DNA from: Verrucomicrobiia bacterium
GTDB lineage: Bacteria > Chloroflexota > Dormibacteria > Aeolococcales > Bog-877
Length of the DNA stretch: 64,000 bases
Assembly (NCBI GenBank): GCA_035532155.1
Contig: DATKRN010000049.1
Coordinates: 7,102 to 71,101, forward strand
Direction: 5' to 3'
Under the pieces are notes generated by a model. It made no database searches. It saw only the letters and a program-made list of their open reading frames with translations, and was not told the DNA's origin. This document shows, one piece after another, positions 1 through 64,000 of the stretch. Positions within the stretch are counted from its first letter, which is position 1. Each line of letters starts with the position of its first letter. The translations under genes were made by a program, and so were the position numbers.

Positions 1-1476
1 GTAGGACTCCTCGGTGCGCAGGGCGTTCTGGATGTCGAGTGCCTGGTCGTAGGGATCGCGCGCCCCCCGGGTCATGCCGCGCGCGATCCGGCGCAGGATC
101 GCCGCCTGGGAGCCGTCCGAGGCCGGCAGGCGGGCATCGCGCCCGACGAACGTGGGATAGCGGGTCCCGGCGCGGCGGAGCTGGGCCGCCGGGGCGGTGG
201 AGATGGTGCCGAGGGTGGTCACCGGCCGGGTGCCCGCCACCCGCGCGAGGCCGCCCTCGGGCTGCACCGCGGTCACCTCGACCAGCCCACCCCGCGCCCG
301 CTGGGCGCGCACCACCAGCGGCGTGGCGGAGGCGGGCAGGTCGGCGGGGACCCCGGGATAGAGCAGGTCGACGAGCTGACCAGGGCCCGTCCCCAGCAGC
401 CGGACGGTGAGCCGGATGGTGCGGCGGTCCCGCAGGCGGGGACCCCTGCGAGCCAGCCGCCCGGCGAGCCTCCGCAGATGCGGGGCGGGGCCGGCGGTAT
501 GGCGCGAGGATCCCCCCGGGTACCAGTCTCCCTGCACGAACCGGTCGAGCACCACCCCGCGCAGGTAGACGGCGCGGCCGGGCGCGGTGGTGGTGTAGGT
601 GAGCAGCGGTGTCTGGATCGAGCGCAGCGGACCGCCGGGGACCACCGACTCCGAGTACCCGACGACATCGGCGGACCGAGCCGGGCCGCGCTGGGAGCCG
701 CTCGGAGCGCCGTACTGGAAGAAGCGGCCGCTGAAGTTGACGAGGTTGAGCGGGGGCAGGGCCACCGCGGCCCCGGTGAGCGCGATCGCGCCCAGGGTCA
801 CGGCCGGTCCGGCACGGCGGCGCCCCCCCGTCAGCATCGTCACCTGCTGCGCCCGCCAGCCGGAGCGGACCCGCTCCGCGTGGCTCCACCCGACCAGGGT
901 CAGCCCGGCCGCCACCGCGCCGCAGACCGGCCAGAAGGCGGCGGCGACGCGTCCGCCGGGGACGTTCACGAGGTCGGCCACCACGACCACGGCGGCAGCC
1001 CCCGCGGCGACCAGCCCGCGCCGGTCGCGCACCGCCCACCATCCCACCCAGCCCCCGACCGCGAGGCAGAGAAGCTCCAGCCCGTACGCCTGCGCCGGGA
1101 CCGGGTGGCCGCCGCCCAGCAGCGCGCCGAGTCCGGCGCCCGAGGCGCCCGGGAGCGCGGGCGCGAGCAGCAGGGCGGCGGCGGTCATCGGCACCAGCGC
1201 CAGGGCAGCGGCGGCCGCGCGCCGGCGCCACGCCGCGGTCGCGGCAACCGCCAGCACGCCGATCGCGGCCGCGAGCCCCGCCCCCGGCCCGTGGCCGCGC
1301 AGCACGGTGCCCGCGAGGCTGGCCGCGACCGCCAGGGCCAGGGCGAGGGCGAGGGCGAGGGTCACCGCCGCCGCGATCCGGTCCGCCCCAGAGGGCCGGC
1401 CGGCCCGGAGGGCGGCGAGCGCCCCGAGCCCGCACAGCCCGATCAGCCCGGCGAGGGCGGCGTCAGCCGACAGCAC
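1..1476 (-). CDS. Transglutaminase-like / DUF3488-type polytopic membrane protein, partial. It runs off the left window edge. It is the third gene of a MoxR-DUF58-TGase triad.
   Basis: I translated the minus-strand frame by hand from the GTG at 1476..1474 down to position 1 and found no stop codon. The frame is missing from the ORF track because no stop lies in the window. The product is VLSADAALAGLIGLCGLGALAALRAG...LALALALALAVAAS...: about six hydrophobic helices, then a soluble domain (YTTTAPGRAVYLRGVVLDRFVQGDW...). The GTG start overlaps the DUF58 stop (GTGCTGTCGGCTGA), a typical operon junction. The position after MoxR and DUF58 matches the known three-gene arrangement. Confidence 0.55.
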   Translation of the reverse strand, partial: MLSADAALAGLIGLCGLGALAALRAGRPSGADRIAAAVTLALALALALAVAASLAGTVLRGHGPGAGLAAAIGVLAVAATAAWRRRAAAAALALVPMTAAALLLAPALPGASGAGLGALLGGGHPVPAQAYGLELLCLAVGGWVGWWAVRDRRGLVAAGAAAVVVVADLVNVPGGRVAAAFWPVCGAVAAGLTLVGWSHAERVRSGWRAQQVTMLTGGRRRAGPAVTLGAIALTGAAVALPPLNLVNFSGRFFQYGAPSGSQRGPARSADVVGYSESVVPGGPLRSIQTPLLTYTTTAPGRAVYLRGVVLDRFVQGDWYPGGSSRHTAGPAPHLRRLAGRLARRGPRLRDRRTIRLTVRLLGTGPGQLVDLLYPGVPADLPASATPLVVRAQRARGGLVEVTAVQPEGGLARVAGTRPVTTLGTISTAPAAQLRRAGTRYPTFVGRDARLPASDGSQAAILRRIARGMTRGARDPYDQALDIQNALRTEESY

Positions 1477-2659
1477 GTGCCCCCGCCTCCCCCACAGTGG
1501 CCAGGTCGTCGCCCCGATGAACCAGCCAGAGGTCCACCACCAGCCGCCACCGTGCCGGGACGCGCAGCGGCTCCCGGGGTCCGCCGAAGGTGGCCGGGTC
1601 GACGTAGATGGCGAGAGGCCGGTCCCCGCTGGCACTGTGGGCCGCGACCGCCTCGACCCAGCGGAGGTCGGGGGCACCCGTGACCACAACCACCGGCCCC
1701 CGGCCCCGCCAGCTGGGCAGGTGGCGAGTGAGCAGGGTGGCGAGGCTGGTGTGTCCGTCGTCCGCGACCAGCGCGAGCCACTCGCGCAGGCGCTGGTCGT
1801 GGGCGGGGCCTGCGCCCGCGGCGACCCGACTGCCGGCACGGTCGTTGGCGACCAGCTCCACCTGGCGTCCCTGGCGGATCGCCAGGTGGACCACCGACGC
1901 GACCAGGCTGACGGCGACCTCGAACGAGGTGTCCGGCAGAGCGCCCGCGTGCACCCCGGCCTCGCAATCGAGCGCCACCAGCAGATCGGTGCCCTGGTCC
2001 GCGTCGAACAGGCGGCTGATCAGGCGGCCCCGGCGGGCCGACTCCAGCCAGTGGATCCGGTTCAGGCCGTCGCCGGGATCGTGCTCGCGCGTGCCCGCGA
2101 CGCTGGGGGGACGATCATGGGGATGAGCGCCGCGGGGAGCGTCGCGTCCAGTGCGGGCCGTACGCGCCCAGAGCGCCCGGATCGGGTGGACCGGCGGATA
2201 CACCAGGACCGGGGTCAGGGTCTCCACCCGCACCAGCTTGGGGAACAGTCCGAACGGATCGGAGAGATGGACCTCCGTCGGTCCCAGCTGGTGACGCCCC
2301 CGCAGCGCGAATCGCCCCGCCGTCTCCCACTCGCGCACGCCTCTGGGGCCGAGGGTCATGGCCCGCCCGGGATGGTAGCCGGGCAGACGCGAGCGATCGC
2401 GAACCTCCACCGCCGCCAGCGGAAGCAGCGAGCGGTTCTCGACCCGGAAGGTCTCGGAGAAGCTGGCCCCGGCCACGAACGGGCCAACGGGGCTGGTTCG
2501 GGTCAGGATGAGGTGGCGCGCGGCCCACCAACTCCAGGCGGCGGCGAGCAGCAGCAGCAGGGCGGTGGCGTAGACCACGACGAAGGCGAGCCGGACGCCG
2601 GTGATGTACGCGAAGAAGCCCGTGACCACGAGGACCGCCAGCACGGGGGTGCGAGACAT
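1463..2659 (-). CDS. DUF58 domain protein, the vWA-like partner of a MoxR ATPase
   Basis: 398-aa ORF with an N-terminal TM segment and a DUF58-type core (REHDPGDGLNRIHWLESARRGRLISRLFDAD...LLVALD). It lies immediately downstream of a MoxR-type ATPase. Confidence 0.8.
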   Translation of the reverse strand: MSRTPVLAVLVVTGFFAYITGVRLAFVVVYATALLLLLAAAWSWWAARHLILTRTSPVGPFVAGASFSETFRVENRSLLPLAAVEVRDRSRLPGYHPGRAMTLGPRGVREWETAGRFALRGRHQLGPTEVHLSDPFGLFPKLVRVETLTPVLVYPPVHPIRALWARTARTGRDAPRGAHPHDRPPSVAGTREHDPGDGLNRIHWLESARRGRLISRLFDADQGTDLLVALDCEAGVHAGALPDTSFEVAVSLVASVVHLAIRQGRQVELVANDRAGSRVAAGAGPAHDQRLREWLALVADDGHTSLATLLTRHLPSWRGRGPVVVVTGAPDLRWVEAVAAHSASGDRPLAIYVDPATFGGPREPLRVPARWRLVVDLWLVHRGDDLATVGEAGARAVG

Positions 2660-2683
2660 GCAGGGGCCTTCTGCCGGTTGCGG

Positions 2684-3655
<972 letters not shown>

Positions 3656-3740
3656 CGGACCCCGGGCACGGGGCGGGTCGGCCCTCGCCCTGGCTGCACG
3701 CGCCGAGTATACGGGGGGCCCACTGGCGGGGCGGACCGGG

Positions 3741-4052
3741 TCAGAGGCGCTCGACGCGATCGAGGCCAAGGACGAACAAGGTGGCGCGGCCAACCTCCAC
3801 CTCCACCGCGGCGGGCGCCGCCTCCGTCGGCGGCGACGGCTCGGGGACGCTCTCATGGCGAGAGCGTCCCGCGCTGCGCACGGTGGCGACCACGGCGTCG
3901 ACCTCGAGGTCGTCCACCGCGATCAGCAGGACCACGTTGCGCTGCTGCAGGAATCCGCCCTCGCTGGCGAGCTTGGTGACCCCGAATCCGCGCGCGGCGA
4001 GCGTCTCGACCGCACGCACCGCGTCGTGCTCGTGCACCACCGCGAGCACCAT
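3741..4052 (-). CDS. darA: DarA / YaaQ-like PII-fold cyclic-di-AMP receptor protein (DUF970)
   Basis: MVLAVVHEHDAVRAVETLAARGFGVTKLASEGGFLQQRNVVLLIAVDD...VEVEVGRATLFVLGLD aligns closely with B. subtilis DarA (MKLIVAVVQDQD...[26 protein letters not shown]...VEVEVGGATVFVL). It sits directly downstream of tmk, as in Bacillus. The start was moved to the internal Met at 4052. Confidence 0.75.
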   Translation of the reverse strand: MVLAVVHEHDAVRAVETLAARGFGVTKLASEGGFLQQRNVVLLIAVDDLEVDAVVATVRSAGRSRHESVPEPSPPTEAAPAAVEVEVGRATLFVLGLDRVERL

Positions 4053-4054
4053 CT

Positions 4055-4705
4055 TCACGGCGCCATCGCCGGGGCCAGTCGACAGCTGACCAGCTCGACA
4101 CACCGCCGCGCCACCAGCTCCGGGGCTCGGTCGGCATCGACCACGACCACCCGCTCGGGGAACCGGCGGGCCAGCTCCCAAAATCCCTCCCGCAGCACAC
4201 TCTCGCGTCCGGCGAGCGCCTGCTCGATCCGGTCCAGGGGCAACCCCTGGCCGAGACGCTCGGCGGCGCGGCGCTGGGGCAGGTCGAGCAGAATGGTGAG
4301 ATCGGGGAGGCGGTCGGCCCCGCAGAGGCGGTGGAGGCCGAGGATCAGCTCGGGGTCGATCCCGCGCGCCAGGCCCTGGTAGACGAGGGACGAGTCCAGG
4401 TAGCGGTCCGCCACCACCACTGCGCCCCGGGCCAGCGCGGGAGCGATCACCTCCATGAGCAGCTGGACCCGGGCAGCGAGAAACAGCGCCGCCTCCGCCA
4501 GCGGCGTCGGCGCGGTTCCCAGCGGGGTCTCCAGCAGGACTGTGCGGATCAGCTCGCCGAGCTCAGTGCCACCGGGCTCTCGGATCGAGACGACATCACG
4601 GTGCACACTGCGCAGGGCGGCCGTCAGGCTGGCGGCCTGGGTGCTCTTGCCGGCGCCGTCGAGCCCCTCCAGGCTGACGAAGAAGCCGGGGCGGGGGGGG
4701 CTCAC
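4055..4705 (-). CDS. tmk: Thymidylate kinase
   Basis: FVSLEGLDGAGKSTQ P-loop, DRY motif (VVADRYLDSSLVYQG) and lid region. 216 aa. Confidence 0.85.
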   Translation of the reverse strand: MSPPRPGFFVSLEGLDGAGKSTQAASLTAALRSVHRDVVSIREPGGTELGELIRTVLLETPLGTAPTPLAEAALFLAARVQLLMEVIAPALARGAVVVADRYLDSSLVYQGLARGIDPELILGLHRLCGADRLPDLTILLDLPQRRAAERLGQGLPLDRIEQALAGRESVLREGFWELARRFPERVVVVDADRAPELVARRCVELVSCRLAPAMAP

Positions 4706-5204
4706 GCGGGCGATTGGGGAGGGCGGGGCACGGTCCGGCCATCATCGGGGATTGGGGCGAGCGGACGCCGATCAGCGCCCGCCGCACACGCGCACAACGG
4801 ACCACCTCGCCATGGGGTCAAAGGCGCCACCTCAGGATCGCCGCCGACTGGCGGGGGAGGGCCGTGCCGGCTGCGGGCGGGAGTCGAGCGGCGAGCCCCC
4901 CGGGGCTGACGCCGACCCCACCGTCGGCCGGCCCGGCGCGCTCCGGCGGAGGGCGGCGGCTGGCTCGGAGACGGCGAGCTCCTGGGCACCGCTCCGGCCG
5001 CCACCGCGAGCCCCGATCGGACGCCGGTCGGGTCCCGTCGGTGCCCGCCCCACAGCTGGACGCGGTCCGGTTCAGCCGGTCCGCCTGGGCGGCGGATGGA
5101 GCGGCAGGCCGTCCCGCCGCCCCCGCGGGACGAGCCCCACCCCGCACCACGCCGATTGCCCGGAGGCGGGAAGGGCGGCCGGGCGCACCTGCGACCGTGC
5201 CCGG

Positions 5205-5957
5205 CTACAGCACCTTGGAGAGAAACTCGCGGGTGCGTGCCTGGGCAGCCGCGGCGAACATCTGGCGGGGAGGTCCCTCCTCCACGATCTGGCCGTTGTC
5301 CATCATCACCAGCCGGTCGGCGACCTCGGCGGCGAACCCCATTTCATGGGTAACCACGATCATGGTCATCCCTCCGGTGGCCAGCTCGCGCATCACCGCC
5401 AGCACCTCTCCCACCATCTCGGGATCGAGGGCGCTGGTCGCCTCATCGAAGAGCATCACGCTCGGCCTCATGGCGAGCGCGCGCGCGATCGCCACCCGCT
5501 GCTGCTGGCCCCCCGAGAGCTGCAGGGGTCGCGCCTCCAGCTTGTCGGCGAGGCCCACCCGCTCGAGGAGCGCAGCCGCCTCGTCCAGGCTCCGCTGGCG
5601 GGGCATCCGCTTGACCCGCAGGGGTCCGCACGCCACGTTCATCAGCGCGGTCATGTGGGGGAACAGGTTGAAGCTTTGGAACACGAATCCGATCTCGGCC
5701 CGGCGCTCGGCGATCTGGCGGCGCGAGGCCTCTCGGAGACGGCCGTCGGCGCGCTCGCGGTAGCCGATCAGCTGACCGTTGACACAGATCCGGCCGCTGT
5801 CGACCTTCTCAAGATGATTGATGCAGCGCAGGAAGGTTGTCTTGCCGGATCCGGAGGGTCCGATGATCACGACCACCTCGCCGCGAGCCACCTCGAGGGA
5901 CACCCCCCGGAGAACCTCCAGCGCCCCGAACCGCTTGACGACAGCGGTGGCGGCCAC
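5205..5957 (-). CDS. Polar amino-acid ABC transporter, ATP-binding protein
   Basis: [15 protein letters not shown] (Walker A), [17 protein letters not shown] (signature), [11 protein letters not shown] (Walker B), H-loop VTHEM. The start was set at the GTG at 5957 ([15 protein letters not shown]). The ORF-track extension to 6167 is a low-complexity read-through into the permease gene. Confidence 0.85.
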
Positions 5958-6031
5958 CGCCGCCGCTGCGCCGGGTCGCGTCGGCGACCCGGGCGCCCCC
6001 GCGGACGCCCCTTTCTCCTCCCCCTCCGGGC

Positions 6032-6868
6032 TCACGCCGAATCCCGCACGCGCCCGCCCGCGGGACGCCAGCCGGTGCCGAGCAGCCGCTGGCGGAAGGT
6101 CGGCGGCCGCGGTATCCCCAGCTGGCTCTGAAGCCGAGCCTCGATGGTCGACTGGACCAGCGTCCACACCGTGGTGAGGAAGAGGTAGTAGAGCGCGGCG
6201 ACACTGTAGATCTCGAATGTGCGAAAGGTCAGCGAGTTGATCTCTTCGGCGTTGAGGAAGAGCTCGGAGACCCCGATCGTGGCAAGCAGAGACGTGCTCT
6301 TCATCATGGCGTTGAAGTCGTTGCCGAGCGGGGGCACGATCAGGCGCACCGCTTGGGGCAGCACGATCCGACGCATCACCTGACCCGGCGTCATGCCCAG
6401 GGACAGCCCCGCCTCCGACTGTCCCACCCCCACCGAGGCGATCCCGGCGCGGATGATCTCCGCCATGTACGCCGCCTCGTTGAGGGCCAGGGTCACGATG
6501 CCGGCCTGGACCACCCCCTGGATGTCGATTCCAAGCACGGTGACGTCGCTGAAGGAGAAGAGTCGCATCGCGGAGAAGCCGTCATAGACGATGACCAGCT
6601 GGACCAGCAGGGGCGTTCCCCGCACGACCCAGATGTAGAGGCTGACGAACACGCGCACCGGCCAGAGCCGCGAGCGCCGGCCGAGCGCGAGCAGGAGCCC
6701 CACCACAATCGCGAGGGCCATGGCGATGATGGAGATGTAGATGGTGGTGGCGAACCCCAGGAGGAACGAGGAGTTGGGCCGAACCAGGGCATGCCAGAAG
6801 AAGGCCCAGTCGAAATTGAGCCCGGCCGGGTTGCTCCCGGCCACGCTGAGGAGCGGGGTTGCCACCAT
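6032..6868 (-). CDS. Polar amino-acid ABC transporter permease (His/Glu/Gln/Arg/opine family)
   Basis: 278-aa polytopic protein with an EAA-like loop ([45 protein letters not shown]). It is immediately upstream of the ABC ATPase. Confidence 0.8.
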
Positions 6869-6938
6869 CCATCCCCATGAGCGGCGGTGTGCCGGTCAAC
6901 CTCGCCGAGGAGGTCGACCGGCACCCGACTGGCCCGCC

Positions 6939-7847
6939 TCAGGCGGTTCCCGACACGCCGTACTGGAGCTCGTCGAAGTGCAGCCCCCACCGCGACATGA
7001 TGACGTTGTAACGGCCGCTGTGCTTGAGGGCGTCGAAGGCCGCGGTCATCGCATGCAGCAGCACAGGATCGCCCTTGCGCATCGCAATCCCGGTGAGGAT
7101 GCGGCCGAAGGGATGCCCCGCGAACTCGTACGTGCCGGCGGCCTTGCCCATGTAGTAGGCGGCCGTCTCCGTCGTGGTGGCGTAAGCCTGGGCCCGGCCC
7201 AGGGCCAGCTGCTCGAGCGCTTGGATGTCGTCCTGGTAGAGCAGGGGCCGGATCGGCTGCTTGCCGGCCTGGGTGCAGCTGGCGCTCTGGGTGGTGATGT
7301 CGAGACCGGCGGTGGTGCCAATCGTGGTCGCCACGGTCTTGCCACACAGGGAATCGTTAAGGCCGGTGATGTGGTCGGGATTGCCGTGCTTGACCACGAT
7401 CGATTCACCCGAATACATGTACGGGAGGAAGTTGACCACCCGCTCGCGCGCCGGCTTGATGAAGAGCTGCGAGATGATGACGTCGCAGTGCCCGGCAAGC
7501 AGAGCCGGGATAATCCCGCTGAACTGAGTTTCCAGCCAGATCGCCTTGAGCTTCAGCCGACCAGCGATGGCATTGCCAATCTGCACGTCGGATCCGGTGG
7601 GGACGTGGCCAGCGCTGTAGTACTCGAGCGGGGGGGAGACGATGTCGGAGCAGATCCGCAGCTGCCCGGCCACGCCGATGGCGGGCGGTGAGATCCGGGA
7701 GCCGGTGTTGGGGTGGACCAGATTGCCCGCGGTGACGGCAGAGGCCCCACCCACTGCGGCCACGAGCACCGCCGCAGCGGCGACCAGCGGGCGGGCGAGT
7801 CGGTACGGCAATCTCACAGTAGACCTCCCCTTCCTACACGAGTGCAA
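6939..7847 (-). CDS. ABC transporter periplasmic/extracellular amino-acid-binding protein (SBP family 3)
   Basis: Signal-peptide-like N-terminus (LARPLVAAAAVLVAAVGGASA), then a family-3 solute-binding-protein fold. It is the first gene of a three-gene ABC operon. The exact start is uncertain. Confidence 0.7.
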   Translation of the reverse strand: MHSCRKGRSTVRLPYRLARPLVAAAAVLVAAVGGASAVTAGNLVHPNTGSRISPPAIGVAGQLRICSDIVSPPLEYYSAGHVPTGSDVQIGNAIAGRLKLKAIWLETQFSGIIPALLAGHCDVIISQLFIKPARERVVNFLPYMYSGESIVVKHGNPDHITGLNDSLCGKTVATTIGTTAGLDITTQSASCTQAGKQPIRPLLYQDDIQALEQLALGRAQAYATTTETAAYYMGKAAGTYEFAGHPFGRILTGIAMRKGDPVLLHAMTAAFDALKHSGRYNVIMSRWGLHFDELQYGVSGTA

Positions 7848-7885
7848 GCTTCACCGAACGGTAGGCCGGCGATGCCGCGCTGTCA

Positions 7886-7903
7886 AGGGCGCGCCGCCCC
7901 TCA
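7886..7903. repeat. Left copy of the 18-bp direct repeat (putative target-site duplication) flanking the IS
   Basis: AGGGCGCGCCGCCCCTCA is identical at 7886..7903 and 9301..9318. Confidence 0.7.
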
Positions 7904-9300
7904 TGTTGGAGTTCAGCGATTCTGTCCGGTCATGAAGGACAGGATCACCTTGAGCTTGGGTGACCGGAGGCGAGCACTGGAGCTGAATCAGGTGGAGGCT
8001 GGAGTGTTCCGTCCGGAGCAGGCGGCTCTGCGGCTGGGAGTGGGCTCGCGCCAGCTCCAACGACTTCGGGACCGGTACCGCAAAGAGGGTGCCGAGGCCC
8101 TGGTGCACGGCTATCGAGGGCAGCGTCCTGTGAACGCGGTGGATTGCGGAGTGGCACGCAGGGTGGTGGAACGGGCCACCGGCCCCTACGTGGGCTTCAA
8201 TCAGCAGCACCTGACCGGAGATGCTCGCTGAGCGCGAAGGGATGTTCCTCTGCCGGCCCACAGGGCACCGACTGCTCCGCCAGGCCGGGGTGGCCACCCC
8301 GAGGACCAGGCGGTCAGCCCGGGCCCACCACCGTCGAGACCGGATGGCCCAGGAAGGGACCCGGCTCCAGGTCGACGGCAGTCGCCACGATTGGGTGGAG
8401 GGCCGCGGTCCGTACATGACCCGGGTGGGCGGAATCGATGATGCCACCGGGCAGGTCCCCGCAGCGACCTTCCGGGAGCAGGAAGACGCCCAAGCGTACG
8501 TCCTGATGCTGCGCCAGGTCGTGGTGCGCAAGGGCGTGCCCCTGGCCATGTACTCCGATCGACACGGCATCTTCGTGAAGACCCGCAAACAGGAGCCCGG
8601 CCGGGAGGAGCGTCTGGCCGGCCGACGCCAGCCGACTCCGATGGGGCGCCTCCTTGACGAGCTCGAGGCGGAGCTCATCCTGGCCCGCTCCCCTCAGGCC
8701 ACGGGCCGCATCGAGCGTCTCTGGGGTACCCTCCAGGACCGCCTCTGCAGTGAGTGGCGCCTTCAGGGCGTGGCCACCCTGGATGCGGCCAACGTGCTCC
8801 TCGCCAAACACCTCGTCCGCCACCACCGCCGCTTCGCCCTTCCCGCCCAGGACCCATCACCCGCCTGGCGGCCGCGACCCCGGGACCCAGACGCCCTCTT
8901 CTGCTTCACGTTCCACCGGGTCGTGGCCCTCGACCACACCGTGAGGTTCGGCTCTCAGGTGATCGACATCCCCAGGCTCGGGCCCAGGACCCAGGCCCGG
9001 GCCCGGCTCCTGGGTCCAGCAGCACTTCGACGGCACCCTAGGCGCCTTCCACGAGGGCCGCTGCCTGGCCACCTGCGCCCAGGACAGCCTGCCGCCCGGG
9101 CCCCCTGCGCCTGGGAACTCTCCCCAAGCCGGAACCGCCACTCCCAGGCCGCCTCATGCCCCCCAAGCCCACCCATTCACCCGACCAGCCGTAGGGGTCT
9201 CTGGAAGCCACCTCTGATCCACCCTGGGCGGTCACCGCTCCCACGACCCCCATGACAAAGTCGCTGAACTGGTGGGCGGACAGAGTCCTTGAACCACTAC
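7904..9300 (+). mobile_element. 1397-bp insertion sequence (ISNCY/IS1202-like or IS481-like, rve/DDE integrase type), flanked by an 18-bp direct duplication
   Basis: Imperfect terminal inverted repeats: TGTTGGAGTTCAGCGATTCTGTCC at 7904..7927 and GGACAGAGTCCTTGAACCACTAC at 9278..9300 (reverse complement GTAGTGGTTCAAGGACTCTGTCC). Perfect 18-bp direct repeats AGGGCGCGCCGCCCCTCA lie immediately outside (7886..7903 and 9301..9318). An internal transposase gene is present. Confidence 0.65.
7932..9255 (+). pseudogene. IS transposase (HTH N-terminus plus rve/DDE integrase core), split by a frameshift near 8225
   Basis: ORF A (from the ATG at 7932) is MKDRITLSLGDRRRALELNQVEAGVFRPEQAALRLGVGSRQLQRLRDRYRKEGAEALVHGYRGQRPVNAVD, an HTH domain. 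It stops at 8231. ORF B (8221..9255, a different frame) carries the integrase core: LQVDGSRHDW...GIDDATGQ...AMYSDRHGIF...ATGRIERLWGTLQDRL. Together they give about 440 aa if one frameshift is repaired. This is either a programmed frameshift or an inactivated copy. Confidence 0.6.
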
Positions 9301-9318
9301 AGGGCGCGCCGCCCCTCA
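9301..9318. repeat. Right copy of the 18-bp direct repeat flanking the IS
   Basis: AGGGCGCGCCGCCCCTCA is identical to 7886..7903. Confidence 0.7.
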
Positions 9319-9544
9319 GCAGCAGACTCCGCGCGACGCGACCGGTCCCTCGCGACGGCATCGCACCGAGCGCCGGCGGTCGTCCTCCGCTGAGCAGGGG
9401 TCGCAACCGATGCGGAGCGGCTCCAGCCCGCCCTGTTTGATCGGGTGCCGACCCAGAGCGCCACGGTCGAGACCGGGCGCGGAGCCGGCCCCCGCCAGGG
9501 CGCCCCGACCGTGCCCCGGGCGGTGCCATACTCCCCCCGCGGAC

Positions 9545-9950
9545 GCGGGCGCCACCGTCACCTTGGTGCGCGAGCTGTGGGGGGCGTTCGCGCGCCGCGA
9601 TCTGGCCACGGTGGAGGGCCGCCTGGCCGCCGACGCGCGCTGGCGGGCGGTCGAGGACGGCCCCTGGAACTGCCAGGGCAGGGAGGCCATCCTCGACGTG
9701 CTGTGACGGCAGGGGGCCCACGGTCCCTACGGGCAGCTGGAGACGGCGCTGGAGGTCGGGGGCGCGGTGGTTGGTGGGCTTCCGCCCGGATCCCGCCCGC
9801 GACCCCCCGTTCGCGCTGGAGGACGGGGTGCGCTACCTGGTCATCACGCTCGCCGAGGGTCGAGTCGTGGAGTTGAAGGGCTGCGCCACGCGCGCCGCTG
9901 CGCTCGCCTACGCCGGCCGTGAGGGACACCCGCCCGGGTCGGTCTGACCC
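9545..9950 (+). pseudogene. SnoaL-like / NTF2-fold small protein, apparently disrupted by an in-frame TGA at 9704 and a frameshift near 9790
   Basis: The N-terminal part TVTLVRELWGAFARRDLATVEGRLAADARWRAVEDGPWNCQGREAILDVL ends at TGA 9704..9706. The same frame continues GPYGQLETALEVGGAVV. The conserved C-terminal half is then found in another frame: FALEDGVRYLVITLAEGRVVELKGCATRAAALAYAG. Confidence 0.35.
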
Positions 9951-10150
9951 GGGGTCGACGGGGCGCCGTCAGGACCGCGGTCGGCCCGACCGCCGGGGCT
10001 GGTGCGCGCGGGCGCGCCGCCGGGTCGCCCTCCGCCGCGGGCCCCGGGAGAGGGGTGACTCCGCCCGATCGACGGGCGCGACCGCGCGGGAGGACCGACG
10101 CGGCCGGCGGCGGCCCGAGGGTCCCCCGGCCGGCTGGGTGGCGCCGCTGC

Positions 10151-11881
<1,731 letters not shown>

Positions 11882-11996
11882 CTCGCTCAGTGACGGACCT
11901 CCCGGGACGGTGCCGTCATGCCCCCGTCCCGGCGGCGGCGACCGATGGACGCGGTCCGGCGCACCGTCTGCCCAGCACGAATTGAGTGTACCGCGC

Positions 11997-13052
11997 TCAG
12001 GCGGGGGGGAGCGGCCGCGCCGCCGAGCGGGCCCCGGCGAGCGGGAGCGCCGCCTTGGCGAGCACCGCGTGCTGACGGGAGCGCGCGGGGGTGCGCACCT
12101 TCAGCGGCAGGTCGCGCACCATCAGCAGCTGAGTCGCGATCACCTCGAAGCCGCGGGCGGCGACCGCGCGGGTGAGTTCGCTCTCGTAGTGGCGCAGCAC
12201 CCACAAGGTGGGGCCCTTGGGGATCTGATTCAGCAGGCTGTGGACCGCCTCCACCGCCAGGTTGGGCTCCTGCGGGTCGAGCAGCACCGCGACCAGCGAG
12301 GGGCGCGCCCGGGCGGGCAGTCGGATCCCGGCCCAGGCGAGCGGCCCGGCGCCGCGGTCGATCACCCAGTGGCGGCTGTCGCCCGCGCGGCCGTCGATCC
12401 GGGCCAGCCAGCCCAGCTGGAAGGTGGCGCGCCACTGCTTCAAGGAGGGCGCCTCCACCGCCGCGACCGCGTGCGGGGCGGTCCGCAGGTAGAGGGAATG
12501 GATCCCGACCAGGTCCTGGGGTCGGGCGGGCATCCACGGGCTGGGGTCGTCGGTCGGGGGGGCGGGGAGCTCGCGGAAGCGGATCTGCTCGGTCACGTAG
12601 GGGCGGAAGCCCTGGGCGCGGAAGGCCGGGTCGAGGGGGTGACCGAGCGGGATGCGGACCAGGAAGCGGTGGACTCCGCGCCCGAGACCCTCGGCGAAGA
12701 GCTGCTCCAGCAGGCGGCCGGCGACGGCCCCGTCGGTCTCGCCGGGGGCGACGCAGAGGTTGAGGACCTGCCAGGCGCGCCCCCCGGGGGCCGGCTCCGC
12801 TTGGATGAAGCCGACCACCCGGCCGCCGTCCTCGGCGACGTAGAGCTGATCCGACACGTCGGCGAGGGGGACGAAGCTGGAGAGCCCCTTGGTGAGGATG
12901 TACCAGGCACGCGCCAGCGCCGCCCCGGGGACGGGGCTCTGCGGGCCGGCTCCCTGGAGGCGCCGGCCCAGCTCGGGATCGCTCAGTTCAGTCGCCCGGT
13001 AGAGATCGTCGACCTGGCTGAGGTCCCGGTAGCTGGCGAGGCGAACCTGCAC
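11997..13052 (-). CDS. Tandem GNAT-fold acetyltransferase-like protein
   Basis: This is the C-terminal 351 aa of the 856-aa ORF-track entry. The first 500 aa of that entry are Arg/Pro/Gly junk. The real product has two GNAT-like halves (VVGFIQAEPAPGGRAWQVLNLCVAPGETDGAVAGRLLEQLFAEGLGRGVHRFLVRIP...; second half ...WVLRHYESELTRAVAARGFEV). The start was set at the GTG at 13052 (VQVRLASYRDL). Confidence 0.6.
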   Translation of the reverse strand: MQVRLASYRDLSQVDDLYRATELSDPELGRRLQGAGPQSPVPGAALARAWYILTKGLSSFVPLADVSDQLYVAEDGGRVVGFIQAEPAPGGRAWQVLNLCVAPGETDGAVAGRLLEQLFAEGLGRGVHRFLVRIPLGHPLDPAFRAQGFRPYVTEQIRFRELPAPPTDDPSPWMPARPQDLVGIHSLYLRTAPHAVAAVEAPSLKQWRATFQLGWLARIDGRAGDSRHWVIDRGAGPLAWAGIRLPARARPSLVAVLLDPQEPNLAVEAVHSLLNQIPKGPTLWVLRHYESELTRAVAARGFEVIATQLLMVRDLPLKVRTPARSRQHAVLAKAALPLAGARSAARPLPPA

Positions 13053-13342
13053 TCGACCAGTGTGCCGCTCGGAGTCGCCCGGGTGACGGTCGCGACCGCG
13101 TTCGGAGCAGGGTGGGCGCGGGGCAGGCTGACCGCCCCCACGGGGGCGGCGGCGGTGGGGCGACCGGGGCGTCGCCGCCGCCACCGTCGGGTGCGACCCC
13201 CGGCTCGGGGCCGAGGGGGCACGCGCCCGGTCGAGGGCCGCAAGGTCGGGCCCCGATGGCCCCGGTCCGACCCGCCGGCCAGGCGGACCGTCCGATCCGG
13301 GCCGGGGAGCGGGCCGGGCGACCCGCGGTCGCCGCCGGCCGC

Positions 13343-14917
13343 TCAGCCGAGGGCCTCGGTGCTCGGCCACAGGGCCGCCATCGACCGTCTCGGCGCGTGC
13401 GCGACGAGGATCGTCACCCCATCCTCCTGGGGCATGCAGTAGCGGCACCGGGACACGGCGCCGGCGGTGATGGATCGGAAGGCGCGGTGGGCGGCGGGGC
13501 GGCTCACCCCCACCAGCAGCACGGTGGCTCCGCTGCAATCCCCTTTGCCCCAGAAGTAGAAGCTGTTGCTGCCGCTGATGGCGGGAGGCAGTCCCAGCGC
13601 GGGACCGAACTGATCCAGCGCGGCCGCCTCCCCGTAGTTGGCGGCGAAGATGCAGGCGTCGCGGCGCTGGGCCGCCGGCAACCCGCGCGCCACCGCGCCC
13701 ACCACCCGGGCCAGGTGCCACCACCCGAACCGGTCGGCGAGCCACTGGGGCAGGATCGCGGCGTCGCCGCGCTGGATCTGGGCGCCCCCGTCGGTGCCGA
13801 GGAAGCCGTAGAGCTGTGCGTAGACCGGAGGCGACAGGATCGGCATCGCCACCGGTGCCAGCACGGCACCGCTCGCGAGCAGCAGCCCCAGCAGCCCCGG
13901 GCGCAGCCAGCGACGCGCCCCGTGCTCCAGCCGGGCCGCCACCCGCACCGAGCCGGCGGCGAACAGCATGGGGTACGCCGGGGCGAGGTAGTAGGACTTC
14001 GACGACGTCACGCTGAAGACCACGAAGAGGAGGCAGAACGCCCAGCCGAGCAGCTGCAGGCCACCGCCCGACCGCCCCCGGACGAGCGCGACGACACCCA
14101 CCAGCCACAGGGGCACGGTGGCGGGGTTCATGGTGTACGCCTGCTGCGCCGCAAACCCGAGCGGCGAATGGCTCGCCAGGGTCGCGGTGTAGGCCTGCCA
14201 GTAGGCAAAGGTGGCCCAGCTGTGCTGCGCCTCCCACACCAAGGTGGGAACGAGGAAGAGGGCCGCCACGCCGGCGCCCAGCCAGGGCCAGCGCGTCCGC
14301 AGCTGGCGGCGGGCGGGCGAGGCGACCAGGCCCACCCCCAGCGCTCCCAGGAAAAACAGGATCGTCAGCTTGGTGAGCAGCCCGAGGCCGGCCACCAAGC
14401 CGACGGCGAGCCACAGCCGGGGGCGGTCGCGGAGCATCAGGCGGACGATCAGGTAGGCGATCACCGTCCACCAGAGCTCGTCCCACACGTCCATCGAGAA
14501 GATCGAGCCGGTGGCGAGGAAGGTGAGGCACACCAAGGAGGCGGTCGCCGCCAGCGCCTGCGCCCACCGATCGCCCCCGAGCTCGCGGGCGATCAGCCCG
14601 GTCATCACCACCAGGCCGCCGCTCGCGAGCGCGGGCAGGACGTGGATCGCGGTCAGCGAATCGAGGCCGAGGTGCTCCAGCATCCAGGCGACCGCGGCGA
14701 TCAGGACCGGGAAGTCGACGTAGGCGAGCTGGAGGTGGTGGCCTGCGGCCAGGTAGTAGAGCTCGTCACGGAAGTAGCCGTAGCGACCGGCGACCGCAAG
14801 GTGGGCGAGAACCGCGGCGAGGGCGAGGGCGGCGACGATCACGGCACCGGAGACCGGGCGCCGGCCGGCTGCGGTCGGGGACGTCGAGCGGGATCGGGCG
14901 ACAGGGATGGAATGCAT
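13343..14917 (-). CDS. GT39 / ArnT-family integral-membrane glycosyltransferase (PMT_2; dolichyl-phosphate-mannose-protein mannosyltransferase-like)
   Basis: 525 aa with about 11 TM helices. ArnT/PMT-like N-terminal motifs (RYGYFRDELYYLAAGHHLQLAYVDFPVLIAAVAWM) are present, with a large C-terminal periplasmic domain. The start was set at the ATG at 14917 (MHSIPVARSRS). Confidence 0.8.
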   Translation of the reverse strand: MHSIPVARSRSTSPTAAGRRPVSGAVIVAALALAAVLAHLAVAGRYGYFRDELYYLAAGHHLQLAYVDFPVLIAAVAWMLEHLGLDSLTAIHVLPALASGGLVVMTGLIARELGGDRWAQALAATASLVCLTFLATGSIFSMDVWDELWWTVIAYLIVRLMLRDRPRLWLAVGLVAGLGLLTKLTILFFLGALGVGLVASPARRQLRTRWPWLGAGVAALFLVPTLVWEAQHSWATFAYWQAYTATLASHSPLGFAAQQAYTMNPATVPLWLVGVVALVRGRSGGGLQLLGWAFCLLFVVFSVTSSKSYYLAPAYPMLFAAGSVRVAARLEHGARRWLRPGLLGLLLASGAVLAPVAMPILSPPVYAQLYGFLGTDGGAQIQRGDAAILPQWLADRFGWWHLARVVGAVARGLPAAQRRDACIFAANYGEAAALDQFGPALGLPPAISGSNSFYFWGKGDCSGATVLLVGVSRPAAHRAFRSITAGAVSRCRYCMPQEDGVTILVAHAPRRSMAALWPSTEALG

Positions 14918-15047
14918 GGCGGCATCGTCCCGGGCCCCAGCCCCCTGGTCATCCCGCCCGGGGATGGGCGGGCCTCCCTCGTGAGGCGGAGGAGGGATCG
15001 CTCCCCCAGGGGATGCCCGCTCCCGGGACCGAGGATAGGATGGCGCC

Positions 15048-16214
15048 GTGCAATCCAGGCTCGCGGCCGCGCGGCTGGGAGCGTCGTGGCCCGGCATCCT
15101 GCTGGCCCTCGTCGTCGCCGGGAGCGCCCAGGCGCTGTCGATTGTGCAGCCCGGCCCGGCGGCCGACGGGCGTGCGCTCGATCTCCTGCTGGTGGCAGCG
15201 GCGACCGTGCCGCTGGCGTGGGCGCACCGCCATCCTCTGATGGTGTTCGCGGTCGGCGGCGGGGCCGCCCTGCTCCACGTGCTGCTCGGCTACCAGAACC
15301 CCTTCCCGGTGACCTTCGCGGTGCTGGCCTCCGTGTTCCAGGTGGCCGCGCGCGCCCGGCCCCGCCGGGCCGTCGCCGCGGCCGCCCTGGTGGCACTGGC
15401 GCTGCCGCTCAACTTCGCCGCGAGCTGGCACACCGCCGGCCACATCAGCTGGTCCGACATCCCGTACAACTACGGGCTGTTCGCGGCCGCCTTCATCCTC
15501 GGCGATGACGTTCGCCAACGGCGAGCCCGGGTGATCCAGCTGCAGCGGCGCGCCGCCCGGCTGGAGGTCGAGCAGGCCGAGGGCGAGCGACGCGCCGCCG
15601 AGCTGGAGCGGGAACGCATCGCGCGCGAGCTCCACGACACGATTGGGCACCACCTCAGCGTGATCGTGCTGCAGGCGGGGGCGGGGCGACGGGTCACGGG
15701 TGAGCCAACCGAGCGGGCGGCCGCGCTGCTCGGGTCGATCGAGGACTCGGCGAGACAGGCGCTGACCGAGGTTCGCCGCCTGCTCCACCTGGCCGGCACG
15801 CCGGCGCCGGACGACCGGCTCGCCCCCCAGCCCGGCCTGGGTGACCTCGACCAGCTGGTGACACAGGTGTCCCGGACCGGGCTCGCGGTCCAGCTGAGCG
15901 TGGAGGGAGTCCAGCGCCCGCTGCCTCCCAGCCTGGAGCTGTCCGCCTACCGGATCGTTCAGGAGGCACTCACCAACACCCTGCGGCATGCCGACGCACG
16001 GTCCGCCTGGGTCACGGTGCGCTACCGGCCCGACGATCTCCAGCTGTGCGTCCGGGACGACGGTCGCGGGGGAACGGGCCCGGCTGGAGGGGGCGGGCGG
16101 GGGCTGGTCGGAATGCGCCAGCGCGCCGCCCTCTTCGGGGGACAGCTCCGCGCAGGCCCCGGCGCCGCGGGCGGCTATCGGGTCGCCGTCATCCTGCCGC
16201 TCGAGCCCGGGTGA
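15048..16214 (+). CDS. Sensor histidine kinase, HisKA_3 / NarL-partner type
   Basis: Multi-TM N-terminus, coiled-coil, H-box ELHDTIGHHLSVIVLQAGAG, HATPase_c (VRDDGRGG...GRGLVGMRQR). The stop overlaps the response-regulator start (TGATG at 16212..16216). Confidence 0.85.
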   Translation: MQSRLAAARLGASWPGILLALVVAGSAQALSIVQPGPAADGRALDLLLVAAATVPLAWAHRHPLMVFAVGGGAALLHVLLGYQNPFPVTFAVLASVFQVAARARPRRAVAAAALVALALPLNFAASWHTAGHISWSDIPYNYGLFAAAFILGDDVRQRRARVIQLQRRAARLEVEQAEGERRAAELERERIARELHDTIGHHLSVIVLQAGAGRRVTGEPTERAAALLGSIEDSARQALTEVRRLLHLAGTPAPDDRLAPQPGLGDLDQLVTQVSRTGLAVQLSVEGVQRPLPPSLELSAYRIVQEALTNTLRHADARSAWVTVRYRPDDLQLCVRDDGRGGTGPAGGGGRGLVGMRQRAALFGGQLRAGPGAAGGYRVAVILPLEPG

Positions 16215-16891
16215 TGATTCGGCTGGTGATCGCGGACGATCAGCCGCTGGTTCTGTCCGGGCTGCGAATGGTGTTCGAGCCCGAGCCCGACATCGAGGTC
16301 ATCGGGGCCGCCGCCGATGGCGAGGAGGCGGTCGTCTGCTGCCGCCGACTCCGGCCCGACGTGGCCGTCCTCGACCTGCGCATGCCCCGCACGGACGGGA
16401 TCGAGGCGACCCGGCGCCTGCTCGGCGCCCAGGGCGTCAGCGGCCTGCGGGTTCTGATCCTCACCACCTTTGACGACGACGCCTCGGTGTACGGGGCGCT
16501 GCGCGCGGGAGCCAGCGGGTTCCTCCTCAAGGATGCTCCGGCGGAGCAGATTGTCGCCGCGGTGCGCACGGTCGCGGCCGGCGAGGCGCTGCTCGCACCG
16601 CGCGTGACCCGCCGGCTGATCGCGGCGTTCACCGATGGTCCACGCCGGGACGCGGCGGCCGACCCGCGCGTGGGCACGTGCACCGAACGGGAGCTGGAGG
16701 TGCTCCGGCTGGTCGCCCGGGGGCTCTCCAACTCGGAGATCGCGCAGACCCTCCGCGTCGGAGAGTCGACGGTCAAGACCCACGTCGGCCACCTCTTGGA
16801 CAAGCTCGAGCTGCGCGACCGGGTCCAGGCGGTGGTCTTCGCCTTCGAGGCCGGCTTGGTGCGGAGTTCCGGGGGCCGTGCCGAGCGGTAG
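16214..16891 (+). CDS. Two-component response regulator, NarL/LuxR family
   Basis: MIRLVIADDQPLVLSGLRMV...VAVLDLRMPRTDGIEATRRL receiver domain. C-terminal LuxR HTH (ELEVLRLVARGLSNSEIAQTLRVGESTVKTHVGHLLDKL). Confidence 0.9.
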   Translation: MIRLVIADDQPLVLSGLRMVFEPEPDIEVIGAAADGEEAVVCCRRLRPDVAVLDLRMPRTDGIEATRRLLGAQGVSGLRVLILTTFDDDASVYGALRAGASGFLLKDAPAEQIVAAVRTVAAGEALLAPRVTRRLIAAFTDGPRRDAAADPRVGTCTERELEVLRLVARGLSNSEIAQTLRVGESTVKTHVGHLLDKLELRDRVQAVVFAFEAGLVRSSGGRAER

Positions 16892-17762
16892 CCGCCTACC
16901 GGGGCGGGGCCCACCACCAGATCGCGAACCACTGGTGCCGGCCACGGCGGCGATCACCGGTCCGCCGCCCGCCGGCACGGCTCCTGAAGGAGCGAGGCCA
17001 GCCCCGGTGGTGAGATCGGACTCTCCCCGAGGACTGGGGGCGGGCGTCGGGAGTGCGCACCGCCGGCACCGCGCCGGGGAGACGGAATGCCCCAGGCGGC
17101 CCTCCCACGCGATCGCCCCCGCGCCCCTCCGAGGCGGGCCGCCTCGCCGGCCGTGGCCCGGGAGAGACGCGGCCCGCGCCCACGACCGCGCCGGGAGAGC
17201 GGTCCCGCCCCGCCCGCCGGCCACGGCTCGCGGCGCACCGATCGGCGGCGAGGGGGGAAGCCCGCGCCCCCCAATCCCCCGCGCCGGCGGCGCCCGTGTG
17301 TCGGCTGTCTCCGATATCGGCGTAGAGCACGCAGCCGGAACACACCGGGAGAGAGCCGGTGCCGTCGGCCTGGACCGTGTGCCCTGGCCTCGGGGGCGTC
17401 CCGAATCCCTTCGAAAGGGCCACGGTGTGTCGACCCGCTCCGGGCGAAGGGGCCACCCCCGTGCATGCCTGCGGCACCGCGGCGTCAGCCGGTCCCGCCA
17501 CCCCTGGGGGCTGGATCGCCGGTGGGGGATCGGCTGCGATGGACGGCGGTCGACCCGACCACCCCGAGCGCCGCCAGTCGCGGTCGGGGGAGCGCCCGAT
17601 CCCCCCTGGCCGGCGTGGGTCCCGCGCTGCGGGATGGGACGGGGGCGGGCCCGGGTACCGGGCGGGTCGGTCACCGACGCGTCCTCGGCGGTCTCGCCGA
17701 CCATCAGCGTCAGCGGGCGGGTGGCGGACCCCCCCGCCGGGGCGATCTGGCTCCGGCCGCCC

Positions 17763-18425
17763 TCAGGTCCCCGGTCCGGGCGGGAGAGCCAGTCCCGCGA
17801 GGAAGAGGGCATGCAGGCGAGGGTCGCCTGTGATCTCGGGATGAAAGGTGAGCGCCAGGTGACGTCCCTGCCGGACCGCCACCGGCCGGCCGTCGTGGCG
17901 GGCGAGCACCTCCACATCGGGGCCGACCGTCTCGATCGTGGGGGCCCGGATGAAGACGACCGGTACCGGGTCGGGGCCGACCGCAGGAAGGGCGAGATCC
18001 GCCTCAAACGAGTCGCGTTGGCGTCCGTAAGCATTGCGGCGGACCGCGATATCAAGCACGCCGAGAGCGAGCTGACCGGGAAGCCCATCCTGGATCGTGC
18101 GCGCCAGCAGGATCGTGCCGGCGCAGGTGGCAAGGCAGCTGACCCCGGCGCGGATGGCGGCGCGGAGCGGCGCCTCCAGCTCGAAGGCCGCTATCAGACG
18201 CGCCACGGTGCTGCTCTCCCCCCCCGGCAGCACCAGCGCGGCGCAGCCGGCCAGCTCCGCCGCGGTCCGGACCGGACGCGCCGCCACCCCCAGCGTTCCC
18301 AGGATCGCGAGATGCTCGCGCACGTCGCCCTGAAGGGCCAGCACCCCGACCGTGATCCCGTCGGGCGCGCTCCGCCCGGCGGAGCCGCCGGGTTCACGCG
18401 GGGCAACCACCCGCCGAGTCGCCAC
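17763..18425 (-). CDS. pdxT: Pyridoxal 5'-phosphate synthase, glutaminase subunit
   Basis: ITVGVLALQGDVREHL...catalytic triad context CAGTILLA...HPE. It is immediately downstream of pdxS. The start may be slightly internal. Confidence 0.85.
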   Translation of the reverse strand: MATRRVVAPREPGGSAGRSAPDGITVGVLALQGDVREHLAILGTLGVAARPVRTAAELAGCAALVLPGGESSTVARLIAAFELEAPLRAAIRAGVSCLATCAGTILLARTIQDGLPGQLALGVLDIAVRRNAYGRQRDSFEADLALPAVGPDPVPVVFIRAPTIETVGPDVEVLARHDGRPVAVRQGRHLALTFHPEITGDPRLHALFLAGLALPPGPGT

Positions 18426-18430
18426 CGGGA

Positions 18431-19336
18431 TCAGATCCCCCGCGCGGCCAGCAGCTCCTCACGGCCGAGCGTCGCGATCTCGATCCCGACCATCGGCTCG
18501 CCGAGGTCGGCCGAGATCTCCGCCAGCATGTCGGGCTTGTCAAAGTAGGTGGTGGCGGCGACGATCGCCTTGGCCCGGCGCTTCGGGTCCCCACTCTTGA
18601 AGATCCCGCTCCCGACGAAGTTGCCGTCACAGCCGAGCTGCATCATCAGCGCGGCATCGGCGGGCGTGGCCAGACCCCCGGCGGAGAAGTTCACAACCGG
18701 GAGCCGGCCGAGTCGGCTCACCTCGCGGACCAGCTCCAACGACGCTCCCAGCTCCTTGGCGGCCCCGGGAAGCTCGTCGTCGCGCAGGCCCTGGAGGCGG
18801 CGGATCCCCTGGCTGACGGCCCGCATGTGGCGCACCGCCTCGACCACATTGCCGGTGCCGGCCTCGCCCTTGGTGCGGATCATCGCCGCCCCCTCGCTGA
18901 TGCGTCGGAGCGCTTCGCCGAGATCGCGCGCCCCGCAGACGAAGGGCACCGTGAAGGGCCACTTGTCGACGTGGTTCTCCTCATCCGCGGGGGTAAGGAC
19001 CTCGGACTCGTCGATGTAGTCGACCCCTAGCGCCTGGAGAATCTGGGCCTCGACAAGGTGACCGATGCGGCACTTGGCCATCACGGGGATGCTGACGGCG
19101 CCGATGATCGCCTTGATCAGGCCCGGGTCGCTCATGCGCGCGACCCCGCCATCGCGGCGGATGTCGGCCGGGACTCGCTCCAGCGCCATCACCGCGACCG
19201 CGCCCGCCTCCTGCGCGATCTCCGCCTGGTCGGGGGTGACGACATCCATGATGACGCCGCCCTTCAGCATCTCCGCGAGCCCCCGCTTCACGCGGGGGCT
19301 GCCGGTGACGACGTGACCGTTGGTCTCGGCGGACAT
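18431..19336 (-). CDS. pdxS: Pyridoxal 5'-phosphate synthase, lyase subunit
   Basis: [38 protein letters not shown]...VMAKCRIGH...[16 protein letters not shown]. Highly conserved PdxS. The start was moved to MSAETNGHV at 19336. Confidence 0.9.
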
Positions 19337-19510
19337 GGTGTGCTCCTTGGCGGGGCACATGCCGCCCGCACCTGGGCAGAGTCCCCCATCGACCCTTGCC
19401 TGATTCTACCCCGCGCCGGCGGGAGAGCGGCGCGGGGGGCGCCGGCGCGGGGGGCGCCGGCGGGACTGCCGGCAGCGACGGTGGCCCGCCGATGCTAGGC
19501 TGGCGGCGCT

Positions 19511-19585
19511 GCCGCCATGGCGCAGGGGTAGCGCAGGGGCCTTTTAAGCCCAGGGTCGCAGGTTCGAATCCTGCTGGCGGCACCA
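19511..19585 (+). tRNA. tRNA-Lys (anticodon TTT)
   Basis: Manual fold. Acceptor GCCGCCA/TGGCGGC. D arm GCGC-AGGGGTA-GCGC. Anticodon stem GGGGC/GCCCA with loop CTTTTAA. Variable loop GGGTC. T arm GCAGG-TTCGAAT-CCTGC (identical to the E. coli tRNA-Lys T arm). Discriminator A plus encoded CCA. Confidence 0.8.
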
Positions 19586-20145
19586 GTTCGGCGGTTCGAT
19601 CGCCCGGCTTTCCGGCATCGGCCATCCTGTCCCCGGCACGCTTTGGGGCAGGGTCGCCGGGAGCGCCGGCTCGACAGCGCTCCCGACCCGCACCCCGGCC
19701 TCGAGCGGAGACCGCAGACGGGCGTGCAGGGGTGGCCGCCCCTCGGCCACCGCGGGCGGCCACGTGCGGGCAGCTGCGATTCCCCGTGAGCGGGAGACCG
19801 GCTCGGCCGCGGCCGTCCGCACTCGAGGGCGCGCCCTCGCCCAGGGGACCCCGTCGCGCCAGGGCGAGCCGGCCTCAGCCCGCTTTCCGGGCCACGTGGT
19901 GGCGGGCCGCTCGCCCGCACCGGGTCGCAATCGCCTCCAGCGCTGCTGTGATCGCCCCGGCACCGGATCCGGCGGCCCCGCTCGGATTGACGGCTGCTGC
20001 TCTGGGGTGCCGGTCAGTACCGTAGCGGACCGACGCCGCGACCCCCGCTTGCCACCGTGGAGTGGGAGCCGGTGCGAGGCGGGCCAACCCCGATCGCAGA
20101 TCGCCGCGGGTGGGTCTGCTGCCAAAGGCCTTGGAGGGGTTGGAA

Positions 20146-20757
20146 GTGACGGGGACTCTCGCGACGCTGTTGGGACGGGCGGGCACCCCCGCGCAGATCC
20201 CCGAACCCCGCCTGGCGCGATTTATGTTTGCCGACGTTCGGCTCGGGTGGCTCTGGCTTCTGATTCGGGTCTATGTGGGCTGGCAGTGGCTCTCGGCCGC
20301 AATCGAGAAGCTGCAGGGGCCGGGCTGGATCGGGACCGGAGCCGGTTCGGCCCTCAGGGGATTTGTCGACGGATCGATCCGGGGGAGCGTCGGCGCCCAT
20401 GCGGCGGTGCAGGGATGGTACGCGGGCCCGCTCAGGGATCTGGTCCTGCCTCACACGGCCGTGTGGTCCTACGCGGTCACCTTCGGCGAGCTGGCCGTGG
20501 GACTCGCCCTCATCCTGGGGCTGTTCACCGGCATCGCCGCCTTCTCAGGGGCCTTCATGAACATGAACTACATGATGGCGGGCACGGTCAGCATCAATCC
20601 GATCCTGCTGTTCTTGGAGCTCTTTTTGATCCTGGCCTGGCAGGTCGCGGGCTACCTCGGGCTGGACTTCTTCGCGCTGCCGTGGCTGGGCACCCCCTGG
20701 AACCGAGGGCCCCTAAGCACCCCGGCCCTCCCCCGGGTCAGCCCGCTGCCGGACTGA
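20146..20757 (+). CDS. DoxX-family membrane protein
   Basis: FADVRLGWLWLLIRVYVGWQWLSAAIEKL...four-TM DoxX-like profile. A GTG start at 20146 is preceded by GGAGGGG. Confidence 0.55.
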   Translation: MTGTLATLLGRAGTPAQIPEPRLARFMFADVRLGWLWLLIRVYVGWQWLSAAIEKLQGPGWIGTGAGSALRGFVDGSIRGSVGAHAAVQGWYAGPLRDLVLPHTAVWSYAVTFGELAVGLALILGLFTGIAAFSGAFMNMNYMMAGTVSINPILLFLELFLILAWQVAGYLGLDFFALPWLGTPWNRGPLSTPALPRVSPLPD

Positions 20758-20893
20758 CGCCGACCCCGGTGCCCGCCCGCCGGGATTCGGGCGGGCCGAG
20801 ATCAGCCGCCCGCCGCTCGGGCGACGGCGCACCGGACGGCCGCGGGTCACGATCTCGGATCCGGGCCCCGGGGACTCCGTCTGCCCGCCACTC

Positions 20894-21631
20894 TCAGGGG
20901 AAGATCCCGGAGGTGCAGATGGCGTAGGTCATGTTGTTGGGAGCGATCGCGGCGAGGTTGGGGAGGGCGAACGTGGTCATGCCGTTGCCGCCGTAGGTGG
21001 TGCCAAGCAGCTCGAAGAGGGCGGCGTTGGTGGAGATCGACAGCAGCTGACCACTGGCGGCCACCTCGGTGGCGGGGATCGAATCCCCCGCGGTGAGCAG
21101 CACATCGCCGAGGGTGCAGGCCGCACCCCCCCCGCTGCCTGCGCCCGCCAGGTTGGTGTTGTGCCCGAACCGTGCGACGTAGGCGTCTGCAGTCGGATCG
21201 CCCCCGGGGAGGCCGGTCGCCCCTGTCGGTCCCACCGGACCGGTCGGCCCCGGCGCTCCGCTCGGCCCTGCCGCCCCGGTGGGTCCCGCTGGTCCACCGG
21301 GCCCCGCGGGGCCCGTCGCCCCCACCGCGCCGGCCGGCCCGGGCAGGCCCGCCGGCCCCGCGATCCCCGGTGTGCCCTGGGGTCCGGCAGGACCCGAGCG
21401 GCCAACTTGGTTCCACCGCACCACCGCGTCGTGGGGAGCGCAGCGGAGCCCAGATCTCCCAATGGTGACGTGGTAGAGGGTGTGGTGTGCCCGCGACAGG
21501 CAGGCGGTGAAGGTCGGCGGCGCCGCGCGCCCCGACGCGAGCACCACCTGGCCCAGACTCATTCCGGCGGCGACGAGGGCGGCGCTCGCCCCCAAAGCGG
21601 ACAGGCGACTCCGTGGCCACCGAACGTTCAT
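20894..21631 (-). CDS. Secreted collagen-like (Gly-X-Y repeat) protein with a C-terminal phage tail-collar (MdpB-like) domain
   Basis: Signal peptide [27 protein letters not shown]. About 25 uninterrupted G-X-Y triplets ([64 protein letters not shown]). C-terminal collar-domain hallmark [22 protein letters not shown]. Confidence 0.7.
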
Positions 21632-22352
21632 CGCACACCTCCCCCGGTGGGTCGGACCCGGGCACCTGGACCACGCAGCAGAGTGGCGCAGTCAACCATG
21701 GACGGACGAGTCCAGTCAATGTCCGGCAGGGCGGGTGAGAGAGACGCGACAGGAGCGTCACCCGGGCGCCACCCTCTGGCGTCCCCCCTGTCTCGCGGCC
21801 GCCGGCCATCCCGGCGGGGCGGATCGCTTGAGCTGGGGAACCGATCCTCCAGACGAGCGCGTGGCGAGAGCATCAACAGGCCCGCGCTGGCGGGCGGCGT
21901 CGCCATCGTCGGCGCGTCCGATCGTGGGCTCCGGGTCCAGCGAGCCAGCCGCCGGCGCGCATCGGTGGCCGACGGCCAAATGTGCTCCGGCTGGGCGGAT
22001 GCAGGCACAGCGACCGCGTGCCCTGCCTCCCTTTGCGCAGGAGGCCCGGTCGCTCGGGTCCCGCTCCCAGTCGATGAGCGGCGGCCGGTCGCAGTCGACG
22101 GCGCCAGCGGCCCCAGCCCCTCAAGGGCCTGCGCGCGGGTGACCCTGTCAGGGTCGCGGTCGGTCAGGGTGATGTCGGCCGCCCCCGCGTCCCCGAGCTC
22201 GACCCGATCAGCACCGGGAAGCTGGGCGCAGGTCCGGGCGGCGAGCCGGCACGTCTGCGCCCCGGGATCCATCCCGACAACGCTCCCGGTCCGACCACGA
22301 GCGCGCCTCCGGGGCCGAGGTCGACGACGCACCCGCGGGCGCGCCGGCTCGC

Positions 22353-22808
22353 TCAGTTGGTGGGGGGGACCTCAACGCCGGGGGTGGGCGCGGGGAGATC
22401 GTGCACCCGAAAGTGCACCTCGCGGGTGCGGATCTCGTCGAGGCGAGCGACCAGCCGGTAGGGGCCGGCGAGGGGGAACACGAGGTTGAGCGCGAGCGCC
22501 AGCACCGCACGCTGGTCGGTGCCGACGGCCATCCCGGCGGGCCGGGTGAGGGCCACCTGGGTCGCCATCTGTCCCACCGAGCGTCCGTCCTCGGTCTCGA
22601 TCGTGACCGCGAGCGGGTGGGTGGTCAGGGCCGCCGACCAGGGCACCAGGATCGTCAAGCCGACACCGAGGTGGCTGACCACCGGCGCGCCGACGCCGGG
22701 AGCCGGCCGCCAGTGGTCGGTCCAGCCGCCCCCCGACACGTACAGGAGGCCGTTGACGGCCTCGACGTGGTTGGCGAGGATCAGCGTCTCGATCTCGGCG
22801 TCCGGCAT
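22353..22808 (-). CDS. Hypothetical protein
   Basis: 151-aa ORF with protein-like composition (ILANHVEAVNGLLYVSGGGWTDHW...ARLDEIRTREVHFRVHD). No family recognised. Confidence 0.45.
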   Translation of the reverse strand: MPDAEIETLILANHVEAVNGLLYVSGGGWTDHWRPAPGVGAPVVSHLGVGLTILVPWSAALTTHPLAVTIETEDGRSVGQMATQVALTRPAGMAVGTDQRAVLALALNLVFPLAGPYRLVARLDEIRTREVHFRVHDLPAPTPGVEVPPTN

Positions 22809-22850
22809 GGGGGCCTCCTGGCAGGGTCCGGCGGGGGCGGTGCGTCGAGC

Positions 22851-23816
22851 TTACCCCGGGGCCCCACCCCCCTCGCGGGTCGGATCCGTGGGGCCGGTCC
22901 AGCGCAGGTCGCGCCAGGCCGAAAGCCCAAGCCGGTGGGCGTGGGCGCGACAGCCGTCGAGCACCTGGAGGGCGGCGCCGGGGTCGACGAAGGTGGCAGT
23001 CCCGACCTGCACCGCGTCGGCGCCGACCACCAAGAACTCCAGGGCGTCGCGGGCGGTCGCAATCCCCCCGATCCCGATGATCGGGACCCCCACCGCCCGC
23101 CGCACCCGGGCCACCTGCGCCAGCGCGATCGGCTTGATCGCGGGCCCGCTGAGGCCGCCGGTGCCGGTCCCGGGCAGCACCGGCCGACCCAGCGCCAGCG
23201 ACACCTTGAGGCCGACCAGGGTGTTCACCAAACTGACGGCGTCCGCCCCGGCATCCACCACCGCGCGGGCGACCGCGGCCACGTCGGCGGCGTTGGGGGA
23301 GAGCTTGACGACCAGCGGAAGATCGGTCACCCCCCGCACCGCCTTGACGCAGCCGGCGGCGGCGGCGGGGTCGAGGCCGAAGTCAAGACCGCCTGCGACA
23401 TTGGGGCACGAGATGTTGAGCTCGAGTCCCGCGACCCCCTCCACCCCATCCAGCCGACGCACCACCTGGACGTACTCGGCGATGTCCTGACCCGCCACGT
23501 TGACGAGCACGGGGACCGGCCAGTCGCGCCAGACCGGCGCGTAGTCGCGGCGCACCACCTCGACCCCGGGGTTCTGCAGGCCGATCGCATTCAGCATCCC
23601 CGCCGGGGTCTCGGCGATCCGGGGGGGGAGGTTGCCCGCGCGTGGCTGCAGCGTCGTCCCCTTGGTGAAGATCGCCCCGAGCCGGTCAACCGGGCACAGC
23701 CGCCCCAGCTCGAAGCCGTATCCGAACGTCCCCGATGCCACCGTGACGCAGGTGGGCAGGATGAGCCCGCGACCGAGGTCCACCGTCTCGTCGAGGCGGG
23801 GAGCGGCCGATCCCAT
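22851..23816 (-). CDS. pyrD: Dihydroorotate dehydrogenase, catalytic subunit (class 1B)
   Basis: ASGTFGYG...NAIGLQNPG...ISCPNV...KLSP...IGIGGI motifs. It is paired with an adjacent pyrK. The start was moved to the internal Met at 23816. Confidence 0.9.
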   Translation of the reverse strand: MGSAAPRLDETVDLGRGLILPTCVTVASGTFGYGFELGRLCPVDRLGAIFTKGTTLQPRAGNLPPRIAETPAGMLNAIGLQNPGVEVVRRDYAPVWRDWPVPVLVNVAGQDIAEYVQVVRRLDGVEGVAGLELNISCPNVAGGLDFGLDPAAAAGCVKAVRGVTDLPLVVKLSPNAADVAAVARAVVDAGADAVSLVNTLVGLKVSLALGRPVLPGTGTGGLSGPAIKPIALAQVARVRRAVGVPIIGIGGIATARDALEFLVVGADAVQVGTATFVDPGAALQVLDGCRAHAHRLGLSAWRDLRWTGPTDPTREGGGAPG

Positions 23817-23823
23817 CGGGCGC

Positions 23824-24681
23824 CTAGGCCGCGTGGGCCGGGGGCAGGGCCAGCAGGCGGGGCCAGTCGACCGTCTCCGCGGCGAGCACGGGACCGACCC
23901 GGCAGCAGAGCTGGAGGGCGGGGCCGCTGGGGGTCCGCACCGGGATCGCGCAGCCGAGACAGACGCCGAACCCGCATCCCATCGGCGCCTCCAGCGAGAC
24001 CTCGAGGGGGAGGGTGGGGGCCAGCGCCGCGACCGCCGCGGCCACCGCCGCCAGCATGGGATTGGGACCGCAGGCGGCGACGCGGTCAACCCCGGCGAGG
24101 AGCGGGCCGAGACGGTCGGTCACCCGCCCCCGCTCCCCTTGGCTCCCATCCTCGGTGACCAGGTGCGCCGCCACCGGCACCTGCAGGCGCTCCACCGGGA
24201 AGAGTCGGGGCGCGGTCGCGGCCCCGTTCAGCCAGATGAGCTCAACCCCACGCCGCTGACAGGCGGCGGCCAGCAGCGGGAAGGGCGCCGCCCCCAATCC
24301 CCCCGCCACCATCAGCAGGACTGAGGGCGCGGGAGGAACCGTGAACCCCCGCCCCAGCGGTCCGAGCACCCCCAACCGGTCGCCCCGCCGGAGCGCGGCC
24401 AACCGCGCGGTCCCCTCGCCCACGATGCCGAGGTAGAAGCTAAGGGTCCCCGCCTCAGGATCGGCGCGGCACACCGAGAACGGACGCCGCAGCAGGGGGG
24501 TCGGGCCGGGGCCGACGCGGAGCTGGCAGAACTCCCCCGGGGCCACCTTCTGGGCGATCGGATCACACGCGATCCGGAGCTCGACCGCTCCCTCGCCCAC
24601 CGGCTCCAGCCCCAAGCACACCCCCTCGACGCTGAGCGCCCGGTCGAGGTCGCTCGGGACCGGTGCCGGGTCGGCGGTCAT
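23824..24681 (-). CDS. pyrK: Dihydroorotate dehydrogenase, electron-transfer subunit (FAD / 2Fe-2S)
   Basis: RRPFSV ferredoxin-reductase-like fold and a C-terminal Cys cluster (MGCGFGVCLGCAIPV). The start ATG at 24681 overlaps the carB stop (ATGA). Confidence 0.85.
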   Translation of the reverse strand: MTADPAPVPSDLDRALSVEGVCLGLEPVGEGAVELRIACDPIAQKVAPGEFCQLRVGPGPTPLLRRPFSVCRADPEAGTLSFYLGIVGEGTARLAALRRGDRLGVLGPLGRGFTVPPAPSVLLMVAGGLGAAPFPLLAAACQRRGVELIWLNGAATAPRLFPVERLQVPVAAHLVTEDGSQGERGRVTDRLGPLLAGVDRVAACGPNPMLAAVAAAVAALAPTLPLEVSLEAPMGCGFGVCLGCAIPVRTPSGPALQLCCRVGPVLAAETVDWPRLLALPPAHAA

Positions 24682-27600
24682 CGGCGGCTCGCCGCCCCGA
24701 CCCCGGCGCGGTACTCGGCCAAGGTGGCCACCTCGATCGCGCGGCCCTCCGCGTGGCGTGCGATCGCGGCCACCAAGGCGGCCGCCGTGTCGAGCGAGGT
24801 GAGGCAGGGGATGCCGCGCTGGACCGCCGCCTGGCGGATCCGAAAGCCGTCCCGGACGGGACGGCGGCGCCGGGGCGCGCCATCCGGCCCGAGCTCGTCG
24901 CTGACGATCCCGGAGATGGTGTTGATGACCAGGGCGACCCGCCCGCTCTCGATCACGTCGACCACGCTGGGGGTGCCCGCGCCGAGCTTGTGCACCGAGG
25001 TCACCGACACCCCCGCCTCGCGCAGGGCCTGGGCGGTGTTGGGGGTGGCGTAGCAGCGAAAGCCGAGCTCGGCGAGGCGGGCGGCGACCGGCAGCAGCTC
25101 CGCCTTGTCGGCGTCGGCGATGCTGACCAGGGCGCCGCCGCTGAGGGGAAGCTCGCCGAAGGCGGCGGTGAACGCCTTCTCCAGCGCCACCTCGAGCTCG
25201 GGCCCGATTCCGATCGCCTCGCCGGTCGATTTCATCTCCGGCCCCAGCACAGAGTCCACCTGGTCCAGCTTGCGCATCGAGAACACCGGCGCCTTGACGG
25301 CCACCAGGGGCGGGGCGGGGCAGAGCCCGTCGCGCCACCCCAGCTCGGTCAGGGAGGCGCCGAGCAGCACCCGGGTCGCCAGCTCCACCATCGGAACCCC
25401 GGTCACCTTGCTGAGGAACGGGACGGTTCGGCTGGCACGCGGGTTCAGCTCCAGCACCATCACCCGTCCGCGGTGGATCACGTACTGGACATTCACCAGG
25501 CCGCGGGCGCCCGACCCGATCGCCAGCCGGCGCGTGGTCTCCACGATCTTGTCCACCAGCTGCGGCCCCAGCCGCTGTGGGGGCACCACCGCCATGGAAT
25601 CGCCGGAGTGGACCCCGGCGCGCTCGATGTGCTCCAGGATCGCGGGAATGACGACGGTGACGCCGTCACAGATGGCATCAACTTCCACCTCCAGCCCGAG
25701 CAGGTACTTGTCCACCAGCACCTCAGGCCGACCGCCCGGGTCCCGCGCGGGACCGCGCGCCGCGGCCAGGGCGATGCCGAGGTGGCGCCGCAGCCCGGCA
25801 TCGTCGTGGACCACCTCCATCGCGCGGCCCCCGAGGACGTACGACGGGCGGACCAGCACCGGGTAGCCGACCCGCCGTGCGATCGCCAGCGCCCCGGCCA
25901 CGTCGCCGGTGGCCGCGCCGGCGGGCCGGGGGATCCCCAAGGACTCCAGCAGCCGGTCGAACTGGCCCCGGTCCTCGGCCACGTCGATGGCGGCCACCGG
26001 TGCCCCCAGCAGCGGCAGCCCGCGGGCCTCGAGCGGGCCCGCCAGGTTGACCGCGGTCTGGCCGCCGAACTGCACCGCCACGCCTCGGGGACGCTCCACC
26101 CGGCACACGGCGGCCACCGACTCCTGGTCGAGCGGCTCGAAGTAGAGGCGATTGCTGCTGTCGAAGTCGGTCGAGACGGTCTCGGGGTTGCTGTTGACCA
26201 AAACCGTCGGGACCCCCGCCTGGCGCAGTGCCGCCGCCGCCTGCACCGAGCAGCAGTCGAACTCGATGCCCTGGCCGATCCGGATCGGGCCCGACCCCAA
26301 CACCACCACCGACCCGCCCGCGCCGGCCGCCTGCTCGTCCTCGTCCTCGAAGCTGGAGTAGAAGTACGGGGTGGCGGCGGCGAACTCCGCCGCGCAGGTG
26401 TCGACGCACTTGTAGGTCACCTCGATCCCGCTGGTGCGGCGCCACTCCGCCACCTGGTCGGGGGCATGGCCCGCGAGTCGACCGATGGTGCCGTCGTCGA
26501 GGCCGGCCTGCTTCGCCTGCCGCAGCACGCGGGCGGCCGCGGGCACGAGCACCGCCTCGGGGTCGGCGGGGGCGAGCGCGGCCGCGACCGCGCGCTCGGC
26601 GGCGACCAGCTCGAAGAGCCGGTCGCAGAACCAGGGGGCGTAGCCGGTCGCGTCTGCGACGCGCCGCGGCGACATGCCCGAGCGCAGCGCCGCCAGCACC
26701 AAGAAGATCCGCTGGTCGGTGGGCACCGCCAGGGCCGCCTCGGTCACGGGGTCGGCCGCGGGCGGCGGCGTCGGCTGCTCCAGCGAGCGCAGCGCCTTCG
26801 CCATCGCCGCCGGGAAGCTGCGGCCGATCGCCATCACCTCGCCGGTGGACTTCATCTGGGTGCCGAGCGTGCGGTCACCATCGGGGAACTTGTCGAAGGG
26901 CCAGCGCGGCACCTTGACGACGCAGTAGTCGAGGGCCGGCTCGAAGGCCGCGGTGGTGCGCCCGGTGACCCGGTTCTCGATCTCGTGGAGACGCCGGCCG
27001 ACCGCGATCTTGGCGGCCACCCGGGCGATCGGATAGCCGGTGGCCTTGGAGGCCAGCGCCGACGATCGGCTGACGCGAGGGTTGACCTCGATCACGAAAT
27101 ACGCATGCCCGCGCGGATGAAGCGCGAACTGAACGTTGCATCCCCCCTCGATGCCGAGCCCGCGGATGATCCGCAGCGCCGCCGAGCGCAGCTGCTGGTG
27201 CTCCTTGTCGGTCAGCGTCTGGCTGGGGGCGACCACCAGCGAGTCGCCGGTGTGGACCCCCATCGGGTCGAGGTTCTCCATGTTGCAGACCACCAGGCAG
27301 GTGTCGTCACCGTCCCGCATCACCTCGTACTCCAGCTCGCGCCAGCCCACCAGCGCCTGCTCCACTAGCACCTGTCCGATCGGGCTGGCGGCCAACCCGC
27401 GCCCGACGATGGCGCGATAGTCGGCGGGGGTACGGGCCAGCCCGCCCCCGGTTCCCCCCAGGGTGAAGGCCGGGCGCACCACCAGCGGCAGGCCGGTGGT
27501 CGCAGCGAATGCCTCCGCCTCCTCCCAGCTCCGCACCGTGCACGACGGCGGCACCGGCTCCCCCAGCTCCTCCATCCGGCGCTTGAAGCGAGCGCGGTCC

Positions 27601-29213
27601 TCGGCGTCACGGACCGCGCTCAAGGGGGTGCCCAGGACGCGGACCTGGTGGCGCTGCAGAACTCCCGCCTCCTCCAGCTGCACCGCCAAGTTGAGCGCGG
27701 TCTGGCCGCCGAGGCTGCAGAGCAGGCCGTGGGGGCGCTCCCGGGCGATCACCGCGGCACAGCTGGCGACCGTCAGCGGCTCCAGATAGACTCGGTCGGC
27801 GACCCCGTCATCGGTCATGATCGTGGCGGGGTTGCTGTTGACGAGAACGACCCGCACCCCCTCCTCCCGGAGCGCCCGGCAGGCCTGGGTGCCGGCGTAA
27901 TCGAACTCGGCGGCCTGGCCGATCACGATCGGACCGCTGCCCAACACCAGCACCGTCCCCGGGGCGGGGGCGGCCCGGTCGGCGCGCGCCCCGGTGGTGG
28001 TGGTGGGCGGGGCCGGCGCGGACGCAAGCGGCAGCGTGCGCAGCGCCAGCGCGCCGGTCCCGCCCCGGTGCGCCCGGCACCAGCCGACGAACTCGTCGAA
28101 GATCTCCTGCCGGTCCTGGGGGCCGGGCGATCCCTCAGGGTGATACTGCACCGCCACCACCGGGCGGCCCGGATGGCGCAGGCCCTCTACCGAGCCGTCG
28201 TTGAGGTTGCGCTCGGCGACGAACCACCCGCTGCCGGCGGCCAGGCTGTCGCCATCGACTTGGAACTCGTGGTTCTGCGCGGTGATGAAGACACGCCCGG
28301 TGCGCAGGTCGCGCACCGGATGGTTGCCGCCGTGGTGGCCGAAGGCGAGCCGGCTGGTGGTGGCGCCGATGGCACGACCCACCAGCTGGTGACCGAGGCA
28401 GATCGCCAGCACCGGCACGCGGTCGAGCAGCGCGCGGGTCAGCGCCACCTGGTCCGGCAGCGCCGCGGGATCCCCCGGTCCGTTGCTGAGCACGACCCCG
28501 GCGGGACGCAGCCGTTCGATCTCCTCCAGGCTGGCCCGGGCGGGAAGCACCACCACCTCGGCGCCGCGGCTCACCAACGATCGCAGCGTCCCCCGCTTGA
28601 CCCCGAGATCGAGCACCACCACCCGGGGGCGAGGGCCGCCCGGGGGCGGGGACGCGAGGCCCGCGGCGAGCGCGGGGTGGAGCCCCTCGTCGGCTCGGTA
28701 CGGCTCCGAGCAGGTCACGCCGCCGACCAGCTGCTGCTCGGAGACCGTGGGGAGGCGCCGGCACTGCGCCACCCAGCGGTCGGGGCCTCCCACCGTTCCC
28801 GCCACCAGCAGGCCGCGCAGCGTGCCGGTCTCGCGCAGGTGCCGGGTGAGTGCGCGGGTGTCGACCTCGGCCAGGCCGGGCACCCCCTGCGCCGTCAGCC
28901 ACGCATCGAAGGTGGCCTCCGCCTGCCAGTGGGGCGCCGTCTCGCTGCAGCGGGCCACGATCACGGCCCGGCACTGGGCGCGGGACGACTCGGAGTCGAC
29001 CGCCGCGGTGCCGACATTGCCGATGAGGGGATAGGTGAAGGCCACCACCTGGCCCGCATAGGACGGGTCGGTGCAGACCTCCTGGTACCCCGTCATGCAG
29101 GTGTTGAAGACGACCTCGCCATGGGGGGGGTCGCCTCCCGGCGCGGCCGCCTGGCCGATCCAGCGGCCGCCGAAGACGGCACCGCTTTCCAGAACCAGGG
29201 CGCCCTCAGCCAC
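24678..29213 (-). CDS. carAB: Carbamoyl-phosphate synthase. The small (glutaminase, CarA) and large (CarB) subunits are encoded as one continuous reading frame, an apparent CarA-CarB fusion.
   Basis: CarA part: ALVLESGAVFGGRWIG..., catalytic LAICLGHQL, VQYHPEGSPGP. A roughly 40-aa Pro/Thr/Ala-rich linker follows (CRAHRGGTGALALRTLPLASAPAPPTTTTGARADRAAPAPG). CarB part: VLVLGSGPIVIGQAAEFDYAGTQACRALREEG..., about 1090 aa with two ATP-grasp halves and an MGS-like C-terminus. No stop codon occurs in any frame across 27961..28080. The putative GTG start at 29213 overlaps the pyrC stop. Confidence 0.8.
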   Translation of the reverse strand: MAEGALVLESGAVFGGRWIGQAAAPGGDPPHGEVVFNTCMTGYQEVCTDPSYAGQVVAFTYPLIGNVGTAAVDSESSRAQCRAVIVARCSETAPHWQAEATFDAWLTAQGVPGLAEVDTRALTRHLRETGTLRGLLVAGTVGGPDRWVAQCRRLPTVSEQQLVGGVTCSEPYRADEGLHPALAAGLASPPPGGPRPRVVVLDLGVKRGTLRSLVSRGAEVVVLPARASLEEIERLRPAGVVLSNGPGDPAALPDQVALTRALLDRVPVLAICLGHQLVGRAIGATTSRLAFGHHGGNHPVRDLRTGRVFITAQNHEFQVDGDSLAAGSGWFVAERNLNDGSVEGLRHPGRPVVAVQYHPEGSPGPQDRQEIFDEFVGWCRAHRGGTGALALRTLPLASAPAPPTTTTGARADRAAPAPGTVLVLGSGPIVIGQAAEFDYAGTQACRALREEGVRVVLVNSNPATIMTDDGVADRVYLEPLTVASCAAVIARERPHGLLCSLGGQTALNLAVQLEEAGVLQRHQVRVLGTPLSAVRDAEDRARFKRRMEELGEPVPPSCTVRSWEEAEAFAATTGLPLVVRPAFTLGGTGGGLARTPADYRAIVGRGLAASPIGQVLVEQALVGWRELEYEVMRDGDDTCLVVCNMENLDPMGVHTGDSLVVAPSQTLTDKEHQQLRSAALRIIRGLGIEGGCNVQFALHPRGHAYFVIEVNPRVSRSSALASKATGYPIARVAAKIAVGRRLHEIENRVTGRTTAAFEPALDYCVVKVPRWPFDKFPDGDRTLGTQMKSTGEVMAIGRSFPAAMAKALRSLEQPTPPPAADPVTEAALAVPTDQRIFLVLAALRSGMSPRRVADATGYAPWFCDRLFELVAAERAVAAALAPADPEAVLVPAAARVLRQAKQAGLDDGTIGRLAGHAPDQVAEWRRTSGIEVTYKCVDTCAAEFAAATPYFYSSFEDEDEQAAGAGGSVVVLGSGPIRIGQGIEFDCCSVQAAAALRQAGVPTVLVNSNPETVSTDFDSSNRLYFEPLDQESVAAVCRVERPRGVAVQFGGQTAVNLAGPLEARGLPLLGAPVAAIDVAEDRGQFDRLLESLGIPRPAGAATGDVAGALAIARRVGYPVLVRPSYVLGGRAMEVVHDDAGLRRHLGIALAAARGPARDPGGRPEVLVDKYLLGLEVEVDAICDGVTVVIPAILEHIERAGVHSGDSMAVVPPQRLGPQLVDKIVETTRRLAIGSGARGLVNVQYVIHRGRVMVLELNPRASRTVPFLSKVTGVPMVELATRVLLGASLTELGWRDGLCPAPPLVAVKAPVFSMRKLDQVDSVLGPEMKSTGEAIGIGPELEVALEKAFTAAFGELPLSGGALVSIADADKAELLPVAARLAELGFRCYATPNTAQALREAGVSVTSVHKLGAGTPSVVDVIESGRVALVINTISGIVSDELGPDGAPRRRRPVRDGFRIRQAAVQRGIPCLTSLDTAAALVAAIARHAEGRAIEVATLAEYRAGVGAASRR

Positions 29214-30585
29214 GGCGGGGCGCCGTGGCTGAGGCGGGGTCTCGGGCCGGCTCCCCCGGACCGGTCCCCGACTCCGTGCCCGGGGGCGGCGACCAGCGGT
29301 GGACCGGGCGCCCCCCGCGCAGGGTCGCCAGCACCCGACCCCCGAGCGCCGCGGTCCAGAACGGGGTGTTGCGACCACCGGACCTCCAGGCCTGGGGCTC
29401 GGCGGCGGGCGACCAGACGCCGGTCGGGTCGAACCAGACACAGTCGGCGGGTGCGCCCGGACGAAGGCTGGGACACGGAAGCCCCGCCGCCTCGCCCAGC
29501 ACCCGCCAGGGCCCGACCGTCAGCGCGGCCACCAGGCGCGGCAGCGCCCGGGCGGCGTCGGGGAGCGCCAAGAGCACGCCCAGCGCCGTCTCCAGGCCGC
29601 TGAACCCGGCGGACGGTCGCGCGCCCGACTCCGCCGGCGACGGCTCGTGCGGAGCATGGTCGGTGGCGACAGCATCCACGGTTCCGTCCAGCAGCGCCGC
29701 CCAGAGCGCGCCGCGGTCGGCGGCGCCCCGCAGGGGCGGGTTGCAGCGAGCGGCGCCGCCCGCTGGGGAGGCCGGCCCGGCCGGGCTCGTCAGCGCGAGG
29801 TGGTGGGGGGTGACCTCGGCGGTCACGCCCAGCCCGGCCCGGCGCGCCGCCCGGATCACCGGGAGCACGGCGGCGGTGGAGCAGTGCTGCAGGTGCAGCC
29901 GCGCCCCGGGGGTCGCGGCGAGCGTGGCGAGGGCGGTGGTGACCGCGGCGAGCTCCGCCTCCGGCGGTCGGCGCGGCCAGTCGCTGGGACCGCCGGGATC
30001 CCCTAGGTTGGCGGCGGCCAGGACCGCCTCGTCCTCGGGATGGATGGCGACCACCCGCTGACAGCGGATGGCGCGACGCAGCAGCTCGGCGAGCACCGCC
30101 GGCGCCATCGCGTTGCGGCCGTCGTCGGAGAAGCCGACCGCCCCGGCGTCGGCCATCGCCTCGACCTCGACCGGCTCACGCCCGGCGAGCCCCCGGGTGC
30201 AGGCGGCGAACTGGCGCACGGTGACGCTCCCCGCGAGCGCGTAGTGGGTGCCGAGGTCAGCGAGCCGGCGCGGCTGGTCCAGGGGCGGGTCGGTGTTGGC
30301 CATCGCGCAGACAGTGGCGAACCCGCCCCGCGCGGCCGCGGCGGTGCCGCTGGCGACCGTCTCCGTGTGGGACGGGCCGGGGGTGCGCAAATGGGCGTGC
30401 AGATCGATGAAGGCGGGCGCGAGGACGCTGCCCTGGTGGTGCCAGACCTCGCAGTCGGCGGGCGCCGCCAGGGACGGGCCGACTGCCGCGATCCGCCCGT
30501 CCACGATGAGGCAGTCGGTGCGGGCCAGATCGGAGCTGGAGGCAGGGTCGATCAGGCGGACCGCCCGCAGCAGGATCGGCCTCAT
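29206..30585 (-). CDS. pyrC: Dihydroorotase
   Basis: FIDLHAHLRTPG...metal-binding motifs, DHAPH near the C-terminus. Start MRPILLRAVRLIDPAS. Confidence 0.85.
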   Translation of the reverse strand: MRPILLRAVRLIDPASSSDLARTDCLIVDGRIAAVGPSLAAPADCEVWHHQGSVLAPAFIDLHAHLRTPGPSHTETVASGTAAAARGGFATVCAMANTDPPLDQPRRLADLGTHYALAGSVTVRQFAACTRGLAGREPVEVEAMADAGAVGFSDDGRNAMAPAVLAELLRRAIRCQRVVAIHPEDEAVLAAANLGDPGGPSDWPRRPPEAELAAVTTALATLAATPGARLHLQHCSTAAVLPVIRAARRAGLGVTAEVTPHHLALTSPAGPASPAGGAARCNPPLRGAADRGALWAALLDGTVDAVATDHAPHEPSPAESGARPSAGFSGLETALGVLLALPDAARALPRLVAALTVGPWRVLGEAAGLPCPSLRPGAPADCVWFDPTGVWSPAAEPQAWRSGGRNTPFWTAALGGRVLATLRGGRPVHRWSPPPGTESGTGPGEPARDPASATAPRRG

Positions 30586-31184
30586 CGCCCCGGCCACGCT
30601 GGGGCGATGTCAACGCCGTCCTCCCCGTCCACCTCGCGCAGGCGGACAGCCACATGCTCGGTCTCGGCGGTGGGCAGGTTGCGCCCGACGTAGGTGGCGC
30701 GCAGCGGCAGATGGCGGTGGCCGCGGTCGATCAGCACGCAGAGCTCGACCAATGCCGGGCGCCCGAGCGCGTGCACCGCCTCCAGCGCCGCCCGCACGGT
30801 GCGCCCGTGGAACAGCACATCATCCACCAGCACCACCGTCCGGGCCTCCACCGCCGCGGCCGCCAGCGCCGGCACCGTCGGCTCGACCGCCCCTGCGGCG
30901 CCGCCCAGGGTGGTCCGGCGGGCGGGGCCGTCGTCGCGGAAGGGTCCGACGTCGATGCCCGCGACCGCCGGGGGTGTGCCTCCCTGCTGTCGCACCGCAT
31001 CGGCGATCCGCAGCGCCAACGGGACGCCCCGCCGCTGGATTCCGCACAGGCAGAGCCCGGCCGAGTCGGGGTGGCGCTCCTGCAGCTCGCGGGCGACCCG
31101 CCAGCAGCAGCGCGCGATCGCGGGCGCGTCCAGCACCCGATGGGAGGGCGTCGCCGCGCGCGGTGCGGCCGCGGCGGCGCTCAC
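30582..31184 (-). CDS. pyrR: Bifunctional pyrimidine operon regulator / uracil phosphoribosyltransferase
   Basis: PRPP-binding motif VVLVDDVLFHGRTVRAAL and a PyrR-type N-terminus. It lies between pyrB and pyrC. Confidence 0.85.
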   Translation of the reverse strand: MSAAAAAPRAATPSHRVLDAPAIARCCWRVARELQERHPDSAGLCLCGIQRRGVPLALRIADAVRQQGGTPPAVAGIDVGPFRDDGPARRTTLGGAAGAVEPTVPALAAAAVEARTVVLVDDVLFHGRTVRAALEAVHALGRPALVELCVLIDRGHRHLPLRATYVGRNLPTAETEHVAVRLREVDGEDGVDIAPAWPGR

Positions 31185-32140
31185 GCGAGCAGCTCGGCGA
31201 GCAGGGCCATCCTCACCGCCACGCCGTTGTGCGCCTGGCGGAAGTAGGCGGCGCGGGGGTCGGCGTCGACCGCCGGGTCGATCTCCCCCACGCGGGGGAG
31301 CGGATGGAGCACGATCGCGTGCGCCCCCAGGCTGGCCATCACGTCGGGGGTGATCCGGAAGCGCTCCGCGATCCGGGCTGCGGCCGCCCCCGCCGCCTCG
31401 TCGGCGCCGAAGCGCTCGCGCTGCAGCCGGGTCTGGTAGACGACGTCGGCGTCGCGCAGGGCGGCGAGGAGGTCGTCGGTCTCGACGATGTCGGCTCCCT
31501 GCGCGCGCAGCCGGGCGAGCACGTCGGTGCGCATCCGCACCGCCGCGGGTGCGGCCAGGGTGAGGCGGACGCCCTCGAAGCCGGCCAGCAGCTGCGCCAG
31601 CGAGTGCACCGTGCGCCCGTGGGCGAGGTCCCCCACCATCACCACGCGGAGGCCGTCCACCCGACCCAGCTCGCGCTCGATCGTGTAGAGGTCGAGCAGC
31701 GACTGGGTGGGATGCTCGCCGGGCCCGTCGCCGGCGTTGAGGATCGGCACCGGCGCCACCGCGGCGGCGCGCGCGGCGGCCCCCTCCTCAGGATGGCGGA
31801 GCACGATCGCGTCGGCGTACCCGGCCACGATCCGCACCGAGTCCTCCAGGCTCTCGCCCTTGATCGCCGAGGAGAAGTCGCGGGCGTTCTCGGTGGAGAC
31901 GACCTGCCCGCCCAGGCGCAGCATCGCGGACTCGAAGCTGAGCCGGGTCCGGGTGCTCGGCTCGTAGAACAAGGTGGCCAGCAGCCGGCCCCGGAGGCGG
32001 TCGTCCCCGCCCGCCGCCAGGACCCGCTCCATCTCCCGCGCGGCGGCGAAGAGCGCCTCCAAGCGGGGCCTGTCGAACTGCTGCGCCGAGACGACGTGGC
32101 GAACCCCGACCGTGGTCCCGACGGTGGCTGCCGACATCAC
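31181..32140 (-). CDS. pyrB: Aspartate carbamoyltransferase, catalytic subunit
   Basis: STRTR motif (YEPSTRTRLSFESA), HPTQSLLD, and HCLP-like region. 319 aa. Confidence 0.9.
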   Translation of the reverse strand: MMSAATVGTTVGVRHVVSAQQFDRPRLEALFAAAREMERVLAAGGDDRLRGRLLATLFYEPSTRTRLSFESAMLRLGGQVVSTENARDFSSAIKGESLEDSVRIVAGYADAIVLRHPEEGAAARAAAVAPVPILNAGDGPGEHPTQSLLDLYTIERELGRVDGLRVVMVGDLAHGRTVHSLAQLLAGFEGVRLTLAAPAAVRMRTDVLARLRAQGADIVETDDLLAALRDADVVYQTRLQRERFGADEAAGAAAARIAERFRITPDVMASLGAHAIVLHPLPRVGEIDPAVDADPRAAYFRQAHNGVAVRMALLAELLA

Positions 32141-32221
32141 TGCCCTCCACGGATGGCCCGGCGCGTCCGGGTCGGGAGCGGCGGTGCGCGGCGACGGGGC
32201 GCTCGCCCGTGCCCTGGCACG

Positions 32222-32262
32222 ACGTCCCTTCCCGGCCTCACTGGACCGGCTTCAAGGTGGTC
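32222..32262 (-). promoter_or_regulatory. Candidate PyrR-binding RNA element / attenuator in the pyrB leader
   Basis: The minus-strand leader contains GGUCCAGUGAGGCC flanked by CCUU...AAGG. This resembles the conserved PyrR binding-loop motif (UCCNGAGAGGCU). The pyr operon promoter must lie in the 32141..32333 intergenic region. Confidence 0.25.
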
Positions 32263-32333
32263 GGCCATTGAGTATAGGGGTGAGGGCCACCGGGGGCCTC
32301 GCGGACTGGCTCGGGTACACTGCGTCTGCCGCG

Positions 32334-33563
32334 ATGCGTTCCGGGCCCCTTCGTCCTCTCCTCGTCCTCGCCCTGGCCCTTGAGATCACCGGCCTGGGTC
32401 TCGCCCCCGTCGGGGCGCTGGCGGCCGGGCGCGTCCCCCGACGGCTCGGCCTCCCGCCGGCGCCGCCGGCTCCCTTCGTGGTGGCGATCGACCCCGGGCA
32501 CGGCGGGAGCTACGACCCCCAGCAGCCCCATCGCCCCTGGGACCCGGGGGCGATCTCACCCTTCAACGGCCTGGTGGAGCGGGTGGTGACCCTCGACGAG
32601 GGGATCGACCTGCGCCGCCTGCTGGAGGCGACCGGGGTCCAGGTGGTGATGACCCGGACCACCAACGTCTTCGTCAGCATCCCCAACGCCGAGGCGGTTG
32701 TCGACCGCAGTCATGCCAACCTCTTCGTCAGCTTGTGGGTGAATGACTGGTACACGCCCCAGGTCGAGGGCGTCACGGTCTTCACGCCCCGTCGCGGCGA
32801 CACCGCGTTCGCCGAGCGCATCGACGCCGGCCTGGCGGCGGCGGCACGCCCCTACGGAATGGTCAACCGCGGGGTGCAGCCGCGAACCAACTTGTGGGTG
32901 CACGCGCCCATGCCCACGGTCACGATCGAGGCGGGCTTCATGAGCAATCGCAAGGACTCGCTGCTGTTGGCCCAGCCCGCGGTCCGGCTCGCCCTCGCCC
33001 GGGGCGTGTTCGCCGGTCTTGTCGCCTACGCCCCCGTGATCCGCCGCCTGCACGCCCAGCAGACGGCCTACCGCCGCGCGCTGGGCGCCTACGACGCGGC
33101 CGAGCGGTCGCTGGCACGGGCGCGCCGCCGCGCCCAGGCGCGCGTGCAAGCCGCCCGCCAGCGGCAGGCCCTCGACCCCCTGCTCTGGCTGGCGGCCCTG
33201 CTGCTGGTGATGGGGGTGTACCGCCGCTTCCTCGCCCGCCAGGTGGGGCAGCTGGGGAGGGTGGGTACGGCGGCCCGGGCCGCCGCGTCCACGAGGCTGG
33301 CCGCCCGGGCCCCGCGTCCGGCCGCGGATGGACCGACCCCGCCCCGGCGGGCCCGCCGCCGCCGGGCTCATCCGCCGGGACGGCGCGTCCCCGCCCTGCG
33401 GCCGCGGGCGGGTCCGGCGCGGCCGGCCACCGGGACCGCGTGGGGCTCCGCGGTGGCGCTGGGCGGCCGGTCCACCGGCCCGAGGCGGCGGGTCGCGGAC
33501 CTGGTCCAGCCCGCCGAGCCGGTGCGCCACCGCCGCACCGTCTACGACGAGCTCTGGCCGTGA
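32334..33563 (+). CDS. N-acetylmuramoyl-L-alanine amidase (Amidase_3, CwlD/AmiC-like) with an Arg/Ala-rich C-terminal extension
   Basis: Signal/TM MRSGPLRPLLVLALALEITG, then Amidase_3 motifs (VVAIDPGHGG...ANLFVSLWVND...VTIEAGFMSNRKD). The C-terminal 150 aa are low complexity, so the true stop is uncertain. Confidence 0.7.
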   Translation: MRSGPLRPLLVLALALEITGLGLAPVGALAAGRVPRRLGLPPAPPAPFVVAIDPGHGGSYDPQQPHRPWDPGAISPFNGLVERVVTLDEGIDLRRLLEATGVQVVMTRTTNVFVSIPNAEAVVDRSHANLFVSLWVNDWYTPQVEGVTVFTPRRGDTAFAERIDAGLAAAARPYGMVNRGVQPRTNLWVHAPMPTVTIEAGFMSNRKDSLLLAQPAVRLALARGVFAGLVAYAPVIRRLHAQQTAYRRALGAYDAAERSLARARRRAQARVQAARQRQALDPLLWLAALLLVMGVYRRFLARQVGQLGRVGTAARAAASTRLAARAPRPAADGPTPPRRARRRRAHPPGRRVPALRPRAGPARPATGTAWGSAVALGGRSTGPRRRVADLVQPAEPVRHRRTVYDELWP

Positions 33564-33582
33564 GCCGCCCCCGACCAGCCGG

Positions 33583-34233
33583 CTACCCCGACCGGGACGG
33601 CGCGGGCGCCCCGAACATCGCCCGGCAGCCGTCGAGGTTCTCGATGACGATGTCCGGGTGGGGCCGGGCGAGCCACTGGGCGCGGTCGAGACGGAGCTGG
33701 ACGGTGCGCGCGGGCGCCCCCCGGCGCAGCGTCCAGCTCTCGCCGTTGGGCGTGTAGCCGAGGGCGCGGGAGACCGCCAGTGAGGCGGGGTTGTCCGCGA
33801 ACGCGGCCGACGTGGCCGCCACCGCACCCAGCCCCTCGAACGCGAGATGGAGCACGGCAGCCCGCATCTCCCGACCGATGCCGCGCCTCTCGTGAGCGCG
33901 CCCCAGCCACGAGCCGGTCCCCACCGTGCCCAGCTCCGAGACGTGCCGGGCCATGTGGTCCTGGACCCCGACCGGCTCGCCGTCGAGGAACACGGCGGCG
34001 GCCAGCGCCCACGCGTCGGGCCTGCACTCGGCCCGCAGTCGCCACCACCACTGCAGGGCGTTGCGCTCGAGCTCGGTCACCGGCGCGTCGGTCCAGGGGA
34101 TCTCGAAGGGCATCACCTCGGGGTGGTGGATCCCGGCGGCCGCCAGCCGGGCCCGCGCGACGCCGTCGTCGTCGGTCGCAAGGCGCAGCGTGCGCCCTCG
34201 CAGGTTGAACAGAGGCCAGATCGCGTGTGCCAC
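33583..34233 (-). CDS. GNAT-family N-acetyltransferase
   Basis: 216 aa. GNAT motif A region (QDHMARHVSELGTVGTGSWLGRAHERRGIGREMRAAVLHLAFEGLG). Confidence 0.75.
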   Translation of the reverse strand: MAHAIWPLFNLRGRTLRLATDDDGVARARLAAAGIHHPEVMPFEIPWTDAPVTELERNALQWWWRLRAECRPDAWALAAAVFLDGEPVGVQDHMARHVSELGTVGTGSWLGRAHERRGIGREMRAAVLHLAFEGLGAVAATSAAFADNPASLAVSRALGYTPNGESWTLRRGAPARTVQLRLDRAQWLARPHPDIVIENLDGCRAMFGAPAPSRSG

Positions 34234-34296
34234 CCCGCCAGGGTACGGGCGGCGGCGACCGGCCCCCGGAGCCCGCGCCGGGGCGGGCCGGGGCGC

Positions 34297-35162
34297 TCAG
34301 GGGTGACGCCGCGGGGTCGCCGGCCGGCGCGATCCCAGCGCCGCCGCGCTCACCAGCGGGGCGGCGGCGAGCCGGCGACCCCCCCCCCACCGTGGCGACC
34401 ACCGCCAGGCCGACCCCGCGTACCCCGGCGGGCCATGGGTGGCGAACCGCTCCTGGAACACGGTGAGCCCGAGCAGGGAGCCGGCCGCGGGCTCGGCGAC
34501 CAGGGCCGCCGGCAGGGCGGCCGCCAGCTCGCCCGCCCGGTAGGCGCGCTGCTGCAGCAGGAACCCGGCCGCGCCCACCGCGACCAGGGCGTAGGGGGCG
34601 AAGGGGGCGAGCGCCCCGAGATGGCGCCCGGCGACCAGGGCGATGGTGGTCTTGGTGAGGGCGTCCGAGCCTCCCAGGGTGGTCCCGGCGCAGAGGGCGA
34701 CCCGCACCGCCCGGCATCCCTCAGGCCAGCGGGGGCCGAGCCGCACGGGCCACAGCGACGACCAGGGCGAGCGCCGCCAGCGCCGGCGCCCAGGCCGTCA
34801 GGCGAGGTCGCCGGCGTCCCCCCTCGGGGTGGGCCAGGATCAAGAACGCGGCCACCCCGCCGGCGGCGGCGATGGACCGCTCGCAGGAGCAGCGCGAAGA
34901 CCAGCGCGGTCGCCAGCACCGGCTCCACCACGGCGAGGCGCCCGATGCCCAGCTCGACCGCCTGGGCGCCGAACCCCGCCACCATCAGCAGGACCCCGAT
35001 CACCCAGGTCGGACGCCGCATCAGCCCGAGCACCAGCTGGGCAGAGGACCCGGACCGCTCCTCCAGCCCGTGGGCCACCCCCTGCTGGAGGACCGCGCCG
35101 GCCCCGATCCCAAGGGCCGCGACCGCGGCCAGCAGCACCGACCACGCGGTCACCCCGGTCAC
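34297..35162 (-). pseudogene. Small polytopic membrane protein (DMT/EamA-like). The reading frame is broken, or it is two overlapping small membrane-protein genes.
   Basis: A membrane-protein-like sequence is spread over three frames. Frame A (35162 down to about 34850) gives VTGVTAWSVLLAAVAALGIGAGAV...LATALVFALLLRAV. It shifts to GVAAFLILAHPEGGRRRPRLTAWAPALAALALVVAVA, ending at the TGA near 34714. A further ATG ORF (34746..34297) encodes ...TTIALVAGRHLGALAPFAPYALVAVGAAGFLLQQRAYRAGELAAALPAALVAEPAAGSLLGLTVFQERF. Confidence 0.35.
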
Positions 35163-35176
35163 GGACCCGCCCCGGC

Positions 35177-36539
35177 CTACTCCAGCAGTCGGAGCGCCAG
35201 CCGGCCCAGCGGGCCCCGGGCCCCACCACGGTCGTCGGCTGCCTGGAGCGCCCGCTGGGTGGCCCCGAGCACCATCGCCCGCAACGGCTCGGGCGGCAGC
35301 GGGGTGGGACGCCGGGTCACCAGCGGCAGCCGGACCCGCTCGGTGTCGCGGTCCAGCAGCAGGTCGGCACCCACGCGCCCCATCAGAGCCGACGGCGCCA
35401 CCCCGTGCCCGCTGGAGCCGACCGCGTAGGCGAGCCGCCTCCCCCGCAGCCAGCCCGCGATCGGCAGACAGCTGACGGTGGCCCCCACCGGGCCGCCCCA
35501 GCTTTGGCGCAGGCGCACATCGGCGAGCTGGGGGACGGTCTGCCGGACGCTCTGCTCCAGCCGGCCGAACACGGCGGGGTCGCGGTCGCGCGCGGGGTCC
35601 GGTCCGATCGCCGAGATCGGGGCGTCGCGCCCGCCCCAGAGGATCCGGCCGTCGGGCGTGGGGCGGTGGACGGGGGGCATCACCCGTCGGTCCTCGATCC
35701 CCATGCCCCCAGCCCAGCCGAGCCGCTCCCACTGCGCGGGCGTGAGCGGGTCGGTGAGCGTGATCGACGCACAGACCGTGAAGAGGACCCGCCGCAGCCG
35801 GGGGATGGCGTGGGCGTAGGCATTGGTCGCGAATCAGCCCGCGGGCGGCCGGGACGACGCCCCGCGGGGTCAGCGCCACCACGCCCTCAGGTCCCACCCG
35901 CACCTGCTCGACCGGGGAGCAATCGTGCACCGCCACGCCCCGGCGGTCAGCCGCGTCCGCCAGCCCGCGCACCAGGGCTGCCGGGTCCAGCAGCAGCGCC
36001 GCCTGCTCGACGTGGCCACCGCGGACCCCCGCCGCCGCCACCAGCTCCGGGCAGGCGGCCGCGGAGAGGGGGCGAAAGTGGTCGAGACCGAGTCGCTCGG
36101 CCGCCCGCAGGTCCTAGAGGATGCGGACGTCCTGCTCGGGCCCATTGGAGACGGTGAGCAGGCCGGGACGCGTCAGTTCAGCGGCGAGCCCCTCGGCGAG
36201 GCAGAACGCTTCGATCTCGGCCAGGGTCTCCACCATCTGGAGGGGGACCGCCTGCGCCGGTGCGGCCCCGAGCTTGCGAGCCAGATCGTGCAGGTTGCGG
36301 GCCATCATGGTCATGGCGAAGCCGCCATTGCAACCGCTGGCGCCGAACCCCACCGTGCTCTGCTCCAGCACGATCACCCGGCAGCCGGGGTCGGCCTCGA
36401 TCAGGCGGATGGCGGACCACAGCCCGGTGAGTCCGCCGCCGACGATCACCACGTCGCAGCGCCGGTCCCCCTCGAGCGCCGGCCGCAGGGGCGGGCGGGC
36501 GCGATCCAGCCACCAGCTGGGTCCCGGCCGGGCCGGCAC
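35177..36539 (-). pseudogene. FAD-dependent oxidoreductase (DAO family, glycine/D-amino-acid oxidase-like), inactivated by an in-frame TAG and at least one frameshift
   Basis: The N-terminus has the dinucleotide-binding motif DVVIVGGGLTGLWSAIRL and ends at TAG 36114..36116. The same frame continues with ...AAAGVRGGHVEQAALLLDPAALVRGLADAADRRGVAVHDCSPV...VVPAARGL. A TGA at 35834..35836 interrupts the downstream frame. The C-terminal third (FATNAYAHAIPRLRRV...GSSGHGVAPS...) is in a third frame. Confidence 0.7.
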
Positions 36540-36547
36540 CGGTCGGG

Positions 36548-37702
36548 TCAGCTGGCCTCGGCGACCGGGACCCGGGCGCCATCGGCCGCCGCCAGCGCCT
36601 GGTAGGCGCGACGCTCCGGCTCGTCCGCGCCGCTCACGCTGGCGGTGGTCACCCGGACGGTGAGGTAGGCGTCCCCCCCCGAATCCTGGGATCGGAGCCC
36701 GGGGATCCCCTTGCCGCGCAGCCGCAGCACCGTGCCGGCGGGGCAGTTCTCGGGGATGGTCACCTCGATCCGGCCGGTCGGCAGCTCGGCGGTGGCCGCC
36801 CCTCCCAGCACGGCTCGGTAGTCACGCACAGCGACATCGCCGTGGAGGTCGCGTCCCCGCACCTCGAAGCGCGGGTCGGGCTGAAGGTGCACCCGCAGCA
36901 GCAGGTGGCCCGCGGCGCCCCCGCGCTGGCCACCGCCGCCCTCACCGGCGATGCGGATCCGGGAGCCCGCGGCCACTCCCCGAGGGATCGTGACGCTGAG
37001 CGTGCGTTCGCGGGAGAGGCTGCCCCGACCGCCGCACGCGGGGCAGGGGGCCAGGCTCACCGTCACGGTTCCTCCCGGCGCCGGGGCATCGTCGGGCCGC
37101 GGCACCATGCCCCGGCCATCGCAGGTCGGGCAGGGCTCGTTGAGCCCGACCCGGATCGTGCGCCGCCCGCCCTGGATCGCCTCGGCCAGGCCGATCGTGA
37201 TGTCGCTGCTGGCATCGGTGCCGCGTGCAGGGGTGGGGGTCGCCGGCGAGCCGCCCCCGCGGGCGCGTCGCAGCAGCTCGTCGACCTCGAGCTCGCTGAG
37301 GGGGTCGGTGCTGGCACCCCGTCCCCCGAAGAAGGTCTCGAAGAAGTCGCTGAAGCCGCCGAAGCGGGAACGCCCGCGGGCACCCGCCCCGCCCGCCGCC
37401 GAGGCCGCCGCCCGCGCCGCCGCCGCCGCGCGGGCGGCCGCCTCCTGGGCCTGGCGCCGGAAGGCGTCGCTGTGCTCGAGCTGTTCCCAGTTGGCCCCGA
37501 GCTGGTCGTACTTGCGACGCTTGGCGGGGTCCTTCAAGACCTCGTACGCCTCGTTGACGCGCTTGAACCGCTCGGTCGCCTTGGGGTCCTTGTTGACGTC
37601 GGGGTGGAGCTGACGGGCCAGTCCGCGGTAGGCGGACTGCACCTCCTTCTGGCTGGCGGAGCGCGCCACCCCGAGCGTGGCGTAATAGTCGTGGAACTCC
37701 AC
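36548..37702 (-). CDS. DnaJ-family (J-domain) co-chaperone, CbpA/DnaJ-like with a degenerate zinc-finger region
   Basis: J domain [36 protein letters not shown] with HPD. Only two CxxCxGxG repeats ([16 protein letters not shown]), then a DnaJ C-terminal beta domain. It is not next to dnaK/grpE. Confidence 0.85.
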
Positions 37703-37752
37703 GCCCCCACCCTACCCCACCCACCCCGGCGGGAAACGACGGCAGGCCCGCA

Positions 37753-38985
37753 TCAGCTGGCCCCGAGCTGGTCCCGCAGGTCGCGGACCAGCTGCGCCGC
37801 GTGCGGCAGCAGCGCGCCGGCGGGGTCGAGACACGGCCCCTCCAGCACCACCCGGGCCAGCTCGTGGCCGGGCCGGGCCCGACCGCGGACGATGAGCCCG
37901 ACCTCGCCGGGCCGGGGCCCGTCGATCGCCAGAGGAGCCGCCCGCTCCCATCCACCCGCCGCCGACAGGCGTCCGGTGCCGCTGGCCAGGCCGGGGCGCA
38001 CCGTCTGGGTCCCGAGGTTGTGGAGGATGAGCTGCGACCAGTGGCACTCCAGCCGCGACGGCAGCGCCGGATCCCCCGCTCCCACGAACACCCCCAGGTG
38101 GCGGGCGAGCAGGGAGGGCTCGCCGCGGTCGCGGGCCGACAGGTTCCAGAGCGGCACGGAGGCGACCAGGCGCGGGTTCACTTCGATGCAGAAGACGGTG
38201 TCATCCGCCGCCACCACCAGGTCGGCGCCGAAGATGCCGCGGTGGCCCTCGCGCTGGAGCCAGGCGGCGGCCCGCGCCGCCACCGACAGGACCGCCGCCT
38301 CGCCCCGGATCGGGGCGCCGAAGTCGTTGCCGCAGGAGCCCAGCGGGTAGGGTGTGCACTCGGCCAGCCCGGTGAGCTGGCGACAGGGCACCCCCAGGGC
38401 GACCGCGCCGTCGCCCACCACCCCGGTCACCGTCACCGGGTCGCCGCGGATCCAGCTGCTGACCCGGCAGCTGCGACCGGCGTAGGTGGCCAGCAGGGCG
38501 GTGAGGTCCTGCTCGGTGTCGGCTCGGCGGGTGTGGCGACCGCTGTAGCCGCTGGCGAGCTGGACCACCCACGGCCCCCGGAGGCGCAGGGCCTGCTCCG
38601 TCAGGGCGGGGGCGGCGACCCCTGTGACCGCCGGGGGGATGGGCAGCCACGCGCCCGGCGCGGTGCGGGTGAAGTGCACCTTGTTCTCCAGCCGCCGGGC
38701 GATCGCCGCGCCCGCGTTGGCGAGAGGCACTCCCACCTGGCGGGCGCACTCGGCGATCCGCATCGACGGCTTCCAGACCACGAGCTGGCTGGCGCTCGCG
38801 GCCAGCCGGCGGCGGACGTCCTCACGCTCCAGCAGGGCCAGCGCTGAGATCGCGAGCGGAGGCCCCGCCTGGTCGACGCGGCCGGGCGGGTCGCCGACGA
38901 TCCCGCACGCGTCGGCGCAGAGCACCGCGAGCTGGCTGCCCAGGGCGGGGACGGGGTCGGTCCCCACGTAGACCGGACCCATCAT
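37753..38985 (-). CDS. ATP-grasp domain protein with an about 100-aa N-terminal extension
   Basis: ATP-grasp core WVVQLASGYSGRHTRRADTEQDL...GVVGDGAVALGVPCRQL...IFGADLVVAADDTVFCIEVNPRL. It matches neither RimK/LysX nor Ddl exactly. 410 aa. Confidence 0.65.
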   Translation of the reverse strand: MMGPVYVGTDPVPALGSQLAVLCADACGIVGDPPGRVDQAGPPLAISALALLEREDVRRRLAASASQLVVWKPSMRIAECARQVGVPLANAGAAIARRLENKVHFTRTAPGAWLPIPPAVTGVAAPALTEQALRLRGPWVVQLASGYSGRHTRRADTEQDLTALLATYAGRSCRVSSWIRGDPVTVTGVVGDGAVALGVPCRQLTGLAECTPYPLGSCGNDFGAPIRGEAAVLSVAARAAAWLQREGHRGIFGADLVVAADDTVFCIEVNPRLVASVPLWNLSARDRGEPSLLARHLGVFVGAGDPALPSRLECHWSQLILHNLGTQTVRPGLASGTGRLSAAGGWERAAPLAIDGPRPGEVGLIVRGRARPGHELARVVLEGPCLDPAGALLPHAAQLVRDLRDQLGAS

Positions 38986-39983
38986 CGTGGAGAGAGCCCC
39001 ATCTGGCCCAGCTGGGCATCCAGCTCGGCCTCGGTCTCCACCCAGGTGAGGCCGTCGATCCGCGCCGGATCGGGGGCGGGCGCCCGGTCGAGCTGGGCCA
39101 GCTCGCCGGTGAGCAGCGCCACCACGCGCCGGCCCGCGAGATCGGGCGCTGCGCAGCCGATCGCGGTGAGAACGGCCACCCCCTCCCAGGAGGTGCCCAC
39201 CCCGAAGCCGGCGGCGAGGTCTTGGACCTCGCCCATCCGGGCCCGGTCCACCTGCCAGGCCCGGCCCCCGCTGGCGAAGACCGCCCGCCGCACCTCACCG
39301 GAGCGGCGGCTGCGACCCACCCCCAGCTCCCCGACTCCGCGCGCCGCGGGTTCCGCCGTGACCACATGGAGGGCGGGGGCGGGCACGGCTCCGGCGGCGA
39401 ATCCCTGCGCGATCCCGACCGCGGTGGCCCCGCTGCTCTGGTAGACGAAGACGGCGTCCGGCGGTCGCTCCGGCCCGAGCGCCGCCACGAGCTCAGCGGC
39501 GATGCCACGGTAGGCGATGGGCGCCAGCGGATGGACCGAGGGTCGCAGGTCCTCGCAGCCGAACACCTGGACCGCCCGGCGCAGCAGGGCGATCGGCGTC
39601 GGAGTCACGAGCAGCGTCCCCGGGAAGGCCGCCAGCGCCCTCAGCTTGACCCCAGGGGTCCGGGGCGAGACCAGCACCAGCACCGGGACGTCGGCGGCGC
39701 GGGCGTACGCGGCCGCGGCGATGGCGGCGTTGCCCGACGAGGAGAGGGCGCCCGCACGTCCGCTCCGCCGCAGCCCGGCGGATTGGAGGGAGAGCGCCCG
39801 CGCCTTGTGGCTGCCGGTGGGGCTCACGTCCTCGCGCTTCAGCCAGAGGTCGGGGACGCCCAGCGCCGCCCCCAGCCGAGGAGCCGCGACCACCGGGGTG
39901 TGCCCCTCGCCGAGCGACACCGGCGCCAGCCCGGCTAGACTCGGCCCGAAGAGTGCCCGGTGGTCCCACTGGCCAGAGCCGAC
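38982..39983 (-). CDS. PLP-dependent fold-type II enzyme (threonine synthase / cysteine synthase-like, PALP family)
   Basis: HTPVVAAPRLGAALGVPDLWLKREDVSPTGSHKARALSLQ (PLP-lysine motif), SSGNAAIAAAAYA, and a Gly-rich loop SSGATAVGIAQGF. The upstream part of the 440-aa ORF-track entry is junk and would overlap the lysW-like gene. The start was set near 39983. Confidence 0.6.
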   Translation of the reverse strand, partial: VGSGQWDHRALFGPSLAGLAPVSLGEGHTPVVAAPRLGAALGVPDLWLKREDVSPTGSHKARALSLQSAGLRRSGRAGALSSSGNAAIAAAAYARAADVPVLVLVSPRTPGVKLRALAAFPGTLLVTPTPIALLRRAVQVFGCEDLRPSVHPLAPIAYRGIAAELVAALGPERPPDAVFVYQSSGATAVGIAQGFAAGAVPAPALHVVTAEPAARGVGELGVGRSRRSGEVRRAVFASGGRAWQVDRARMGEVQDLAAGFGVGTSWEGVAVLTAIGCAAPDLAGRRVVALLTGELAQLDRAPAPDPARIDGLTWVETEAELDAQLGQMGLSPR

Positions 39984-40022
39984 CCGGGCCGGCTGGACGC
40001 CCGAGCTCACGGGAGTGCCCCG

Positions 40023-40193
40023 ATGCCGTCGCCCCCGACCCCGGTCGCCTGCCCTGACTGCGGGGTGGCGGTGGCGGTGCCCGGCGATTCCGAGGTGGGC
40101 GAGGTGGTGGAGTGCCCCGGCTGCGGGGCCCCCTTGGAGGTGGTGGCCCTGACGCCGCTCACCCTGGTGCCCTTCGACGAGGAGGAGAAGTAG
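40023..40193 (+). CDS. LysW-like zinc-ribbon protein, an alpha-aminoadipate/LysW amino-group-carrier-protein family homolog. 56 aa, ending in ...FDEEEK.
   Basis: MPSPPTPVACPDCGVAVAVPGDSEVGEVVECPGCGAPLEVVALTPLTLVPFDEEEK aligns position by position with Thermus LysW ([50 protein letters not shown]). Both have two CxxCG knuckles, GExV, CGAxLEVVxLxPLxLxP and an acidic tail. The internal ATG at 40023 was used. It is on the opposite strand to all its neighbours. Confidence 0.6.
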   Translation: MPSPPTPVACPDCGVAVAVPGDSEVGEVVECPGCGAPLEVVALTPLTLVPFDEEEK

Positions 40194-41721
40194 CCGCGGG
40201 GACAATCGCCCGGACCGCGGCCCGGAAGCCCCGTCCCCCGGGGTCGGATCCGTAGAAGGCGTGGAACGCTCCCGGGCAGGCCGGCGAGAACAGGACGGCC
40301 TCACCGGGACGGGCCGCCTCGGCCGCGAGCGCGACCGCCTGGTCGAGGCCTGTGACCCGGTGCACCCGCGCGGCGCTCCCGGCGGCCTGGAGCGCCCCCG
40401 CGATCCGCTCGGAGCCCGCCCCGGGAAGCAGGACGATCGCGCGGACGGCGCTGGGGACCAGCACCACCAGCTCGTCCCAGGCCAGCTGCTTGTCGTCGCC
40501 CCCGCAGATGAGCACGCAGCGGCGCCCGAGAGCGAGCACCGCCGCCACCGTGGACTGGGGCGTGGTCGAGTTCAGGTCGTCGACCCAGTCCACCCCGCCG
40601 GCCTGCCAGACCAGCTGGATGCGGTGGCGCAGCGGCTGAAAGTCGGCCAGCGCGTCCGCCGCCGTGTCCGCCAGTCGGCCCATCGCCGCCACCGTCGCCA
40701 CCGCCGCTCGGACGTTCTGCCGGTTGTGCGCGCCCAGCAGTCCGCTGGGCCCCGGCCCGACCCTCTCCGCCCACACCCCGTGGCGGCGGACGACCACCTC
40801 TTCGTCGATCTCGAAGGCCCCGTCGAAGCCCTCGAGCCCGGTCTCGCTGGCGGCGAAGCGCCACTCCTCGGCCCCACGGGCGGCCGGGCACCGCGCCCGG
40901 CTGATGGGGTCATCCGCGTTGCGCACGGCCACCCGGTTGCCCGGGAGTGAGAAGAGGCGCCGCTTGGCGTCGACGTAGCCGTCCAGGCCGTTGTGCTCGT
41001 CGAGATGGTTGGGGGTGAGGTTGGTCAGGCAGGCAACCTCGGGGGCGCTCGCCATCTGGAGTAGCTGGCGGTTGCTGATCTCCAGCACCAGCACATCGGT
41101 GGCCGCGCCCGATGCCACCTCGACCAGACACGGGGTCTGGTGACGGTCGTTGCCCGCCGACCGGACCACCCCCGAGCGGGGCCCGGCGGACAGCAGCCGG
41201 GCCACCAGGGCGGCGGTGGTCGACTTGCCGTGGCTGCCGCTCACCCCGACCACAGGACCCCTGGCGCAGTCGAGGTACGCCTGCGCCAGGGAGTAGAACG
41301 GACGGCCCGCGGCGCGCAGCGCCTCCAGCGGCCGATTGCGCGGGTTGAGGAACCATGCCTGGGTGGGCACCACCACCGCCGCCTCGTCGAGGCCGGCGAG
41401 ATAGCGGTCGCCGAGGCGAAGGTCCCGCAGCCCAGTGGCGAGCGCCTCCCACCGCTGCGCCCGGGTCCGGGGAGCGAGCCCGGCGTGCGCGCGCGCGAAA
41501 GCGGTCGCGACCTCATCCGCGGGGGCCAGGTCGTGGCCCACCAGCTGCGAGCAACCGCAGGCCAGGCAGAAGCGCGCCATCTCGGCCCCCTCGAGGCTCG
41601 CCACCCCGACGATGTGCAGGGGCCGGTCACGATAGGGAGCCAGGGCGCGCGGCAAGGCCGCGGCCAGCCGGCCCGCCTCGGACGGGGCCGGCGGGAGTGC
41701 AAAGGGCAGCATCGCCCGCAT
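40159..41721 (-). CDS. MurD-like Mur ligase family protein with a divergent N-terminal domain. It is outside any dcw cluster.
   Basis: Central ATPase domain GVSGSHGKSTTAALVARLL...VLEISNRQL...NLTPNHLDEH. C-terminal domain DDLNSTTPQST...LFSPACPGAFHAFYGSDPGGRGF, which parallels E. coli MurD NDSKATN...[22 protein letters not shown]. The N-terminal Rossmann motif is degenerate (HIVGVASLEGAEMARFCLACG). Confidence 0.75.
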   Translation of the reverse strand: MRAMLPFALPPAPSEAGRLAAALPRALAPYRDRPLHIVGVASLEGAEMARFCLACGCSQLVGHDLAPADEVATAFARAHAGLAPRTRAQRWEALATGLRDLRLGDRYLAGLDEAAVVVPTQAWFLNPRNRPLEALRAAGRPFYSLAQAYLDCARGPVVGVSGSHGKSTTAALVARLLSAGPRSGVVRSAGNDRHQTPCLVEVASGAATDVLVLEISNRQLLQMASAPEVACLTNLTPNHLDEHNGLDGYVDAKRRLFSLPGNRVAVRNADDPISRARCPAARGAEEWRFAASETGLEGFDGAFEIDEEVVVRRHGVWAERVGPGPSGLLGAHNRQNVRAAVATVAAMGRLADTAADALADFQPLRHRIQLVWQAGGVDWVDDLNSTTPQSTVAAVLALGRRCVLICGGDDKQLAWDELVVLVPSAVRAIVLLPGAGSERIAGALQAAGSAARVHRVTGLDQAVALAAEAARPGEAVLFSPACPGAFHAFYGSDPGGRGFRAAVRAIVPAATSPPRRRAPG

Positions 41722-41755
41722 CGTACGGCGGCCGGGGCGACCCGCCGCTCACCGG

Positions 41756-42640
41756 TCAGGCCGCTGCCGTGGAGGTGGGGCGGCCGATCCGGCGCCAGCC
41801 CAGCACCTGGTAGCGCGCCTCGAAGGTCTCCCGCGGCTCGACCCGCACCCGCCCGGTCTCGCTGCAGGCGTGGACCACCGAGCCGGCGTCGAGGGCGAGC
41901 GCGACATGGCTGAGCCGCCGCCGTCGCGAGATCGCGCCCGCCAGGTCGCCGGCGGCGACGTTGGGGCCGGCCACTCGCTCCCCGCACCGGCGCTGGCCCC
42001 GACTGTTGCGGGGGAGGCAGAGTCCGACCCCGGCGAAGGCGCGCCAGACCAGACCGGAGCAGTCGTACCCGGCTCCCCCGGTCGCGCCCCACACATAGGG
42101 ACGGCCCCGCTGGGCGAGCACAAAGGCACAGAGCGCGTCCCACGACCAGATCCCCGCCGATCTCCCCTCCCTCACGGGGGCGAGCCCGAGATCGGCGGGG
42201 CTGTGGGGGACGCCGAGCCTAAAGGACGCCCCCCGGTCGACCCAGCCGAGGGCGGCCCCGGGGGCGCGCACCAGGCAGGCCCCACCCCGCACCGCCAGCA
42301 GGAGCGCGGGCGGGTCGCCCGCCAGCAGCTCGGTGGCGCGCTCCCCGCCCCGACCGTCCCCGCCGGGGTGGTCGCGCCACACGTCGAGGGGTGCTCCCAG
42401 GGGCCAGAGGCCGCGCCGGGGACGCCGCTCCGCGAGCACGGTCAGGCGGACGTCGATCGCGGGCCACCGGGATCCGAGCCGCGCCCGCACCAGGTCCGCC
42501 TGGGCGCTCACGCCCACCACCCCGCTCACCCCCCCGGGCTGGACCCGGACGTCGAAGATCGGGGTGGGATAACGCTCCGCGACCGCCAGCCGGACCGCGC
42601 GCAGCTCCGCCGCCACCGCGGCGCGGTCAGCGGCGTCCAT
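41756..42640 (-). CDS. NlpC/P60 (C40) family peptidase with an uncharacterised N-terminal domain
   Basis: Catalytic Cys context RGRPYVWGATGGAGYDCSGLVWRAFAGVGLCLPRNSRGQ and a downstream His (LSHVALALDAGSVVHA). The start was set to the Met overlapping the stop of the upstream gene. Confidence 0.7.
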   Translation of the reverse strand: MDAADRAAVAAELRAVRLAVAERYPTPIFDVRVQPGGVSGVVGVSAQADLVRARLGSRWPAIDVRLTVLAERRPRRGLWPLGAPLDVWRDHPGGDGRGGERATELLAGDPPALLLAVRGGACLVRAPGAALGWVDRGASFRLGVPHSPADLGLAPVREGRSAGIWSWDALCAFVLAQRGRPYVWGATGGAGYDCSGLVWRAFAGVGLCLPRNSRGQRRCGERVAGPNVAAGDLAGAISRRRRLSHVALALDAGSVVHACSETGRVRVEPRETFEARYQVLGWRRIGRPTSTAAA

Positions 42641-43521
42641 CACGCGCGGCGGCGCCACCAGGGCCGGGTCCCGGCGGACGGGACGGCCGGGCCGCGCCGC
42701 TCCCGGGGTCCAGGGGCCAGCTCGACCCCGTCGGTCACGAGCACGATCGGGGAGAGCGGGCTCTCGGCCTCCCGAAACGCTCGCGCGACCGCGCGCGTGA
42801 AGCGGTCGGCTCCGGCCTGCGGGCCGAGCGCGGCCAGGACCAGCCCCCGGTCGGGCGCCGCCAGCCGGCCGTGACCGCCGCCGCGCCGGGCCAGGATGCG
42901 GCGGAGCTCAGGAAGCATCAGCAAGCTGGAGGCGAAGAGCCGGTCCTCTCCGAACTGCCAGGGTCCGGTCCCCTGCGTCCGCTCCAGGGCCGAGAGCCAG
43001 CCCGCGAAGCGGGCGGCGGTGTTGTGGTCGGCGCGGGTGCGCAGCTCGTCGGCCCCCAGCCCGACGCCTTCGGCCTCGGGGACCGAGACGCCTCGGAGCG
43101 CCTCGCCCGGCAGCTCTTCGGCGACGAAGGCGACCAGGGACGGGGCGAGCGGGTGGCAGAGCAGCTCGCGGGCGCGCTCGAAGGCCACCACGCTCCTACT
43201 GGTACGCACGCACCAGAGCAGCGCGCCGGGGTCGGGTCCCGTCCCGCCCGCCGAGGCGGGCGCCCGCTGCAGCCGCGCCGCCGCCGCCCCCACGAAGCGG
43301 GCGATCTCGGCGGGGGCGGAGGCGCCAGGCTGATGGGCGTCGACGTACAAGGTGGTGAGCGCCAGTGAGACCGCCCCCGAGGACGGGCCCGTGCGGTGGG
43401 CGCGCACCGCGAACGCGTCGGGGTCGGGCTGGAAGCTCCAGTCCGGATAGCGAGCACGCAGCTGGGTGGCGAGCCGGGTGGCGAACGCGGCACGGTCCGC
43501 GAACGCGATCCCGGTGTCCAC
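42640..43521 (-). CDS. Hypothetical protein
   Basis: 293-aa ORF. It is tightly packed between the VWA protein and the NlpC/P60 gene (overlapping stops and starts). No family recognised. Confidence 0.45.
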   Translation of the reverse strand: MDTGIAFADRAAFATRLATQLRARYPDWSFQPDPDAFAVRAHRTGPSSGAVSLALTTLYVDAHQPGASAPAEIARFVGAAAARLQRAPASAGGTGPDPGALLWCVRTSRSVVAFERARELLCHPLAPSLVAFVAEELPGEALRGVSVPEAEGVGLGADELRTRADHNTAARFAGWLSALERTQGTGPWQFGEDRLFASSLLMLPELRRILARRGGGHGRLAAPDRGLVLAALGPQAGADRFTRAVARAFREAESPLSPIVLVTDGVELAPGPRERRGPAVPSAGTRPWWRRRA

Positions 43522-43541
43522 GGTCGCCGCCGGGACCGCGG

Positions 43542-45539
43542 TCAGGCGGCCCGACCACGACCGGCGACATAGTCGAGCAGGACGTAGTCGCCGAGGTGGT
43601 CGGGGCTGATGAAGAAGGCGCGGCCCCGGTTCTGCCTTGTCATCTGCCGGACGAAGCGCACCAGCTGGGGGTTGCTCTCCAGCATGAAGGTGTTGATCAC
43701 GATCCCGTCGCGGGTGCAGTCCCGCACCGCCGCCAGGGTGCGCTGGAACGTCTCGGGAAGGGGAGGATAGTAGAACACCGCCTGCGTCCCCTCCATGTGG
43801 GCGGTGGGCTCCCCGTCACTGACGATGATCACCTGCCGGTTGCTGCTGGGGTGGCGGGCCAGCAGGCGGCGCGCCAGCATCAGGCCGTGCTGCAGGTTGG
43901 TGCCATAGACGTACTCGTTGTAGGAGAGCTGGGCCAAGCTCCCCGGCGCGATCTCGCGCGCGTAGTCGGAGAACCCCACCACGTAGAGCTGATCGCGAGG
44001 GTACTGGGTGCGGATCAGCGCGTCCAGCGCGAGCGCCACCTTCTTGGCGGCGTAGAAGTAGCCCCGCAGCGGCATGCTCCGACTCATGTCGAGCATCAGC
44101 ACCGTGCTGGAGCGGGTCGTGGGCTCGGCGGCGTGGACCAGGAAGTCCGAGGGGTCCAGCCGGAGCGGCACCCCGGCGCCGGCTCGGCGCACGCTGGCGA
44201 GCAGGGTCTCGCCCAGGTGGACATCGAAGGGCTCGCCGAAGCGATAGGGTCGGGTGTCGTCCTGGCGCTCGCTGCCGACCCCGAGGCCCCGGGTGCCGTG
44301 CTGTCCGAAGCGATCGGCGGCGAGCCGCCGGAAGATGTCCGCCAGCGCCTGCTGCCCGATCCGCCGCACCCCTCGCGGGGTGAGCTCGAGCCCGGCCTCG
44401 CCGCGGTGCAGGTACCCCGAACGCTCCAGCTGACGGGTGAGCGCCTGGACCCGGTCGAGCGCGCGGACGGCGTCATCGCCGAGCACGGCTCGGAGCCGCT
44501 CGCGGGTCGACTCGCCCACCGGTTCGCCGCGGTAGACGCCCTGGAGCGCGCGCTCCAGCTCCTCCAGCCCCTCCAGCTCCCCCATCAACTGGAGCGCATC
44601 CCCGAACGGGAGCGACTCGTCGCCAAAGAAGCGGTAGCGCGGGGAGTCCTGCTCTCCGCCTCCGAGCTGGCGCAGCAGTCGGCCCAGCTCGCTCAGCGCG
44701 GCCTGGAGCCCGGGATCGTCGAGGCCGGCGGCGAGCAGCCCCTCCAGCTCGCGCCGCGCCTCCGGCGCGAGCGACCGCAGCAGGGACCCCATCTGCCGCA
44801 TCTGGGCCTGGAGGGTGGCCAGGAACTCCTCGAAACTGGCGGGGTGGTTGGGGAAGTACTCCCCGAAGCGCTGAAGGAACGCCGCGTACTCGGGGTCCTC
44901 CCCGGCGGCGTGGGCGCTCAGCATCCGGCTCAGCGCCTCCACCATCTGGCGCAGCCGACTGCGCTCGTCCGGCCCCATCGACCGCATCGCCTCCCCCACC
45001 TCGCGTAGGTGCGCGCCCAGCATCTGCCGGCGCAGGTCGTCGACCAGCTCCGAGAACGCCCGCGCCGCGGCGGGATCGAGGAATTCGTAGGCCTGCAGGG
45101 CCCGGATCGCCGAGCCCGGCTCGGGCGGGAGCGCATCCAGCTGCTGCGCCCTGCGCTCCGCCATGCGCGCGCGGATCCGGTCGGCGGCAGGGTCGGACGG
45201 GGGCGCCGCACTGGCGCGGCGTCCCGCCTCGATGCCGCGACGCTCCTGCTGCACGATGCGATCGATCCGCTCGCGGATATCGCTGAAGAGCGCCTCCAGA
45301 TTGAAGCGTTCGAGCTCGCGCTGACGGCGCCGGCGGAGCTGGTCGAGCAGGCCCTCCAGACCGGGAACGCGTCGCCCCCGCGGGCCGCGGAGCCCCTGCC
45401 CCAGCAGCCGGCGCAGCGCCGAGTCGAGGTCCCAGCCGTGGAAGACATCCTCGGCGAGGCGCGCGAACTCGTCCTCGGCGTCGACGCCGACCTCCTCCTG
45501 GGTGCCGTCCCAGCTGGAGTAGCGGTGCCGCACCGCCAT
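43542..45539 (-). CDS. VWA (von Willebrand factor A) domain protein, CoxE/DUF444-like, partner of the upstream AAA ATPase
   Basis: 665 aa with a long helical N-terminal region. The C-terminal VWA has a MIDAS (VLMLDMSRSM...GTNLQHGL...IIVSDGEPTA). Confidence 0.75.
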   Translation of the reverse strand: MAVRHRYSSWDGTQEEVGVDAEDEFARLAEDVFHGWDLDSALRRLLGQGLRGPRGRRVPGLEGLLDQLRRRRQRELERFNLEALFSDIRERIDRIVQQERRGIEAGRRASAAPPSDPAADRIRARMAERRAQQLDALPPEPGSAIRALQAYEFLDPAAARAFSELVDDLRRQMLGAHLREVGEAMRSMGPDERSRLRQMVEALSRMLSAHAAGEDPEYAAFLQRFGEYFPNHPASFEEFLATLQAQMRQMGSLLRSLAPEARRELEGLLAAGLDDPGLQAALSELGRLLRQLGGGEQDSPRYRFFGDESLPFGDALQLMGELEGLEELERALQGVYRGEPVGESTRERLRAVLGDDAVRALDRVQALTRQLERSGYLHRGEAGLELTPRGVRRIGQQALADIFRRLAADRFGQHGTRGLGVGSERQDDTRPYRFGEPFDVHLGETLLASVRRAGAGVPLRLDPSDFLVHAAEPTTRSSTVLMLDMSRSMPLRGYFYAAKKVALALDALIRTQYPRDQLYVVGFSDYAREIAPGSLAQLSYNEYVYGTNLQHGLMLARRLLARHPSSNRQVIIVSDGEPTAHMEGTQAVFYYPPLPETFQRTLAAVRDCTRDGIVINTFMLESNPQLVRFVRQMTRQNRGRAFFISPDHLGDYVLLDYVAGRGRAA

Positions 45540-45542
45540 GGC

Positions 45543-46985
45543 TCAGCCCCCGTAGACGGTGGTGCCGTCGACCTGGGTCTTGTTCAGCCGCTTACTGACG
45601 TGGAGGCCCTCCAGGACAAACTCCAGTGCCGCCGCCACGGTGGCCGGGGTGACCGGCTCCTCCAGCCCGGCCAGGACGCGCTCCATCCCCCCCAGCTCGC
45701 GGCCGGCGGCCGTGTAACGGTCCAGCTCGACCGCGTCTCCCACCTCCAGGCGAAGACCCTGCTCGAAGCGCGCGACCAGCGCCGTGAACTCCTGCAGCGC
45801 GAAGCGGCGGCGGAAGACGTTGCCGCAGGCGCTCCGGAGGAGCTTGGGCAGCAGCATGTGGTCGTCGCTCTCCTCGAATGCCTCCAGCTCCAGCTTGCCC
45901 CAGGTGGACGCGGCGAGCGCGGCGAGGTCGGAGATGCGCGGTACCGCCTCCACCTCCTGGAGGCGGATCGCACGCCGGACCGCCGAGGCGCACAGGCTCT
46001 CGTAATTGGCGATGGACAGCCGCACCGACACCCCGGAGCGCTGGTTCACCTGGGGGCTGCGGCGGGCCAGGTGGGTCACCTCGGCGACCAACTCGCGCAT
46101 GTAGGCGGGGACGTGCAGCCGCACCGGGAGGTCGTCGAAGGAGGCCGCCTCGGCCTCGATGATCGCCACCTCCTCCTCGACCCGACGGGGATAGTGAGTG
46201 CGCACCTGAGCCCCGAAGCGGTCCTTGAGGGGGGTGATGATGCGCCCGCGATTGGTGTAGTCCTCGGGATTGGCAGTGGCGATCACCACCACGTCGAGCG
46301 GGAGCCGCACCCGGAACCCGCGGATCTGGACGTCGCGCTCCTCCATGCAGGTGAGCAGGCCGACCTGGATCCTCTCGGCCAGGTCGGGCAGCTCGTTGAT
46401 GGCGAAGAGACCGCGATTCACCCGCGGCAGCAGTCCGTAGTGGATCGTCAGCTCATCGGAGAGGTAGCGGCCCTCGGCGACGCGGATGGGGTCGACCTCA
46501 CCGATGAGGTCCGCGATCGACGTGTCAGGGGTGGCCAGCTTCTCCCCGAAGCGCTGGTCCGGGCCGATCCACGCGATCGGGGTCGCGTCGCCCTGCTCCG
46601 CCACCCGGTCGCGACCATATCGGCTGATCGGCTGGTAGGGATGGTCGTTGACCTCGCTGCCGGCGATGATCGGCAGCTGCTCGTCGAGCAGCCCCACCAG
46701 CTGGCGGATCAGCCGCGATTTGGCCTGGCCCCGCTCCCCCAGCAGGATGATGTCCTGGCCGGCGAGGATCGCGTGCTCCACCTGGGGGACGACGGTGTCG
46801 TCGTAGCCCACGATCCCGGGGAAGAGCGGGGCGCCCTGGCGCAGGCGGCGCACCAGATTGTCTCGCAGCTCGGCCCGGACGGTGCGCTGCCGGTACTCGC
46901 TGCCGCGGAGCTCGCCGATGGTGGAGGGCAGGGTCATGGGGGAAGCGAGGGTCGGATCCGAGGGGCGCCAGGCCCGCCCGGTCAT
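45543..46985 (-). CDS. AAA+ ATPase, ChlI/BchI-like (Mg-chelatase-family fold)
   Basis: Walker A ILLGERGQAKSRLIRQL, Walker B/sensor region GLFAINELPDL...VVVIATANPEDYTNRGRIITPLKDRF. The start is uncertain (Met candidates at 46985 and 46940). The ORF-track start at 47045 overlaps the upstream pseudogene. Confidence 0.7.
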   Translation of the reverse strand: MTGRAWRPSDPTLASPMTLPSTIGELRGSEYRQRTVRAELRDNLVRRLRQGAPLFPGIVGYDDTVVPQVEHAILAGQDIILLGERGQAKSRLIRQLVGLLDEQLPIIAGSEVNDHPYQPISRYGRDRVAEQGDATPIAWIGPDQRFGEKLATPDTSIADLIGEVDPIRVAEGRYLSDELTIHYGLLPRVNRGLFAINELPDLAERIQVGLLTCMEERDVQIRGFRVRLPLDVVVIATANPEDYTNRGRIITPLKDRFGAQVRTHYPRRVEEEVAIIEAEAASFDDLPVRLHVPAYMRELVAEVTHLARRSPQVNQRSGVSVRLSIANYESLCASAVRRAIRLQEVEAVPRISDLAALAASTWGKLELEAFEESDDHMLLPKLLRSACGNVFRRRFALQEFTALVARFEQGLRLEVGDAVELDRYTAAGRELGGMERVLAGLEEPVTPATVAAALEFVLEGLHVSKRLNKTQVDGTTVYGG

Positions 46986-47039
46986 GATAGCCGCCGCTAG
47001 CCGCCGCCCTTGTCCGCAATCGGGCCGGCCCGCGGCTCG

Positions 47040-47990
47040 GCCCAAGGTCAGCCCACGGTGCGCAGGCGCGGCAGCCGGCCGGGCAGGATCGCCAGGCGGG
47101 CGGGGAGATCAGCAGGATGACGTCGCGGAATCCCGCCTGCACGAACTCCTCGACGGCGGCCATCGCCCGGCCGGCATCGCCGGAGATCGGGAGCTGGACC
47201 GCCCGGCGGATGCGGCCCGGGTCGCGGCCGATCGCCTCGCGGTGGCGGTCGAGGACCCGAGATAGCTGTCTCAGCTCGGCCGCGACCTCGCCCCGCAGGG
47301 TGCCGCACCGGACGTCGGCATGCTCGGCGACCACGCGCAGGCCGCGGCGCGCACCCAGGCTCCCCAGCCGCCGGGGGCGGGCGCGGGCGCTGCACGGGTT
47401 TGGGGTCGCACCGGGCGCCCTGCAGGCGCCCATGGCGCCCCACATGAGTCGACACCGGCTGGCTCCCCAGCAGCGGGATCAGCCGGAGCGCCTCGTCGAG
47501 GTGCTCGATCGGCTCCCGTAGCGGCGTCAGCAGGAGGCCGTCCAGGGCGTCGACCAGGAGGTCGCCGCCGGCGCCGAGGCCCATGTCGAGACAGCCCTGG
47601 CTGAGATGGTAGACGGTGGCCGCCACCGTGACGAGCCCAGCCGGGTGACGCGGGCAGCGACCGGTGACCCGGGCGCCGATGCGAACCCGGCGGGTCGCCT
47701 GCGCCATGGAACCCAGCGGGGTCCACGCCTCGAGCACGTCGCCGCGGCGCTCGGCCCCAGCGGGACGACGTGGTCGAAGACCCAGCCGCCATCGCAGGCG
47801 ACCTCGTCGGCCAGCGCCCACGCCTCCGGCACGCGGTCGACGGGGGTGTGCTGCTGGGACGGTTTCACGCCGAAGGTGGGGGCGGGCACGGTCTCCTCCG
47901 CGGCGCTGGGCGCGGCCCGACCGGTCGCCCAGAAAGCGCACTGTCCCTGATCGTCAGCATGGCTGCTTGTACGGCGGGAGGTAGGATCGG
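47040..47990 (-). pseudogene. Luciferase-like monooxygenase (LLM) family oxidoreductase, probably F420-dependent, broken into three frames
   Basis: N-terminus TFGVKP...PEAWALADEVACDGGWVFDHVVPLGP is in frame 1 (47527..48000). The middle VRIGARVTGRCPRHPAGLVTVAATVYHLSQGCLDMGLGAGGDLL...LREPIEHLDEALRLI is in frame 2 (47048..47941). The C-terminal part ...RGEVAAELRQLSRVLDRHREAIGRDPGRIRRAVQL...VEEFVQAGFRDVILLI is in frame 3. That implies at least two frameshifts. Confidence 0.55.
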
Positions 47991-47993
47991 GCC

Positions 47994-48473
47994 GTGTCAC
48001 CCGACGCCGCCGGTCCGGGCCGCCCGGAAGCCGAGGCGGACCTCGCCGGCGAGGCCCGCCTCGGCTTCCTGCTCAAGCACGCCGGCCTGCGGCTCCGCAC
48101 CCTCTCCGGGCCGCTGCTGGCTCCCCTCGGGGTCGAGGGCCGCGAGGTCGCCGTCCTCACCGTCCTCGCCACCCGGCAGCCGCTCTCCCAGCTCGCCGCG
48201 GCGCGCCGGCTCGCCATCGATCGCACCACCATGGTGGCGATGCTGGATGCGCTCGAGGCCAAGGGGCTGGTGCGGCGGGGGCCTCATCCCAAGGACCGGC
48301 GCAAGAACGTGGTGGCCATGACCCCGGCGGGGCGGGGAGTGCTGCGGCGGGCGACCCGGGCGGTCGAGGCGGCCGAGCGCCGCTTCCTGGCCCCGCTGAC
48401 GGCCGCGGAGGGGTCTCGGTTGCGGGAGATGCTGGAGCGGGTCACAGCTGCGCCCGGGACCGACGCGTCCTGA
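47994..48473 (+). CDS. MarR-family transcriptional regulator
   Basis: Winged-helix region SQLAAARRLAIDRTTMVAMLDALEAKGLVRRGPHPKDRRKNVVAMTPAG. It is divergent from the LLM pseudogene. Confidence 0.85.
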   Translation: MSPDAAGPGRPEAEADLAGEARLGFLLKHAGLRLRTLSGPLLAPLGVEGREVAVLTVLATRQPLSQLAAARRLAIDRTTMVAMLDALEAKGLVRRGPHPKDRRKNVVAMTPAGRGVLRRATRAVEAAERRFLAPLTAAEGSRLREMLERVTAAPGTDAS

Positions 48474-48551
48474 TCCCGGGATCGGGCGCGGCCGGAGGCT
48501 CGAAGTCCCTGTCAGGTGGAGCTTGGGCCGCAGCTCGGGGGTGGCGGGTCC

Positions 48552-49238
48552 CTACCCCGCCAGGCGCCGCCGGAGGAACTCGAGGGTCCGCTCCCAGCTG
48601 ACCTGGGACGCCTCGGCGTTGTGGACCGTCGGGCGATCCTCGTTGAAGAAGGCGTGCTGGGTGTCGGGGTAGGTGTGGAACTCATGCACCACCCCGGCCG
48701 CCTGGAGGCGGCGGCTCAGCTCCGCGGCCGCCGCCGGGCTGGCGTGGTCATCGTGGTCCGCGAAGTGGCCGAGCACCTCCCCACGGATGCGCCCCAGCTC
48801 GACATCGCCGCCCGGGACACCGTAGTAGTCGACGCAGGCGGCGACCGCCGGGCGGAGGGTCGCCAGCTGGACCGCGAGCCCGCCGCCCATGCAGAAGCCG
48901 ACCACCCCGCAGGTGGCCCCGCGGGCGTCCGATCCCCCCACCAGGGCGTCGACCGCTCCGCCCAGATCGCGGGCGGCCCGGTCGCTGTCCAGCGCCATCG
49001 CCGCCTTGCCCGCCTCGTCGGGCTCGTCCAGCCCGATCGCCCGACCGTGGTACAGGTCGGGGGCGAGGGCGGTGAATCCCGCCGCCGCGAGGCGGTCGGC
49101 CACCCGCTTCACCTGGTCGACGAGCCCCCACCACTCCTGGATCACGATCACGCCGACGCCGGGACCGGCCTCGGGGACGCTGAGGTATCCGGGGGTGGTG
49201 GAGCCATTGCTGGGGAACTCGATCATCCGTGCGGGCAT
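48552..49238 (-). CDS. Dienelactone hydrolase family protein
   Basis: GVIVIQEWWGL...GVVGFCMGG (nucleophile elbow GxCxG)...HFADHD...TQHAFFN. 228 aa. Confidence 0.85.
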   Translation of the reverse strand: MPARMIEFPSNGSTTPGYLSVPEAGPGVGVIVIQEWWGLVDQVKRVADRLAAAGFTALAPDLYHGRAIGLDEPDEAGKAAMALDSDRAARDLGGAVDALVGGSDARGATCGVVGFCMGGGLAVQLATLRPAVAACVDYYGVPGGDVELGRIRGEVLGHFADHDDHASPAAAAELSRRLQAAGVVHEFHTYPDTQHAFFNEDRPTVHNAEASQVSWERTLEFLRRRLAG

Positions 49239-49370
49239 TGTCGTCTCCTCCTCACCACCAGAGCCCAGGGCGCCGCGGTCCCGCTGGGGAGGGCGCCGGC
49301 CCCTGGGATCGAGAATAGAGGCTACCCACCGATCGCGGCAACCAGCTTGGGCACCCCCGCCCCTTTGGGT

Positions 49371-51305
49371 TCAGCCCGCGCGGGCCAGCCCCGCCGGGCG
49401 CAGATCCCGCAGGAGCAGCCGCGCCCGCCGGCGACCGCGCCACTCGTCGGCCTCCAGTACAAACAGCCCGTCGACGCGTCGCCCCTCGGGGAGATGGTCG
49501 CGAAGGTGGGGACGATTGAAGGTGAGGGCCTCGGCGGCACCGGTGGCGTCCTGGAGCTGCACGCGCAGGTGCTGGCCGACCCCGCCGAAGGTGCTGGTCG
49601 CCACCACCCGACAGTCGCGGGCGAGGAGCAGGATCGGGGGGTTGCCCTGGCCGACCGGCTCAAAGACGGCGAGCTCGTCAGCCAGCTGGAGGGTGCAGCG
49701 GTCGAGCGAGCAGACGGCGTCGACCGCGAAGGTCCGCACCGGCGAGCGGGCAGCGCCCCCGCGCGCGACCACGACCTCGGCGAGCCGGCGGTGGAACGCC
49801 GCCGCGGCCTGGGGGCTGGGGTCGAGGCTGAATCCGCCGGCCGCGGCATGGCCGCCGAAGCGGCGCAGGCAGGGCGCGCACGCCTCCAGCACCTCCACGA
49901 CGTTGAGCCCGGCGATCCCCCGGGCCGATCCCCTCCACTCGTCGCCGGTCTCGCTGTGGACGAAGGCGGGCCGGGCGAACTCCTCGGCCAGCCGTCCGGC
50001 GACCAGCCCCACCACCCCCGGGGCGAAGGCGGGGTCGCCGCAGGCGATCACGGGAGCGTCCTCGGCCGCCGCGACGCGCTCATGGGCCATCCCCAGCGCG
50101 GCGGCGAGCGCAGCCCGGCGACGCTGGTTGAGGCCCTCCAGCTCCGCGGCGGCGGCGCGTCCCGCTTCGGCTTCGGAGGCGAGGCAGCAGGTGAGCGCGA
50201 CCAGCGCGTCCTCCATCCGGCCGGCGGCGTTAATCCGGGGCGCCACGCTGAACGCCAGATCGCTGCTGGTGGGCGCGGCCCGACAGCCGGCGAGCTCGGA
50301 GAGGGCGCGCAGGCCCGGGGGCGCCGTCGGCCAGGCGGCGAGCCCGGCCCGGACCAGGGCCCGGTTCTCGTCCAGCAGCGGCATGCAGTCGGCCACCGTC
50401 CCGAGCGCCACCAGCGGCAGCTGCGCCTGGGCGGTCCCGGCCGGCACCAGCCCGGCCGCCTCCAGCGCCTGGGCCAGCTTGAGGGCGACCCCGACGCCGG
50501 CCAGGCCCTTGAAGGCGTAGCCATCGTCGACGCGGCGCGGGTTCACCACCGCGTCCGCGTCGGCGAGCCGCTGCTCGCCGGTCGCGGTCGTGACCGGCAG
50601 GTGGTGGTCGGTGATCACCAGCCGCTGGCCGGGCGGCCGGCCCCGGGCGACGTCGAGGGCGGTGGTGCCGCAATCGACGGTGATCACCGTCTCCACCCCG
50701 AGACGATCGAGCTCCCGCAGCGCCTCGGGGTTGAGGCCGTAGCCCTCGGCCTGGCGGTGGGGGATGTAGGGGCGAACCGTCGCCCCGGCGGCGGTGAGGG
50801 TGCGGACCAACAGGGCGCAGCCGGTCACGCCATCGGCGTCGTAGTCGCCGTAGACCGCGATCGGTCGATCGGCCCCCAGGGCCGCCCCCACCACCGCGAC
50901 CGCCCGGTCCATGTCGGCAAGCCCGGCGGGGTCGTGGCAGACCGGCGCGCACAGCCACGCCTCCCCGCCGCGGGCCTCGATCCCCCGGGTGGCTGCCACC
51001 TGCGCGAAGACCGCGGACCGGCCCGGCCACGCCGGCACCGGGCGATCCGGGATGGTCCAGCTGCGGGCGGCGGCCTTCACCGGCCGGCGCCGGCGGCGGA
51101 TCGTCGCCCAGAGCTCACGGCCCAGCGATTCTACGGCGGCGCCCGGCCGCGCCTCAGACTGGGGCGCGATGGAGGGACGCCGCGGCTCTCGGCGTCGGGC
51201 CGGCCGCCCGCCGGCGCGAGCCACGCCCGACCGGGCGCGGACCGGCGACGCCGACCGCGAGCGGGCTCGCCACCGGGCGCGGTCGGCCCAGGCGTCCCGC
51301 GTCAT
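49371..51305 (-). CDS. recJ: Single-stranded-DNA-specific exonuclease RecJ
   Basis: DHH motifs IAVYGDYDADGVTGCALL, VITVDCG, ITDHHLP. DHHA1 region. C-terminal OB-fold-like domain. The true start may be the internal GTG near 51080; the N-terminal 75 aa of the ORF are Arg-rich. Confidence 0.8.
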   Translation of the reverse strand: MTRDAWADRARWRARSRSASPVRARSGVARAGGRPARRREPRRPSIAPQSEARPGAAVESLGRELWATIRRRRRPVKAAARSWTIPDRPVPAWPGRSAVFAQVAATRGIEARGGEAWLCAPVCHDPAGLADMDRAVAVVGAALGADRPIAVYGDYDADGVTGCALLVRTLTAAGATVRPYIPHRQAEGYGLNPEALRELDRLGVETVITVDCGTTALDVARGRPPGQRLVITDHHLPVTTATGEQRLADADAVVNPRRVDDGYAFKGLAGVGVALKLAQALEAAGLVPAGTAQAQLPLVALGTVADCMPLLDENRALVRAGLAAWPTAPPGLRALSELAGCRAAPTSSDLAFSVAPRINAAGRMEDALVALTCCLASEAEAGRAAAAELEGLNQRRRAALAAALGMAHERVAAAEDAPVIACGDPAFAPGVVGLVAGRLAEEFARPAFVHSETGDEWRGSARGIAGLNVVEVLEACAPCLRRFGGHAAAGGFSLDPSPQAAAAFHRRLAEVVVARGGAARSPVRTFAVDAVCSLDRCTLQLADELAVFEPVGQGNPPILLLARDCRVVATSTFGGVGQHLRVQLQDATGAAEALTFNRPHLRDHLPEGRRVDGLFVLEADEWRGRRRARLLLRDLRPAGLARAG

Positions 51306-51684
51306 CCTGCACGCGCTCGGCTGGGTGCTGGTGGTCTTCTATGCCACCGACTACCTGCCCCCGCTGGCGGTCCGCTGGCTGGCTGCGGGCCCCGCCGACC
51401 GGGTGCGCCTCTACCTCGTCGGCTACTGTGCCCTGGGGCTGATCTGCTGGGGGCTGGGCGCGGCCTTCGGGGGGGGCTACCGGCGCGCGATCAGGGCCAG
51501 TCGCTACCCGCAGCGCTGGTTGGTGTTCCCCACCGTGCTGGCGGTGCTGCTGATCCCGGCCCAGGGGTGGAACGAGTGGCTGAGTCGGGGGGTCGAGGTG
51601 GTGGCCTGCCTGGCCGGGATCCACACGGGGCTCTGGCTCAGGTCACGTAGTCGGTGGCGGTGGCGGTCACGTTCCCCAGGCTGA
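51169..51684 (+). CDS. Putative small membrane protein (three to four TM helices)
   Basis: Plus-strand ORF encoding VILHALGWVLVVFYATDYLPPLAVRWLAAGPADRVRLYLVGYCALGLICWGLGAAFGG...WLVFPTVLAVLLIPAQGWNEWLSRGVEVVACLAGIHTGLWL. It is divergent from, or overlapping, the recJ 5' end. The start is uncertain. Confidence 0.3.
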   Translation: MEGRRGSRRRAGRPPARATPDRARTGDADRERARHRARSAQASRVILHALGWVLVVFYATDYLPPLAVRWLAAGPADRVRLYLVGYCALGLICWGLGAAFGGGYRRAIRASRYPQRWLVFPTVLAVLLIPAQGWNEWLSRGVEVVACLAGIHTGLWLRSRSRWRWRSRSPG

Positions 51685-52150
51685 GCCCGAAAGGAAGGCC
51701 GAACACGCGGTAGGGAAGGGTCAGGGTGACGACGCACCCGATCGTCCCCTGGGACGTGTCGGGGGCGGCCGTCTCCATGGTGGTGCTGTCGATGTTGGCG
51801 CCGAAGGGGCCGGCCGCGGCCTGGGCCACCGTGATCATCCCGGCGGGAGCCTGGCCCGCGGGGCTGGCGTTGAGACCGCACTGCGGCAGCGCGATCTGTC
51901 CCCCGCCCGGTGAGACGAGGTTGACGCCCGCCACCGCCCAGCGCGACGCCGCCTGCACCGACTGGTTGACCGCCTGCACCTCGAGGACGTAGAGGGCCAG
52001 GGTCATCATGCCCATGATCGTGAAGAGGAAAAGACTTCCCACCAGCGCGAACTCGACAATCGTCGCGCCCCGGGCTCGCTCCCGCCGGCCACCCGGGCGG
52101 CTGGGAGCGCCGGGCGCAGGCCGACCGCCCCGGTGCCTGGATGCCTCCAA
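51638..52150 (-). CDS. TadE-like (Flp pilus assembly, pseudopilin-like) protein
   Basis: TadE N-terminal motif ATIVEFALVGSLFLFTIMGMMTLALYV, then a small beta-rich domain. Confidence 0.65.
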   Translation of the reverse strand: MEASRHRGGRPAPGAPSRPGGRRERARGATIVEFALVGSLFLFTIMGMMTLALYVLEVQAVNQSVQAASRWAVAGVNLVSPGGGQIALPQCGLNASPAGQAPAGMITVAQAAAGPFGANIDSTTMETAAPDTSQGTIGCVVTLTLPYRVFGLPFGLSLGNVTATATDYVT

Positions 52151-52151
52151 C

Positions 52152-53120
52152 TCAGGACACCGACAGGGTGTAGGTCGCGGTGGCGGTCTGCGCGGTCGGG
52201 ACGGTGCTGTCCGTGACCGTCACCGTGAAGGTGCTCGCCTCTTTGGCCGTTGGGGTCCCGCTGATCGTGCCGGTGCTCGCGTCCAGGGCCAACCCTGCGG
52301 GCAGGCTCCCGGTGGTGACCGTCCAGGTGTACGGGACGGCGCCACCGGTGGCGCGCAAAGTGGTGGAGTACGCCGTCCCCGTGGTCGCCCCGGGCAGGGA
52401 CGGTGTCGAGATCGCGAGCGGCGCCCTGACGGTGAGGGAGAACGTGGCGGTGGCGGTCTCGGCGGCCGGGACACTGCTGTCCGTGACCGCGACGGTGACG
52501 GTGGAGGTTCCGGTGGCGGTCGGCGTTCCCGTGATCGCGCCCGAGGAGGTGAGGGTGAGCCCGGGGGGAAGCGTCCCCGAGAGCAGTGTCCAGCTGTCCG
52601 CGCCCACCCCCCCCGAGGCGGTCAGCTGGGCGGAGTAGAGCGAGCCCTGGACCCCGTCGGGCAGCGCCGTGGTGGCGACCGCCAGCACCCCCTCCTGGAC
52701 CAGCCCGACCGCGGAAGCGCTGATCACCACCGGGGAGGGAAGCAGCGGCGTGAGCAGGGGGAGCTGACAGGTCACGGTCACCTTCTGGTCATCGAAGCCG
52801 TTGGCGCCGTTCGGGTCCGGGACCGCAGCGGGGATGGCCGCGGAGAGGTTGGCGACGGGGCAGTCCAGCACCGTCGCCGCTAGGCCACTGCCGTTGCTGC
52901 CGGTGTTCTTCTCCGCCACAGCCGCGATCTGGGATGGGGACGCCGACGGGTTGTCCGCCGCGAACAGCGCCGCCTGGCGAGCGCCATCGGCGACCTGGAT
53001 CCCGACGAAGTACGCCCGCGCAAGGTCGGAGCCCCCGACCAGCAGGAGCAGCACGAACGGAGCCACCAGGGCGAACTCGACCAGGCTCTGGCCGCGCTGG
53101 CGTCGGCGCCTGCCCATCCC
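52152..53120 (-). CDS. TadE-like protein with two C-terminal Ig-like (He_PIG / cadherin-like) repeats
   Basis: QSLVEFALVAPFVLLLLVGGSDLARAYF TadE motif. Two about 90-aa repeats share LTASGGVGADSWTLLSGTLPPGLTLTSSGAITGTPTATGTSTVTVAVTDS and LRATGGAVPYTWTVTTGSLPAGLALDASTGTISGTPTAKEASTFTVTVTDS. Confidence 0.65.
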   Translation of the reverse strand, partial: GMGRRRRQRGQSLVEFALVAPFVLLLLVGGSDLARAYFVGIQVADGARQAALFAADNPSASPSQIAAVAEKNTGSNGSGLAATVLDCPVANLSAAIPAAVPDPNGANGFDDQKVTVTCQLPLLTPLLPSPVVISASAVGLVQEGVLAVATTALPDGVQGSLYSAQLTASGGVGADSWTLLSGTLPPGLTLTSSGAITGTPTATGTSTVTVAVTDSSVPAAETATATFSLTVRAPLAISTPSLPGATTGTAYSTTLRATGGAVPYTWTVTTGSLPAGLALDASTGTISGTPTAKEASTFTVTVTDSTVPTAQTATATYTLSVS

Positions 53121-53124
53121 GTCC

Positions 53125-54309
53125 CTACTGCAGCAGCTCAACGACGGCGACCCCCTGCAGACCGAGCGCAAGGCTCGACCCGGGCGTGCTCCAGAGGATG
53201 TCCTTCACGACTCCGTAGCAGGTCGCGCTCTTGGTACAGGCGTCACCGGTCACCAGCTCGACCTGTGCGATCGTGCACATGTAGAGTTCCTCACTGGTGC
53301 TGAGCGTGTACCCGCCGCAGTAGGACGTCGGGGGGGTGACCCCGGTCGGTGCCGGTGGCGGGTTCGGCTCATGGCATGCCGTGGTGCCGATCGGGGGCGC
53401 CGACGTCGAGGGCGCAACTCCGTCGCAGATCACATCGATCATGGGGATCCAGATTGTCTGCCCAGCGGTCAGGTCCGGACCCCACGACCCCTGTCCCGGC
53501 TGCGCGTTGACCCAATTGCCCACCCGGATCGGGTTGGGATTCAGCCCCTCTGGCTTGAGGTCGCCCTTGAACCGGCTGTTCACGTAGTTGGTCTCGCAGG
53601 GCACCAGGCTCGACCAGTGGTTGGAGGCGTGGTAGTAGACGGTGTCGCCGATGGCGAGGATGCCGGTGTTGGTCGGGTCGGCGGAGGTGCACCCCTGGTA
53701 CCAGGCGACGAAGGGCTCGCCGCTGCCGGTGAAGATGGTGAAGACCGAGATCGCCTTGGCGGTCTCCTGCGCCGAGCTGATGCCGACGATCGGCAGCAGC
53801 TCGGTCAGGTGGGCATCGATGGCCGTCACCGCCACCCCCCGGGGGGCGGTCGGCGACCAGGTCGAGGCGCTGCACCAGCTCGCGCTGGAGGTGGTGGAGG
53901 TCGGGCCGATCACCACGCCCGAGCTGTCGGTGAAGGTGGCGGTAGAGCTGGTGGCGGCCCCCTGCCCCGCCACCCCGTCCGCGACCAGGCCGGCGATCGC
54001 GGACGTGATCTGGGTGTTGGTGTTGGTGAGCGCCACCCCGTTGAGGCAGTTGTCGTAGTCCTGGGCCAGCATCCGTGCTCCACCGTCGGCGGCGGTGTCG
54101 GCGGCGGCCTGCAGCGCACGCTGGTCGACGTAGGCGCGTCCCGCGTCGAAGGCGAGACCGACCACCGCGACGATGGCGATCGCCGCCAGCGCGAACAGCA
54201 CCGCCACCTGGCCCCCCGCCCGTCGCCTCCGCGAGGAGCGCCCGCGGCCGAGCGACAGCGTGACTCGCCGGCCGCCCCGGTCCCCGTGCCTCATCGAGCC
54301 CTCCTGCAT
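53125..54309 (-). CDS. TadG-like / putative Tad-pilus pseudopilin with a large Thr/Ser-rich extracellular domain
   Basis: TM plus Tad motif GQVAVLFALAAIAIVAVVGLAFDAGRAYVDQRALQAAAD. C-terminal 300 aa are Cys-containing and Thr/Ser-rich. Confidence 0.6.
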   Translation of the reverse strand: MQEGSMRHGDRGGRRVTLSLGRGRSSRRRRAGGQVAVLFALAAIAIVAVVGLAFDAGRAYVDQRALQAAADTAADGGARMLAQDYDNCLNGVALTNTNTQITSAIAGLVADGVAGQGAATSSTATFTDSSGVVIGPTSTTSSASWCSASTWSPTAPRGVAVTAIDAHLTELLPIVGISSAQETAKAISVFTIFTGSGEPFVAWYQGCTSADPTNTGILAIGDTVYYHASNHWSSLVPCETNYVNSRFKGDLKPEGLNPNPIRVGNWVNAQPGQGSWGPDLTAGQTIWIPMIDVICDGVAPSTSAPPIGTTACHEPNPPPAPTGVTPPTSYCGGYTLSTSEELYMCTIAQVELVTGDACTKSATCYGVVKDILWSTPGSSLALGLQGVAVVELLQ

Positions 54310-54457
54310 CGGGCGCGTCCCACCGATCCCAGCGGATCCCGCTCCGACCCACCCGGCGTCCCGCCCCAGGGGGCAGGCCACCGCCGCGCCGGGACGACAC
54401 CGCCTCTCCGCCGCCTTCGGGATAGCAACGCCTGAGCCCGGGCAAGTACCCGCCAGC

Positions 54458-55468
54458 TCACGGTCGCGGGCGGTGCCCACCCGCGGCACGACCGGGTGCG
54501 GACGGCAGGGGCGCTGGCGTAGGGGAAAGGGCGGAGGTGGGAGACGGGCTGGGCGACGGGACCGGGTGCACCGCGGGGGACGCGGCCGCCGCCGGAACGG
54601 GGCGCGGACCGGTGGGGACCGACTGCCGCCCCCGGGTCAGCCCCGTCGCGAGCCGCGGCCGGGCGGAGGGCTGCTGGAACGCCCGTCCCCTGGCGCCGCT
54701 CGCCGGGGGGGTCCGCCTCCCCCGCGAACCTCCGGGCGAGCGCTCCCCCCGGGGGCCGGAGGGCCGCCCCGGCCGCGGCGCGCGCGGGGTCGCGGGCGAG
54801 GCGCCCCAGCTGGGCGGGGACCCGGTCGCAGGCGAGGCGCCCCAGCTGGGCGGGGAGCCGGTCGCGGGCGAGGCACCTCTGCTGGGCGGGGAGCCGGTCG
54901 CGGCCATCCCGACCGGGCCGGTCGGTCCCGGGCGGTGCCCCGCCGGGTACGCGCGATCCGGCCGCACCCCGAGAGCGTGGCCGTTCCGGCCGCGCCCCCC
55001 CGAAGCGGGCCGGTGGGGGCTGGGGCGCGTGACGACGCCGCAGGCAGCCCCGTGCCCACAGGCCGGATGCTGCTTGCGGCGGGGCACCGCCAGGGCCCGC
55101 GGGGTCCTGGCCGGGAGCGCGACCCGGGTTGCCAGGGCGGGGGTCAGCTGCGGGGCACCCTGTGCGGCTGGAGACCGGGTGAGGGAGGCCGAGCGGGAGC
55201 GGCGGGGCGTGGCCGGCGGCCTCGCTCCCAGCCAGCCAGCCTGGGCGGCGGCGGCGACACCCCCGGCGACTGAGGCCAGCCCCAGCACCCCCAGGGCGGT
55301 GGCACGCCATCCGATCCGGCGAGCGCGCCGGCCGCGACGGTGGGGCAGGGCGACCGGGCGACGGACCCGGGGGTCGACCCGCAGCCCTCCCAGCACGCGC
55401 TCCAACTCGCCCTCGAGCCAGCGCTCGAAGAGAAGTGGCGACAGGTCATCGGGGACGGAAGACAGCAT
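54458..55468 (-). CDS. Single-pass membrane protein with a cytoplasmic N-terminal domain and a Pro/Ser/Gly-rich repetitive exterior
   Basis: The start was set to MLSSVPDDLSPLLFERWLEGELERVL at 55468. TM ATALGVLGLASVAGGVAAAA. Exterior carries (GSPPSWGASPAT)x3, encoded by a 36-bp tandem repeat. Confidence 0.45.
   Translation of the reverse strand: MLSSVPDDLSPLLFERWLEGELERVLGGLRVDPRVRRPVALPHRRGRRARRIGWRATALGVLGLASVAGGVAAAAQAGWLGARPPATPRRSRSASLTRSPAAQGAPQLTPALATRVALPARTPRALAVPRRKQHPACGHGAACGVVTRPSPHRPASGGRGRNGHALGVRPDRAYPAGHRPGPTGPVGMAATGSPPSRGASPATGSPPSWGASPATGSPPSWGASPATPRAPRPGRPSGPRGERSPGGSRGRRTPPASGARGRAFQQPSARPRLATGLTRGRQSVPTGPRPVPAAAASPAVHPVPSPSPSPTSALSPTPAPLPSAPGRAAGGHRPRP
54789..54905. 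repeat. 36-bp tandem repeat, about 3.3 copies, inside a coding region
   Basis: GGTCGCGGGCGAGGCGCCCCAGCTGGGCGGGGACCC repeated with 1-4 mismatches per copy (54789..54824, 54825..54860, 54861..54896, then a partial copy). It encodes GSPPSWGASPAT units on the minus strand. Confidence 0.7.
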
Positions 55469-55618
55469 GAGCGTCAGCTGAGGAACGCCCCCGACGGGGA
55501 GAGTACCCGCCACGACCCACGGCGGAGATCGCCGGGGAAGGAGTCCGCCTGCCCATCCGCCTAGGGGAGGTGGTCGCGGGCAACCCGTGGGCGCCGCATC
55601 CGCACCGACCGGGTCAGG

Positions 55619-56593
55619 TCAGTGCCCGTGCCCCTTGCCGGTGCCAGGCCCATTCTTGCTGCCGTTCCCCCGGCCCCCACCGGTGGGGGTGGCGGCGGGG
55701 CTGGGCGCCGCGGAGGGGGTGGCGGCGGGGGTGGGGGTTGCTGTCGGGACTGGGGCGGCCGACGCCGACGCAGCCGTCCCGGGCGTGGGGATCGCCTTGG
55801 GGCCCCTCCCCTTCCCGGGCCCCACCCTCCGGCCGGTGCCCGGCCCGCGCCGGTGGGCCGGGCGGGCAGTCCGGTGGATCGGGGTCGAGCCGGGCGTCGG
55901 CGTGGGACCGCCCGGGGACGTCGCTGTCGAGCGCGGTGTCGCCGGAGGCGGCAGCGGCGGGGTGGCCGACGGGGTCGAAACCGGGGTCGCCAGCGGGGTC
56001 GAGACCGGGGTCGGCGGCTGGCTGGCGGTCGCGGTCGGGCGGGAGGTCGGACGCGCCGCCCGCGGCGACGCCGGAGCGGGCGGCGCACCGGTTGGGGTGG
56101 GAGCCTGCGCGCTCGGGGGCGGCGTCGGGTGCCGCGGCCCCGGGCTCGCTGGGCCGCCCGGGGTCGCCGCGGAGGCCGAGCGAGATGCGGAAAGGGGGCT
56201 GGCCACGCGCCGCGTCGCGCTCGGGCGGGGAGTGGGGGTTGCATCCGCGGTTGCCCCCCCTCCCCCCCGGCCACCGGCCGCCCGAGGAGTCGGACGGGGG
56301 GTCCGACCCGGGGTCGCCACCGCACCGGTCCGGTGGCCCCCGGCCCCACGGGTCAGCACCGCCGCGGTGCCACCCGCGGCGAGGGCGGCCGCCATCACCG
56401 CGCCCGCGAGCAGCAGCTTGGCGGGCAGCAGCCCGAGGGTCGTCACCCAGACCGTGCGGCGCCTGGGCCGCCCGGGGGGGTGGGCGCGGTAGCGCGGGGG
56501 GCCGGCGTCGGACGCAGCCCCGGCCGCCGCCACCAGCTGCTCGGAGAGGCTCGCGTCCAGCCAGCGGTCGGTGTCGTCCGGCGTCGGCCTCAT
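55619..56593 (-). CDS. Putative anti-sigma factor: cytoplasmic N-terminal domain, one TM helix, long Pro/Thr/Ala-rich extracytoplasmic tail
   Basis: It starts 1 nt after the ECF sigma stop. MRPTPDDTDRWLDASLSEQLVAAAGA..., TM TVWVTTLGLLPAKLLLAGAVMAAALAAGGTAAVL. Then about 240 aa of PT-rich low complexity (TPVSTPLATPVSTPSATPPLPPPATP). Confidence 0.55.
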   Translation of the reverse strand: MRPTPDDTDRWLDASLSEQLVAAAGAASDAGPPRYRAHPPGRPRRRTVWVTTLGLLPAKLLLAGAVMAAALAAGGTAAVLTRGAGGHRTGAVATPGRTPRPTPRAAGGRGGGGATADATPTPRPSATRRVASPLSASRSASAATPGGPASPGPRHPTPPPSAQAPTPTGAPPAPASPRAARPTSRPTATASQPPTPVSTPLATPVSTPSATPPLPPPATPRSTATSPGGPTPTPGSTPIHRTARPAHRRGPGTGRRVGPGKGRGPKAIPTPGTAASASAAPVPTATPTPAATPSAAPSPAATPTGGGRGNGSKNGPGTGKGHGH

Positions 56594-57159
56594 CGCGCCA
56601 GCTCCTCGTGCGCGGTCGCCGCCGGCTGGCTGCGGCCGCCCACATCGATCGCCCCGGTCCCCAGCTCAGCGGCGAGTCGGGCCCGGGCGGCGGCGAGCCG
56701 GGACGCGATCGTCCGCTCGGGGACCCCCAGCGCCACCGCGATCTCCCGATTGCTGTATCCGTGGTGATGGCGGAGCACGATCGCCGCCGCCTGCTTGGGG
56801 GGGAGCCGGCGCAACGCCTGGACCAGCACCTGGACCCCCACGCCGTCGGCGGGGTCGGGGGGACCGGCGGGACGACCGATTCGGCGCACCAGCTCCCCCA
56901 CCCCGCGGATGCGCTCGCGGCGCCGGTGGGAGATGGCGACGTTGAGCCCGATCCGATGGAGCCAGGCCTCAGCCGGGGCGTCGGGGCGCCAGCGGTCCCA
57001 GACCGCCAGCGCCCGCACAAACGTCTCCTGGACACAGTCCTCGGCGGCGGCGGGGTCCCCCACCACGCCGATCAGGGTGTGGAGGAGGCGGTCGCGGGTG
57101 TCCTGGTAGAGGCGGTCGAAGTCGGCCGGCGACCCGGGCTGGTACGCCTGCACGTCCAC
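56590..57159 (-). CDS. ECF-subfamily RNA polymerase sigma-70 factor
   Basis: Region 2 (DCVQETFVRALAVWDRWRP...AWLHRIGLNVAISHRRR) and region 4 (LPPKQAAAIVLRHHHGYSNREIAVALGVPERTIASRLAAARARL). Confidence 0.85.
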   Translation of the reverse strand: MDVQAYQPGSPADFDRLYQDTRDRLLHTLIGVVGDPAAAEDCVQETFVRALAVWDRWRPDAPAEAWLHRIGLNVAISHRRRERIRGVGELVRRIGRPAGPPDPADGVGVQVLVQALRRLPPKQAAAIVLRHHHGYSNREIAVALGVPERTIASRLAAARARLAAELGTGAIDVGGRSQPAATAHEELAR

Positions 57160-57264
57160 CGTGCCAGTATGCCCAGGGCCGCGGAAGGGGGCGAGGCCGG
57201 GCCGGGGTCCGTCACCGATCCCGTGCCGAGCTGTTGAGCCGCCGTCAGCCGAAGGCCACCGCTC

Positions 57265-59295
57265 TCAGCCGCCGACGCCGGCTCTCCTGGGCGCGAGCGG
57301 CAGCCGGGCGAGGCTCACCCCCTCCCGGTCGCGGGGACGGTCCTCGACCGCGCCATAGAGGGTGGTCCGCTCGCGGGGGACGCGTCCCACCGCGCGGATC
57401 GCGGCCTCGATCGCCTCCGGCTCCAGGTTCTGGCCGTGATCGGCCCCGCTCATCCGCGTGATCGACTCCTCCATCAAGGTCCCGCCGAAGTCGTTGGCGC
57501 CCCAGCCCAGCGACTCAGCGACCCCGTCCGCCCCCAGCTTCACCCAGGAGGTCTGGATGTTGGGCAGCTCGGCCCCGAAGTAGAGCCGACAGAAGGCGGT
57601 GAAGCGGAGCGACTCCTCCAGCCCGGTGGTGCGGGCGATCCCGAAGTACCGGCCCAGGGTGTTGTGCTCGACCTGGAACGGCAGCAGCACGAACTCGGTG
57701 AAGCCATGGGTCTCGCGCTGGAGGTTGCGGATCACCTCCAGGTGGCGCAGGCGGTGCGACCAGCTCTCGATGTGCCCATACATGATCGTGCTGGTGGTGC
57801 GGATGCCGAGACCGTGCGCGCTTCGCATCACGTCGACCCAGTCCTGCGCCGAGAGCTTCTCCGGGCAGAGCACCCGGCGGACCTCCTCCACCAGCACCTC
57901 CGCGGCCGTCCCCGGCAGGGTGCCCAGGCCAGCGTCCTGGAGCTGGGCCAGGACGTCGTGGAGAGAGCGCCCCGAGAGCTCGGCGAGGTAGCGAATCTCC
58001 TCCGGCGACAGGGCATGGAGGTGGAGGGTGGGCCAGCGCCACTTGATGTCGCGAAAGAGCTGGTCGTAGTGGGCGAGGTCCAGCTCGGGGGAGAGCCCGG
58101 ACTGCATGCAGATCTCGGTCGCTCCGCGCGCCACCGCATCTTCCAGCTTGGCGAAGATGGTGGCCCGGTCGTGGTGGTAGGCGCCCTTGGCACGGAGCGA
58201 GCTGCGCTTGAATCCGCAGAAGGTGCAGCTGCCGACGCAGACGTTGCTGATGTTCACGTTGCGGTTGATGACATAGGTGACAACGTCGCCGACCAGCTCG
58301 CGTCGCAGGCTGTCGGCGGCCGCCCTCAGATCGGCCGCTGACTCCGCATACACCGGCAGCCGCTCCTGCAGCCGGAAGCCCAGCCCGCGGGCGCCGGCCT
58401 CCAGCTCGTCCGTGGCCGGCCAGGGGAGGGCGGGACTGATCGAATCGCCGTCCAGCGAGATTCCCCCGAGGTCGCGCGCGCCCGCGACCACCAGCTCCGG
58501 CCAGGTGGTCCGGTTGAGGTTGGGCGGCACCTGGACGGCGACGTCGGCGGGCAGCACCGCCCGCGCCATCGCCACCGCGTCCCGCATCGTGGCGGGATCG
58601 GGTGCGGGCCAGTCGGCCATCGGGGTGGCCGGCTTGGGCACGAAGTTCTGGACGATCACCTCCTGGACGTGGTGGTGGCGGGCATGGCTGGCCGCGATCG
58701 CCTCCAAGGTGGCCGCCCGGTCGTCCGCGGTCTCGCCGATCCCGACCAGCAGTCCGGTGGTGAAGGGAATCCGGAGCTCGCCGGCATCCTCCAGGTGTCG
58801 GAGCCGCTCGGCGAAGCGCTTGCCTCCGCCCCGAGCGTGGGCGGCGAGGTCGTCTCGGGTGCTCTCCAGCATGAGACCCATCGAGGCGTTCCAGGGCTTG
58901 AGCGCCGCCAGGCTCGCCCGCGAGAGGAGACCGACGTTGGTGTGGGGCAGGAGACCGCGTCGCATCGCGCGGCGGCAGACCTCGATGACCCGGTCGACAT
59001 ACGCCCCCTCGTCCGCGAGCCCGAGGTCGGGGAGCCGCCAGGGCTCCTCCCCCGACATGATCAGCACCTCGCGACACTGGAGCCGGGCCGCCTCGTCGAG
59101 GAGACGGTCGACCTCGGCCCACGGCATCAGCTGGCCCTGGTCGGTGCGGTACTCGCAGTAGCCGCACCGCTTGGCGCAACGGGTGGTGACGTCCACCGTG
59201 TAGCTGCGGCTGTAGGTGAGGCAGCGGTCCTGGTAGCTGGGGGCGTGCCGGGTCACCTCGCCGAGGGGGGTGGACCAGGCTGCCTCGTAGGCCAT
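57265..59295 (-). CDS. fbiC: FO synthase (7,8-didemethyl-8-hydroxy-5-deazariboflavin synthase), bifunctional CofG+CofH, F420 biosynthesis
   Basis: Two radical-SAM CxxxCxxC motifs: N-terminal TTRCAKRCGYCEY (CofG half) and central VGSCTFCGFKR (CofH half). 676 aa. Confidence 0.85.
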   Translation of the reverse strand: MAYEAAWSTPLGEVTRHAPSYQDRCLTYSRSYTVDVTTRCAKRCGYCEYRTDQGQLMPWAEVDRLLDEAARLQCREVLIMSGEEPWRLPDLGLADEGAYVDRVIEVCRRAMRRGLLPHTNVGLLSRASLAALKPWNASMGLMLESTRDDLAAHARGGGKRFAERLRHLEDAGELRIPFTTGLLVGIGETADDRAATLEAIAASHARHHHVQEVIVQNFVPKPATPMADWPAPDPATMRDAVAMARAVLPADVAVQVPPNLNRTTWPELVVAGARDLGGISLDGDSISPALPWPATDELEAGARGLGFRLQERLPVYAESAADLRAAADSLRRELVGDVVTYVINRNVNISNVCVGSCTFCGFKRSSLRAKGAYHHDRATIFAKLEDAVARGATEICMQSGLSPELDLAHYDQLFRDIKWRWPTLHLHALSPEEIRYLAELSGRSLHDVLAQLQDAGLGTLPGTAAEVLVEEVRRVLCPEKLSAQDWVDVMRSAHGLGIRTTSTIMYGHIESWSHRLRHLEVIRNLQRETHGFTEFVLLPFQVEHNTLGRYFGIARTTGLEESLRFTAFCRLYFGAELPNIQTSWVKLGADGVAESLGWGANDFGGTLMEESITRMSGADHGQNLEPEAIEAAIRAVGRVPRERTTLYGAVEDRPRDREGVSLARLPLAPRRAGVGG

Positions 59296-59340
59296 CGCCT
59301 CCGATTATCGCGATCGGGGGACGGCAGCGCCGCGCTCCCG

Positions 59341-60057
59341 TCAGCGCCCCGGGCCGCCCTCCGCGCTCGCGGCGGTGAGCCCCTGCCGGGCCGCGTGGGC
59401 GTCCACCACCGCCAGCAGCCGCTCAAGGAACGCCTCTCGCTCCGCCGCCGCCTCGACCGAACCCGGAACCGGCCACTGGGGGCCGCGATGGCTGATCCAG
59501 GGAGGGATCTCCTGGTGGGCCACCACCCCGTCGACGACCAGGGCGACCCACTCCGGGCGGAGATCGTCGACCCGCAGCATCACCCGCAGCAGGTAGCCGT
59601 TGTGGCCGGCGAGCGCCCAGATCCGCTCCCAGCGCCCCTGCTCGCGGCGGGCGCGGTCCGAGCGGCTGTAACGAACGGTGGGATCGTCGAACACCGTGTG
59701 GTGCATCCCCGCCCAGCGGCGCAGCCGCGTCTCCAGCCCAGGCTCCAGGGCGCGTGCCACGTTCAGCACCAGCGAGGCGGCCCGGCTGTCCAGGTCGGGG
59801 GGCTGGAGCGGGGTCCCGCGCGCGGCGGCGAGGCGGAGGACCTCCACGATGCTGGCGTGGCGCATGCAGTAGCCGCGCCCGCCCACCAGCCGCATGTGGC
59901 CCCGGCAGCCGGCCCGACCGCACTCCACCCGGCGGCGGTCGAGATAGCCGCATCGAAACGCTTCGGTCTGGTCGCAGCCGGGGTAGTCGCAGCCGCCGTC
60001 CACCGGCTCCCAGCCGACCGAGCCCCCGCCGGGCTGCTGGGCTGCCCCGTCGCGCAT
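59341..60057 (-). CDS. Hypothetical Cys-rich protein (possible zinc-binding N-terminal domain)
   Basis: 238 aa. N-terminus CDYPGCDQTEAFRCGYLDRRRVECGRAGCRGHMRLVGGRGYCMRHA has seven Cys and two His in 45 residues. The rest is soluble-protein-like. No family recognised. Confidence 0.45.
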   Translation of the reverse strand: MRDGAAQQPGGGSVGWEPVDGGCDYPGCDQTEAFRCGYLDRRRVECGRAGCRGHMRLVGGRGYCMRHASIVEVLRLAAARGTPLQPPDLDSRAASLVLNVARALEPGLETRLRRWAGMHHTVFDDPTVRYSRSDRARREQGRWERIWALAGHNGYLLRVMLRVDDLRPEWVALVVDGVVAHQEIPPWISHRGPQWPVPGSVEAAAEREAFLERLLAVVDAHAARQGLTAASAEGGPGR

Positions 60058-60202
60058 CGCTCACCCCCCTCGGCGGGCCGCGGAGCCCGGCACCCCGGGC
60101 CGGGTCAGGCCGCCCGGCCGCGGCAGCCGCCACTGGTCGGACAATAGCCGAGCCGCCCCCGCGAGGCAACCCGCCCCAAGGTGGCGGCCCAGAAGGCGGC
60201 GC

Positions 60203-61822
60203 TCAGTGGCGAAAGTGGCGCCGGCCGCTGTGGAGGATGGCGAGCCCGGCTCCATCGGCGGCCGCGGTCACCGCCGGGTCCTGCACCGATCCACCGGGCT
60301 GCACGATCGCGGTCACGCCGGCGGCGATCGCCACCGCGACCGTGTCCGGCATCGGGATGAACGCGTCCGAGGCCAGCACCGACCCGCGCGATCGCTCGCC
60401 GGCGCGGCGCACCGCGAGCTCCGCCGCCTCGACCCGAGACATCTGGCCGGCGCCGATCCCGATCGCCTGGCCGTCCCGGGCGAGCACGATCGCGTTCGAG
60501 CGCACGTGCTGCACCAGGTGCCAGGCGACCGCCAGGTCCCGCTGCTCCGATGCCGTTGGAGGTCGGGAGGCCATCGAGCGCCAGTCGTGGGGGGGAGGGC
60601 CGCCGGGATCGGGGGTCTGGACCAGGAGGGCTCCGGCGATGCTGCGAACGTCGAGGAGGGGCGGCGCCTCAGAGCCTGCGGGGTCGGAGGGGGCCGCCGA
60701 CGGCGGGAGCGTGAGGATCCGCAGCCGGCGCCGCCCGGCCAGTCGCTCAAGCGCCGAGGGGGTGGCGGCGGGGGCCACCACAGCTTCCAAGAACCCCTCG
60801 GCAAGGAGCCCGGCTATGGTCTCGTCGATCGGGCGATTGCAGCCCACGATGCCACCGTAGGCGGACCGGGGGTCGCAGGCGCGGGCGAGCTGGAAGGCGG
60901 CGGCGATCGTCTCGGCGGTGGCGAAGCCACACGGGTTGGTGTGCTTGATCACCACCGCGGCCGGTTCGGGCCAGCCGCGCACCGTGGCCCAGGCAGCGTC
61001 GCAGTCCAGCCAGTTGGTGAAGGAGAGCGGGCTGCCCTGATGGAGCGTGGCGGCCGCCAGCCCGGTGGGGGTCGCGCCCACCCGGTAGAGAGCTCCCCCC
61101 TGGTGCGGGTTCTCCCCGTAGCGCAGCACGGCGATCCGGGGCCCCCCCACCGTGAGCTCGGCCGGCCAGCTAGCAGGGGAATCCTCCCCGACCGCCCCGG
61201 GAGTGGCGAGATGATGGGCGATCACGCTGTCGTAGGCCGATGTGTGGGCGAAGGCGGCGGCGGCCAGGCGACGGCGCAGCTGAGCCGGAACGCCGCCCGT
61301 GGCCAGGGCCGCGAGCACCTCCCCGTACTGGTCGGGGTGGCTGACCACAGTCACGTGGGGATGGGTCTTGGCGGCCGCCCGCAGCAGGGTTGGGCCCCCG
61401 ATGTCGATCGCCTCCAGCGCCTGGGCCGCGGTGGCGCCTCCCGCCACCCGATCGGAGAACGGGTAGAGGTTGACGCACACGAGGTCGATCGGCAGGATCC
61501 CACGGGACTCGATCTCGGCGACGTGGGCGGGATCGTCGCGCCGGAAGAGGATGCCCCCGTGGATCGCGGGGTGGAGCGTCTTGACCCGGCCGTCCAGCAT
61601 CGGGGCGACGCCGGTCACGTCCTCGACCGAACGCACCGCCAGGCCGGACGCGCGCAGCGCGGCCGCGGTTCCCCCGGTGGCGACCAGCTCCACCCCACCG
61701 CGCGCCAGGCCGGTGGCGAAGGCGACCATCCCGGTCCGGTCGGCGACCCCGAGCAGGGCCCGGTGCGGCCGGATCCGGTCCGCCGCCTCCGTCTCCCCGG
61801 CGGGCCCCACCGGGGCGGTCAT
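60203..61822 (-). CDS. purH: Bifunctional AICAR transformylase / IMP cyclohydrolase
   Basis: MGS-like N-terminus (RALLGVADRTGMVAFATGL...GGTAAAL...VKTLHPAIHGGIL) and AICARFT C-terminus. The start was set to the Met at 61822. The ORF-track 130-aa N-terminal extension is junk. Confidence 0.9.
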   Translation of the reverse strand: MTAPVGPAGETEAADRIRPHRALLGVADRTGMVAFATGLARGGVELVATGGTAAALRASGLAVRSVEDVTGVAPMLDGRVKTLHPAIHGGILFRRDDPAHVAEIESRGILPIDLVCVNLYPFSDRVAGGATAAQALEAIDIGGPTLLRAAAKTHPHVTVVSHPDQYGEVLAALATGGVPAQLRRRLAAAAFAHTSAYDSVIAHHLATPGAVGEDSPASWPAELTVGGPRIAVLRYGENPHQGGALYRVGATPTGLAAATLHQGSPLSFTNWLDCDAAWATVRGWPEPAAVVIKHTNPCGFATAETIAAAFQLARACDPRSAYGGIVGCNRPIDETIAGLLAEGFLEAVVAPAATPSALERLAGRRRLRILTLPPSAAPSDPAGSEAPPLLDVRSIAGALLVQTPDPGGPPPHDWRSMASRPPTASEQRDLAVAWHLVQHVRSNAIVLARDGQAIGIGAGQMSRVEAAELAVRRAGERSRGSVLASDAFIPMPDTVAVAIAAGVTAIVQPGGSVQDPAVTAAADGAGLAILHSGRRHFRH

Positions 61823-62457
61823 GCCGGCCGGGAGGGAGCGGGCGCGCCCGGAGCGGAGCCAGGGGCCGCTCGGGCGGCGAGGCTCGCCAGCGCCGCCGGC
61901 AGCAGGCGCCACTCCACCTCGTGGATGCGCGCCCGCAGCCGTTCCGGGGTGTCCCCGGGCAGGATCGGGACCGGTTCCTGCGCGACGATCGGCCCGGCGT
62001 CGACCCCGCCGTCGTCGACGAGGTGGACGGTGCATCCGGTCTCGCGCGCCCCCTCGGCGAGTGCCGCCTCGACCGCATGCATCCCACCGGCGAACGCCGG
62101 CAGGAGTGAGGGGTGGACATTGAGGATGCCGCCCGGGAACGCCTCCAGCAGCGGTGCCTGGAGGATCCTGTCGTAGCCGGCGCACACCAGCAGCTCGACG
62201 CCGTGCCCGATCAGCCACGCCGCCAGGGCAGCATCCCGGCGAACCCGATCGCCGCCGAAACCCCCGACCGGGAGCGCAACCACCGGGATGCCGCGATCGG
62301 CCGCGAGGGTGAGCGCGGGACAGCCGGGGCGGTTGGAGGCGACGGCCGCGATCCGGGCGGGATAGTCGGGACCCTCACAGGCGCCGATCAGTGCTTGCAG
62401 GTTGGTCCCGACCCCCGAGACCAGGACCCCGACCGGGCGACGCTCGGCCCTGCTCAC
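61819..62457 (-). CDS. purN: Phosphoribosylglycinamide formyltransferase
   Basis: VGVLVSGVGTNLQALI...ELLVCAGYDRIL...NVHPSLLPAFAG...TGCTVHLV. The GTG start at 62457 overlaps the purM stop. Confidence 0.85.
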   Translation of the reverse strand: MSRAERRPVGVLVSGVGTNLQALIGACEGPDYPARIAAVASNRPGCPALTLAADRGIPVVALPVGGFGGDRVRRDAALAAWLIGHGVELLVCAGYDRILQAPLLEAFPGGILNVHPSLLPAFAGGMHAVEAALAEGARETGCTVHLVDDGGVDAGPIVAQEPVPILPGDTPERLRARIHEVEWRLLPAALASLAARAAPGSAPGAPAPSRPA

Positions 62458-63545
62458 GTCGGCCCCTCCCCGTCGAGGTGCAGACGGACCCGGTCCGGGC
62501 CCCGAGCGACCCCGACCCGGCCGAGCCGGAGCACGGGCAGGCCGGCCAGGTCGAGGCCCGGCCCGGAGGCCGTCCCGGCGGCCGCGACCGCCTCCACGGT
62601 GGCCTCCGGAACGATGCAGATCATCCCGACCCCCATGTTGAAGGTCGCCCAGCACTCCGCCTCGGCGACCGGGCCCAGCTCGGCGAGGGCGCGGAAGAGG
62701 GTCGGGACCGGCACCCGGGCCGCGTCGATATCGGCGCACAGCCCCTCGGGGATCACCCGCGGCAGATTCTCGGGGATGCCGCCACCGGTGATGTGGGCGA
62801 CAGCGTGCACCTCCCCGACCCGGCGCAGCGCGCGGAGCGCCTCCAGGTAGCTGCGATGCGGGGTGAGCAGGAGCTCCCCGATCGGCCGGTCACACCCGGC
62901 CAGAACCACGTCGTATCCCAAATCGCGCTGGCCGAGCAGGTGACGCACCAGCGCGTAGCCGTTGGTGTGGAGGCCGCTGCTCGGCAGGCCCAGGCAGATG
63001 TCGCCGGCCCGCACCCGCTCGGGCCCGAGCATGGCGTCGCGCTCCGCCACGCCCACCAGGAAGCCAGCCAGGTCATAATCGCCGATGCCATAGACCCCCG
63101 GCATCTCGGCGGTCTCGCCGCCCAGCAGGGCGCAGCCCGCCGCGGCACAGGCCTCGGTCATCCCCGCCACCAGCTCCAGCAGGATCGAGCCGTCGAGACG
63201 CCCGGTCGCGAAGTAGTCGAGGAAGAAGAGCGGCTCGGCCCCGGTGGTGAGGACGTCGTTGACACAGTGATTGACGAGGTCGTGGCCGATCCCGCGATGT
63301 CGTCCGGTCGCGACCGCCACCTTTACCTTGGTGCCGACGCCGTCGGTGGAGCTGACCAGGACCGGTTCGCGGTGGGCGTGGGGGTCCAGCTGGAAGCACC
63401 CGGCGAACCCTCCGATCCCGCCCAGCACCTGGGGTCCCTGGGTGGTCCGCGCCAGCGCGGCGAGCCGAGGCACCAGCCCCCCAGCGGCGCCCCGGTCCAC
63501 CCCGGCGTCGGCGTATCGCACCGGCCCGGACGCCGCGCCGCTCAT
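62454..63545 (-). CDS. purM: Phosphoribosylformylglycinamidine cyclo-ligase (AIR synthetase)
   Basis: YADAGVDRG...GGFAG...[13 protein letters not shown]...[12 protein letters not shown]. 363 aa. Confidence 0.9.
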
Positions 63546-64000
63546 CCCTCGAGCGCCAGCTTGTCCATCTCAAGCTGCTGGGGCACCTCGACCGGGTAGG
63601 CGCCGTCGAGGCAGGCGAAGCAGAATCCGGCCCCCTCGCGCCCGGCGTCGAGCGCATCGCGCAGCCCGTCGAGGCTGAGGTACGCCAACGAGTCGGCACC
63701 GATGACCTGCCCCACCTCCTCGGGGGTGCGGGTGGCTGCGATCAGCTCGCTGCGGGACGCGATGTCGATGCCCATGAAGCAGGGGAACCGGATCGGCGGG
63801 GAGGCCACCCGCATGTGCACCTCGCGCGCGCCCGCCCGACGCAGCGCATCCACGATCTGGCGGGAGGTGCTCCCGCGAACGATCGAGTCGTCCACCAGGA
63901 CCACCCGCCGGCCCTCGAGGACGTGGCGCATGGGGTTGAACTTGAGGCGCACCCCCGCCTCCCGGAGCTGCGCTCGGGGTTGGATGAAGGTGCGCGTGAT
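63542..64000 (-). CDS. purF: Amidophosphoribosyltransferase, C-terminal part (the gene continues beyond the right window edge)
   Basis: PRTase-domain motif [18 protein letters not shown] and ...YLSLDGL...[12 protein letters not shown]. It ends with an overlap to purM. Confidence 0.85.

Follow-up and report, generated by a model that had tools for sequence, protein, structure and literature searches.

The window, a 64-kb stretch of DNA, contains five adjacent genes that encode a small LysW-like protein (hereafter the carrier), an ATP-grasp ligase, a PLP enzyme, a Mur ligase and an NlpC/P60 peptidase (Table 1). Pfam and NCBIfam profiles located these genes at the coordinates given in an initial annotation and with the domains stated there, including the type-II PLP enzyme, the MurD-like ligase outside any dcw (division and cell wall) cluster and the NlpC/P60 peptidase that it had listed as neighbors of the carrier. 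Catalytic motifs are intact in the sequences of all four enzymes. The public annotation names the carrier 'lysine biosynthesis protein LysW'. The stop codon of a gene for a 293-aa protein abuts the start of the NlpC/P60 gene, with one base shared at 42640; neither Pfam nor NCBIfam gave a match to this protein.

Table 1. Positions of the five genes and of the gene beside them in the window.
Feature	Position	Strand	Family or basis
ATP-grasp ligase, 410 aa	37753..38985	-	PF02655
PLP enzyme, 342 aa, GTG start	38982..40010	-	PF00291, 123 bits
LysW-like carrier, 56 aa	40023..40193	+	PF21344
MurD-paralog Mur ligase, 520 aa	40159..41721	-	Mur_ligase_M + Mur_ligase_C
NlpC/P60 peptidase, 294 aa	41756..42640	-	PF00877, 62.2 bits, cut-off 23
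293-aa protein, family unassigned	42640..43521	-	position beside NlpC/P60

The carrier gene is on the strand opposite to that of the operon and shares its last 35 nt with the 3' end of the convergent Mur ligase gene (40159..40193). The initial annotation mentioned neither this opposite orientation nor the overlap. Read antisense, the DNA for the carrier tail gives the last residues of the Mur ligase (...TSPPRRRAPG). The overlap was exactly 35 nt in 52 of the 58 loci with the opposite-strand arrangement; it was 56 nt in locus L093 and 32 nt in locus L095. The PLP and carrier genes diverge from start codons that are 12 nt apart (40011..40022), and the start of the ATP-grasp gene overlaps the stop of the PLP gene by 4 nt. 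A transcript of the minus-strand operon must read antisense through the entire carrier gene. In some related loci, the carrier gene is co-directional with the operon. A search for a sigma-70-like promoter or an intrinsic terminator, uninformative at 75% GC, gave neither.

We found that the carrier is related to LysW. Its ORF has a GC content by codon position (0.79/0.56/0.89) of the coding type, and GGGAG is located 8 nt upstream of its ATG. It matched Zn_ribbon_LysW with an E-value of 1e-13 (51.1 bits, relative to a cut-off of 27) and solved LysW chains in the PDB, 5k2m_E (1.6e-8), 3wwl_A (8.5e-8) and also 3vpb_E. The LysW chains matched by its globular domain were crystallized bound to their enzymes. 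The carrier has two CxxC pairs, with all four Cys conserved among homologs, and is strongly acidic, a known property of LysW as well; the median net charge of the carriers was -10. Judged by sequence, the 56-aa ORF is a true homolog of LysW, in agreement with the initial annotation.

The C-terminus of the carrier is different from that of LysW. A residue-by-residue alignment with LysW had been described; it holds for the globular part, but stops one to two residues before the end of the carrier (...TLVPFDEEEK). In contrast, canonical LysW runs approximately 5 residues beyond the aligned part, to ...EDWGE. Of 70 loci listed, 69 have a carrier ending in -EEK, the remaining one (L077) has -DEK, and none has -DWGE. 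Among the best 150 library matches were 83 short proteins, of which 38 end in -EEK and 14 in -DWGE. TIGR01206, the LysW model that had been suggested as a check, gave a score of 34.2 and its cut-off of 53.2 was not reached; a second curated model from NCBIfam, NF041070, gave 45.2 relative to a cut-off of 75. In the proven LysW mechanism, the substrate is loaded on the gamma-carboxylate of the terminal Glu, and the terminal Lys of the carrier therefore rules this mechanism out. With an invariant Lys where LysW has its defining C-terminal Glu, and with scores under the curated cut-offs, the carrier cannot work exactly like LysW.

The absence of the canonical partners of LysW, already noted in the initial annotation, was confirmed for the annotated neighborhoods. 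There was no RimK/LysX, amino-acid kinase, semialdehyde dehydrogenase, class-III aminotransferase or M20 gene within 10 kb on either side, and no LysX, LysZ, LysY, LysJ or LysK among the 20 other window ORFs scanned or in any annotated neighborhood of the related loci. Judged by the missed cut-offs, the tail and the ATP-grasp enzyme, the module is not a LysW/ArgW system.

The ATP-grasp ligase is a three-domain enzyme that keeps the ExNxR motif. It had been described as a 410-aa ATP-grasp enzyme with an N-terminal extension; the assignment stands, but what was called an extension is a regular pre-ATP-grasp domain, as three-domain enzymes of this kind have. In structure comparison, PurD, L-amino-acid ligases and PylC were closer to the ligase than LysX/ArgX, and its structural neighbors include PylC (which acylates the N-epsilon of Lys), BesA (which gamma-glutamylates amino acids) and PGM1 (which extends ribosomal peptides). 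That is, it is not LysX/RimK-like, and it belongs to the L-amino-acid-ligase/PylC/BesA structural group only broadly, in a clade that also holds PurD and PurK. The fold does not reveal the class of substrate, because the scores for PurD and PurK are at least as high. The sequence identity of the ligase to PylC and BesA is 13-17%, with no significant sequence match to PylC.

The PLP enzyme is a fold-type-II enzyme and a distantly threonine-synthase-like paralog. Its best NCBIfam models were those for threonine synthase (66.9, relative to a cut-off of 303), and PDB threonine synthases reached only 4e-10. The PLP lysine motif PTGSHK is present in the window enzyme. An ortholog from Gottesmanbacteria, aligned to 2zsj and 1uim, lacks the threonine synthase phosphate-binding motif NSxNPxRxEGQK.

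The Mur ligase has the fold of MurD and has lost one part of its substrate site. It scored 197.2 bits against the murD model TIGR01087, below the cut-off of 211.95, and model positions 1-92 (the N-domain) were unmatched. The AF2 model (pLDDT 90.9) has a full-length MurD fold, with TM-scores of 0.83-0.85 to 2uag, 4uag, 2jfg and 8dp2 in Foldseek. Like MurD, the ligase has three domains and the residues for ATP and acyl-phosphate, including the position of the carbamylated Lys: the alignment showed the P-loop and equivalents of E157, H183, K198, N268/N271, R302, D317, T321 and K348. In contrast, the D-Glu side-chain loop ([AST]-S-[FLY]-D-x-[FY]), in which we take S415, L416 and F422 of E. coli MurD to bind D-Glu, is replaced in all cassette ligases. 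They have PGFF, EYF or GFF where MurD has S415-L416-D-x-F...F422, and the loop is kept in every true MurD aligned, both classical and dcw 'group 2'. Loss of the loop for the D-Glu gamma-carboxylate fits a different amine substrate, or a tethered one.

The nearest relatives of the Mur ligase outside the cassettes (P0156 and P0152) are 'group 2' MurDs located in dcw clusters. The Mur ligase shares with dcw-cluster MurDs an N-domain subtype (36-38% identity), an unusual N-domain with an insertion of approximately 25 aa. It differs from MurD in being outside dcw (mraY-ftsW), with no copy in a dcw cluster among approximately 70 loci, in being fused to NlpC/P60 in Anaerolineae, in a 3' end that overlaps the carrier gene, and in scoring below the TIGR01087 cut-off. 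No second murD was seen in the window. The lost D-Glu loop, the position outside dcw and the fusion to a peptidase in Anaerolineae count, indirectly, against this gene being the sole housekeeping murD. A small nucleotide might be the substrate of the Mur ligase, without any contact to the carrier.

The NlpC/P60 peptidase has an N-terminal domain of approximately 170 aa without a Pfam match, and the Cys (in DCSG) and two His (in SHV and VVH) of its catalytic domain could be read from the sequence. Its relatives in the PDB include proteins of the YkfC/DPP-VI type (2evr, 2hbw, 3h41 and 3pvq). Pfam found an SH3_16 domain in a fusion protein from Anaerolineae (L061) and did not match one in the window peptidase. 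Because no signal peptide is evident, the peptidase is probably cytoplasmic.

The five genes are conserved as a set. Carrier homologs were found in approximately 70 related loci, including a lower-GC contig (L077, 52% GC) and a CPR genome (L095), and the five-gene set is kept side by side, with differing flanks, in Dormibacterota, Chloroflexota and a candidate-phyla-radiation (CPR) genome. We compared 44 species-level loci with at least 4.5 kb of upstream sequence. All 44 had the carrier and the Mur ligase, 43 had the PLP enzyme and 39 had the NlpC/P60 peptidase; in at least two further loci, the peptidase was fused to the Mur ligase. Fusions of NlpC/P60 to the Mur ligase were found in L061 and L054, with SH3, NlpC/P60 and Mur ligase forming a single ORF in Anaerolineae, and in other lineages (L077 and L093) the ATP-grasp ligase and NlpC/P60 form a single ORF. 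Chance adjacency of the five genes is excluded, and the conserved neighborhood is what the initial annotation would predict.

Other genes near the module vary. The 293-aa protein occupies the position next to NlpC/P60 only in Dormibacterota type-A loci. Type-B loci have a HAD phosphatase in its place, and hhalign detected no homology between the two. We regard the gene for the 293-aa protein as accessory and lineage-specific, and as an uncertain member of the module. In some loci, GT4, FemAB-like and GT28-like genes adjoin the module; in another context, GT2, GT4, YfhO, PMT_2 and PAP2 genes are nearby, with FtsEX and an M23 peptidase downstream; and in the window an Amidase_3 gene is approximately 4 kb away. 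These associations are loose, but the recurrence of envelope genes in unrelated contexts counts in favor of the pathway proposed below.

We found no described system in the literature that matches this combination of five genes, consistent with the earlier claim that it is outside the known carrier systems. The conserved set points to an undescribed carrier-protein pathway, and the best reading is that of a self-contained module built around a LysW-type protein handle. We propose, with modest confidence, that the module is a carrier-tethered pathway for an amino acid or peptide, with a LysW-type handle, two ligases, a PLP enzyme and a releasing peptidase, possibly feeding cell-wall peptide chemistry. 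The acidic zinc-ribbon protein would present its invariant C-terminal Glu-Glu-Lys tail, and an amino-acid or peptide unit would be assembled and altered on or beside the terminal Lys, in the cytoplasm. The bonds would be made by two ATP-dependent amide ligases, the ATP-grasp enzyme and the MurD paralog. The threonine-synthase-like PLP enzyme might act on the unit, either tethered or still incoming, and transform its free alpha-amino-acid end. The NlpC/P60 cysteine peptidase, relatives of which cut gamma-glutamyl-diamino-acid bonds, would release the product and free or trim the handle. The likeliest destination would be a peptide resembling a peptidoglycan stem, because the MurD paralog keeps the N-domain type of dcw-cluster MurDs. 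We infer covalent loading, the order of the steps, the product, the fate of the handle (reused or consumed) and the bond used (to the epsilon-amine of the Lys or to its alpha-carboxylate).

It is possible, although rather unlikely, that the carrier is a single-use precursor. That is, the ligases and the PLP enzyme would modify the encoded C-terminal Lys (or Glu-Lys), which NlpC/P60 would then release as a small molecule, much as PQQ is derived from PqqA and mycofactocin from the C-terminus of MftA. The reactive-looking terminal residue is gene-encoded and invariant, and the peptidase is dedicated and often fused to a ligase (present in 39/44 loci, and fused in at least two more), as would be expected of such a precursor. 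In addition, with an orientation of its own, the carrier gene is probably transcribed from a separate promoter, and the carrier could then be produced in excess. However, the carrier has the globular domain of LysW, which is reusable, and two ligases are more than is needed for one residue; one of them could recharge a handle. The surroundings of the module are also of the housekeeping type, both throughout whole phyla and in a CPR genome, and the radical-SAM and oxidase partners typical of peptide-derived cofactors are absent from the annotated neighborhoods.

We consider it improbable, more so than a single-use precursor, that the ligase is a working MurD or position-2 variant, with the small protein serving only as a regulator, pseudo-substrate or assembly factor. 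The unit would then carry out cytoplasmic synthesis or recycling of murein peptides, with nothing built on the small protein. The full-length MurD fold (TM-scores up to 0.85), the N-domain subtype of dcw-cluster MurDs (36-38% identity), the recycling of murein peptides by NlpC/P60 relatives of the YkfC/DPP-VI type and the lack of a second murD in the 64-kb window are consistent with this. In contrast, all cassette ligases have lost the D-Glu gamma-carboxylate loop, the score is under the murD cut-off, and the gene was never in a dcw cluster in approximately 70 loci. It is also hard to see why a mere regulator with a LysW fold would have three invariant C-terminal residues, and the genes for the PLP enzyme and the ATP-grasp ligase vary as little. 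That the carrier is an ordinary LysW or ArgW of an alpha-aminoadipate lysine or arginine pathway, here by chance, is very unlikely despite the Pfam LysW domain, the PDB matches and the public protein name. It is under both curated cut-offs, the annotated neighborhoods lack LysX/Z/Y/J/K, and the ATP-grasp ligase is structurally far from LysX/ArgX; the tail, ending in -EEK and not -DWGE, contradicts this explanation. Long spurious ORFs are common at 75% GC and the carrier ORF is antisense between operon genes, but it is hardly credible that the ORF is spurious or that the genes of this high-GC genome are adjacent by coincidence. The codon-position GC is of the coding type and the protein is conserved across phyla, including L077 (52% GC) and L095; co-directional copies and the presence of the carrier in 44/44 loci refute this explanation.

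The carrier-tethered pathway that we favor can be compared to several known systems. LysW/ArgW amino-group carriers are found in Thermus, Sulfolobus and Thermococcus, and Streptomyces has AmCP systems. As in those, a zinc-ribbon protein of approximately 55 aa, strongly acidic and with a flexible acidic tail, has its gene among those for enzymes of amide-bond formation and cleavage. Here, however, the tail stops approximately 5 residues earlier, with -EEK where LysW has -EDWGE, and the attachment point proven for LysW is therefore missing. In addition, LysX/ArgX, LysZ, LysY, LysJ and LysK are absent from the neighborhood and the ATP-grasp ligase is of another structural group. The peptidase resembles YkfC and DPP-VI, which are gamma-D-Glu-L-diamino-acid endopeptidases, in its NlpC/P60 catalytic domain with a Cys and two His and in the SH3_16 domain of the Anaerolineae fusion; it differs in the N-terminal domain without a Pfam match in the window protein and in the ligase fusions of some lineages.

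Scaffold-peptide ('pearlin') pathways such as TglA/TglB, and those for PQQ and mycofactocin, also combine small-molecule chemistry at the C-terminus of a ribosomal peptide with proteolytic release. The scaffold here is instead a folded LysW domain, and the annotated neighborhoods contain no PEARL/LanB-type tRNA-dependent ligase, radical-SAM enzyme or RRE domain, and no leader/core precursor. CysO-CysM-Mec+ cysteine synthesis and the homocysteine routes with a sulfur carrier and threonine-synthase-like enzyme follow the same logic, with a small carrier, a fold-type-II PLP enzyme acting at its C-terminus and a dedicated protease for release of the amino acid. In those systems, the carriers are beta-grasp proteins with a Gly-Gly thiocarboxylate that are activated by adenylation, whereas the module has a LysW fold, a terminal Lys and acyl-phosphate ligases. 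Lastly, in the tubulin tyrosination cycle, the ATP-grasp ligase TTL and the cysteine peptidase vasohibin act on an ...EEY tail. In the module, too, an acidic ...EE-X C-terminus occurs together with an ATP-grasp ligase and a cysteine peptidase of the papain-like or transglutaminase-like kind.

The region around the cassette has a GC content of 75-76%, so raw ORF lists are noisy; at the cassette itself, codon-position GC and the public gene calls agreed on the genes listed below. The domain assignments made for these genes in the initial annotation are in line with the Pfam and NCBIfam results.

Genes of the cassette and its immediate neighbours in the window
Feature	Position	Strand	Basis or remark
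Protein of unknown family, 293 aa	42640..43521	-	codon-position GC and public calls
NlpC/P60 peptidase	41756..42640	-	codon-position GC and public calls
Mur ligase	40159..41721	-	codon-position GC and public calls
56-aa carrier ORF	40023..40193	+	nested between ligase and PLP genes
Fold-type-II PLP enzyme, GTG start	38982..40010	-	codon-position GC and public calls
ATP-grasp enzyme	37753..38985	-	codon-position GC and public calls
dnaJ	downstream of ATP-grasp gene	-	codon-position GC and public calls

We found that the five-gene set (carrier, Mur ligase, peptidase, PLP enzyme and ATP-grasp enzyme) is kept across related loci, and the adjacency that the initial annotation had left open to coincidence is not coincidental. 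A 75%-identical homologue with the same gene arrangement is present in another Dormibacterota MAG. ATP-grasp homologues at 50% and 35% identity again lie in the order NlpC/P60, Mur ligase, carrier (on the opposite strand), PLP enzyme and ATP-grasp, and the genes flanking the loci of the 35%-identity homologues are different. We surveyed neighbourhoods in one genome per species, using the ATP-grasp alignment as query, and searched six-frame ORFs of the resulting 80 loci with HMMs built from the five cassette proteins. A cassette-type ATP-grasp was found in 65 of the 80 loci. Co-occurrence was counted in the 44 of these that have at least 4.5 kb upstream: all 44 had the carrier and all 44 the ligase, 43 had the PLP enzyme, and 39 had the peptidase. 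In four of the five loci scored as lacking the peptidase, the ligase ORF is unusually long, and in the two of these that were checked (L061 and L054) it is an SH3 - NlpC/P60 - Mur ligase fusion. In two other loci (L077 and L093), it is the ATP-grasp enzyme that has the peptidase joined to its C-terminus. ATP-grasp matches from Planctomycetes and Caballeronia (L078-L091) are without the cassette and were set aside.

By their labels, which are unreliable for MAGs, the hosts are Dormibacterota, Chloroflexota (Anaerolineae and Caldilineae), some MAGs of high GC whose label is evidently wrong, and one CPR genome, Candidatus Gottesmanbacteria. The Gottesmanbacteria genome has the same set, with a divergent peptidase and ATP-grasp, within a run of glycosyltransferase and phosphatase genes. 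This distribution would fit inheritance from a common ancestor. We found no description of the cassette in the open-access literature on LysW, Mur ligase and ATP-grasp combinations, amidoligases, peptide tags, amino-group carrier proteins or Dormibacterota peptidoglycan.

The carrier is a LysW-fold protein with a different tail. The initial annotation had called the small ORF LysW-like, and this holds for the fold and not for the family. The carrier scored 51.1 bits against the Pfam LysW domain (PF21344; threshold 27) and matched solved LysW chains from Thermococcus, Thermus and Sulfolobus. In contrast, it fell below both curated LysW models (34.2 versus 53.2 and 45.2 versus 75). The alignment to LysW spans the zinc ribbon and the LEVxxLxPLTL stretch and stops one or two residues before the carrier ends, whereas LysW continues for about five further residues to ...EDWGE. 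Among approximately 70 carrier ORFs in cassette loci, all but one end in ...[FY]x[DEQ]EEK; the exception ends in DEK. With its -EEK rather than -DWGE tail and both curated cut-offs missed, an ordinary LysW function is effectively excluded.

Searched exhaustively with HMMER (E <= 1e-3), 1.84 billion representatives contained 270 relatives of the carrier. The best 150 of these include 83 short proteins, of which 38 end in EEK, 6 in xEK and 14 in DWGE. The EEK proteins have a median net charge of -10, comparable to LysW, which is known to be acidic. By these tail counts and this acidity, the EEK proteins are therefore a distinct LysW-fold subfamily of considerable size, whose defining feature is a terminal lysine; at 50% identity they account for at least 44 of the clusters into which the best 150 library matches fall. 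Other LysW-fold proteins have poly-Asp/Glu, ...EDEDWD or ...EDWGQ tails (among P0209-P0218, P0230, P0240, P0281 and others), and some forms repeat the zinc ribbon, up to 10 times in the 967 aa of P0215. These may represent further unexplored carrier classes.

The public record of the carrier (P0001) names it 'lysine biosynthesis protein LysW', and public taxon labels place the contig in Verrucomicrobiae and its relatives in Micrarchaeia and other groups. Both the name and the taxon on this record look wrong; the close homologues with a credible label are from Dormibacterota. The source of the window is a MAG of Dormibacterota type, at odds with the public labels on the identical contig. Taken at face value, the LysW name would lead reconstructions of metabolism in Dormibacterota and Chloroflexota astray.

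The carrier gene lies antisense inside the operon to which it belongs, in the window (40010..40193) and likewise in L007, L009, L093 and L095. In the window, a GGGAG motif lies 8 nt 5' of its ATG, and its start codon and that of the PLP gene are divergent and separated by 12 nt. The carrier and ligase genes of the window overlap at their 3' ends by 35 nt, and read on opposite strands this stretch encodes the carrier tail ...TLVPFDEEEK and the ligase tail ...TSPPRRRAPG. Of 58 loci with the two genes on opposite strands, 52 have an overlap of exactly 35 nt; similar overlaps are present in L093 (56 nt) and in the CPR locus (L095; 32 nt). In Anaerolineae and in 'type D' loci, the carrier gene is co-directional with the operon. 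Antisense nesting implies that fully complementary sense and antisense transcripts would be made, and its conservation is an unusual regulatory layout. A promoter and terminator scan around the carrier gene found none, a result that is uninformative at 75% GC. At the gathering threshold, Rfam models found only an unrelated TPP riboswitch and tmRNA in eight loci, and no cassette riboswitch.

The cassette ligase resembles MurD. Its AlphaFold2 model (pLDDT 90.9) superposes over its full length on closed MurD, with a TM score of 0.83-0.85 normalised to MurD. Its nearest relatives outside the cassette (36-38% identity) are encoded between mraY and ftsW in complete dcw clusters, and they have the same N-domain subtype, with HD ending strand 2, an insertion of about 25 residues and a PQxW motif. 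The cassette ligase is therefore a MurD paralogue, and on the same grounds we infer that it probably still binds a nucleotide-linked acyl substrate. The idea that this domain diverged to bind the carrier is weakened because genuine dcw MurDs have the same subtype, and we did not adopt it. The ligase retains the P-loop and equivalents of E157, H183, K198, N268/N271, R302, D317, T321 and K348, the residues T321 and K348 being the alpha-carboxylate contacts. The S415-L416-D-x-F...F422 loop, which in E. coli MurD holds the side-chain carboxylate of D-Glu, is present in every true MurD aligned and is replaced in all cassette ligases.

No Dormibacterota-labelled canonical MurD was among the matches of a word-limited search for ligase homologues, which is not evidence of absence. 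P0156 and P0152 turned out to be MurDs of dcw clusters, from other or unknown taxa. Such dcw-cluster (group-2) MurDs (L092 8001..9491 and the P0152 locus) have no Pfam MurD N-domain match and an N-domain insertion of about 25 aa, and they have Arg at the position of E. coli MurD Lys348. Another Mur-ligase homologue, P0191, is followed by three M42-family peptidase genes (L094 8001..12662), with no LysW-like gene called; it is present on many contigs and belongs to a different system.

The remaining enzymes are of recognisable types. The ATP-grasp model (pLDDT 94.7) is a standard three-domain enzyme. The PLP enzyme is nearest to short threonine-synthase-like models, far under their cut-offs; its Gottesmanbacteria orthologue is without the phosphate-binding motif of threonine synthase, and PLP-dependent Asp and Ser racemases come next among the solved relatives. 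In the peptidase, the Cys and His residues of NlpC/P60 enzymes are present and no signal peptide is obvious; the solved relatives of the peptidase include gamma-D-Glu-diamino-acid endopeptidases.

An accessory gene varies by lineage: in Dormibacterota it encodes the 293-aa protein, and in 'type B' loci a REG-2-like HAD phosphatase takes the same position. We rejected the 293-aa protein as a divergent HAD phosphatase (hhalign probability 0.2%). Genes for an Rv0958-like AAA and an Rv0959-like VWA protein (43542..47045, minus strand) adjoin the cassette in Dormibacterota, and in L054 a VWA protein is encoded directly 5' of the NlpC-Mur fusion. The window has a second MoxR-type AAA pair, AAA_3 MoxR and DUF58 (1463..3922, minus strand). 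Between a GNAT gene and dnaJ, a DAO-type FAD oxidoreductase is present in two adjacent pieces (35177..35833 and 36114..36539, minus strand; publicly called as proteins of 167 and 141 aa); the gene is probably disrupted or frameshifted. A 1614-aa ORF (24678..29519, minus strand) looks like a single-chain carbamoyl-phosphate synthase (carA-carB fusion); in its homologue from a Dormibacteria locus (L007), one product combines CPSase small-chain, GATase and large-chain domains. A 679-aa radical-SAM protein with a CofH/MqnC C-terminal region (57265..59304, minus strand) resembles an FO synthase of F420 biosynthesis in which CofG- and CofH-type parts are fused.

Chance adjacency is effectively excluded. 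Based on the strict co-occurrence, the two kinds of gene fusion and the invariant C-terminus on a carrier fold, the only reasonable reading is that the five genes form a functional five-part module. The most economical reading is that chemistry would be performed on the carrier's terminal lysine or next to it: the two amide ligases, both ATP-dependent, would build there, the PLP enzyme would alter a free alpha-amino-acid end, and the peptidase would release the product. Alternatively, the small protein might be a precursor that is consumed, in the style of PQQ or mycofactocin, which we consider unlikely. That the cassette is a MurD or recycling unit with the small protein as its regulator seems quite improbable.

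Chemistry at the terminal lysine could take the form of a protein-carrier-dependent branch of murein precursor synthesis, a specific proposal that we regard as a long shot. The ATP-grasp enzyme would join a glutamate-like unit through its side-chain carboxylate to the epsilon-amine of the invariant C-terminal Lys; the PLP enzyme would change the alpha-amino-acid end left free, epimerisation to the D form and beta-substitution being two possible reactions; the MurD paralogue would acylate the alpha-amine with UDP-MurNAc-L-Ala; and a gamma-glutamyl-specific NlpC/P60 peptidase would free the product. The ligase has features matching the third step, namely the group-2 MurD N-domain, the alpha-carboxylate contacts kept and the gamma-carboxylate pocket lost. 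Tethering the glutamate-like unit by its side chain would explain the loss of that pocket. These four steps fit the known chemistry of all four enzyme families. If they are correct, a protein handle would for the first time be the site where a cell-wall nucleotide precursor is assembled, and the LysW fold would be newly used as a carboxyl-side rather than an amino-side carrier.

If the small protein is a carrier, the cassette represents a new class of carrier-protein pathway. It would then offer a concrete, testable entry point to uncharacterised cell-envelope or amino-acid chemistry in three lineages that have been little studied and are for the most part uncultured. To our knowledge, LysW-type carriers have so far been known with only a single tail chemistry and a single set of enzymes (LysX/Z/Y/J/K and the secondary-metabolism copies). 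The cassette has a LysW fold with a different invariant, putatively reactive end (-EEK), and a partner set completely different from LysX/Z/Y/J/K that includes a MurD paralogue and a murein-type peptidase.

Follow-up and report, generated by a model that had tools for sequence, protein, structure and literature searches.

The locus and its gene layout

The stretch of DNA analysed here (the window, 64,000 nucleotides) contains a run of minus-strand genes of about 13.5 kb (33583..47108) in which one gene lies on the plus strand, as the first-pass annotation had pointed out. This gene encodes a small LysW-like zinc-ribbon protein, referred to below as the carrier, whose translation from the ATG at 40023 to the TAG at 40191-40193 is MPSPPTPVACPDCGVAVAVPGDSEVGEVVECPGCGAPLEVVALTPLTLVPFDEEEK. 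Genes for a MurD-like ligase and a C40 peptidase lie on one side of it, and genes for a PLP enzyme and an ATP-grasp ligase on the other (Table 1). The convergent overlap between the carrier and MurD-like genes, which had also been recorded at first pass, has the same length in the orthologous locus L001, where a GGGAG Shine-Dalgarno motif precedes the carrier gene with identical spacing; in 16 of 19 type-B loci from Patescibacteria the overlap is 26-50 nt. Scans for promoters, terminators and Rfam families around the carrier gene gave no matches.

Table 1. Features at the carrier locus, in window coordinates.
Feature	Position	Strand	Basis or remark
K-tailed LysW-like carrier gene, 56 aa + TAG	40023..40193	+	ORF, Pfam, profile, fold match, codon pattern
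Ribosome-binding motif GGGAG	40011..40015	+	7 nt before the ATG, within the 12 nt between this codon and the start of the divergent PLP gene
Zinc-ribbon core CPDC...CPGC (Cys10, Cys13, Cys31, Cys34)	40050..40124	+	Pfam PF21344
Tail codons F-D-E-E-E-K + TAG stop	40173..40193	+	-Glu-Lys-COOH end, by sequence comparison a conserved hallmark
Convergent 35-nt overlap of the 3' ends of the carrier and MurD-like genes	40159..40193	.	ORF coordinates
MurD-like Mur ligase, 520 aa	40159..41721	-	Catalytic residues intact; N-domain and amino-acid pocket remodelled
C40 (NlpC/P60) cysteine peptidase	41756..42658	-	DCSGL motif and two His conserved; no obvious signal peptide (by eye)
ThrC-like fold-type II PLP enzyme, 342 aa, GTG start at 40010	38982..40010	-	Adjoins the carrier gene in every locus examined
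ATP-grasp ligase (PRK06524 / YheCD-like; PurK / biotin-carboxylase-like fold)	37753..38985	-	Overlaps the PLP gene stop by 4 nt

The GC content of the carrier gene by codon position is 0.80/0.57/0.89, which is typical for genes of this window (74.6% GC). When the codon differences among five orthologues are scored in all six frames, the synonymous share is highest in the plus frame of the carrier (0.38), followed by the antisense frame that shares its third positions (0.35), and is 0.08-0.13 in the other frames. Elsewhere on the same contig a gene for a DAO-family oxidoreductase (35177..36539) is broken by one or more frameshifts, and high-GC DNA of this kind gives rise to many spurious ORFs.

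A LysW fold with a terminal lysine

The carrier matches the Pfam family Zn_ribbon_LysW (PF21344) with 51.1 bits (cut-off 27), a profile of its subfamily matches LysW of T. thermophilus (3wwl) at E=2.5e-13, and LysW chains take the first six places (TM 0.72-0.75) in a Foldseek search with its AF2 model (pLDDT 79.5). The four zinc-ribbon cysteines are invariant in two alignments of relatives. The earlier description of a LysW-like protein ending in FDEEEK is borne out by these matches, but the NCBIfam cut-offs for LysW are missed (TIGR01206, 34.2 versus 53.2 bits; NF041070, 45.2 versus 75).

That the canonical C-terminal Glu of the EDWGE acceptor is missing, as the first-pass annotation claimed, was confirmed by comparing the C-termini of 212 small zinc-ribbon relatives. 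Lys is the last residue in 149 of these, with Glu at -1 in 147 of the 149, at -2 in 141 and at -3 in 141, and the canonical relatives in the same comparison end in -D-W-G-E. The tail is indeed shorter as well, since 21-22 residues follow the last Cys in the K-tail proteins versus at least 26 in 25 of 26 EDWGE-type proteins. K-tail proteins also cluster when the core is compared without its tail (the nearest neighbour is again a K-tail protein in 139 of 148 cases). Orthologues keep FDEEEK or FEEEEK despite different codons and TAG, TAA or TGA stops, and an ...E-K-stop end with varied codons and all three stops is kept in five loci of Dormibacterota type and in over 70 further ones. In the AF2 model of the carrier, pLDDT drops in the last block (residues 51-56). 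Judged from these comparisons, the conserved -Glu-Lys end sets apart a LysW-family branch that is so far undescribed; we found no description of a Lys-terminated LysW, or of the gene set described below, in the searchable literature.

LysW and ArgW, the AmCP proteins of Thermus, Sulfolobus, Thermococcus and Streptomyces secondary metabolism, share with the K-tail carrier a homologous zinc-ribbon domain, a length of about 55 aa, a strongly acidic composition with a flexible acidic C-terminal tail, and an ATP-grasp ligase and a hydrolase encoded alongside. The K-tail carrier differs from them in ending in -E-E-K rather than -EDWGE, with a tail about five residues shorter, and in its partners, which are a PurK/biotin-carboxylase-like ATP-grasp enzyme, a ThrC-like PLP enzyme, a C40 peptidase and a MurD-like ligase in place of LysX/Z/Y/J/K. 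Its context is the dcw cell-wall cluster rather than amino-acid biosynthesis, and its reactive group is likely to be an amine rather than a carboxyl. LysX/ArgX, LysZ, LysY, LysJ and LysK were all absent from the window genes examined and from the genes of the related loci first examined, whereas a control EDWGE locus (L021) has LysY, LysZ, LysJ and a LysX with RimK and LysX_preATP_grasp domains. A role in lysine or arginine biosynthesis, which the first-pass annotation had implied by its LysW/ArgW frame, is not supported, and was rejected on this contrast. The carrier is thus, by its domain matches and predicted fold, a LysW-fold protein but not a canonical LysW, and the loss of the Glu/EDWGE acceptor implies, as had been proposed, a different chemistry or a different role.

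A conserved five-gene module

The gene order C40 (NlpC/P60) peptidase, MurD-like ligase, carrier, ThrC-like PLP enzyme and ATP-grasp ligase defines a module that is present in Dormibacterota, the lineage of the window (the window itself, L001, L013, L014 and L016), and also in Patescibacteria, in Caldilineae and at locus L005. In Caldilineae the C40 and MurD-like proteins are fused into one of 855-890 aa, which is followed by a carrier ending in ...LFEEEEK, the PLP enzyme and the ATP-grasp ligase. A 412-aa ORF at L005 was considered as the missing ATP-grasp gene and rejected, as its product does not align. A metagenome scan anchored on the ATP-grasp ligase, with patterns taken from the conserved FGLD and NARLTAS stretches of a seven-sequence alignment, gave 80 loci, and in all 61 that could be assessed the PLP gene has an adjacent gene whose product ends in EK. 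The MurD-like ligase lies inside the module in 19 of these loci, as it does in the window. Catalytic residues are kept in all four module enzymes.

These loci bear directly on the suggestion, made at first pass, that the unusual C-terminus reflects a sequencing error. A misassembled 3' end, or an ORF that is only a spurious antisense reading of real genes, might be entertained for a contig with at least one frameshift-broken gene (that of the DAO-family oxidoreductase) and a GC content that favours spurious ORFs. However, the tail and the stop position are found again, with differing codons and stops, in assemblies of several phyla that are independent of one another, so that no one-base correction restores an ...E-COOH end, and a K tail in 149 relatives and in every assessable locus found through a different gene argues decisively against an error. 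Codon-position GC and the pattern of synonymous changes favour the carrier frame, and the Pfam, PDB and fold matches to LysW are strong. There is in our judgement practically no chance of an artefact; on this evidence the carrier gene is genuine, and sequencing error is ruled out.

In Dormibacterota, and in Patescibacteria at 61 of 61 loci, the carrier gene runs against the array; in Chloroflexota and at L005 it is co-directional with the module. Its opposite strand and its overlap with the 3' end of the MurD-like gene would suit a zinc ribbon with a non-covalent adaptor or regulatory role, docking onto the PLP enzyme, the ATP-grasp ligase or the MurD-like ligase, with -EEEK as a pseudo-substrate or switch and with antisense placement perhaps adding control at the RNA level. 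The known LysW-pathway enzymes are not present, and LysW itself docks onto its partner enzymes electrostatically, as is known for this family; both points agree with such a role. On the other hand, the co-directional genes imply that antisense control cannot be essential, strict conservation of the last two residues on a flexible tail is what would be expected of a reactive end, and two carboxylate-amine ligases with a peptidase are a typical load-and-release set. We regard an adaptor function as distinctly unlikely.

The partner enzymes and a possible carrier cycle

The PLP enzyme is closest to threonine synthase rather than to a racemase; proteins of known structure that are related to it are, among others, Asp and Ser racemases, ThrC, CysK and SbnA. 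We know of no fold-type II glutamate epimerase. The ATP-grasp ligase has ATP-grasp_3 as its only Pfam match, falls below the cut-off of its NCBIfam match (PRK06524, 'biotin carboxylase') and gave nothing at E<0.01 in a PDB sequence search; the folds nearest to its AF2 model (pLDDT 95.5) are those of PurK, biotin carboxylase and PurD, a generic resemblance that does not reveal the substrate. A weak match to an archaeal Ddl-like pseudomurein protein was also seen. The ATP-grasp ligase thus resembles PurK, biotin carboxylase and PurD more than any known protein-modifying ligase, without RimK or LysX_preATP_grasp domains and with its closest structural matches outside LysX/RimK. The C40 protein matches Pfam NLPC_P60 with 62 bits, and its C200, H251 and H263 are invariant; the Patescibacteria C40 protein (215-241 aa) shares the DCSGL motif and is related with an hhalign probability of 79% and a Pfam E of 0.003-0.1. 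The C40 family cuts gamma-D-glutamyl-diamino-acid bonds (gamma-D-Glu-Lys/DAP).

We tentatively favour a reading in which the carrier serves a load-modify-release module that feeds the MurD step, with the terminal Lys as its working end, although the balance of probability does not yet lie with it. What is observed is an association of genes, from which we infer the substrate, the attachment atom, the product and the chemistry. The ATP-grasp ligase would couple an amino acid to the epsilon-amine of the terminal Lys; L-Glu, joined by its gamma-carboxyl, would be the most economical choice. Such a carboxyl tether would leave the alpha-amine of the substrate free, and the PLP enzyme could then act on it by epimerisation to the D-form or by some other alpha/beta transformation; attachment at the Lys epsilon-amine would fit the partner enzymes precisely because a PLP enzyme needs a free alpha-amine on the tethered substrate. 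The C40 peptidase would free the product and regenerate the carrier, and the MurD or MurD-like ligase would use the product, in free or in carrier-bound form. The logic of LysW would thereby be inverted, in that a terminal amine would tether carboxyls where the terminal carboxyl of LysW tethers amino groups, and the LysW fold would have been reused with a different enzyme set and an apparently opposite reactive end. We rejected a version in which the carrier tail is a consumable donor of a Glu-Lys dipeptide, since one protein per wall subunit would be too costly and both linkage and chirality would be wrong.

The same tail could in principle work as in LysW if the Lys were a removable cap, so that a carboxypeptidase, perhaps the C40 enzyme, exposed a Glu that takes the substrate amine on its gamma-carboxyl. 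The run of Glu before the Lys resembles the acidic LysW tail, the module includes a peptidase, and C-terminal maturation is generally known for other carriers and tags such as Pup, ubiquitin and some ThiS/MoaD proteins. A mere cap, however, need not be Lys in 149 of 149 proteins; with its amine blocked on the gamma-carboxyl, the substrate could not be bound by the sole modifying enzyme, which is PLP-dependent; and the module has no LysX/RimK-type ligase, its ATP-grasp fold being closest to PurK and biotin carboxylase. We think a cap highly improbable.

The CysO-CysM-Mec system of Mycobacterium comprises a carrier with a reactive C-terminus, an adjacent fold-type II PLP enzyme, an ATP-dependent activating enzyme and a releasing peptidase. 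The module resembles it in its small carrier, adjoining fold-type II PLP enzyme, ATP-dependent enzyme and peptidase. Its components are nevertheless of other kinds, CysO having a ubiquitin fold and a Gly-Gly-thiocarboxylate end, with E1-like adenylation, a JAMM metalloprotease and cysteine as the product.

The MurD-like ligase

The best PDB matches of the MurD-like ligase are MurD structures (E=2e-33), and K115 (P-loop), E157, N178, H183, K198 (carbamylated), N271, R302 and D317 are conserved in the window protein and in eight aligned relatives. With 197.2 bits the window protein stays below the TIGR01087 cut-off of 211.95 and aligns only from model position 93, while its relatives at L003 and L005 score 186 and 218 bits, the latter above the cut-off. 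No relevant Pfam domain was found at E<=5 in the N-terminal 134-167 residues of five members, and this N-domain has conserved motifs of its own when compared with the E. coli N-terminus. The N-terminal domain of true MurD binds UDP-MurNAc; since the MurD signature is missing from this domain, the acyl substrate may not be UDP-MurNAc-L-Ala. The pocket is altered as well: the MurD motif DSKATN becomes D[LIVM][NKA][SC]T[TS]P, D182 becomes N, F161 near the acyl site becomes a new conserved Arg, the D-Glu loop SPACASLD..F is not kept, and the C-terminal loop is aromatic-rich. T321 and K348 (E. coli MurD numbering), which in the E. coli enzyme bind the alpha-carboxylate of D-Glu, are retained.

MurD2/MurL of Xanthomonas and Micromonospora (PMC8788868) are a precedent for reaching D-Glu by another, ATP-driven route that is encoded next to the gene of a MurD paralogue. 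Like the module, that system pairs a divergent MurD paralogue with adjoining accessory genes in place of the usual MurI + MurD, and both would spend ATP on making a D-residue if our proposal holds. The side-chain pocket of the MurD-like ligase partly resembles that of the L-Glu ligase MurD2 in its A414P and L416F-type changes and in the replacement of K319, a position at which the change K319T lets E. coli MurD accept L-Glu (PMC8788868). Against this, E197 and R358, which set the chirality of MurD2 (PMC8788868), are replaced by N (D in L005) and K, respectively, and the N-domain is remodelled, unlike that of MurD2. The module is without MurL, having the carrier, PLP enzyme, ATP-grasp ligase and C40 peptidase instead, and its taxa are Patescibacteria, Chloroflexota and Dormibacterota.

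Another reading takes the terminal Lys to be cargo that is pre-loaded genetically and joined to the last Glu by its alpha-amine. Its epsilon-amine would be modified by the PLP enzyme, the ATP-grasp ligase or both, C40 would clip off the modified Lys, and a ligase would re-add Lys to -EEE-COOH; alkylation by a PLP-bound aminoacrylate, as in SbnA, could for example give a DAP-like diamino-dicarboxylate. The reloader would be the MurD-like enzyme, or the ATP-grasp ligase where the MurD-like gene is absent, much as in the tubulin detyrosination/tyrosination cycle. This reading agrees with an invariant Lys and a nearly invariant Glu at -1, and with a MurD-like ligase that has no UDP-binding signature, keeps T321 and K348, and has an aromatic pocket and a new Arg for F161, all of which would fit carrier-EEE-COOH and L-Lys as substrates. 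The C40::MurD-like fusion would make sense if its hydrolase and ligase parts worked on one and the same bond, and SbnA and CysK-type beta-replacement enzymes are among the relatives of the PLP enzyme. Yet peptidoglycan is not known to contain the amino acid that would be produced, the placement in the murD slot would be left unexplained, epsilon-selectivity is achievable by an enzyme without a carrier, and the dcw-embedded loci have an unloader but no proposed reloader. We consider pre-loaded Lys unlikely. In tubulin the residue at the very end of an acidic -EE-X tail is gene-encoded, yet it can be taken off by a papain-like cysteine peptidase (vasohibin) and put back by an ATP-grasp-fold ligase (TTL); RimK, another ligase of this fold, glutamylates ribosomal protein S6. 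Both comparisons are analogies only, as those systems have no PLP enzyme, Mur ligase or cell-wall context and belong to eukaryotic cytoskeletal regulation and ribosomal protein modification.

The Mur ligases of module loci also give weak NCBIfam matches to cyanophycin synthetase, in which an ATP-grasp part and a Mur-ligase part jointly act on the C-terminus of a peptide of acidic and basic residues, an arrangement that the module would share. Cyanophycin synthetase is, however, a single polymerase, whereas the module proteins are separate, include a PLP enzyme and a zinc-ribbon carrier, and show no sign of a polymer; the MurD-like ligase stands much nearer to MurD, at 197 bits, than to CphA, at 18 bits.

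Position of the module in the cell-wall cluster

In 56 of the metagenome loci the module lies within the dcw cell-wall cluster, typically in the order MurE-MurC-MurA-MurF-MraY-C40-carrier-PLP-ATPgrasp-FtsW-MurG-FtsA-FtsZ, and no MurD ORF was found within the sequence examined at these 56 loci. Some dcw clusters with the module also have no MurF in the sequence examined, while many retain it; since MurF can be missing too, the absence of murD from a cluster does not show its absence from the genome. At dcw-embedded loci without a MurD-like gene, either murD lies elsewhere or the proposed scheme is incomplete. The module is thus found in the most conserved wall and division cluster of a very large and poorly understood bacterial group, often at the place expected for murD. 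This location points to a tie with the making of peptidoglycan precursors, in or close to the MurD step that adds the second residue, and to a so far unrecognised carrier-protein step in the synthesis of wall precursors; the module may mark a precursor step that is specific to these lineages.

A wall-related role could also be of another kind, with the tail mimicking the -Glu-Lys-COOH of UDP-MurNAc-tripeptide and acting as a scaffold on which two ligases build a peptide block. The PLP enzyme would supply a D-amino acid (compare Alr + Ddl), C40 would cut the Glu-Lys bond, and a Mur ligase would add the fragment to a nucleotide precursor; such a block might be a dipeptide of the L-Ala-D-Glu type, or else D-Ala or D-Ala-D-Ala joined to the alpha-carboxylate of the Lys. 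In keeping with this, the pairing of PLP and ATP-grasp enzymes parallels Alr + Ddl, no Ddl was seen in the dcw clusters examined, the ATP-grasp ligase has its weak Ddl-like match, and the C40 family is known to cut bonds of this sort. Several module-bearing dcw clusters are without both MurD and MurF in the sequence examined, and the MurC of such clusters is below the MurC cut-off and also matches Mpl. But the Glu-Lys bond of the tail is alpha-linked L-Glu and not gamma-D-Glu, every cycle would cost the carrier its Lys if there were no reloading, and MurF is kept in many clusters. We judge a scaffold to be quite unlikely.

If the favoured load-modify-release reading is carried through to D-Glu, a more speculative and rather doubtful proposal follows, in which a Lys-terminated LysW homologue would hold an amino acid by its carboxyl while the PLP enzyme inverts or modifies it and C40 releases it. 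The ATP-grasp, PLP and carrier genes would then have displaced murD from the dcw cluster in many Patescibacteria, as a third route after MurI+MurD and MurD2+MurL, and the carrier would be a first 'carboxyl-group carrier protein'. Patescibacteria are described in the literature as having limited biosynthetic capacity. If the proposal is true, it has consequences for our view of wall construction in ultra-small episymbionts and of the common ancestry of CPR, Chloroflexota and Dormibacterota, as well as for narrow-spectrum targets. A practical point concerns database entries: the public annotation 'lysine biosynthesis protein LysW' for genes of this type, including those in Patescibacteria, is probably wrong.

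A lysine-terminated subfamily of LysW-like proteins

The carrier, a small zinc-ribbon protein with the translated product MPSPPTPVACPDCGVAVAVPGDSEVGEVVECPGCGAPLEVVALTPLTLVPFDEEEK (window 40023..40193, +), matches Pfam Zn_ribbon_LysW with a score over threshold, the profile of its K-tail subfamily matches LysW structures solved from Thermus, Thermococcus and Sulfolobus, and the AlphaFold model of the carrier (pLDDT 79.5) has LysW chains as its six best structural matches. These results bear out the LysW-like identity given in the first-pass annotation, which had also correctly described an intact zinc ribbon, a terminal lysine and a TAG stop; we class the protein as a LysW-fold carrier, in a variant with a Lys end. 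A GGGAG motif lies 7 nt 5' of the ORF, within the 12-nt gap that separates it from the GTG start (40010) of the divergent PLP-enzyme gene. The 3' end shares 35 nt with the stop-proximal part of the convergent MurD-like gene, and in the minus-strand run around it, about 13.5 kb long, the carrier gene is the only one on the plus strand, both as first described. Its codon-position GC (0.80/0.57/0.89, in a window of 74.6% G+C) has the profile of real window genes, and when five orthologues were compared its frame had the top share of synonymous codon differences among the six frames.

The carrier scores under both curated NCBIfam LysW cut-offs, and none of LysX/ArgX, LysZ, LysY, LysJ and LysK turned up among the examined window genes; its flanks are occupied by pyrimidine genes, DnaJ, RecJ, MoxR/VWA genes, a muramoyl-alanine amidase and others. 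A canonical relative from the same search, ending in EEEDWGE, served as the control: it adjoins LysX (RimK + LysX_preATP_grasp), LysY, LysZ, LysJ and homocitrate synthase/aconitase. We therefore reject a lysine/arginine-pathway role; judged by score and gene content, the carrier is not the LysW of that pathway.

A sequencing error, with a one-base correction restoring a canonical end, had been offered to explain the terminal lysine. However, a 75% identical orthologue in another metagenome-assembled genome (L001, Candidatus Dormiibacterota) shares the tail and the gene order, as do three further Dormibacterota-type loci, and across lineages the K-tail codons vary and the stops are TAG, TAA or TGA. 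Recurrence of the tail in independent loci with differing codons and stops excludes an artefact, and no correction is needed. Relatives were gathered with HMMER, run exhaustively against 1.8 billion representative proteins, and then by a word-indexed search. Among the 212 small zinc-ribbon relatives recovered, 149 end in lysine and 26 in the canonical -DWGE/Q; the Lys-ended proteins have Glu at -1 (147 of 149), -2 (141) and -3 (141). With the tail removed, the nearest neighbour of a K-tail protein is still a K-tail protein in 139 of 148 cases. The tail is indeed shorter, as noted earlier, with 21–22 residues after the last Cys versus at least 26 in most canonical LysW (25/26). On these comparisons the terminal lysine is genuine and marks out a subfamily. 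One could suppose that it is a removable cap whose loss exposes the preceding Glu, but we regard this as very improbable. Tandem LysW-like zinc-ribbon proteins of two or three domains also exist (P0004, P0006, P0008, P0009 and others from the protein search); P0009 (103 aa) ends in IEEEK, and many of the 130–190 aa tandem forms have basic or other tails.

A conserved module and the murD slot

Features of the window and of related loci
Feature	Location	Strand	Remark
C40 (NlpC/P60) peptidase	41756..42658	-	first in minus-strand order
MurD-like ligase	40159..41721	-	second
Carrier	40023..40193	+ (opposite strand)	third, between MurD-like ligase and PLP enzyme; ATG...GAC GAG GAG GAG AAG TAG
ThrC-like PLP enzyme	38982..40010	-	fourth
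ATP-grasp ligase	37753..38985	-	fifth
DAO-family FAD oxidoreductase	35177..36539	-	split between frames
DAO N-terminal part	36114..36539		Pfam DAO positions 1-96
DAO C-terminal part	35177..35833		Pfam DAO positions 201-353
CarA-CarB fusion	24678..29519	-	one 1613-aa ORF
Dihydroorotase-like gene	29206..30609
Aspartate carbamoyltransferase	31181..32251
Class II aldolase/adducin-family gene	L017 9660..10484; L018 9537..10199		Caldilineae, directly after ATP-grasp
258-262 aa gene	L007 13286..14062; L019 7942..8730		between murE and murC

Other Dormibacterota have the same five genes in the same arrangement, inversion of the carrier included, and the five recur in Patescibacteria (Gottesmanbacteria/Microgenomates type), where a divergent C40 peptidase of 215–241 aa, carrying the DCSGL motif, precedes the ligase. 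In Caldilineae (Chloroflexota) all module genes are co-directional: a single 855–890 aa fusion of C40 peptidase and MurD-like ligase is followed by a carrier ending in LFEEEEK and then by PLP enzyme and ATP-grasp. A further locus, L005, has the order carrier, C40, MurD-like, PLP. Carrier, PLP enzyme and ATP-grasp form the minimal constant set, the C40 peptidase is the usual addition, and catalytic residues are kept in all four module enzymes. In a published rooted bacterial tree the CPR is sister to Chloroflexota-Dormibacterota, so that the three module-bearing phyla form one clade, which fits old, largely vertical inheritance of the module.

The carrier is antisense within an otherwise co-directional array in the window (40011..40193), L003, L008, L010, L020 and L022-L101. 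This applies to Dormibacterota and to 61/61 Patescibacteria loci; in Caldilineae and L005 the carrier is co-directional. Where antisense, carrier and PLP gene are head-to-head, and the carrier's overlap with the MurD-like 3' end is often 26–50 nt. Two Caldilineae loci (L017, L018) carry an aldolase/adducin-family gene as well as an amidinotransferase/ADI-family gene and an AlaX-like tRNA_SAD gene close to the module, all of which may be lineage-specific additions.

A metagenome scan that took the ATP-grasp protein rather than the small gene as its anchor gave 80 loci, whose ORFs were classified with purpose-built HMMs. Of these, 61 extend far enough upstream of the PLP gene to be assessed, and in all 61 the PLP gene adjoins a LysW-like gene that ends in -EK (48 distinct sequences) and always lies on the opposite strand. 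In 19 loci (architecture B) the module stands alone with its MurD-like ligase. In 56 (architecture A, also seen in L007 and L019) it lies inside the division/cell-wall (dcw) cluster, typically as MurE-MurC-MurA-MurF-MraY-C40-carrier-PLP-ATPgrasp-FtsW-MurG-FtsA-FtsZ, an order in which it fills the usual murD slot. By HMM classification no MurD or MurD-like ORF was found anywhere in the sequenced DNA of architecture A loci, although some of these clusters are also without murF, so absence from the cluster is not proof of genome-wide absence. In L068, L101 and L092 murC and murF flank the module, and the mraY-ftsW interval is empty. The K-tailed carrier quite probably belongs to a peptidoglycan-linked amidoligase/PLP/peptidase module.

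Eight Patescibacteria loci (L074, L080, L081, L083, L084, L090, L095, L097) lack both MurD and MurF in the available dcw-cluster DNA and have MraY directly after MurA; either these genomes have dispersed Mur ligase genes, or precursor synthesis in them departs further from the usual route than assumed. The gene between murE and murC in L007 and L019 has weak Pfam matches to the ATE_C and GNAT acetyltransferase families; read as Fem-like, it points to tRNA-dependent branching of the stem peptide.

Partner enzymes and a possible mechanism

The MurD-like ligase is closest to MurD (PDB E=2e-33), with a TIGR01087 score of 197 bits, below the cut-off of 212. It keeps K115, E157, N178, H183, K198, N271, R302 and D317, as well as T321 and K348, which in E. 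coli MurD bind the D-Glu alpha-carboxylate. D182 is changed to N, F161 to R, and the DSKATN of MurD to D[LIVM][NKA][SC]T[TS]P, and the loop that in E. coli MurD contacts the side chain of D-Glu is here aromatic-rich, SPAC-P-G/F-x-F. Its A414P and L416F changes are reminiscent of MurD2, an L-Glu ligase, and the replacement of K319 brings to mind the E. coli MurD variant K319T, but the MurD2 residues shown to set chirality (PMC8788868) are not copied. No relevant Pfam domain matched the N-terminal domain, which, set against the E. coli N-terminus, has its own conserved motifs (HIVG..EG..HD..HxG..YL..QxW). The remodelled N-domain and pocket would be accounted for if, by analogy with the tubulin Tyr cycle, the lysine itself were a genetically pre-loaded cargo that is altered at the epsilon-amine, removed by the C40 peptidase and put back by a ligase; this is unlikely, and it leaves the murD slot unaccounted for.

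Over its whole length the PLP enzyme aligns with threonine synthases (E=3e-30), with serine dehydratase, Asp and Ser racemases, CysK and SbnA as remoter relatives; the phosphate-binding Arg of ThrC is not kept, and another invariant Arg lies two residues before the conserved Ser. The ATP-grasp model (pLDDT 95.5) is nearest to PurK, biotin carboxylase and PurD, not LysX or RimK. By analogy this pair might correspond to Alr and Ddl, with -Glu-Lys-COOH mimicking UDP-MurNAc-tripeptide as a scaffold for pre-assembly of a peptide fragment, a reading slightly less likely than lysine as cargo. That the carrier is a non-covalent adaptor or regulator seems more doubtful again.

We favor reading carrier, PLP enzyme and ATP-grasp, usually with the C40 peptidase, as a LysW-type load-modify-release pathway of different chemistry. 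Since the only modifying enzyme is PLP-dependent, the alpha-amino group of the substrate must be free; the tethered substrate would then be held by a carboxyl and an amine would be required on the carrier, a principled reason for the switch from terminal Glu to invariant terminal Lys. C40 enzymes favor gamma-D-glutamyl-diamino-acid bonds. Taken with the murD slot, the MurD-like neighbor and the C40::MurD-like fusion, this preference points to D-Glu supply as the most economical product. The ATP-grasp enzyme would join L-Glu, gamma-linked, to the Lys epsilon-N of the carrier, the PLP enzyme would epimerize the bound Glu, the C40 peptidase would free the D-form, and the MurD(-like) ligase would use it, in parallel to the ATP-driven MurD2/MurL route. 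In full, this scheme is a tentative proposal, possible though somewhat less than probable.

Full-text literature searches found no paper on Lys-terminated LysW and none that connects LysW to Mur ligases, to C40 peptidases or to the dcw cluster. The public names of the window proteins are generic ('lysine biosynthesis protein LysW', 'Mur ligase family protein', 'C40 family peptidase', 'PLP-dependent lyase/thiolase', 'ATP-grasp domain-containing protein'). It is a real possibility that the whole system is a new kind of peptidoglycan-precursor pathway.

Other observations in the window

The middle of the split DAO-family gene was not found in an open frame; the gene is either a frameshifted pseudogene or the site of an assembly indel. 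The small (GATase) and large subunits of carbamoyl-phosphate synthase, CarA and CarB, are fused and adjoin the dihydroorotase-like and aspartate carbamoyltransferase genes. Finally, deposited labels are inconsistent ('Verrucomicrobiae bacterium' for window proteins, 'Micrarchaeia archaeon' for L014), and sequence relatives and gene order place both the window and L014 with Candidatus Dormiibacterota.
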